A stretch of 29,220 bases of DNA from an uncultured Verrucomicrobiota bacterium (GTDB lineage Bacteria > Verrucomicrobiota > Kiritimatiellia > RFP12 > UBA1067). Location: contig CAMEZU010000001.1 in the NCBI GenBank assembly GCA_945947925.1, forward strand, positions 1 to 29,220, read 5' to 3'. The stretch's first letter is position 1. Each line of letters starts with the position of its first letter. Shown one piece after another: positions 1 to 29,220 of this stretch. The notes below the pieces were generated by a model. That model was given only the letters and a program-made list of their open reading frames with translations, had not been told where the DNA came from and ran no database searches. A program made the translations under genes and the position numbers.

Positions 1-3668
<3,668 letters not shown>

Positions 3669-3672
3669 TTAG

Positions 3673-3681
3673 ATTCTATCA
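3673..3681 (-). promoter_or_regulatory. Extended -10 element (TGA-TAGAAT) of the GH2 gene
   Basis: TGn+TAGAAT in an AT-rich intergenic patch, 10 nt upstream of ATG 3662; no SD sequence. Confidence 0.55.
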
Positions 3682-3782
3682 AAAGGAGCGCAGAAAAGAA
3701 AGTGAACGGAGTACCGATTACATCCGGTCGATTAAGACCGACCGACCCAACCTCGCCGCCATAGTCCCTGACGCGGAAATCC

Positions 3783-4064
3783 CTGCCACCGCCGGAGTTC
3801 TCCGTGGTTCACGGCGAATTCAAGGTTGTGTTCCGCAACCGCCGCCCAGAGGACGATGTCGTGTTCGACAGGCGCAAAGCCGAAGAGACGCTCCTATCGT
3901 TCTGCCGGACACCGCGCTCCCGCGAGGAACTGTCAGCATTCACGGGCCGTACACAGTCCTACACCATGCACTACCTTGTTCGCCCCCTTGTTGCCGCCGG
4001 CAAACTAGCCATGACGAACCCCGCCATGCCGAAGGATCCAACACAGCGATTCATTCGCGTATAG
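3783..4064 (+). pseudogene. 5'-truncated remnant of an ATP-binding (RecG-like C-terminal/HATPase_c_4) regulator; only the C-terminal winged-helix part remains
   Basis: Reads LPPPEFSVVHGEFKVVFRN...LLSFCRTPRSREELSAFTG...LVRPLVAAGKLAMTNPAMPKDPTQRF, the typical tail of these proteins. An in-frame TAG lies about 7 codons upstream of LPPPEF, and there is no room for the N-terminal domains. Confidence 0.6.
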
Positions 4065-4121
4065 TACCCCCTTCGCCCCCCGCCAATCTCAAAACACAGG
4101 GGTGAAAATCAGAGATGCGCC

Positions 4122-5780
4122 TCAAAGAGGACTCCTGACCCAGATAAAGTCGAGCTTGTCGGGGATGCTAACCAGCAGGCTTCCGGCGCGCCTTTCGGCG
4201 GACCCTCGCGGCGAAAGGACTTCCACGGGGACGGAATCTGACTTGCAGGCCCCGTCGCACGAAACGCCGTACGGTGTCAGGTCGAGAAGGTACTTGTCGG
4301 AGGCGTTGAGCTCGCGGAAGAGGAGGACGTCCAGACTCTCTTCGCCCTGCACGACGAAGCCCGTCCAGGAGACGCCGTCGGGCTTCGCGCCGACCGGATG
4401 GACGACGCCCGCGTGCAGACGGTCGCGATGCCTCTTCCAGGTCGCGACGAACGGCGCAAGCTTCGCCTTCGTCTCGGGGGCGAGGCCGCTCGCCTCGAAC
4501 CAGCCGAGGGGACTGCCGAGCATCACGGACGCGAACACGCTCTCGACCGGCCAGTTCGACGGCGCGAGCGGATCGTTCGCGTAGAGATCGGCGTGGCGAA
4601 GCGGATTCAGGATCTCCATCCGAAGCCGCACGGGATCGACCACGTCGCAGAGCGCCCAGAACTGGCGGAGCGTCTGGTGCGGCCAGTACTTGTGCCAGTC
4701 GGTGTAACGGTTCTCGACGAAGACGGGACCGATCTCGGGAAGGCCGAAATACCCCGGACGCCGCTCGGCCGTCACGTCCAGGTCGAAGACGACGCGGTTC
4801 GAGGAACCCTTCAGCACCTTGTCAAAGAGCGCCGCCTGGTTCTGCAGCGACTGGGGACTCCGTGTCTTGAGCGAATCGATCTTGAAATAGTTGATGCCGA
4901 GCGTGCGGTGATAGTCAAGGAGGAGGTCCGCGTCGCGCTCCCAGTTCGCCGCGTCGTGCGAGGAGTCGGGACCGAACCAGAGGCCGAGTCCCATCCCCTT
5001 CGCCGCGGCCGCCGCGACGAGGGGCTTGAGTCCGTTCGGGAAGCGGACGGGATCGGGCTTCCAGAAGTCGGGATCGCTCGCCCAGTAGCCGTCCCACACG
5101 CCCTTGCCCTTCGCTGCGGACGAGTTGGCCGTGCGGCCCTTCTGCCACCCGTCGTCAATCTGCACGACGTCAACGCCGAGTTCCGCAGCGGCGGCGATTT
5201 CCTTCAGCATGAACGGTTCGCACAGCCGCGCGTCGCGGTTGCGGTCCCCCCAGGTGTTGGACAGGAAAAGCCCGTCGCGTCCCGGGACAAACGGACGCAG
5301 CTCGCGCTGCGCCTTCATCAGCGCCGCCCGGCGTCCGGTCTCGCCGCCGGCGTACGCAATCGTCAGCGTGCGGCAGTCGCGCGCGATGACCTCGACGCCT
5401 TCGACTGAACCGGGCTTCACCTTGAAGTCGGGTCCGTCCCAGTTCCGCGAACCGGGGAGCGGCGCGAGGCGCAGGTAGACCGTGCCCGCGCCCGTCACGA
5501 CATCCTGCACGTCAACGACATTGCCCGTCAGGTCAAAACCGCCCGTTCCCGGCAGAAGCAGCCACGCACGCTTCTGCACGAGCTCCCCGACCCCGTCGGT
5601 CTGATCGCGCAACTCCCAGGCCGTCACCTTGAGATGCTGTTGAGAAGTGGCGCGAGGTGTCGGACACGCCGCGCCAGTATCTGACGGAGGATCGACCTCA
5701 AGGCCCGTCGAAGCGCCAAAGGCGACCGGGGCCAGCAACAGGCCGAGAAGGCCCAGTGAACAGGCGCAGGACGTCTTCAT
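4122..5780 (-). CDS. Secreted clan GH-D (GH36/GH27-like) alpha-galactosidase
   Basis: Signal peptide MKTSCACSLGLLGLLLAPVAFG. Motifs SNTWGD, VQIDDGWQ, PVRFPNGL, GLWFGP, YFKID (nucleophile), VFDLD. ATG 5780 overlaps the upstream TGA (TGATG); an in-frame GTG lies at 5783. Confidence 0.8.
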   Translation of the reverse strand: MKTSCACSLGLLGLLLAPVAFGASTGLEVDPPSDTGAACPTPRATSQQHLKVTAWELRDQTDGVGELVQKRAWLLLPGTGGFDLTGNVVDVQDVVTGAGTVYLRLAPLPGSRNWDGPDFKVKPGSVEGVEVIARDCRTLTIAYAGGETGRRAALMKAQRELRPFVPGRDGLFLSNTWGDRNRDARLCEPFMLKEIAAAAELGVDVVQIDDGWQKGRTANSSAAKGKGVWDGYWASDPDFWKPDPVRFPNGLKPLVAAAAAKGMGLGLWFGPDSSHDAANWERDADLLLDYHRTLGINYFKIDSLKTRSPQSLQNQAALFDKVLKGSSNRVVFDLDVTAERRPGYFGLPEIGPVFVENRYTDWHKYWPHQTLRQFWALCDVVDPVRLRMEILNPLRHADLYANDPLAPSNWPVESVFASVMLGSPLGWFEASGLAPETKAKLAPFVATWKRHRDRLHAGVVHPVGAKPDGVSWTGFVVQGEESLDVLLFRELNASDKYLLDLTPYGVSCDGACKSDSVPVEVLSPRGSAERRAGSLLVSIPDKLDFIWVRSPL

Positions 5781-7972
5781 CACAGGCGGAATTCGAGGGT
5801 CTTGCCCGAGGCGGAGTCGCGGGTGATCCAGGCGCGCATCGGGCCGGCCGCCGGCACGAGCCTGTCCTTCGACCAGTAGCCGAGCTGCGCGACCGGGACC
5901 TCGATCGTCACGTGCTTCGTCTCGCCCGGCGCGAGGGCGACCTTCTGCCAGCCGCGGAGCTCGCGGATCGGACGCGACTCGACGCCGACCATCTGGCGCG
6001 TGTAGGCCTGCACGGTCTCGACGCCCGCGACCTTGCCCGTGTTCGTCACGTCGCAGGAAAGGACGACCTTCCTCTGATTACCTTCACCTTCTACCTTGAC
6101 CAGCTCGTTCGCATAGGCGAACGTCGCATAGCCGAGGCCGTAGCCGAACGGATAGAGCGCCTGGTGGGGACCGTCGCGATAGCACGAGCAGTACGGCGCG
6201 CTCACGTCCGAGGGACGCCCCGTCCGCAGGCGGTTGTAGTACAGCGGCAGCTGGCCGACCGACACCGGGAACTCGGTCGTGAGTCGGCCCTCGGGATTGA
6301 CCTTACCCGTGAGGACGTCGGCAATCGCGCCGCCGCCGCTCGTGCCTGGACACCACGCCTCGAGAATCGCGTCCGCCTTCTCCGCCAGTTCGGGAATCGC
6401 GAGGGGGCGTCCGTTGATCAGCACCGCAACGAGCGGCTTCTTCGTCCGCTTGAGGACGTTAAGCGCCTCGAGCTGCACCTTCGGCAGCGTGATGTCGAGG
6501 ACGCTCCAGCCTTCGCCGGAATCGGTGCCCTTCTGTCCGAAGAGCGCCACGACGACATCGGCCTCTTTCGCGGCCGCCTTGAGCGCCTTCGCATCGGCGC
6601 GCCCCTTCTGCCAGTCGTAGCCCGGCGTGTAGGTGAACGTGACGCCGGCGCCGCGCAGGCCCTCGGGCAGCGTCATCTCGAACTTGTTCTCAATGTAGGC
6701 GGACCACGTGCCGGAAATGCTGACGCAGTCCTCGGCACCCGGACCGACCAGCGCGACCTTCACGCCTGGCTTGAGCGGCAGCGCATCCTTCTCGTTTTTC
6801 AGGAGGACGCAACACTTCGCCGCGATCGCGCGCGCCTGGCGGGCATGCGCCGCGAGGTCGATCTGCGCCTTCAGCTTCGCCTCGTCGATGTAGGGGTTCT
6901 CCCAGAGGCCGAGCGCGTTCTTCACCTGAAGGATGTTGCGGACGCTCCGGTCGACCTGCGCCATCGGCACCTTGCCGTCCTTGACGAGCTGCACGAGCTC
7001 CTTGCGGTAGAGGCCCGCCATCATGTCCTGGTCCATACCGGCGTCCATCGCCAGTTCGACGAGGCCCGCATGCGTCTCGGCCATGCCGTGATGGTCAAGC
7101 TCGCATTCCGAGACGCCGCACCAGTCGGAGATCGTGAAGCCCTTGAACGCGAGGTGATCGCGGAGGATGTCGGTGAGGAGCCACTTGTTGACGCTGCAGG
7201 GAACGCCGTTCAGGGTGTTGAACGCCGGCATCACCGTGAGCGCGCCCGCCTCGACGCCGGCCTTGAACGGCGGCAGGTAGACGTTGCGGAAGGTCGACTC
7301 GCTCATCTCGACCGTGTTGTAGTCGCGTCCCGCCTCCGCGCCGCCGTAGGCCGCGAAGTGCTTGAGGCACGAGGCGACGGGCAGCGCGCCCGCCTTGGAC
7401 TGAATGCCCTTCACCATCGCCGCGCCCATCCGGCCGCCGAGGTACGGATCCTGTCCCGGGCCCTCGGCGATGCGTCCCCAACGCGGATCGCGGCACATGT
7501 CCACCATCGGCGTGAACGTCCAGTTGCAGCCCTTCGCCGGCGACTCGACCGCGATAAGGCGTCCGCAGTCCTGCCACGTCTTCTCGTCCCACGCGCACGA
7601 AAGCGCCAGCGGAATCGGCGCCTGGGTCATCACGCCGTGGATCATGTCATGCCCGACCATGAGCGGGATCTTGACCCGCGCCTCGTTCATCGCGATGCGC
7701 TGGAAGGCGTTGAAGTTGGTGACGCCGCACGCGCCGATGAGCGAGCCGACCTCGCCCTTGCGCACCATCTCGGCGACGTCCGCCGGCAGCGCGACGCCCG
7801 TTGCGTCCTGACTGAGCGGACCACCCTCCTTGCCGGCCGAGCCGAGCTGCACGAGCTGACCGACCTTCTCCTCAAGCGTCATCTCGCCGATGAGCTTCTC
7901 GATCTCCGCATCCGTAATCGCCATCGCCGCCCCGCACGTCGCGAGCGCAGCCGCACAAACCATCTTCTTCAT
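5780..7972 (-). CDS. bglX: Periplasmic GH3 beta-glucosidase/beta-glycosidase (BglX-like, Fn3-like C-terminus)
   Basis: MTLEEKVGQL, DMCRDPRWGR, LKHFAAYG, FTISDW (nucleophile), LLKNE, GRPLAI, LYPFGYGL, RELRGWQKVAL. Start MKKMVC follows GGGAG; signal peptide present. Confidence 0.92.
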   Translation of the reverse strand: MKKMVCAAALATCGAAMAITDAEIEKLIGEMTLEEKVGQLVQLGSAGKEGGPLSQDATGVALPADVAEMVRKGEVGSLIGACGVTNFNAFQRIAMNEARVKIPLMVGHDMIHGVMTQAPIPLALSCAWDEKTWQDCGRLIAVESPAKGCNWTFTPMVDMCRDPRWGRIAEGPGQDPYLGGRMGAAMVKGIQSKAGALPVASCLKHFAAYGGAEAGRDYNTVEMSESTFRNVYLPPFKAGVEAGALTVMPAFNTLNGVPCSVNKWLLTDILRDHLAFKGFTISDWCGVSECELDHHGMAETHAGLVELAMDAGMDQDMMAGLYRKELVQLVKDGKVPMAQVDRSVRNILQVKNALGLWENPYIDEAKLKAQIDLAAHARQARAIAAKCCVLLKNEKDALPLKPGVKVALVGPGAEDCVSISGTWSAYIENKFEMTLPEGLRGAGVTFTYTPGYDWQKGRADAKALKAAAKEADVVVALFGQKGTDSGEGWSVLDITLPKVQLEALNVLKRTKKPLVAVLINGRPLAIPELAEKADAILEAWCPGTSGGGAIADVLTGKVNPEGRLTTEFPVSVGQLPLYYNRLRTGRPSDVSAPYCSCYRDGPHQALYPFGYGLGYATFAYANELVKVEGEGNQRKVVLSCDVTNTGKVAGVETVQAYTRQMVGVESRPIRELRGWQKVALAPGETKHVTIEVPVAQLGYWSKDRLVPAAGPMRAWITRDSASGKTLEFRL

Positions 7973-8067
7973 GTACACTTCTCCCATCCAACTGGTGATG
8001 CTAGTTTACAACCTTACAAGTCTATCATGACAAGGACCCGAGGGCAATACAGAAATGCATGTCGCAA

Positions 8068-10008
8068 TCAGCGCACGAGCCGACGCGTCGAGATGCGGCC
8101 GTCGTCGGTCCGCAGCTCCAGGACGTTCTCGCCCTTGCGAAGCGGCACATCCGTCCATCGGACGACCTTGACGACGTCCGGCACCTGCGTGCCGACCGGT
8201 CTGCCGTTCGCGACCAGCGTCACGGGGCCGCGGTTGCAGAAGCCGACCACCGTGCAGGCGGCGTTCGCGGTCTCCGTCGCGCGCTGCGAGCAGATGTGAA
8301 GGACGGGCTCTGCGGACCAGTTCGCCTTGTAGAAATAGAAGGCGTCCTTCTTCACCGCGCGGTCGCGCGTGACGAGTCCCTTGTCGTTGATGCCGTTCTT
8401 CCCGCCCTCGCGCCGCGCATCCGCCGCAAAGTCGAACATCGCCCAGATGAAAGTTCCCCAGAGCTGCGGCTCGGCGACGATCTCACGGTAGTCCGCCGCA
8501 TGGAGCTTCACCTGCGTCTCCTCGGGATGCAGGGGACCGCCCGGATCGAGCCGTCCCGGCGGCAGCGGATCGAGATGCTCGAACGGATTGCCGCCCGCCC
8601 CGTATTCGGCGATGCCCATCATCTGCCGCCCCGAGGCGGCGAACCACTGCTCGATGTCCTGACGCATCGTCGTATCACCGTACCAGCCCGGATAGGCGTT
8701 GAAAGCGAGCTGGTCGGGCAGGTCGTTCAGCAGACGGCGCGGCTGACGGTCGGAAGCCGCCACGATCGGACGCGACGGATCCAGCGCGCGAATCTGGTCG
8801 CGGCAGTCGGCGAGAATCGCCTCCATCCACCCTTCCTCGTCGCGGTCCGGCGGAACGCTGTTGTAGATTTCGTTGAAGAGGGACCACGCGAAGACGCACG
8901 GATGGTTCCGGTTCTGCGCGACCATCTCGCGCGCCTGCTGAAGGAGATTCGCCTTGAACGCCGGCGACTTCGCCAGCCAGTTGATCGCGGGCTCCTCGCA
9001 CCAGACGAGAAGCCCGAGCCGATCGCAGAGATCCATCACGCGCCGGCTCTGCGGATAGTGCGCGAGCCGCACCGCATCCGCGCCCGTCTCCTTGATGAGC
9101 CTGAAGTCGCGTTCGTCTTCCTCTGCCGTCGCCGCCCAGCCGTGCGCGCCGACATCCTGATGACGGTTGACGCCGCGCAGCTTGCGCTTCTGTCCGTTCA
9201 GGTAGAAGCCGTCCGCCCGGAACTCGACCGTGCGAAACCCAAACGGCACGTCGATTGCATCGCCGCTCTCGATCTCGATGTGCACGGAATAGAGCTTCGG
9301 ATGCTCCGGACTCCAGAGCTCGGGCGAAGGAAATCGGAAGGTCTGCTTCACCGTCGACGCGATGGCCCCCATCGCGTGTTCAGGGCGCAGCACCCGCACG
9401 GTCGCCACCACCGTGCCGTTGGTGTTGACGTCGAGCGTCACGCCGTCCGCACCGTCCGTGACGGGATCGATGCAGACCGGCGGCGTTTCGAGCCATTCGA
9501 CCTCGCGATAGATGCCGCCCATCAGCGTGTAGTCCGCACTCAGCGGCGCCAGGTCGGGATTGTAGCGGTTGTCGGCGACGACCTCGAGCACGTTGCCGGT
9601 TGGCTTCATGAACGGCGTCGCCTCCACCGTGAAGGCCGTAAACGCGCCCGCATGCGTACCGGCGAGGCGTCCGTTGATCTTCACCGTCGCCTCGCGCGAG
9701 ACGGCCCCGAAGCGGACGAACTGGCGGCGCCCCGGCGTCGGATCGGGCAGTGCCCGTGTGTACACGGCCGCCTTGCGCACGTAGGTGTCAGGCGAGACGG
9801 ACATCCCGTAGCGGTCATACGCGTTCGTGCCGACAGGCTTCGCCGGCTCGCCATCCGCACCGTCAATGCCGTTCCAGCAATGCGGCACGGTGACCGCCTC
9901 GCCGTCGCACGTCCACCCAGGACCGGAGAGCGACGTCACCCTCCGTCCGGCGAAGGCCGAGGACACCCAGACCGCGCACACGCCGACAATCAAGAACCGA
10001 AGCTTCAC
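8068..10008 (-). CDS. Secreted GH2 glycosidase (beta-galactosidase/glucuronidase type, DUF4982-like C-terminus)
   Basis: PELWSPEHPKLY, FYLNGQKRKLRGVNRHQD, VRLAHYPQ, RNHPCVFAWSLFNE, IAEYGAG, WAMFDF, GINDKGLVT. Probable start is GTG 10008 (then KLRFLIVGVCAVWVSSAFA), 1 nt past the upstream TAA. Confidence 0.88.
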   Translation of the reverse strand: MKLRFLIVGVCAVWVSSAFAGRRVTSLSGPGWTCDGEAVTVPHCWNGIDGADGEPAKPVGTNAYDRYGMSVSPDTYVRKAAVYTRALPDPTPGRRQFVRFGAVSREATVKINGRLAGTHAGAFTAFTVEATPFMKPTGNVLEVVADNRYNPDLAPLSADYTLMGGIYREVEWLETPPVCIDPVTDGADGVTLDVNTNGTVVATVRVLRPEHAMGAIASTVKQTFRFPSPELWSPEHPKLYSVHIEIESGDAIDVPFGFRTVEFRADGFYLNGQKRKLRGVNRHQDVGAHGWAATAEEDERDFRLIKETGADAVRLAHYPQSRRVMDLCDRLGLLVWCEEPAINWLAKSPAFKANLLQQAREMVAQNRNHPCVFAWSLFNEIYNSVPPDRDEEGWMEAILADCRDQIRALDPSRPIVAASDRQPRRLLNDLPDQLAFNAYPGWYGDTTMRQDIEQWFAASGRQMMGIAEYGAGGNPFEHLDPLPPGRLDPGGPLHPEETQVKLHAADYREIVAEPQLWGTFIWAMFDFAADARREGGKNGINDKGLVTRDRAVKKDAFYFYKANWSAEPVLHICSQRATETANAACTVVGFCNRGPVTLVANGRPVGTQVPDVVKVVRWTDVPLRKGENVLELRTDDGRISTRRLVR

Positions 10009-10009
10009 C

Positions 10010-11857
10010 TTACCACACACCCTTCGACCTCTTCTCGTACAGCTCGCCGCCGATCCTGCGGGCGGCACGGGTCAGCGCGGGATACGGACGGTCGCAGACG
10101 TCCACAAAGCCGATCTGATACGCCTCGCCGTCCCCGCGTCCGAGGAGCGGCTGGTCGCGGTACTGGAACCAATGGCAGCCGACGATCCACGGATGAGCGA
10201 GGCAGCCTTCGACGAAGCGCGTGTAGCTGCGGGCGCGCTCGGTCTGATTCCAGACGGGCGCAAGACCGGGCTTGAACATGCCGCGGTCGTAGCAGCCGAA
10301 GTGGAACTCGCCGACGAGGATCGGCTTGTCCCGGCCCTTGTCAAAGATCTTCTCAGAGATGTTGTAGACCGAATTCGCGTAGGCGTTCACGGTCACGACG
10401 TCGCAATACTTCGCCGCCGTGCGCCAGAGGAGTCCGTCCTGACGGAAGCCGACGAAGCGACTGCCGAGATAGAGTTTCCCGGGCGCGGCCTTCGCGAGCT
10501 CCTCCCGGCAGAGGCGGAAGTAGAGGTCGACGTACGGCGCGGCCTTCGCAGGGCCGACGTCGGGAATCCACTTCTGGAACTGCAGCTCATTGTCGATGAA
10601 GAAGCCGATGCACATCGGATCCTTCGCCGCATGCCGAAGCGACGGGTCCGTCGCGAACTTCTCGCGGATCGCCGCACGGAACTTCGCCTCGAAATCGGGC
10701 GCGGTGAAGTCGTAGATGTGGAACTTCGGATGGCGTTTCACGCCCTTCGCGCGCTCGAGCACGCAGGAGACGTAGGGCTTTCGGGAGGCGAGCGAGAGCT
10801 CCGGCGCGCTCCAGTTGCCAATCGTGTTGAGTCCCCACGAATCGAACCGCCTGAAGACGAGGTCGTAGTAGTCGGACGCGAAGTCCTTCTTGCCGAACTT
10901 CTTCTCGAGGTTCCAGATCGTGAACGCCATCTTGCCGTCCGCGGGAATCTCCCCTTGGTACCATGTCGGATGCTTCGACGCGTCCGTGATGTCCGTCATG
11001 ATCCGCGTCACGTCGAGGCCGACGGAGAAGAAGAGGTGCCCCTCCGGCGTCACGAGCCACCATTTGCCATCGACCTTCTCGGTGCGGAAGTGCCCGGTCG
11101 CCTTCAGCTGCGGACCCGTCGCCCAGCCGCCGAAGCGGTCCCAACTCTCGGGCGCGGGCTTGAGTCTCTTCAGCTCGCGCGCGAGATCCCCCTTGAGGTC
11201 GTCGTCGGACGCGACCTTGAACTTCCAGTTCGCGTGCGCGAACTGTCCGTACCTGTCGACGAACGGCACGTACTTCTCCGCCGCGACAGCGCGAGCCGCG
11301 TACGGTTCGCCCTCAAGCCGCAGGTTGGAGAGACGGAAATCGGGAAGATCCTCCCGCTCCTCCTCGTACGGCCACTGCATCTGAAAGGAGACTTCCGTCA
11401 CATGATGCGTGTCGATCACATTCGGACCGCGTGCGTCCGCAGGCGCACCGTAGATCTCGGGATGGGTGAGCAGGAGCTTCATCGTCCCCTTCTCGCCAGG
11501 GTTGAGTCCGATGCCCGTGTTGACGGACCTGTTCTTCCTGAAGATCGCCGTCGCGTGATCCCCCGAGTCGCCGCTCGCGCTGCCTGCGGAGACGTGCATC
11601 GTGAGCCGCCCTTGCCGCGTCTGCGACAGGTTCTCGACATCGACGGCCAGATACTTCGCCCGAGAGAAGTCCTCTCCCGCCGCAGACGTCCACTTGAGTC
11701 CAGCCCCCCATTCGGCGCTGTTCAACACGAGGACGACGCAATTTGTCCCCTCGCGCTGCACCTTCGCCGTGTAGACGGGAGAAAAGTCCTCGAGGGTCAG
11801 CGCGGACGCACCCAGCGAAACAGACAGGAGACCTGCAGTCAGAAGAAGGCTTTTCAT
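10010..11857 (-). CDS. Secreted GH50 (beta-agarase family) glycoside hydrolase
   Basis: DRFGGW...ATGHFRTEKVDGKWWLVTPEGHLFFS, WGLNTIGNWS, IGFFIDNE (acid/base), LYLGSRF, VGEFHFG (nucleophile), VGCHWFQYRDQP..GR.DGE; signal peptide present. Confidence 0.85.
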   Translation of the reverse strand: MKSLLLTAGLLSVSLGASALTLEDFSPVYTAKVQREGTNCVVLVLNSAEWGAGLKWTSAAGEDFSRAKYLAVDVENLSQTRQGRLTMHVSAGSASGDSGDHATAIFRKNRSVNTGIGLNPGEKGTMKLLLTHPEIYGAPADARGPNVIDTHHVTEVSFQMQWPYEEEREDLPDFRLSNLRLEGEPYAARAVAAEKYVPFVDRYGQFAHANWKFKVASDDDLKGDLARELKRLKPAPESWDRFGGWATGPQLKATGHFRTEKVDGKWWLVTPEGHLFFSVGLDVTRIMTDITDASKHPTWYQGEIPADGKMAFTIWNLEKKFGKKDFASDYYDLVFRRFDSWGLNTIGNWSAPELSLASRKPYVSCVLERAKGVKRHPKFHIYDFTAPDFEAKFRAAIREKFATDPSLRHAAKDPMCIGFFIDNELQFQKWIPDVGPAKAAPYVDLYFRLCREELAKAAPGKLYLGSRFVGFRQDGLLWRTAAKYCDVVTVNAYANSVYNISEKIFDKGRDKPILVGEFHFGCYDRGMFKPGLAPVWNQTERARSYTRFVEGCLAHPWIVGCHWFQYRDQPLLGRGDGEAYQIGFVDVCDRPYPALTRAARRIGGELYEKRSKGVW

Positions 11858-11884
11858 AGGGATATTTTACCGAAATTTCGCGTT

Positions 11885-11924
11885 GGCAGGGTGGGCGCTC
11901 CGCGCCCGCCGGGAGAGTCCCGGC
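11885..11924. repeat. REP-like pair of overlapping hairpins
   Basis: GGTGGGCG-CTCCG-CGCCCGCC (11890-11910), preceded by GGCAG, resembles GTAG-type REPs. It overlaps the perfect hairpin GCCGGGA-GAG-TCCCGGC (11908-11924). Confidence 0.5.
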
Positions 11925-11945
11925 AAGCGACGGAGCCGGAATCCA

Positions 11946-14510
11946 TCAGCGGATGACGATGGAGAAGCCTGTCAGCTTCTGACACTCGAAACATCCGATG
12001 TCAATGCGGTTCTTCCCCTTGACGTCAAACACACGCGGATTACCCGCAAGGTCAACGGAGGGCAGTAGAGCAAGACCTGTCTGCGTACCCATGTTCACGG
12101 CCGAACCACCAGTCTTCAGCGTATAGTCACCCTTCGCGAAGTCCTTGAAGATCGATGATAGCGGCGCGGCGAAACTCTTCGACGAGAGCGTTACCGTATC
12201 ATCCGTCAGATTGTTGTCGAACGTGCAGTGCTCAAGATCAACCTTCGCCGACGTATACTTCGCCTTGCCCGTCTCATAGTTACCGGCAATGATGTTGTTA
12301 CGCAGGCGACCGTACCAGGTCGTACAATGAACACCCGCCGAATCCTCTGCCAGCGAGCCCTCGACGACATTTCCGGCGATCGTGCAGTTCTCGACCTGCG
12401 TATTGTTATTGCTTCCGCCGAAACGGATACCGGCAGCACCCGAACGCGCCGTATCGCCCGACGTCACATAGCGGTTCGCGGCAATCAGCGAATTGCTGAT
12501 GCGGCCGTTCTGCGAATTGTAGGGCACGAACACGGCGCCGCCCGCCAATCCCTGATTGCCGGACGTTCCCTCGACGACATTGTTCGTGATGACGCAATGC
12601 GTGAGCGTCGCGCCACTTCCGAGTTCGACGCCGCCACCGGCCGCATTGCTTGCGCCGACAAGCGCATAGCCGCCACGGATGACGCAGTTCGAGACAACGC
12701 CGGACGCCAGCCGGAGGTTCGCACCGTTCGCATCCTTGACGCGTCCGTTCTCGATCGTCACGTTTGCAAGGGAGGCTCCGGCATTGTTTAGCTCAATGGT
12801 TCGATGATAGTAGGTGTCGGGCGTCTCGGTCGTATTGCGCAGGATCACGCCCTCCGGCGTCGCGCCGAGACCGACGATCGTCAGGGCCTTGCCGACGGAT
12901 GTCTGATCCGTCGTCTCGTAGACGCCTTCTCCCACGAGAATGGTGTAGCCGTCCGCAGATGCCGACACAGCAGCCTTCAACGAAGCAAACCCCTTCTCCG
13001 GCGTGTCATACGGGAATTCCGGCTTGGCATTCCCCAGCGTCACATAGACCGTATCCGAGGCGATCTGCGCATACCCGTCATAAACCATCTCGGCCTCTTC
13101 CTCTTCGGATTCATTTCGCGCCGTGATCGTCACCGTGTAGACACCGGGCTTTTCGTACGTATGCGTAATCGTCCCCGTCGCCACCGTCTCGGGACCCGAT
13201 CCGTCGCCGAAATCGTAGGTGAACGTCACATTCTCAGGGGACGCCGAATTCTCCGCAACATGCGTAAACGTCGCAACCGCCGGGGCCGTCGTCTGATCAA
13301 GCGTCATGCCGCTGATGCGCACGATCATGTCCGGCTTCTGAAACTCAAAGCAGCCGATGTCAATTGTGCCGCTCATGCGCGGATGGCCCTCGAGATCCGT
13401 CGTCGAAGCGGATGCGCCCCGCGGATCCGCCCCGCCCGCATCGATCAAGGCGGAACCCTGCGCCGGATGATAATCACCCGCCGCGTAACCGACAAAGTCG
13501 TTCTCATCAATCACCACCAGCGTCGGGAAGGTGGTCGTCGACAGCGTATTGGCCGCCATCGCGCAATTGATGAACTGGGCGTCCGTAGACGTGGGCTGGT
13601 TGCCGCTCCATTCCCCGACGGTTCCATCCAGTTTACGATTGCCGAAGATCACGCAGTTGACGAGCGTCTGCTTGGCGTCCCAAGACCATACGCCATACGC
13701 CTTGTTGTTGACGACCGTCGTGTTGTACACCTTGCTCCCGGATGCCTGCAGCATCAAGCCGCCGCACTCGCACTGCTCGATCAGACAGTCTTCAACCTCG
13801 GCTCCGTTATTTCCGATTTGCACGCTGCCGCGCTCATAATAGAACGTGCCATCCTCTTTCTTCGTCGTCGTACCACCGATCATGTGGCAACGGCTCATCT
13901 TCGCTGCACCGTTCATCATAACGTTAACGCCCTTGGAAGTATCCCAAGCCGTGCCAGTGCTTTTGATCTGACCATCGCGAATGACACAATCAACTATCGT
14001 ACCGCCCGAAACGTAAATGTTTCCGCCATTCGACGTCGCCACGCCGTTCTTCACGACACAGTTCGTGAGCGTACCTCCCGACATCTCAATGACGCCACCT
14101 CTATCAGCCTTGGATTCGGGATGTCCTTCAAGCGTCAGGTTTTCGACCCAGGCACCCGAAGCCATGCGCAGCGTACGATGCGATCCGTCGGACTTGATGA
14201 TCACGTCGTCACGCGTCGCGCCTTCACCGACCATCTTCACGCACAAGTTCGGGCCCCACTTCGAGTTATTGTCCGCCGCACCATCGTCGTGGTGCGTGAG
14301 ATACGTACCTGGCGCAACATGAATGACGTCACCCGCCGCACGCGCCGTCACGACAGCCTTGGTGATTGTCGCGAACGGTGCCGAGGTCGAACCGTCGTTG
14401 TCGTCACTGGCATTGTCGCCACCGACATAGTAATCGGCGGCCAGCACACGGACACCCGCCGTGAACGCCAGCGCAACCGCCGCAAAATTCTTGATCCTCA
14501 GAGTAGCCAT
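11946..14510 (-). CDS. Secreted protein with two right-handed beta-helix modules, each ending in a choice-of-anchor-Q-like motif, separated by a PKD domain
   Basis: AGGAG then MATLRIKNFAAVALAF. Module starts YYVGGDNASDDNDGST..PFATI and VYVT..DTPEKGFASL; GG/GA-x-hydrophobic beta-helix turns; DLEGHPRMSGTIDIGCFE and DLAGNPRVFD..IDIGCFE; PKD FTYDFGDGS..THTYEKPGVYTVTIT; ends TGFSIVIR. Confidence 0.8.
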   Translation of the reverse strand: MATLRIKNFAAVALAFTAGVRVLAADYYVGGDNASDDNDGSTSAPFATITKAVVTARAAGDVIHVAPGTYLTHHDDGAADNNSKWGPNLCVKMVGEGATRDDVIIKSDGSHRTLRMASGAWVENLTLEGHPESKADRGGVIEMSGGTLTNCVVKNGVATSNGGNIYVSGGTIVDCVIRDGQIKSTGTAWDTSKGVNVMMNGAAKMSRCHMIGGTTTKKEDGTFYYERGSVQIGNNGAEVEDCLIEQCECGGLMLQASGSKVYNTTVVNNKAYGVWSWDAKQTLVNCVIFGNRKLDGTVGEWSGNQPTSTDAQFINCAMAANTLSTTTFPTLVVIDENDFVGYAAGDYHPAQGSALIDAGGADPRGASASTTDLEGHPRMSGTIDIGCFEFQKPDMIVRISGMTLDQTTAPAVATFTHVAENSASPENVTFTYDFGDGSGPETVATGTITHTYEKPGVYTVTITARNESEEEEAEMVYDGYAQIASDTVYVTLGNAKPEFPYDTPEKGFASLKAAVSASADGYTILVGEGVYETTDQTSVGKALTIVGLGATPEGVILRNTTETPDTYYHRTIELNNAGASLANVTIENGRVKDANGANLRLASGVVSNCVIRGGYALVGASNAAGGGVELGSGATLTHCVITNNVVEGTSGNQGLAGGAVFVPYNSQNGRISNSLIAANRYVTSGDTARSGAAGIRFGGSNNNTQVENCTIAGNVVEGSLAEDSAGVHCTTWYGRLRNNIIAGNYETGKAKYTSAKVDLEHCTFDNNLTDDTVTLSSKSFAAPLSSIFKDFAKGDYTLKTGGSAVNMGTQTGLALLPSVDLAGNPRVFDVKGKNRIDIGCFECQKLTGFSIVIR

Positions 14511-14545
14511 AAACAGTCTCCTCATCCTGAAGTGATGATGTCTAC

Positions 14546-14554
14546 ATTGTAGCA
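14546..14554 (-). promoter_or_regulatory. Extended -10 (TGC-TACAAT) of the beta-helix gene
   Basis: TGn+TACAAT preceded by an AT-rich spacer; no consensus -35. Confidence 0.6.
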
Positions 14555-14570
14555 AAAACCAAGTTTTTGA

Positions 14571-14609
14571 CATATCCTAAACCGCACCTTTTGCATATCC
14601 AAAACCGCA
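14571..14609. promoter_or_regulatory. Tandem direct-repeat operator candidate, copy 1
   Basis: CATATCCTAAACCGCA (14571-14586) and CATATCCAAAACCGCA (14594-14609): 15/16 identical, 23-bp period, over the expected -35 position. Confidence 0.7.
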
Positions 14610-14613
14610 AGAC

Positions 14614-17600
14614 TTACTTCATGCTGTTCTTGAGCCTGCCGGCTTGACGATAGTCGTACATGTTCTCGCCGACCTCACGGGCCGCGCGGGTCAGCCAGGG
14701 GTAGGTGCGGTCGCAGACATCGACGAAACCGACCTGGTACGCCTCGCCGTCGCCGCGGCCCTGCAGCGGCTGGTCGCGGTACTGGAACCAGTGCGCGCCG
14801 ATGATGTTCGGATGCACGAGCGCCCCCTGCATGAAGCGCGTGAGCGAACGGGCGCGCTCGGCCTGGGTGCCGACGGGACAGAGCCCCGCGCTGAACATGC
14901 CGCGGTCGATGCAGCCGAAGTGGAACTCGCCGTGCAGGATCGGCTTGTCGAAGCCGTTGCCGTTGAGAAGTCCCTGCTGCACGTTGTAGATGGAGTTGCA
15001 GTAGCCGTTGATGGAGACGACGTCGCAGAATTCGCCGGCCGCGGACAGGATGTAGGACGACTGGCGGTAGCCGACGAGACGGCAGCCGAGATAGAGCTTG
15101 TTCGGTGCAATCGCCTTGATCGCCTCGCGGCAGGCCTTGAAGTACGCGCGGTAGAATTCCTTTTCGTCCCCACCCGAGGCCGCCGCGGCGCCGCTGATGC
15201 CCGGTTCGTTGTCGATGAAGAAGCCGATGCACATCGGATCCGTCAGCGCCTTCTTGAGCGCCGGATCCTTTGCCGCGTTCGCCTTCACCGCGGCCTTCAG
15301 CTTCGTCTCGAAGTCCGCGGCGAAGCAGTCGTACCACGCGTAGTTCGACAGCGTCGGGACGGACGAGTCGCGCGAGTAGATCGTGCAGACGTACGGCTTG
15401 CGTCCCTTCTGGCAGAGCGCGCCCGCGCTCCAGTTGCCGATCGTGTTGATGCCCCAGGAGTCGAAGCGGTCGAGGAGGAAGTCGTAGTACGGCTCGGTAT
15501 ACGCACTTGTGCCGAACTTCTTCTGAAGGTTCCAGAGCGTGTAGGACATGCTGCCCCTCTTGTTCACCCCGTCGGCGTACCAGGCGGGATGGGCGGGACC
15601 GCTCGACGCGTCCGTCATCGTCCGCGCGACGTTCATCCCGAAGGAGAAGAAGAGGTGTCCCGACGGGGTGACGAACCACCACCTGCCGTCGACCTTTTCC
15701 GTGCGGAAGTGTCCCGTCGCCGTGCGCTGCGGACCGTTCGCCCAGCCGCCGTATTCGTCCCAGGTCGCGGGCGCCGGCTTCAGTTCCGCACGTTCGCGGA
15801 CGAGATCCTCGACGAGCTGCACGTCGTTCGTCACCTTCGCCGACCATTTGTCGTGGATGAACTGTCCGTAGTTGTCGACGAACGGCAGGTATCTCTCGCG
15901 CGGCACGGCGCGGGACTTGTCCGCGAAGGACACCAGCCTGAGGTTCGACACCTTGCAGTCGACAAGTCCCTTGAACTCGTTCTCGTACGGCCACTGGATC
16001 TTGAATGCGATGTCCGTCACATGGTGCGTGTCAATCGTGTACACGCCCTTCGCACCGTCCGGATAGCCGTAGATATCCACATGCGGCAGCAGGAGCATCA
16101 TCGTGCCCTTCTCACCGGGATTGAGGGCGATGCCCGTGTTGACGGAGCGGTTCTGCGCCAGGATCGCCGCGGCATGGTCGTCCGAGTCGGTGATGACGCC
16201 GCCCGCTGACACGTGCATCGTCAGGCGCATCTGCCGCGTCGTCGAAAGGTTCTCGACGTCCGCCGCGAGGTAGCGGCCCTGCGAGAGGTCGACGCCGTTG
16301 CTGTTCGAATAGAGCGCGCCCGTGCTCCATTCCGCGCTCGGCATCTGCAGGCGCACGGCCCCCTTGCCCAACTTCAAGACCGTCGCCTTGTAGACGGGTG
16401 CGAAGTCCTCCATCGTGAACGGCAGCGGATCCGGCTGCGGCTCGGTGATGGAGATGAAGAACCCGTGGAAGATCTGCTTCTTCACGCGGCAGTTCTGGAA
16501 GAACGCGACGGCCTGATGCTCCTTCGCCCAGGAGGAACCCGCAAAACCGACGTAGAGCCGTTCGGGCCAGCCGTCCAGCGACCGCGTCGCGACCTTGCGT
16601 CCGTCGATGTAGACGTTCAACTTACCTTCGAGACGCTCGAGGCCGATGCGCGCCGTGCCCGTGCCGAGGTTCCGCGAGAAGAACGTCGTGAGCGCCGCGC
16701 CCGTCCGGTTGCGCATCTGCGCCATCAGGCGTCCGTCGGCATACGACCGCACCGCCGTGATGCAGCGCGCGTTCGCCGCGGTCGGCGACTCGCGCACGCA
16801 GAGTCCGAGGCGGCGCCACACGCCCTTGCCCCCGTTGTATCCTGTCGGCAACGAGACGTTCGCCTCGATGAGGAAGTCGCCGTCCATCGGCCGCGCGAGG
16901 AAGTGGATCGCGTCGGTCGTCAGTCCGTTGTCGAACGACCCCTCGCCGGACGAGGCCAGGAAGGTGAGGTCGAACGCGTCGGGGCGGCGTCCTCCCGTCG
17001 AGAGCGTCCCTTCGAGGATCGAGTTGCCGGGGATGGACGTCCCGATGTCGTAGTCGCGCCAGGCGCCGAAGACGCCGTCCCGGTCGAGCCGCACGGGAGA
17101 AGACGCCGTGCGCGTCGTCGACAGCCATTCCTTCGGCAGCGGCGCCCAGTCCGTCCCGTCCCGCCGCCAGGCGAAGGAGAAGCTGCCGGAGCCCGTGCCG
17201 TTCCCCTTCCTCCACATCACGTTGATCGGATAGCGCCGGCCGGCCGTGAGGCGGATCCACCCGCTTTCGTCGGTCCGCGTCCCGGTGACGCGGTCGAACG
17301 CCGTGAAGACGTCGGTCCCGCCCAGCGAGAGCTTGGCGCAACCGTTCGCGTAGCTCTGGCGGAACCGGTAGTAGCCGCTCACAGGCACGGTGAGAAAGCC
17401 GTGCCACAGCGAATAGAAGTTCTGGCGGTCGACCGTCTGGCCCGCGTCGGTGACGTAGGGACCGTCCGCCACGTCCCAGGCGGACGGCAGCGTGCCGATC
17501 AGCGTCAGGTCCGGCATCGCGGCGGAAGGTCCGTCCTGCCACGACCGGTACACGGCCTGCCAGAGCCCCTTGCCGTCCGGCGTCCGCTGCGTCGGCGCGA

Positions 17601-19038
17601 GCGTCGCCGTCATCGCCGGCAGGGTCGGCCAGGCGAAGCCGAGCGACCAGAACGAGGCGGCGTTCGCCGAGACGGACAGCGCGACGCCCGTGTCGCCCTT
17701 CCAGGCATCGATCGTCTTTGCGCCGCTCGCGGGCACCGAGACGCGCGCCACCGTCCCCGTCATGCCGTCGGGCGCCGCCTCCGTCACGGTCACCGTCCAG
17801 CCCGCCACGAAGGAGGCGCAGGCGTCCGACCACCACCAGCCCTGGCTCCCCAGCCGCCGCCCCGTCACCTGACGGCGCTCGGCGTCCGTCCCCGTCATGA
17901 CGCGACAGGTCAGTGCGCCGGACGCTTCCCGTGTGACGGACAGTTCGGGCGTCACGCTCACGGGCACAAACGAGATGCGCGAGAACCGCGCCGTCTCGGT
18001 CTTGGACTGCGACCGCGAGAAGACGCCGGGACCGACGCGCAGGTCGCCCGCCCAAAGCCCCGTGGCGGCGATCTCGCCCGCGTTCGTCCAGACGCCCGTC
18101 GACTGGCAGAACGCCAGCGTGAGGCGTCCCTGGCGACGCGTCAGCCGAAGCGGCACCTGCGCCCCGGCGGCGAACGCGTCCGGCACCTGCGTCGCCTTCA
18201 CGGCGCCGCCCTGCTGCGCCCGCACGGCGAACGTCACGCCGCTTCGGCGGACGGCGAGCGAGACGCCGGGACAGATCGCATTCGTGAGCGAGGTGCGCGC
18301 CACAAGCGCCGCCGCGCCGTCCTGCGGCACCGTGCAGGTCGCCTGCAGGACGAAGTCATCCGTTCCCGTCGGCAGCGTGAGCGTGTCGATCTCGTCTCCG
18401 TCGTACATGAAGCCGCGGCCGACGCCCGTCAGCTCGAAGACGCGGGCGGTGGCGTCGTAGGCTACTGTGCCGTAGGCTCTGCGTTGTCCGTAGCCGAAGA
18501 AGGTCCAGGGCTCGGGCACGGGCTCGAGCAGGTTGCCCGAGATCCAGATCGTCTCGTTCGCCGCGACGTCCAGGAGGCGGATCTGGCAGAGTTCGCTCCC
18601 CGTGCCCTCGCGGTATCTGAAGGAAATCGGGTAGCGCCGGTTCGCCTCCAGTTCGATCGGCTCGCTGAACTGCTCCTTGCCGGACGCATAGTTCGGCTGG
18701 TCGATGACACACCGTCCGTTCAGGTGGAGGACGAGTCCGTCGTCAGCGATCGTCTTGAACCGATAAGCGCCGGACTTCGTGACGTGCAGCACGCCGTTGC
18801 CGCGCACCGTGAAGTTGTCAAACGCGGCGAGTCCGTGCGGCGCACCGGACGGCAGCCGACGATCCGCAGCGACGTCCCACGGCTTGTAGTAGGTCGTCGT
18901 GTTGACGTAGGCGCCGCAGACGGCACCGTCCTGCTCGAACACGAGCTGGAGTCCGCCAGGCGCGGCGATGCCCCGCCACGCGGGAAGACAGGCGAGGGCG
19001 CAGGCGCAGAAGAGTCCGAAGGATCGGGGGGTGGTCAT
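14614..19038 (-). CDS. Large secreted multidomain protein: (PA14 + ConA-like/DUF1349-like sandwich) x2 fused to a C-terminal GH50 hydrolase
   Basis: AAGGAG then MTTPRSFGLF signal peptide. PA14 motifs GAYRFKTIADDGLVLHLNG..YPISFRYREGTG and GYYRFRQSYANG..YPINVMWRK. Sandwich motifs FVLQAT..AALVAR and IHFLARPMDGDFLIEANV..GLCVRE. The C-terminal ~600 aa carry all GH50 motifs (FIDNE, HGEFHFG, HWFQYRDQP). Confidence 0.85.
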   Translation of the reverse strand: MTTPRSFGLFCACALACLPAWRGIAAPGGLQLVFEQDGAVCGAYVNTTTYYKPWDVAADRRLPSGAPHGLAAFDNFTVRGNGVLHVTKSGAYRFKTIADDGLVLHLNGRCVIDQPNYASGKEQFSEPIELEANRRYPISFRYREGTGSELCQIRLLDVAANETIWISGNLLEPVPEPWTFFGYGQRRAYGTVAYDATARVFELTGVGRGFMYDGDEIDTLTLPTGTDDFVLQATCTVPQDGAAALVARTSLTNAICPGVSLAVRRSGVTFAVRAQQGGAVKATQVPDAFAAGAQVPLRLTRRQGRLTLAFCQSTGVWTNAGEIAATGLWAGDLRVGPGVFSRSQSKTETARFSRISFVPVSVTPELSVTREASGALTCRVMTGTDAERRQVTGRRLGSQGWWWSDACASFVAGWTVTVTEAAPDGMTGTVARVSVPASGAKTIDAWKGDTGVALSVSANAASFWSLGFAWPTLPAMTATLAPTQRTPDGKGLWQAVYRSWQDGPSAAMPDLTLIGTLPSAWDVADGPYVTDAGQTVDRQNFYSLWHGFLTVPVSGYYRFRQSYANGCAKLSLGGTDVFTAFDRVTGTRTDESGWIRLTAGRRYPINVMWRKGNGTGSGSFSFAWRRDGTDWAPLPKEWLSTTRTASSPVRLDRDGVFGAWRDYDIGTSIPGNSILEGTLSTGGRRPDAFDLTFLASSGEGSFDNGLTTDAIHFLARPMDGDFLIEANVSLPTGYNGGKGVWRRLGLCVRESPTAANARCITAVRSYADGRLMAQMRNRTGAALTTFFSRNLGTGTARIGLERLEGKLNVYIDGRKVATRSLDGWPERLYVGFAGSSWAKEHQAVAFFQNCRVKKQIFHGFFISITEPQPDPLPFTMEDFAPVYKATVLKLGKGAVRLQMPSAEWSTGALYSNSNGVDLSQGRYLAADVENLSTTRQMRLTMHVSAGGVITDSDDHAAAILAQNRSVNTGIALNPGEKGTMMLLLPHVDIYGYPDGAKGVYTIDTHHVTDIAFKIQWPYENEFKGLVDCKVSNLRLVSFADKSRAVPRERYLPFVDNYGQFIHDKWSAKVTNDVQLVEDLVRERAELKPAPATWDEYGGWANGPQRTATGHFRTEKVDGRWWFVTPSGHLFFSFGMNVARTMTDASSGPAHPAWYADGVNKRGSMSYTLWNLQKKFGTSAYTEPYYDFLLDRFDSWGINTIGNWSAGALCQKGRKPYVCTIYSRDSSVPTLSNYAWYDCFAADFETKLKAAVKANAAKDPALKKALTDPMCIGFFIDNEPGISGAAAASGGDEKEFYRAYFKACREAIKAIAPNKLYLGCRLVGYRQSSYILSAAGEFCDVVSINGYCNSIYNVQQGLLNGNGFDKPILHGEFHFGCIDRGMFSAGLCPVGTQAERARSLTRFMQGALVHPNIIGAHWFQYRDQPLQGRGDGEAYQVGFVDVCDRTYPWLTRAAREVGENMYDYRQAGRLKNSMK

Positions 19039-19070
19039 GGGGACAGGTCTCCTTTTTCGATGATGCTGAG

Positions 19071-19076
19071 ATTCTA
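19071..19076 (-). promoter_or_regulatory. -10 element (TAGAAT) of the PA14-GH50 gene
   Basis: TAGAAT upstream of the AAGGAG RBS; same spacing to the tandem repeat as at the beta-helix promoter. Confidence 0.55.
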
Positions 19077-19095
19077 CACGATGGCAAGACATTTT

Positions 19096-19134
19096 CAGAT
19101 CCTAAACCGAATCTAAAACATGTCCGAAACCGTA
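19096..19134. promoter_or_regulatory. Tandem direct-repeat operator candidate, copy 2
   Basis: CAGATCCTAAACCGAA (19096-19111) and CATGTCCGAAACCGTA (19119-19134), 23-bp period; same consensus CAnRTCCnAAACCGnA as 14571-14609. Confidence 0.68.
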
Positions 19135-19143
19135 AATTAATTC

Positions 19144-19173
19144 TTGCGCTGAGACATGCCGGCATGATAGAAT
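19144..19173 (+). promoter_or_regulatory. Sigma70-type promoter of regulator 1
   Basis: TTGCGC (19144-19149), 18-nt spacer, then TAGAAT (19168-19173) with TG extension. It overlaps the track's ATG 19172, which favours ATG 19184. Confidence 0.55.
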
Positions 19174-19183
19174 GGCGTCACGA

Positions 19184-20347
19184 ATGAAGACGATCCTGTT
19201 CATCACCGACCTCCACACGGGATCGCGCGTTCCCGAACTCGCGGGCGTGCGCGAATTCGCGGTGGCGCACGACTGGCATGTCGAGGAAATCGAGGTGGCG
19301 CGCCTCGCACGCCCCGTAGCGGACGTCCTGCGATATTGGAATCCCGAGGGCTGCATCCTCGAGGGATCCTCCAACCTCCTGCCGCCCGCCGAGGAATTTG
19401 GCAACATCCCTGCCGTTCATATCGATGCCGGCGAAGCGGTGGTCAAGGACAAGGCGACATTCGTCGTCTCCAATGATGACGCGGCGATAGCGGACCTGGC
19501 GCTGAAGGAGCTGCTAAAGTCCGACTGCAACGCCTACGCCTTCGTCGGCTGGAGCGCCCGCGTGGCCTGGAGCCGCCACCGGCAAGAGCGCTTCGTCGCG
19601 CGACTCTCGGAAATCGGACGGACGTGCCACGTACTCACGGACCCGTGGACTCTCGGCAACAAGGACGACTTCGCCACGCGTCTCCGCCCCTGGCTTGAGG
19701 CATTGCCCAAGCCCTGCGGACTCTTCGCGGCGAATGACGACATCGCCGCCGCCGTCCTGGACGTCTGCACGATGGCCGGCATCTCGGTGCCGGGCGACAT
19801 CGCCGTCATCGGCGTCGACAACGTGTCCGCCTTCTGCGACAACCTGCGTCCGTCCCTCTCCAGCGTCGAGCCCGACTTCCGCGGCGGCGGACGCATGGCG
19901 GCCGCCCTCCTCCACGAACGGCTCACGAATCCGGCGACGCGTCCGCAGAAGCTCACCTACGCGCCGCTCGGCGTCGAGCCACGCCTTTCCACGCGACGGC
20001 TGGCGTTCTACGGACGCCGCCTTCTCACCGCCCTAGACCTCATCCGATGCGACGCCTGCGCGGGTCTCAAGGCTGCGGATGTCGTCAAGGTCATGGGCGT
20101 CTCCGAGCGCCTCGCCGAGACGCGCTTCAAGGCCGCGACCGGCCACCGCATCACAGAGGAGATCCGCGAGAATCGCTTCCGCCGCGCCTGCGAGCTGCTG
20201 TCGAACCCGCGCCAGGCGATCGGACCGATCGCCACGCTCTGCGGCTGGGAATCGGAGGCCTTCATGAAGCGGGCGTTCAAGGCCCGCTTCGGCTGCACGA
20301 TGCGCGAATGGCGCGACAGGCAGACGACGCGGAGGGCGCACGCATGA
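19184..20347 (+). CDS. XylR-type transcriptional regulator (periplasmic-binding-like sensor + C-terminal AraC HTH)
   Basis: LPKPCGLFAANDDIA, VPGDIAVIGVDN, LSSVEPDF; AraC end RFRRACELL..IGPIATLCGWESEAFMKRAFKARFGCTMREWR. Divergent from the CAZyme cluster. Confidence 0.9.
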   Translation: MKTILFITDLHTGSRVPELAGVREFAVAHDWHVEEIEVARLARPVADVLRYWNPEGCILEGSSNLLPPAEEFGNIPAVHIDAGEAVVKDKATFVVSNDDAAIADLALKELLKSDCNAYAFVGWSARVAWSRHRQERFVARLSEIGRTCHVLTDPWTLGNKDDFATRLRPWLEALPKPCGLFAANDDIAAAVLDVCTMAGISVPGDIAVIGVDNVSAFCDNLRPSLSSVEPDFRGGGRMAAALLHERLTNPATRPQKLTYAPLGVEPRLSTRRLAFYGRRLLTALDLIRCDACAGLKAADVVKVMGVSERLAETRFKAATGHRITEEIRENRFRRACELLSNPRQAIGPIATLCGWESEAFMKRAFKARFGCTMREWRDRQTTRRAHA

Positions 20348-21693
20348 GGAAAGACTTCACCCTCGTTGTTCGGACGGCGCTGCCGCTCGTCTTCGCCCAG
20401 CTCGCGTTCGCCGCGAACACCTTCGTGACGCAGTTCTTCCTCGCGCACCACTCGACGACGGCGCTCCACGCGTCGCTTCCCGCGTCGATGCTCGCAGTCA
20501 CGTACATGGTGTTCTTCAACATGACGCTCGGCTATGCGGGGACGATCTTCGCGCAGCGCCACGGCGGCGGCGACACGCGGGGCGCGCTCGCCGCGTTCGT
20601 GCAGTCCGTCTGGCTCACCCTCTTCACCCTGCCGCTCCTCGCCCTCGGCTGTCCGCTCGCGCGGCTCGTCCTCGGCGTCTTCAACACGTCGCCGGACGTC
20701 CTTGCCGCCGAGACGCGCTACTTCGACATCCTGATGCTCAACGCGGCCTTCACGATTCTCGCGCAGGTCCTCGGCGGTTTCTTCACGGGACAGGGAAAGA
20801 CGAAGTTCGTCGGACTCGTCACGGTCTTCGGGTTTCTCGTCAACATGGCGATCGCACCCGTCTTCATCGCCGGCTTCGCGGGACTCCCGGACGGCACGGC
20901 GGGCGCCGGCATCGCCCAGACGATCGCTCACGTCGTCCCGTGCGTCATCCTCGCCGTGGCCATCGCCCGCGCGCCCGAGTTCCGCGCGCGGACCGTCTCG
21001 CTCCGGCCGAGCCTCACGGCGCGGGAGACGATGGAGATCCTGCGGCTCGGAATGCCGAACGGACTCCGGACCGTCCTTGAGATCGGCGGGTTCTTCTGCT
21101 TCACGGCCTTCCTGTCCGAAGGCGCGCCGGCGGCGGTTGCGGCCTCGACGGCGGTCTTCGCCGTCAACAACATCCCCTACGGCGCCGTCCAGGGACTCGC
21201 CTCCGCGGTCGAGATCCTGGTCGGACGCGCCAGCGGCAGAAAGGACGCGGTCGCGGTGCGCGGCATCCTCGTGACGGCGACGATCCTTACCGTCGTCCTC
21301 GCCGTCCTCTACGTGAAGGTCCTCTGGCTCTTCCAGGACCCGATTCTCGATCCGTTCCTCAAGAACGCGCGCGTCACGTTGGAAGCCTTCCACGAAACGA
21401 CACGCGTCCTCGTCGCGATTGTCGCGGCGAAGACGCTGTTTGAGATGATGACGCTCGTCCTGCAGGGCGTGCTGCGCGGACTCGGCCGGACAGCCGACGT
21501 GTGCCGCGTGCAGGCGATCACCTCGTTCCTCGTCTGGATCCCGGCCTACGGCCTGGTCAGGATCTGCCACCCGACGGTGCCCGCCTACTGGCTGACGATG
21601 ATCCTCTCCGGCGTCGCCTCGTGCGTCCTGCTCGGACGCTCCGTGCTGAAGCGAATCACAGGCCGAAGCCGAAGTACTGGTTCGTGTTGTTGA
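20344..21693 (+). CDS. MATE family (MOP superfamily) transporter
   Basis: ATG overlaps the regulator TGA (ATGA). About 12 hydrophobic segments; PLVFAQL, GGFFTGQGKTK, ILRLGMPNG, VLQGVLRGLGRT. Confidence 0.85.
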   Translation: MRKDFTLVVRTALPLVFAQLAFAANTFVTQFFLAHHSTTALHASLPASMLAVTYMVFFNMTLGYAGTIFAQRHGGGDTRGALAAFVQSVWLTLFTLPLLALGCPLARLVLGVFNTSPDVLAAETRYFDILMLNAAFTILAQVLGGFFTGQGKTKFVGLVTVFGFLVNMAIAPVFIAGFAGLPDGTAGAGIAQTIAHVVPCVILAVAIARAPEFRARTVSLRPSLTARETMEILRLGMPNGLRTVLEIGGFFCFTAFLSEGAPAAVAASTAVFAVNNIPYGAVQGLASAVEILVGRASGRKDAVAVRGILVTATILTVVLAVLYVKVLWLFQDPILDPFLKNARVTLEAFHETTRVLVAIVAAKTLFEMMTLVLQGVLRGLGRTADVCRVQAITSFLVWIPAYGLVRICHPTVPAYWLTMILSGVASCVLLGRSVLKRITGRSRSTGSCC

Positions 21694-23071
21694 ACGAGAT
21701 GTCCTCGACGATCTGGCCAAGCAGCTTGAAGTCCGCGATGACCTCGCCGTTCTCGACCCACTGGCCGATCACGTTGCAGAGGATGCGGCGGAAATACTCG
21801 TGGCGCGCATACGAGAGGAACGAACGCGAGTCCGTCAGCATGCCGATGAAGCCGGCGAGCGAGCTCAGGTTCGCGAGGTCGCGCAACTGCTTCTCCATGC
21901 CGAGCTTGTGGTCGTTGAACCACCAGGCAGAACCGACCTGAACGCGCTGCGGGAACGAGCCGTCCGTCTGGAAGCAGCCCGCGATCGAGCCCATGATCTC
22001 GTTGTCGTTCTGGTTGAGCGAGTAGAGGACGACCTTCGGCATCGTGCCCGTCTGCTCGAACGCGTTGAGGAGGTTCGCGAGCGCCTTCGCGCCGCGCGTG
22101 TCGCCCACCGCGTCGAAGCCCGTGTCGGGACCGAGCGCCGCCATCATCTTGTCGGAGTTGTCGCGGATGCAGCCGTAGTGGAGCTGCATCACCCAGTCGC
22201 GCTTCGCATACTCGCCCGCCAGGTAGCGGAGGACCGCGGTGCGGAACGTGTCGCCCGCCGCGACGTCGATCGCCTTGCCGGCGCGGCCGTCGAGGAGGAT
22301 CCTGTCGAGCTCCTTCTCCGTCGCCTCGGCGTACACGGCGTAGTCGAGTCCGTGGTCGGACACCTTGCAGCCCTTGGACGCGAAGAACGCGATGCGCTCG
22401 CCGAGCGCCTTCGTCAGGTCCTTGAACTTCCGGATCTTGAACCCGACGACCGTCTCGAGCTTTTCGACATAGCCCGCGAACGGCTTCTTATCCACGTTGA
22501 AGGCCTTGTCCGGACGGAACGCCGGGAGCACCTTCACCTTGCACGTCCTGTCCGCCGCGATCTTGTCGTGCCACTCGAGCGAGTCGATCGGATCGTCCGT
22601 CGTGCAGATGAGCTTCACGTTGGACTGGTCGATGAGGCCGCGCACGCTCATGTTCTTCTGCGCGAGCTTCTTGTTGCACGTCGCGTAGATCTTCTTCGCG
22701 GACCTCTCGCAGAGCTGCTCGGTGACGCCGAAGTAGTTCTTGAGCTCGAGATACGTCCAGTGGTAGAGCGGGTTGCCGAGGAGGCGCGGGAGCGTCTTCG
22801 CCCAGGCGAGGAAGGTACGGTAGGGATCCGTATCCTTCGAGCCAGTGATGTCCGTCTCCGGCATGCCGCAGGTGCGCATCTGGCGCCACTTGTAGTGGTC
22901 GCCGCCGAGCCACACCTCGGTCACCGTCTTGTACCGCTTGTCCTCCGCGATGTCCTGCGGATTGATGTGGCAGTGGTAGTCGATGATCGGCATCTTCGCC
23001 GCATGCTCGTGGTACAGCTTCTTCGCCGCCGCCGTCTCCAACAGGAAATCCTTATCCAAGAACTTCTTCAC
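21656..23071 (-). CDS. uxaC: Uronate (glucuronate/galacturonate) isomerase
   Basis: GAGGAGG then GTG (KKFLDKDFLLET); PIIDYHCH, WLGGDHYKWR, CTTDDP, FRPDKA, MQLHYG, GSAWWFND, GMLTDSRSFLSYARHEYFRR. 3' end overlaps the MATE gene by 38 bp. Confidence 0.95.
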   Translation of the reverse strand: MKKFLDKDFLLETAAAKKLYHEHAAKMPIIDYHCHINPQDIAEDKRYKTVTEVWLGGDHYKWRQMRTCGMPETDITGSKDTDPYRTFLAWAKTLPRLLGNPLYHWTYLELKNYFGVTEQLCERSAKKIYATCNKKLAQKNMSVRGLIDQSNVKLICTTDDPIDSLEWHDKIAADRTCKVKVLPAFRPDKAFNVDKKPFAGYVEKLETVVGFKIRKFKDLTKALGERIAFFASKGCKVSDHGLDYAVYAEATEKELDRILLDGRAGKAIDVAAGDTFRTAVLRYLAGEYAKRDWVMQLHYGCIRDNSDKMMAALGPDTGFDAVGDTRGAKALANLLNAFEQTGTMPKVVLYSLNQNDNEIMGSIAGCFQTDGSFPQRVQVGSAWWFNDHKLGMEKQLRDLANLSSLAGFIGMLTDSRSFLSYARHEYFRRILCNVIGQWVENGEVIADFKLLGQIVEDISFNNTNQYFGFGL

Positions 23072-23126
23072 AAGATCCTCCTCATCCACGTGTTCTTCGT
23101 CACTCGTCACGACGCGTTGACCGCGC

Positions 23127-24230
23127 TCAGCGGTCGACGCGCGCACCGCCGCCGCCGACCATCTTCTCGATGTCCGCCTTCGTCGCCATCGACGTATCGC
23201 CGGGCGTGGTCATCGCGAACGCGCCGTGCGCGGCGCCGTAGTTGACGGCCTTCTCGGCGTCGTCGAAGGTCATGAAGCCGTAGATGAGGCCCGAGGCGAA
23301 AGAATCGCCGCCGCCGACGCGGTCGTAGATCTCGAGGCCGGGACGCTGGACGGAGCGGTGGAGCTGGCCCTTGTACCAGCAGATGGCGCTCCAGTCGTTG
23401 ACCGTCGCGGACTTCACGCTGCGGAGCGTCGTCGCGACCGCCTTGAAGTTCGGGTAGATGGAAACGGCCTTGTCGATCATCTTGCGGAAGCCCTCGATCG
23501 GAAGCGTCGTGAGGTTCGCGTCCACGCCCTCGACCTCGATGCCCAGGGCCGCGGTGAAGTCCTCCTCGTTGCCGATCATGACGTCGACGTACTTCGCGAT
23601 CTCCTTGTTGACCTCCTGGGCCTTGGCCTGTCCGCCGATGGACTTCCAGAGCGAGGCGCGGTAGTTGAGGTCGTAGGACGTCACGGTGCCGTACTTCTTC
23701 GCGGCCTTCAGGGCCTCGATCGCCACCTCGGCGGTCGTCTCGGAAAGCGCTGCGAAGATGCCGCCCGTATGGAACCAGCGCACGCCCTCCTTGCCGAAGA
23801 ACGCCTCCCAGTCGATCTCGCCGGGCTTGAGCTGGGAGATGGCCGTGAGGCCGCGGTCGGCACAGGAACGCGCGCCGCGGCAGCCATAGCCGCGCTCGAC
23901 GAAGTTGAGGCCGTTGCGGACCTCGCGGCCGATGCCGTCGAACGTGCGCCAGAGGACGTGGCTCACGTCGACGCCGCCCTGGAGCATGAAGTCCTCGACG
24001 AGACGGCCGACCGGATTGTCCGCGAACGCGGTGACCGCCGTCGTCTTGAGACCGAAGCAGCGGCGCAGGCCGCGCACGACGTTGTACTCGCCGCCGCCTT
24101 CCCAGACCTTGAACTCGCGGGCGGTGTGGATGCGTCCGTCGCCCGGATCGAGGCGAAGCATGATTTCACCGAGGGACGCCGCGTCCCACTGACAGGAACC
24201 GGCCGGCTTGACGTTAAGGGAATCTGACAT
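23127..24230 (-). CDS. kdgK: 2-keto-3-deoxygluconate kinase (PfkB family)
   Basis: LGEIMLRL, GGGEYNV, WFHTGGI, SYDLNYRASLW, IGNEED, DRVGGGDSFASGLIYG; RBS GGAAAGG. Confidence 0.9.
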   Translation of the reverse strand: MSDSLNVKPAGSCQWDAASLGEIMLRLDPGDGRIHTAREFKVWEGGGEYNVVRGLRRCFGLKTTAVTAFADNPVGRLVEDFMLQGGVDVSHVLWRTFDGIGREVRNGLNFVERGYGCRGARSCADRGLTAISQLKPGEIDWEAFFGKEGVRWFHTGGIFAALSETTAEVAIEALKAAKKYGTVTSYDLNYRASLWKSIGGQAKAQEVNKEIAKYVDVMIGNEEDFTAALGIEVEGVDANLTTLPIEGFRKMIDKAVSIYPNFKAVATTLRSVKSATVNDWSAICWYKGQLHRSVQRPGLEIYDRVGGGDSFASGLIYGFMTFDDAEKAVNYGAAHGAFAMTTPGDTSMATKADIEKMVGGGGARVDR

Positions 24231-24260
24231 TTTCGTATACCTTTCCAAATCTTTACGGTT

Positions 24261-24269
24261 ATTCTAGCA
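24261..24269 (-). promoter_or_regulatory. Extended -10 (TGC-TAGAAT) for kdgK-uxaC
   Basis: TGn+TAGAAT upstream of the kdgK RBS. Confidence 0.55.
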
Positions 24270-24279
24270 GAATCGGCAC

Positions 24280-24309
24280 TTGAAAGGATATAGCAAATAA
24301 TTGTACAAT
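24280..24309 (+). promoter_or_regulatory. Sigma70-type promoter of regulator 2
   Basis: TTGAAA, 18-nt spacer, TACAAT (24304-24309). Confidence 0.5.
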
Positions 24310-24342
24310 AATAGCACCATCCAATCATGTCCGCGAACCGCC

Positions 24343-25485
24343 ATGCACAACCACGAAGTCCTGCTGCTGATCAGTTCCGATCCGCCCACCCGCTACGAGG
24401 GCATCGCCCGTCTTGCCGGCGAGCACGGTTGGCACCTGCGCGCCGAGTCGCGGCGCTCGCCGCCGAAGGACTGGAGCGGCGACGGCGTCCTCGTGATGCT
24501 CAACGGGGACGAGGCCTTGATGCGCTTCGCGCGCTCCGTCCGCCGCCGGAAGATCCCGATGGTCGACCTCCTGGAGGAGTGCCCCGACTTTGACGCCGTG
24601 CGCGTCACCGGCGACAATCCTGAAATCGGACGCCTTGCCGCGACCCACTTCAACGAGCGCGACTTCCGTCACGCGGCGTTCTTTTCCGTCCGCCACAACC
24701 ACACGCACGACCTTCGCGTCGCGGGATTCAACGAAATCTGGCGGGGCCGTCCGCTCGAGAACTGGATCTGGCCGGACGTGGCGGGCGCCGGACAGGACGA
24801 CTGGCGGAAGATGGGCGCCTGGCTTGCGGCGAAGCTGAAGGACGCCCCGAAGCCGTTCGCGGTCTTCGCCTGGAACGACTACGACGCGACGCACGTCCTC
24901 AACGCCTGCCGGCAGGCCGACCTCAAGGTTCCAGACGACGTGTCGATCATCGGCGTCGACAACAACGAGGTCATCTGCGAGCACCAGAGCGTGAACCTCT
25001 CGTCCATCGCGCACGACCACGAGCGCATCGGCTACATGGCCGCCGCGACGCTGGAGCGGATGATGTCCGGCGGCGAGCCGTCCCGACGGCTGACGCGCAT
25101 CAAGCCCCAGGGCGTGATCACGCGCGAATCGACGGAAACGTTCGCCGTCTATGACAAGGCGCTTCAGCCGGCGATCGACTTCATCACCCGCAATCTCTCG
25201 CATCCGCTCGGCGCCGCCCAGATCGCCGCCGCCCTGAAGATTCCGCGCATCCGCCTCGACCGCCTGTTCGCGACGCGGCTCGGACACAGCGCCGGCGCGG
25301 AAATCGCCCGCCGGCGCATCGCCGAGGCGAAGCGGCTCCTGGACGGGACGGACCTGCCGCTCGCGGCCATCGCCGAGCGCTGCGGCTTCTGCCACGCCTC
25401 GTTCCTGATCCGCACCTTCAAGCGCGCGACCGGACTGACGCCCCACGGCTGGCGCCGAAGGAACGAGACCGCAGGTCGGGAATAA
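24343..25485 (+). CDS. Second XylR-type (sensor + AraC HTH) regulator
   Basis: PKPFAVFAWNDYDA, VPDDVSIIGVDN, LSSIAHD, RIAEAKRLL..LAAIAERCGFCHASFLIRTFKRATGLTPHGWR. Divergent from kdgK-uxaC. Confidence 0.9.
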   Translation: MHNHEVLLLISSDPPTRYEGIARLAGEHGWHLRAESRRSPPKDWSGDGVLVMLNGDEALMRFARSVRRRKIPMVDLLEECPDFDAVRVTGDNPEIGRLAATHFNERDFRHAAFFSVRHNHTHDLRVAGFNEIWRGRPLENWIWPDVAGAGQDDWRKMGAWLAAKLKDAPKPFAVFAWNDYDATHVLNACRQADLKVPDDVSIIGVDNNEVICEHQSVNLSSIAHDHERIGYMAAATLERMMSGGEPSRRLTRIKPQGVITRESTETFAVYDKALQPAIDFITRNLSHPLGAAQIAAALKIPRIRLDRLFATRLGHSAGAEIARRRIAEAKRLLDGTDLPLAAIAERCGFCHASFLIRTFKRATGLTPHGWRRRNETAGRE

Positions 25486-25502
25486 AAAAATCCCCTGAAG
25501 CG

Positions 25503-25868
25503 ACGTACGGCGAATAAGCCAGATTCTGTTCCCCTCCGACACCCTTGCGGACGAAGGAGGGTCCGATCATTCATCTCAGCAATCAACCCGGAATCTCAAG
25601 GGGCCTTGCGGCCCCGCCGGACGGGCAGCCCGTCGATTCCCTATTTGATCTTGCTCCGAGGAGGGTTTGCCCTGCGCGCGTCGTTTCAGCCGCGCCGGTG
25701 AGCTCTTACCTCACCCTTTCACTATCACCCGTGCGGGCTACCTGTTCTCTGTGGCACTTTCCATCGCGCGGGATTTCCCCGCGCCTTCCGCCCTTGACAA
25801 GCGGATCCTCCGCCCTGTGGAGTCCGGACTTTCCTCAGCCTCGCGGCCGCGACCGGTCACTCGTACGT
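25503..25868 (-). ncRNA. rnpB: RNase P RNA (bacterial type A); exact ends uncertain
   Basis: Conserved blocks GAGGAAAGTCCGGAC, GAAAGTGCCACAGA, GTGAAAGGGTGAGGTAAGAGCTCACC, GGCAAACCC, GGAGCAAG..AAATAGG, AGATGAAT and ACAGAATCTGGCTTAT, in the correct order. Confidence 0.95.
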
Positions 25869-25889
25869 CGCTTCAGGGGAAAAATTCAA

Positions 25890-26621
25890 TCAGTCGGCGC
25901 TGTAGAGGATGCGGCCGCACATCGTGCACGCCACGATGTTCTGCGGACGACCCGCCTCGCCGTTCTTTGCGTTCGCGCTCACGAGCTGCGCGACACTCGG
26001 CGGCTGCACCAGATGGCAACCGTCGCAGACGCCGTCGTGCGTCAGCGGAACGACAACCGGCCACCGCTTCATGCGGAGACGCTCGTAGTAAAGCATGAAC
26101 TTCGGGTCGCTGACGAGCTTCGCCTTCTCGGCGCGCTCCTTCTGGCACTCCGCGAGCTCAGCCTTCACGGCCGCAATGCGCTCGTCGATCTCGGCGCAGA
26201 ACGCGTCAACCCCGCCCTTCTCGGCGTCGAACTTCGCCTGCGCGTCGTCGACGCGGCTCTGCGCGGACGGAAGGTCGTCCATCGCCGCCAGCTGGTTGTT
26301 CTCCGTCGCCTCGAGGTCATGGTTCACCAGGTCGATCTGAATCGAATACTGCTGGTATTCCTTGTTGCTCGAAAGGCCAGCCTGGTTCAACTTCAGCTCG
26401 CGAACCTTCTCCTTCAGCGCCAAGGCATCGGCCTCGTAGTTCTTCACGCGCTGATTTGCATACGCCTGGCCAGCCTTCGCCGCCTCAAGATCGGCACTGA
26501 CGCCGGAAAGGCGCGCACGCTCGAGAGCCTGACGGCGGGGAAGATCCTTTAACTCAACCTCAAGCTCGCGAATGCGTCCGTCAGTCTCCTGCAAATCAAT
26601 CAACGTTTCGACAACCGTCAT
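25890..26621 (-). CDS. Coiled-coil protein with C-terminal C4 zinc ribbon (DUF164/CT398-like)
   Basis: LIDLQETDGRI, long heptad-rich region, LSSNKEYQQ, GVCDGCHL...VACTMCGRILY; RBS GAAGG. Confidence 0.9.
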   Translation of the reverse strand: MTVVETLIDLQETDGRIRELEVELKDLPRRQALERARLSGVSADLEAAKAGQAYANQRVKNYEADALALKEKVRELKLNQAGLSSNKEYQQYSIQIDLVNHDLEATENNQLAAMDDLPSAQSRVDDAQAKFDAEKGGVDAFCAEIDERIAAVKAELAECQKERAEKAKLVSDPKFMLYYERLRMKRWPVVVPLTHDGVCDGCHLVQPPSVAQLVSANAKNGEAGRPQNIVACTMCGRILYSAD

Positions 26622-26644
26622 GGCCGAATATCCTTCTTCAGGTC

Positions 26645-26722
26645 TGGGGCAGGAGACGGGACTCGAACCCGCAACCCACAGAATCACAATCTGTTGATCT
26701 AACCAATTGATCTACTCCCGCC
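26645..26722 (-). tRNA. tRNA-His (GTG), with encoded G-1 and CCA
   Basis: G+GCGGGAG/CTCCTGC+C acceptor, ACAGA-TTGTGAT-TCTGT anticodon arm, GGTTCGAGTCC T-arm. Confidence 0.95.
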
Positions 26723-26726
26723 ATGA

Positions 26727-26802
26727 TGGAGCCAGGTAAGGGACTCGAACCCCCGACCTGCTCATTACGAATGAGCCGCACTACCAACTGTGCTAACCTG
26801 GC
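26727..26802 (-). tRNA. tRNA-Thr (CGT), CCA encoded
   Basis: GCCAGGT/ACCTGGC acceptor, GCTCA-TTCGTAA-TGAGC anticodon arm, TTCGAGT T-loop. Confidence 0.95.
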
Positions 26803-26819
26803 CTTGTGATTGGTTGCAT

Positions 26820-26849
26820 AGTATATCAAACGAACCCCGCGTCAGTCAA
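26820..26849 (-). promoter_or_regulatory. Promoter of the tRNA-Thr/tRNA-His/zinc-ribbon/rnpB unit
   Basis: TTGACT (26849-26844), 18-nt spacer ending TGA, TATACT (26825-26820). Confidence 0.7.
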
Positions 26850-26913
26850 CGGGGAATTTGAAAAAATTTCTCCCTTTGAAACGCCGTCCCTTCTTCTGCT
26901 AGGGGTAGAGATT

Positions 26914-26990
26914 TGGTGGGCGGTGAGGGGCACGATCCCCCGACCCTCTCCGTGTAAAGGAGATGCTCTAGCCAACTGAGCTAACCGCCC
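26914..26990 (-). tRNA. tRNA-Val (TAC), CCA encoded, non-canonical T-loop
   Basis: GGGCGGT/ACCGCCC acceptor, GCTC/GAGC D-stem, TCTCC-TTTACAC-GGAGA anticodon arm, T-loop ATCGTGC. Confidence 0.93.
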
Positions 26991-27008
26991 GAATCAAAAG
27001 GTGGTGGT

Positions 27009-27017
27009 ATTATAGCA
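27009..27017 (-). promoter_or_regulatory. Extended -10 (TGC-TATAAT) of tRNA-Val
   Basis: Perfect consensus just past the tatD stop, 18 nt upstream of the tRNA. Confidence 0.7.
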
Positions 27018-27022
27018 AAAAT

Positions 27023-27793
27023 TCAGCACCCGAGGAGACGGCAGGCGTTCCCCGTCGTCAGCAGGGCGAGCGCCTCCGGCGTCGTGCCGCGGAGATCGGC
27101 GAGGAACTTGGCTGTATGGACGACGAAGGCGGGCTCGTTCGGGTTGCCGCGCTTGGGCACCGGGGCGAGGAACGGGGAGTCGGTCTCGATGAGGAGCCGG
27201 TCGTCCGGCACGTAGCGGGCGGACTCGCGGACGTTGTCCGCCGCCCGAAACGTGACGATGCCCGAGATGGAGACGAAGAAGCCGAGGTCGAGGAGCTTCC
27301 CGCAGAACTTCGGCGTTCCCGTGAAACAGTGGATGATGCCCTTCGACGGAATCTCCCGCAGGACGCCGAGCGTGTCGTCGTCCGCCTCGCGCGTGTGGAT
27401 GACGACGGGAAGGTCGAGCTGCCGCGCCAGCTCGAGCTGCCGCGCGAAAAGCGCGAGCTGGTCCTTCCGCGTCGCGCCTTCGTAATAGTAGTCGAGTCCG
27501 ATCTCGCCCACCGCCGAGACGCCCGTGTAGTCAAGCTCGGGCAGGTCCTTCCCCGCCTGGTCGCGGTCCCAGCCGAGGGCCTTCAGGACCGAAGGCAGAG
27601 GTTGGGGCGTTTGGGTTGTTTGGCCGCTTGGGTTGGCGGCGAGGTCAGCCGCAAGCCCGGCGCCCCGGTTGAGGCTTTCGCTGCCGCCGATGGCCATGAG
27701 ACGGGTGACGCCGGACGCGAAGGCCCGCTCGAGAACGGCCGCCGTCTCCTCGGACGTTCCCTCGAAATGCGCATGCGTATCGAACAGTTCCAT
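27023..27793 (-). CDS. tatD: TatD family metal-dependent hydrolase/DNase
   Basis: FDTHAH, VGEIGLDY, PVVIHTRE, IIHCFTG, LLIETDSPFLAP, NEPAFV. True start is ATG 27793; the track's 711-aa ORF adds a spurious extension antisense to rlmN. Confidence 0.92.
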   Translation of the reverse strand: MELFDTHAHFEGTSEETAAVLERAFASGVTRLMAIGGSESLNRGAGLAADLAANPSGQTTQTPQPLPSVLKALGWDRDQAGKDLPELDYTGVSAVGEIGLDYYYEGATRKDQLALFARQLELARQLDLPVVIHTREADDDTLGVLREIPSKGIIHCFTGTPKFCGKLLDLGFFVSISGIVTFRAADNVRESARYVPDDRLLIETDSPFLAPVPKRGNPNEPAFVVHTAKFLADLRGTTPEALALLTTGNACRLLGC

Positions 27794-27801
27794 AACGGAA
27801 T

Positions 27802-27835
27802 AGTATAGCAGAAGACGGCCTGCTGATGGTATAAT
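27802..27835. promoter_or_regulatory. Back-to-back extended -10 elements for tatD (minus) and rlmN (plus)
   Basis: Minus TGC-TATACT (hexamer 27807-27802) and plus TGG-TATAAT (hexamer 27830-27835). Confidence 0.6.
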
Positions 27836-27865
27836 ACTCTCTCTTGAAAGACGGACGATCCCCCT

Positions 27866-28894
27866 ATGAGAAAAGCATGGAGCATTTTGCCGGAAGAGTG
27901 GAAACCGATCCTGACGGAGCGGGGCCTGAGGGCCTTTCGCGCCGACCAGATCCTGCAGTCCCTCTACCGTGACTACATCACCGACTGGGACCAGGCGACG
28001 ACCCTGCCGAAGGACTTCCGCGAGTCCCTCAAGACCGAGTTTCCGATCACGAAGGCCGAGACGCTCGACGTCTCCACATCCTCGGACGGCACGCAGAAGC
28101 TCCTCATCGGCTTCGAGGACGGCAACGCCGTCGAGACCGTGCTCATCCCCGCGACGGGACGCTTCACCCAGTGCATCTCCACGCAGGTCGGCTGTCCGAT
28201 GGGCTGCGCCTTCTGCGCAAGCGGCTCGCGCGGCGTCGTCCGCTCGCTCACCGCCGACGAGATCGTCGCCGAGTACATGGCCGGACGCCGCCTCGGCGAA
28301 ATCACCAACATCGTCGTCATGGGCATGGGCGAGCCCTTCATGAACTACGACGAGACGATGCGGGCGCTCAAGCTCATCAACGCCGGCAAGGGACCGAACC
28401 TCGGCGCCCGGCACATCACGCTCTCGACCTGCGGCGTTGTCCCCGGCTTCGCCAAGCTCGCCGCCGAAGGCATCCAGTTCGAGCTCTCCGTCTCCCTCCA
28501 CGCCCCGAACGACACGCTCCGCAACGAGCTCATGCCCGTCAACAAGCGCTGGCCGATCGACGAGCTCCTCACGGCGTGCGCGGACTACACGACGAAGACG
28601 AAGCGCATCATCACCTTCGAGTACACTGTCATCAAGGGCGTCAACGACTCCCGCGCCTGCGCCGAGGAACTCGCGCGCCAGGTCCGCCGCGTCCCGATGG
28701 CCAAGGTGAACCTCATTCCCCTTTCGCCCGTCTCGCACCGTCCCGACTTCAAGACGCCGGACGACCAGACGCTCCTCATGTTCCTCGACGTCCTCATGAA
28801 GAACCGCGTCCAGACCATGCTCCGCCGCAGCCGCGGCAAGGACGCGAACGCCGCCTGCGGACAGCTCCGGCTCAGGCATCTGGAGGGGAATTGA
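27866..28894 (+). CDS. rlmN: 23S rRNA A2503 / tRNA A37 C2-methyltransferase (radical SAM)
   Basis: VETVLI, CISTQVGCPMGCAFC (CxxxCxxC), VVMGMGEPF, ITLSTCG, SLHAPND, ITFEY, VNLIP, AACGQL. Confidence 0.95.
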   Translation: MRKAWSILPEEWKPILTERGLRAFRADQILQSLYRDYITDWDQATTLPKDFRESLKTEFPITKAETLDVSTSSDGTQKLLIGFEDGNAVETVLIPATGRFTQCISTQVGCPMGCAFCASGSRGVVRSLTADEIVAEYMAGRRLGEITNIVVMGMGEPFMNYDETMRALKLINAGKGPNLGARHITLSTCGVVPGFAKLAAEGIQFELSVSLHAPNDTLRNELMPVNKRWPIDELLTACADYTTKTKRIITFEYTVIKGVNDSRACAEELARQVRRVPMAKVNLIPLSPVSHRPDFKTPDDQTLLMFLDVLMKNRVQTMLRRSRGKDANAACGQLRLRHLEGN

Positions 28895-28900
28895 TCCGCC

Positions 28901-29220
28901 ATGATCAAGTCCGGGATTACGCGTGAGGAAATTGTTAGGTGGGGTGGAGCCGATGTCTTCAACCAGGCCCTCGCCATCGTCAACTCGGGGGACGTGAAGA
29001 GCGTCCGCTATGATGACGACACCGTCACCATCAGCGGCAAGATCGAACGTCCCGACGGCTGGGAGATGCCCGTCTCGTTCGTCCTCAAGGAACAGGGCCG
29101 CATCGAGTCGCACTGTCCCTGCTACCAGAACCAGAAGCTCGGCCAGGTCTGTCCCCACGTCGTCGCCCTCGCCATCGCCCAGATGGTCCTCGAAGCCGAT
29201 GACGAGCCGGAGGAGAGGAC
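28901..29220 (+). CDS. N-terminus of a SWIM zinc-finger protein (probably a SWIM-SNF2 helicase); partial
   Basis: MIKSGITREEIVRWGG...SHCPCYQNQKLGQVCPHVVALAI has the CxC-xn-CxH SWIM motif. Open to the window edge; the SNF2 part is inferred, not seen. Confidence 0.75.
   Translation, partial: MIKSGITREEIVRWGGADVFNQALAIVNSGDVKSVRYDDDTVTISGKIERPDGWEMPVSFVLKEQGRIESHCPCYQNQKLGQVCPHVVALAIAQMVLEADDEPEER

Follow-up and report, generated by a model that had tools for sequence, protein, structure and literature searches.

At the class II sites of AraC-family activators, such as those of AraC at araI1-araI2 (pBAD), XylS, and RhaS, two direct repeats of about 17 bp are arranged so that the promoter-proximal one overlaps the -35 element by a few base pairs, with the regulator gene lying in divergent orientation. 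The repeat period of AraC and XylS is typically 21 bp. The XylR protein of Escherichia coli couples a LacI/PBP-like sensor to an AraC-type double HTH (PDB 4FE4/4FE7; Ni et al., 2013, PMC3561964). It activates transcription from the IA and IF sites of about 37 bp, each comprising two direct repeats, at promoters with poor -35 and -10 elements; it requires xylose for binding and can loop two sites (PMC3561964). A second example is the XylRA protein of a beta-1,3-xylan utilization locus in Vibrio, an activator that acts via two direct repeats, as confirmed by EMSA (PMC12125979).

Here, we describe a predicted operator system of comparable form from the window, that is, the whole stretch of 29,220 nt that was analyzed, which constitutes an entire contig of the MAG (2.04 Mb, 81% complete, 64% GC) of an uncultured pig-gut Kiritimatiellae bacterium (Table 1). 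The divergent gene, which the original prediction had called XylR-like, indeed codes for a protein with the Pfam domains PF13377 (Peripla_BP_3; 3.1e-29, residues 109-270) and PF12833 (HTH_18; 5.4e-13, residues 302-379), and this protein matches E. coli XylR (PDB 4FE4) over its full length (residues 21-379, 1.3e-31). By its architecture, namely a PBP-like N-terminal region joined to an AraC-type double HTH in about 390 aa, and by its homology over the full length, it belongs to the XylR-type family. The sites, too, resemble IA and IF in being about 37-39 bp long (39 bp here), in comprising two direct repeats, and in lying just upstream of the regulated promoters with their poor -35 elements, and the two systems share a divergent arrangement with two or more sites per locus. 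In other respects they part ways: the repeat described here is the GC-containing CGGTTTnGG, unrelated to the A-rich gaAa..AAT of E. coli, and the apparent targets in this phylum (Kiritimatiellae) are not xylAB and xylFGH but genes for secreted proteins, a PA14-GH50 protein and DUF1565 beta-helix proteins. Since none of xylA, xylB, and xylFGH is found within the window and the motif is unrelated, the protein is not a functional XylR ortholog. The 23-bp period seen here also departs from the 21 bp of AraC and XylS, and the LacI/PBP-type sensor from the cupin/jelly-roll sensor of AraC; as for the xylA-xylF repeats of E. coli, their period was ambiguous (21-25 bp) when read from the MG1655 sequence, and we draw no claim from it. 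The Vibrio XylRA system is similar in that a XylR-type regulator serves several polysaccharide-degradation promoters through a motif derived from cross-genome comparison; it differs in being gammaproteobacterial, with an AT-rich motif and xylose as the proven effector (PMC12125979), whereas the substrate of the present locus, going by its gene content, is not xylan, and its site is a predicted one.

Table 1. Coordinates of genes and predicted regulatory elements of the locus, counted from the first nucleotide of the window.
Feature	Position	Strand	Remarks
XylR-type regulator gene, 387 aa; LacI/PBP-like sugar-binding domain and C-terminal AraC-type double HTH	19184..20347	+	divergent to the target genes
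Predicted promoter of the regulator gene	19144..19173	+	-35 TTGCGC (19144-19149), 18-nt spacer, TGaTAGAAT (19165-19173)
P2 distal direct repeat, TACGGTTTCGGACATG	19119..19134	-	about -70..-55 from the predicted start
P2 proximal direct repeat, TTCGGTTTAGGATCTG	19096..19111	-	about -47..-32, reaching into the -35 position
P2 predicted -10, TAGAAT	19071..19076	-	distance to the 16-mer 19 nt, to the CGGTTTnGG core 24 nt
Predicted target gene 1, secreted protein of 1474 aa; two PA14 domains and C-terminal GH50-like catalytic region	14614..19038	-	
P1 (internal promoter) distal direct repeat, TGCGGTTTTGGATATG	14594..14609	-	
P1 proximal direct repeat, TGCGGTTTAGGATATG	14571..14586	-	
P1 predicted -10, TACAAT	14546..14551	-	TGn (extended -10) just upstream
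Predicted target gene 2, signal-peptide protein of 854 aa; DUF1565, right-handed beta-helix, PKD domain	11946..14510	-	
Short second GH50 paralog, 615 aa	10010..11857	-	53% identity with the large GH50 in its C-terminal part
GH2, GH3, melibiase-like protein, LacZ-type GH2	further downstream	-	

Among the genes of the locus, the large secreted protein is related to GH50 beta-agarases, its C-terminal region matching the Aga50D structure (PDB 4bq2; 2.5e-56). Sequence searches with the beta-helix protein yielded no catalytic assignment. The strand and spacing of the shorter GH50 gene suggest that it is probably co-transcribed with the beta-helix gene from P1. The stretch is present in many pig-gut metagenomes and in two sequencing runs labeled as metatranscriptomic, one contig of which covers 17768 to 21497, and with it the divergent promoter region, without a break. 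Stored in contig form and likely to include DNA, these runs were rejected as evidence for transcription starts or expression; they are without cover over 11906-14311, a gap that is not interpretable.

The two minus-strand genes beginning at ATG 14510 (beta-helix/PKD) and ATG 19038 (PA14-GH50) are each preceded by a tandem site, termed P1 and P2, 4.5 kb apart. The original prediction held that a 16-nt motif, CANRTCCNAAACCGNA, occurs in four copies across these promoters, and exact matches on the plus strand are found at 14571 (CATATCCTAAACCGCA), 14594 (CATATCCAAAACCGCA), 19096 (CAGATCCTAAACCGAA), and 19119 (CATGTCCGAAACCGTA), as against none in 100 dinucleotide-preserving shuffles; with two mismatches permitted, a single extra match appears, within a coding sequence. 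Its account of the geometry is also accurate, with all coordinates correct: the period is 23 bp from center to center and exactly 19 nt separate the proximal 16-mer from the -10 hexamer at both promoters. On the transcribed strand, P1 accordingly reads TGCGGTTTTGGATATG, 7 nt, TGCGGTTTAGGATATG, 19 nt, TACAAT, and then the ATG, and P2 reads TACGGTTTCGGACATG, 7 nt, TTCGGTTTAGGATCTG, 19 nt, TAGAAT, and then the ATG, both hexamers being given as the reverse complement of the plus strand; each site thus spans 16 + 7 + 16 = 39 bp, with its repeats directed towards the target gene. Between P1 and P2, the cores and the -10 are kept and the spacers have diverged, although a CATCATC lies at the same offset after the -10 in both. 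The further statement that there is no consensus -35 is roughly true, subject to the qualification that hexamers with four of six matches are present at a 16-nt spacer (CTGAAA, ATGTCA) and that P1 has an extended -10. An alternative promoter for P2, TTGCCA-16-CATCAT, was set aside in favor of TAGAAT because nothing corresponding to it occurs at the orthologous sites.

A scan of the genome with a PWM, which the original prediction had put forward as a check, extended this picture. The PWM was built from the 13 conserved columns and run over the whole 2.04-Mb MAG with the requirement of two copies 23 bp apart. It returned exactly three sites, P1, P2, and one at 290-321 of contig C148, and the same tandem scan of the reversed genome returned none. 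The third site precedes a paralogous 'ADYYV' DUF1565 beta-helix gene and shares the geometry, with 24 nt from the core to a TATACT hexamer; the four copies in two pairs first noticed are hence not the whole set. Single-copy matches (on contigs C124, C268, C72, C28, and C95) were not accepted as sites, as they fall in tRNA genes or coding sequences.

For a comparison across genomes, loci were selected by homology of the regulator alone, and the 450 nt upstream were examined. Of the 151 genomes sampled from the same family, about 19 contain an ortholog of the regulator (51-63% identity), which often shares a contig with GH50 genes. In the orientation of the window, the core CCNAAACCG was recovered upstream of 14 of 18 orthologs, against none of 11 paralogs (38-46% identity) in the equivalent 450 nt, with a chance expectation of about 0.007 per region. 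The proposed conservation of the motif upstream of orthologs has thus withstood the comparison. The consensus conserved across genomes, read on the transcribed strand, is T[G/T]CGGTTTnGG[T/A]T; the selection made use of its core columns but of neither flanking T (at -2 and +11). Of the 16-mer as first defined, it is the core that is kept across genomes, whereas the 3' part (AYnTG) is strain-specific; an initial strict tandem pattern (TCC...) was dropped as too narrow on account of such strain-specific flanks, having recovered just one near-identical locus (G004). Loci with a single exact core (G178, G109, G190, G156, G028, and G184) carry a degenerate distal copy, e.g., GCGGAAATGGTTAG, exactly 23 bp upstream.

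The constancy of this arrangement is best seen in a set of 17 sites from 13 genomes, three from the present genome and 14 from 12 others. At all 17, the period is 23 bp, the proximal core lies 24 or 25 nt from a TAnAAT/TATAnT hexamer, and the proximal 16-mer covers about -47..-32 as counted from the predicted conserved -10; the best -35 match is one to four of six, and the sequences between and around the cores vary freely. The genes behind these sites mostly code for DUF1565 'DYYV' beta-helix proteins with a signal peptide and a length of 850-960 aa, the gene type that follows the operator in most related genomes, and a GH50 gene is also a predicted target in G199 and in the window. Thus, the description of the repeat as a regulon motif for a GH50 locus is right as to the GH50 target here, but among the predicted targets it is the DUF1565 beta-helix gene that is conserved most widely. 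In G004, whose copy of the locus is 97% identical, a different gene, encoding a 1087-aa protein, has taken the place of the one behind P1, with the repeats and the -10 kept, and in G153 two tandem sites lie 355 bp apart.

We consider it likely that the sugar-loaded 19184-20347 protein binds these repeats and activates the P2, P1, and C148 promoters. This reading proceeds from the direct repeats directed towards the target, the placement of the proximal one in the -35 position, the good -10 and poor -35, and the divergent gene for an AraC-type regulator, as well as from the fact that proteins of the same architecture (E. coli XylR and Vibrio XylRA) activate from such sites. The original prediction had likewise invoked class II activation by the adjacent XylR-like gene, and the conservation of the site beside orthologs of that gene, with constant period and -10 distance, lends it support. 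We infer the binding protein, the activation, the transcription starts, and the effector alike from these features. In the mechanism that we envisage, the effector would be a sugar set free from the substrate on which the locus acts, and the sugar-bound regulator would occupy both repeats via its AraC-type domains. The proximal repeat would then be covered at about -47..-32, where a -35 box would stand, and the distal one at about -70..-55, and the bound protein would recruit RNA polymerase to promoters without a usable -35. The small regulon in this genome would consist of the gene for the PA14-GH50 protein, served by P2, the beta-helix/PKD gene and the short GH50 gene behind it, served by P1, and the paralogous beta-helix gene on C148.

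The regulator gene itself appears to have a compact promoter of its own. Just 10 nt lie between its predicted -10 and its ATG at 19184, and a TTGCnC ... TGaTAcAAT arrangement at 7-11 nt before the start codon is repeated in most orthologous loci, the exceptions being L051 and L056, with the start codon 15 and 24 nt away; hence, the transcript of the regulator gene probably has almost no leader. The P2 operator and the -35 of this promoter are about 10 nt apart, with the operator upstream, so that autoregulation of the gene is possible.

The direction of control is where the preferred reading meets its foremost competitor, namely that the same protein acts from the same site as a repressor or anti-activator. 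The unliganded regulator at -70..-32 would in that case block the contacts of sigma region 4 or of the alpha-CTD, or loop P1 to P2, until the sugar releases it and the promoters run on their extended -10. A TGn extended -10, able to work without a -35, is present at 10 of the 17 target promoters; activator dependence is thus an expectation that the sequence does not force, and, given also the four-of-six -35 hexamers at P1 and P2, these promoters might fire without an activator. The PBP-like sensor domain, which is common to LacI-type repressors, would be equally at home in such a scheme. Against this, at none of the 17 sites do the repeats overlap the -10 or the predicted start, and P2, along with several orthologous promoters, is without TGn. 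We therefore regard repression as unlikely and retain activation as the probable mode.

The identity of the binding protein calls for a separate consideration. In most genomes, the site adjoins the regulator and the beta-helix gene alike, so adjacency alone cannot tell which protein binds, and the operator might be a real one that belongs to a different factor encoded elsewhere, with the XylR-type gene being only a conserved neighbor of the beta-helix operon. Across the 151 genomes, exact tandem matches in a promoter-like AT-rich context are confined to genomes with an ortholog, and the six other tandem matches have GC-rich spacers and are no more frequent than those of a reversed-pattern control. 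In five genomes that have GH50 but lack an ortholog, the matches did not rise above noise level. In G135, the two are unlinked: the regulator gene is on contig C16 and the site on contig C2, upstream of a beta-helix gene that neighbors two GH50 genes. Three ortholog-bearing genomes (G169, G198, and G172; MAGs 88-91% complete) fit a different factor better, having returned only noise-level matches in whole-genome scans with two mismatches. Conversely, direct repeats in the class II position are the signature of an AraC-type domain, and 7 of 17 closer paralogs of the regulator (38-45% identity, or from G000) are accompanied at the equivalent place by distinct period-23 repeats of their own. On this evidence, we deem a different factor even less likely than a repressor mode, and the XylR-type protein is the favored candidate for the binding protein. 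It is very unlikely that the repeats have no regulatory role and are remnants of a promoter cassette duplicated within the locus or of a small mobile element, as might be imagined from the CATCATC shared by P1 and P2 and from the exchange in G004 of the gene behind P1, with its break near the promoter, since conservation is limited to the cores and the -10 in the comparison of P1 with P2 as well as among the 13 genomes, with spacers diverging freely, all three copies in this genome have the same promoter geometry, and their position relative to the -10 is fixed within 1 nt.

The repeats found upstream of the closer paralogs raise the question of how far the format extends beyond the operator proposed here for the XylR-type protein. 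XylR-type paralogs number more than 40 in some gut Kiritimatiellae genomes. In an independent sample from G206 and G085, which comprised 30 paralogs at a greater distance, many of them with coding upstream regions, period-23 repeats are seen in just one, and a general 23-bp rule for all XylR-type paralogs was accordingly rejected, the observation being kept as a lead at the level of the subfamily. A comparison of the paralog motifs with the paralog clades by best hits gave no clear orthology. Hence, the notion that a 23-bp tandem repeat at 24-25 nt from the -10 is a subfamily-wide 'address format', in which each paralog reads its own repeat, is offered as a speculation that we think has perhaps some chance of being correct but is on the whole doubtful. 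Equally speculative is DNA looping of the kind seen with E. coli XylR, by which dimers might connect the sites of a single locus, for instance P1 and P2 here or the two sites of G153.

The gut Kiritimatiellae are uncultured and rich in glycan-degrading genes, and full-text literature searches turned up no paper on their transcriptional wiring, nor did literature searches find one on XylR-type regulators in these organisms. What is new here is the motif, its targets, and the phylum; the principle of a sugar-activator arrangement is already textbook knowledge, and the understanding of the XylR-type class of regulators is unchanged by the finding. Its value lies instead in a concrete, conserved pairing of regulator, operator, and target, in which a putative XylR-type sensor presides over secreted GH50 and beta-helix proteins. 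This pairing can be used to seek the inducing sugar, and hence the substrate of the enzymes, and the repeat period together with the -10 distance provides a template for the operators of the closest paralogs. Were the address format to hold true, the sugar-responsive wiring of uncultured glycan degraders would become mappable from their sequences alone.

Locus L074 (genome G004) is a close relative, with 97% identity over window positions 14508-22028. Behind P1, the predicted minus-strand promoter that precedes the 854-aa beta-helix gene in the window, this locus carries a different gene of 1087 aa, and the homology between the two picks up again at 11737. As the break falls at or close to the start codon of the P1 gene, the operator and promoter have been retained and the cargo gene swapped. 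P1 further shares with P2, its counterpart upstream of the PA14-GH50 gene, the sequence CATCATC, located exactly 5 nt 3' of each -10 hexamer, around the expected transcription start. In its place, the orthologous sites possess GTCA(A/T)AAGGAG. The shared CATCATC may be either an initial transcribed sequence or the trace of a promoter duplication. In genome G153, the first of two tandem sites precedes a -10 but no long ORF; the spacing between these sites resembles the approximately 360 bp that separate the two gene clusters under XylR control in E. coli, where looping was demonstrated.

Locations of the features discussed in the window and related genomes
Feature	Location	Strand	Remark
Non-homologous segment	window 11738-14507		versus L074 (G004:C11) 7637-11052
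CATCATC copies	window 14533-14539 (P1), 19058-19064 (P2)	-
Promoter and start codon region of the 19184-20347 regulator	window 19144-19186		counterparts in loci L045-L062
PfkB kinase and UxaC glucuronate isomerase genes	window 21656-24248	-
Second XylR-type regulator	window 24301-25485	+	394 aa; 30% identical to the 19184-20347 regulator
Two tandem sites	L077 (G153:C70) 11892-12290		same orientation, 355 bp apart
Paralog-associated repeats	contigs C289 (about 1625-1670) and C100 of the window's MAG; loci L065, L067, L070, L071, L072

In the window and most orthologs, the XylR-type regulator gene itself is preceded by a conserved promoter, TTGCnC - 17/18 nt - TGaTAcAAT, that leaves just 7-11 nt to the start codon, with no Shine-Dalgarno sequence in between; in L051 and L056, 15 and 24 nt remain. 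The regulator appears to be translated from a near-leaderless mRNA. Its start is likelier to be 19184 than the listed 19172, because the latter would overlap the predicted -10.

Closer paralogs of this regulator are accompanied by their own tandem direct repeats, likewise with a 23-bp period (e.g., TTATCCGTTTGCGAA / TTATCCGATTGCGCA, or ACGATTGCGTCATT twice); those on C289 are also 24 nt away from a TATACT hexamer, which is on the opposite strand. The second XylR-type regulator of the window is divergent from the PfkB and UxaC genes, and no period-23 repeat was found in the AT-rich intergenic region between them. The window's 2-Mb MAG has about 10 XylR-type paralogs, as against at least 43 (77 first-look candidates) in the 3.9-Mb genome G206 of the same genus, a large expansion of these regulators within the genus.

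Follow-up and report, generated by a model that had tools for sequence, protein, structure and literature searches.

Organization of the locus

The window, that is, the whole 29,220-nucleotide stretch analysed here, carries on its reverse strand a large gene (positions 14614 to 19038) encoding a 1474-aa protein in which PA14 and ConA-like modules are joined to a complete GH50 module. The single continuous ORF is open from 19092 down to 14614. Its start was placed at M19 (position 19038), where the orthologues begin (MTTPRSF) and where the preliminary description had also placed it. Residues are numbered according to P0001, the 1492-aa translation counted from 19092. The same strand bears a gene for a beta-helix/PKD protein (11946 to 14573) and one for a standalone GH50 paralogue of 615 aa with its own signal peptide (P0004, 10010 to 11857). 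A divergent gene on the forward strand (19172 to 20347) encodes a candidate regulator, in which Pfam identified an AraC HTH and a periplasmic-binding-protein-like domain. A gene of this family also lies beside the locus in L001.

The domains of the large protein (coordinates all on the reverse strand) are, in order, a signal peptide, PA14, ConA-like, a beta-rich spacer, PA14, ConA-like, the segment GFFISIT, the linker EPQPDPLP and the complete GH50. The predicted Sec signal peptide (residues 19 to ~44, 18961 to 19038) was recognized by eye, and the hydrophobic N-termini are conserved in the orthologues. PA14 occurs twice (Pfam PF07691, 89.1 bits against a cut-off of 24). PA14 domain 1 (~residues 45-190, 18523 to 18960) has its best stretch at 90-168 and matches the RsgI3 PA14 domain in the PDB, and PA14 domain 2 (~residues 505-665, 17098 to 17580) has a Pfam GLEYA/PA14 match at 562-640 and, in AF2 model 1, a fold that Foldseek matched to MpAFP and the RsgI3 PA14. 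ConA-like domain 2 (LamG/DUF1349-type, ~residues 666-873, 16474 to 17097), whose last strand is AVAFFQNCRVKK, gave no match in a Pfam search of the fusion protein itself. It was modelled with pLDDT above 90, and Foldseek related it with probability 1.0 to Emp47p, ERGIC-53 and CBM66 (TM 0.38-0.65, depending on the target).

A ConA-like/DUF1349-like domain 1 (~residues 196-376, 17965 to 18507) is suggested by a weak hhalign match to domain 2 (E 0.0012, 140 columns, probability 19%). Sub-threshold DUF1349 matches in the proteins P0018 and P0019 apparently fall in the corresponding region. The beta-rich spacer (~residues 377-504, 17581 to 17964) matched no family; it is conserved in the orthologues and is collinear with residues 698-813 of P0015. 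The order PA14-ConA-PA14-ConA-GH50 proposed in the preliminary description therefore holds for both PA14 domains, ConA-like domain 2 and GH50, and tentatively for ConA-like domain 1, while the spacer of ~125 aa had been missed.

The seam of the fusion reads ..VKKQIFH-GFFISI-T-EPQPDPLP-FTMEDFAPVYKATV. GFFISI was correctly located before, at residues 877-882 (16464 to 16447), and GFFISIT corresponds to residues 877-883 (16444 to 16464). The Pro-rich linker EPQPDPLP follows (residues 884-891, 16420 to 16443), with E884, P885, P887 and P889 invariant in the seven orthologues, and then the GH50 module (residues 892-1492, 14614 to 16419), composed of an N-terminal beta-sandwich and a (beta/alpha)8 barrel.

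Authenticity and distribution of the fusion gene

Six clusters of fused orthologues (1452-1474 aa, 56-93% identity), one of which comprises 129 member sequences, have an identical layout. Their named members come from Kiritimatiellae MAGs of the rumen and goat jejunum. Continuity across the junction, which the preliminary description had left to be checked, is established by contigs from four runs of four studies that bridge the seam; one of these runs is a metatranscriptome, whose contigs come from an RNA library but are no proof of transcription. An assembly chimera at the seam is ruled out by these contigs and by the six orthologue clusters, since the latter share the layout at such divergent identities. 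GC3 is even across the seam (0.907 vs 0.900). The fusion is a real, single-ORF gene of a Kiritimatiellae clade of the pig gut and rumen. The stretch is present in 14 studies, mainly of pig gut, and the fused form was found in one of the 301 sampled genomes of the class, that of the window (G000), besides a few gut and rumen MAGs.

The GH50 module

When residues 892-1492 were compared with PDB sequences by phmmer, the GH50s Aga50D (E 1.3e-58), AgWH50C (3.1e-58) and PfGH50B (6e-58) were recovered. The AF2 model (m0feebb1cce7e) shows the beta-sandwich and (beta/alpha)8 fold, and the top 17 Foldseek matches were all GH50 (TM up to 0.65), with E values of ~1e-38 to 1e-40 for Aga50D (PDB 4BQ2), AgWH50C (5Z6P), PfGH50B (6XJ9) and BpGH50 (5T3B). 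The catalytic Glu pair of these enzymes is shared: E1296 (15205 to 15207), in the motif FIDNE, aligns with Asn533-Glu534 of Aga50D, and E1389 (14926 to 14928), in GEFH, aligns with its Glu695, both being invariant in the seven orthologues. In Aga50D, Glu534 and Glu695 act as acid/base and nucleophile, the pair typical of clan GH-A, and the GH50 family includes beta-agarases and beta-1,3-glucanases (PMC11079163). The fused module differs from the solved GH50s by its low identity (~22-25%) and a shortened loop after the DNE motif, and the fusion as a whole by its ~860 aa of N-terminal PA14/ConA-like modules and its origin in an animal-gut Kiritimatiellae clade.

The standalone GH50 begins MKSLLLTAGLLSVSLGASA|LTLEDFSPVY. 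Residues 892-1485 of the fusion align with its residues 20-613 at 56% identity (BLASTP). The aligned region thus starts with the first mature residue, as had been read from the likeness of the two N-termini. The GH50 had also been called duplicated. It is indeed a paralogue, but the fused GH50 parts form a separate clade (100/100) on a long stem, which makes the fused GH50 an old paralogue and not a recent duplicate. No unfused protein was closer to it than 57% identity.

A C-terminal tag and the unfused binders

The segment GFFISI had been likened to the end of the beta-helix/PKD neighbour, and this protein does end in ..LTGFSIVIR followed by a stop, with a genuine tag GFSIVIR at 11949 to 11969. 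Its orthologues end in GFAVVVR (L001) and GFALFVR (L002). The pattern consists of Gly, hydrophobic, x, hydrophobic, x, hydrophobic, Arg/Lys and stop. Written as G[FLMYIW]x[IVL]x[IVLF][RK] before a stop, it ends 14 large ORFs of the 2.04-Mb MAG against 0.56 expected, all 14 tails ending in Arg/Lys by construction of the search pattern. The tag is therefore present at C-termini more often than by chance, and it ends proteins of unrelated folds, such as the beta-helix/PKD protein. No description of this seven-residue tag was found in the literature searched.

Unfused homologues of the N-terminal part, which the preliminary description had proposed to look for, do exist. When 1.84 billion representative proteins were searched with a profile, 13 were found in which a PA14-ConA module lies at the extreme C-terminus and a tail comes after it; carriers of the C-terminal module include P0015-P0022, P0025, P0034, P0035 and P0066. 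The unfused homologues (~1200 aa) stop exactly at the position of GFFISIT. Their tails (e.g. STVMVIR and PTVLVFR) are mostly short and hydrophobic with a final Arg/Lys, two ending in Asn and one in Tyr. The whole N-terminal part of the fusion has a collinear counterpart in P0015 (32% identity over 859 aa, E 2e-110).

P0015-P0022 (~1190-1250 aa, annotated as 'hypothetical protein') are Kiritimatiellae-type metagenome proteins that, like the fusion, have the order PA14-ConA-spacer-PA14-ConA (30-38% identity) and are associated with GH50-family genes. Unlike it, they bear an additional N-terminal LamG+Fn3 region, a free tag followed by a stop, and no catalytic domain. The earlier proposal that a complete tail-bearing binder was fused through a Pro-rich linker is supported, with the qualification that the LamG+Fn3 region (~320 aa) is missing from the fused binder, which implies more than one rearrangement.

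The neighbourhood of the unfused binders is conserved. A cassette of tagged binder, GH50-like gene and GH50 gene occurs in three lineages (L008, G300/L018 and L019), so that the fusion joins functionally linked neighbours. The fused GH50 is of the 616-aa standalone type and not of the P0270 or P0263 types adjoining the binders in these cassettes; the exact ancestral gene pair was thus not observed.

Origin of the fusion

GFFISIT aligns without gaps with the terminal tails of the 13 unfused homologues, and is thus homologous with bona fide tags. As in the Kiritimatiellae tag, GFFISI has the core Gly-hydrophobic-x-hydrophobic-x-hydrophobic pattern, follows the final strand of a lectin-like domain at a distance of a few residues, and belongs to a protein with a signal peptide. 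The pattern is kept in the seven orthologues (GFFVSI, GFFIKI, GLYVYL, GFFVYL and GFSVVI being the other seam versions). In contrast to the tag, the segment is internal, with 609 residues after it and hence no free carboxylate, and is thus to be classed as a relic or internal derivative, outside the tag group itself. Moreover, its last residue is Thr here and Thr, Ser or Gly, instead of Arg/Lys, in all seven fused forms, which counts somewhat against a canonical tag role. With both the free carboxyl end and the terminal basic residue gone, that role has most likely been lost. The reading of the seam as a relic tag is supported, and none of the three findings that the preliminary description had named as refuting it was borne out.

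Taken together, the data are very probably explained by the fusion of a tagged binder to a GH50, giving a multivalent enzyme with a relic of the end-tag at its seam. The ancestor would have been a secreted, non-catalytic PA14/ConA-like glycan binder ending in the class-specific seven-residue tag, its gene lying immediately upstream of GH50-family genes. A short Pro-rich linker, E-P-x-P-x-P, would then, in one lineage, have taken the place of the binder's stop codon, the spacer between the genes and the signal peptide of GH50. The product, SP-PA14-ConA-spacer-PA14-ConA-[tag relic]-linker-GH50, would be exported by Sec. Its four lectin-like modules may bind a glycan, which is probably either a beta-galactan or a beta-glucan and which the tethered, putatively retaining GH50 domain would cut. 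Two partner proteins would in this way have become a single multivalent enzyme.

The alternating hydrophobic pattern of the relic is still under constraint. An internal tag that still functions is a possible, though rather unlikely, alternative; a processing or sorting role had been suggested in the preliminary description. It could dock the fusion to a reader of the end-tag by beta-strand augmentation, or the seam could be cleaved as in a polyprotein, releasing a tag-ended binder and a free GH50. Gly877 is invariant in the seven orthologues, whose sequences diverge by up to 44%. Changes at the three hydrophobic positions are all conservative (F/L, I/V and I/L), the two intervening positions vary freely (F/Y/S and S/K/Y/V), and there are no indels in the seam. 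The last ConA strand ends at K872-K873 in the AF2 models, and residues 876-883 have pLDDT below 50 in both. In these models the segment is thus disordered and exposed, an unusual state for hydrophobic residues that have no partner. A precedent is the C-terminal plug of PilC/PilY1, a large secreted adhesin of type 4a pili. This short terminal tail is disordered when modelled alone, augments a beta-strand of its partner, and remains functional in a fusion to PilK (Denic et al. 2026, bioRxiv 10.64898/2026.09.18.752573). The analogy is functional only, as the plug has no sequence relation to the seam and no pilin partner was identified for the fusion. Against a functioning internal tag stand the replacement of Arg/Lys, the commonest ending among the 13 unfused homologues, in every fused form, the lack of a known tag reader and of an evident protease site, and the little statistical power of a pattern drawn from seven sequences of about four independent lineages. 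Were it functional, the tag would work without a free C-terminus and without a terminal Arg/Lys, and the fusion would offer a natural means of identifying that reader.

It is improbable that GFFISI is instead structural, as an edge strand or inter-domain clamp of the ConA-like/GH50 module, its likeness to the tag being convergent or irrelevant. Alternating hydrophobic residues do have the look of a half-buried beta-strand, and packing of this kind can escape AF2 when the alignments are as shallow as here (20 and 32 rows). However, the tail-less homologues P0054, P0069, P0091 and P0093 end just past the last ConA strand (F-x-N/D-V-x-V), so the ConA fold is complete without the segment. Together with the disorder in the two models, this led to the rejection of GFFISI as a strand of that fold. 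Furthermore, the aligned segment is the extreme C-terminus in the 13 unfused homologues, the same tail occurs on unrelated folds, and no counterpart of it precedes the mature N-terminus of the standalone GH50s.

Returning to the fusion of a tagged binder to a GH50, the fused binder parts form one clade (100/100), as do the fused GH50 parts, and both trees fit a single fusion event. The binder tree, which includes no outgroup, places the fused clade within the tagged unfused proteins when rooted at its midpoint. The proposed direction therefore rests on this rooting and on the much wider spread of the tagged unfused state. An ancestral fused state, split by fission into binder and GH50 with the tag arising from the former linker, would agree with the unrooted tree and the long stem of the fused clade (1.16), but is highly improbable given the rarity of the fused form in the class and the several deep branches spanned by tagged unfused binders, and fission of one gene cannot explain a tag that ends many unrelated proteins.

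Pieces of the binder family have also been joined to GH50 elsewhere. P0264, P0267 and P0269 (963-987 aa) are LamG+Fn3-GH50 fusions with 41-51% identity to residues 1-340 of P0015. They differ from the present fusion in carrying the N-terminal piece of the binder and a GH50 of another clade, with no tag relic at the seam.

Structure of the fusion gene

The contig C1, which makes up the full 29.2-kb window, belongs to a fragmented metagenome-assembled genome (MAG) of 2.04 Mb in 312 contigs that is about 81% complete. On its minus strand, an uninterrupted ORF running from 19092 to 14614 encodes P0001, the numbering of which starts at 19092. The start at 19038 (Met19, MTTPRSF) chosen in the preliminary description is also where the orthologues begin, and GFFISI lies, as stated there, at 16464-16447. 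The seam between the binding part and the GH50 module reads VKKQIFH-GFFISI-T-EPQPDPLP-FTMEDFAPVY. No Shine-Dalgarno-like sequence was seen upstream of the internal Met894.

The two PA14 domains described earlier were both recovered by Pfam (89 bits, cut-off 24), while neither Pfam nor NCBIfam gave a match for the ConA-like parts. In the AF2 model of residues 505-900 (pLDDT 88.5), a PA14 domain is followed by a ConA-like jelly roll; its Foldseek matches were PA14 lectin domains together with Emp47p, ERGIC-53 and CBM66. The first ConA-like domain of the protein is weakly supported, and the two PA14-ConA pairs are separated by an unassigned, beta-rich domain of some 125 aa. The fusion is a new architecture assembled from known domain families and bearing an internal relic of a C-terminal tag. 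The protein would be exported by Sec and act as a multivalent GH50 enzyme of the retaining type, with the substrate held by its four lectin-like modules. Judged from the GH2, GH3 and melibiase-like genes around the fusion, this substrate may be a glycan that contains galactose.

Occurrence of the junction

The junction is not an assembly chimera, as indicated by six fused orthologue clusters and by seam-bridging contigs from several studies. A word-indexed search with the 890-aa N-terminal part as query returned fused orthologues only, namely these six clusters (1452-1474 aa, 56-93% identity over the query); unfused homologues surfaced only in an exhaustive profile search. One cluster comprises 129 member sequences, and 11 of the 15 members listed are full-length (1474 aa), most of them on differently sized contigs. 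The named members of fused clusters come from Kiritimatiellae MAGs of rumen and goat jejunum. Moreover, a 1-kb stretch spanning the seam was present in runs of 14 studies, mostly of pig gut. The seam itself was bridged by contigs of four runs from four studies, one being a metatranscriptome library; this evidence consists of contigs only, which say nothing on transcript ends or expression level. Many studies of pig-gut and rumen metagenomes contain the locus and the protein, so the enzyme may matter for the breakdown of fibre or glycans in the livestock gut.

A drop in GC across the gene was considered as a sign of foreign origin and ruled out by the uniform GC3 (0.907 and 0.900 on the two sides of the seam). 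Because GC3 is equal on both sides, the GC step is an effect of amino-acid composition.

The seam corresponds to the C-termini of unfused homologues

A profile of the second PA14-ConA pair and the seam was searched exhaustively against 1.84 billion representative proteins. It matched the unfused binder proteins P0015-P0022, P0025 and P0035 (about 1180-1260 aa) as well as the shorter P0023, P0034 and P0066, in all of which the PA14-ConA module stands at the extreme C-terminus. Their endings include FLSNAEFTVLPRKSTVMVIR, PPKPTVLVFR, PIAFRIIVR, GSVMILK, GTMILLR, GSILILR and GSCVIIR. In a MAFFT alignment these tails match H-GFFISI-T without gaps. The final residue of the tails, usually Arg or Lys apart from two Asn and one Tyr, shares its column with Thr, Ser or Gly in the fused proteins. 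Along the whole N-terminal part of the fusion, P0015 is collinear with it (P0001 43-869 versus P0015 342-1176: 32% identity, 859 columns, E 2e-110) and represents the unfused, tail-bearing homologue that the preliminary description had sought. Its proposal that a tail-bearing binder was joined to a GH50 stands in that the seam is homologous to true C-termini, but the binder part has a shorter N-terminus than its relatives.

Other, more distant ConA-like homologues from the profile search (P0032, P0039, P0061 and P0086) carry a different tail, W-x-[IL]-[YFH], occasionally with one residue more (GNWSIY, KDWMLH, GNWQLFQ, SEWSLY). This tail may be the C-terminal tag of another lineage, borne by the same sort of domain.

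The C-terminal tag and its relic

The pattern G-[FLMYIW]-x-[IVL]-x-[IVLF]-[RK]-stop closes 14 of this genome's ORFs of 150 aa or more, whereas the overall frequency of the motif predicts 0.56; the complete ORFs among them have signal peptides and unrelated folds. The resemblance noted earlier between GFFISI and the tail of the neighbouring beta-helix/PKD protein is real, this protein ending in GFSIVIR and its orthologues in two relatives in GFAVVVR and GFALFVR. A genome scan gave no convincing internal tag-plus-Pro-linker seam besides that of the fusion. In the literature, no paper on the tag and nothing relevant on C-terminal sorting in Kiritimatiellae was found, and a Kiritimatiellia synteny preprint makes no mention of PA14, C-terminal tags or fusions.

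Two further observations concern tagged genes. Large proteins adjoining binder or fusion genes in related loci (L021:4119-7502 and L001:17825-20122) end in GTVLILR-stop and GLTIIVR-stop, and from these examples tag-bearing genes seem clustered. The tagged beta-helix/PKD gene (11946-14573, minus strand) has a GC3 of 0.71, far below the 0.83-0.91 of its neighbours, which may reflect a different history or expression level.

The seam amounts to a natural experiment on the tag. It shows the tag to be a discrete element beyond the folded domain, inherited as the last seven residues, which on burial inside a protein lost its basic end and kept its hydrophobic register. Among the seven fused clusters, Gly877 is invariant, the alternating hydrophobic positions vary only conservatively (F/L, I/V, I/L), and the two in between are highly variable (F/Y/S and S/K/Y/V); the seam is free of indels, the E-P-x-P-x-P linker is kept, and the terminal basic residue is lost in all seven. 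This pattern fits a relic that would have lost its end-tag role yet would still be constrained, perhaps through strand pairing with something; AF2 gave no partner for it within the fusion protein. Present-day docking or processing of the relic is a tentative idea, less likely than not. The published PilC/PilY1 plug (bioRxiv 10.64898/2026.09.18.752573), a short tail with no order of its own that attaches by strand augmentation, is an analogy only. Otherwise, the relic would be a slowly decaying fossil. It is quite improbable that it is merely a structural strand that AF2 did not place, since the tail-less, more distant homologues P0054, P0069, P0091 and P0093 end directly after the F-x-N/D-V-x-V strand, so that the ConA fold is already finished ahead of the tail. 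AF2 likewise puts GFFISI outside this fold: the last ConA strand stops at K872-K873, and no secondary structure is seen for residues 876-883, where pLDDT is under 50, both in the model of the PA14-ConA pair alone and in that with the whole GH50 attached.

The GH50 module

Residues 892-1485 of the fusion share 56% identity with residues 20-613 of the stand-alone protein P0004 (615 aa; 10010-11857, minus strand). The alignment starts directly after the signal peptide of the latter, in keeping with the earlier remark that the match begins at its first mature residue. Pfam and NCBIfam gave no match for the GH50 parts, and their identity was therefore established via PDB and fold. A phmmer search against PDB found the exo-beta-agarase Aga50D (E 4e-66 for the stand-alone copy, 1.3e-58 for the fused one), and the 17 best Foldseek matches of the AF2 model of residues 655-1492 were GH50 structures; on these comparisons, both copies are assigned to GH50. 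The clan GH-A catalytic glutamates, E1296 (FIDNE) and E1389 (GEFH), are invariant across all fused orthologues, their counterparts in Aga50D being Glu534 and Glu695 (PMC11079163). Characterised GH50s are beta-agarases and beta-1,3-glucanases (PMC11079163).

The fused copy had been called a duplicated GH50. It is indeed paralogous to the stand-alone copy, but the paralogue is old: the fused GH50 parts group together as a single clade with 100/100 support and a long stem, distinct from the co-occurring stand-alone 616-aa clade, and the closest unfused protein is at most 57% identical. The original observation is confirmed and its interpretation supported, with corrections to paralogue age and binder length and with a present sorting or processing role of the tail left as a possibility. 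These sequences define a large GH50 clade of gut Kiritimatiellae, none of whose members is characterised, and the conserved multidomain architecture is new to this poorly studied family. Victivallis vadensis VadG925 is reportedly a beta-galactosidase.

The GH50-like P0270, encoded beside the binder P0015, was considered as the closest kin of the fused GH50 and is not claimed as such; its identity to every clade is about 43%, and its branch is very long. The two have the local motif CPVGTQxERARSL in common.

Origin of the fusion and gene neighbourhood

Like the GH50 parts, the fused binder parts make up a single clade (100/100 support), placed within the tagged unfused proteins beside P0017 (89/91, midpoint rooting). 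The simplest reading is one fusion event in the ancestor of a gut/rumen clade; among 301 sampled genomes of the class, the fused form was present only in the genome studied here. A complementary fusion occurs in a different lineage, where three metagenome proteins (P0264, P0267 and P0269, 963-987 aa) have the binder's N-terminal LamG and Fn3 domains (41-51% identity to P0015 residues 1-340) joined directly to GH50. Unlike that of the window fusion, their seam carries no tag relic. No paper found in the literature mentions GH50 together with PA14.

In three separate lineages, an unfused binder lies directly 5' of GH50-family genes. These cassettes consist, in gene order, of P0015, 76 nt, P0270 (650 aa) and P0263 (731 aa) in L008; of a P0016-type binder, a 518-aa gene and a 725-aa gene in G300; and of P0018, a 709-aa gene and a 774-aa gene in L019. 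Because this neighbourhood is conserved, the binder and GH50 families are linked and the fusion is a Rosetta-stone case. Together, fusion and cassette are evidence that the binder family works with GH50, and give both a testable functional context.

Conserved P0270-type, GH50-like paralogues stand between the unfused binder and the normal GH50 at L008:7893-9845, L018:4765-6321 (minus strand) and L019:3929-6058, all three without an evident signal peptide. The nucleophile Glu is replaced by Ala in the L008 (SAFNFG) and L018 (GAFSFG) copies, and the DNE acid/base motif is retained in both. Judged from these motifs, the paralogue may be a GH50 without catalytic activity or with an altered mechanism.

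In relatives with the fused gene, the locus order is tagged beta-helix/PKD gene, 616-aa GH50, fusion, and GH3 or GH2. In the window, it is fusion, beta-helix and GH50, after which come GH2, GH3, a melibiase-like gene and a large GH2. Upstream of these genes is that of a divergent regulator, which combines a periplasmic-binding-protein-like domain with an AraC HTH. The three-gene set is adjacent in the window (10010-19092), in L001 (3130-12330) and in L002 (2765-11713), its order being cyclically permuted between the window and these two more distant relatives. The longest ORF of the GH2 gene (8068-10068, minus strand) overlaps the end of the stand-alone GH50 by 59 nt and has an Arg-rich beginning; translation probably begins further downstream, close to KLRFLIVGVCAVWVSSAFA, a hydrophobic segment resembling a signal peptide.
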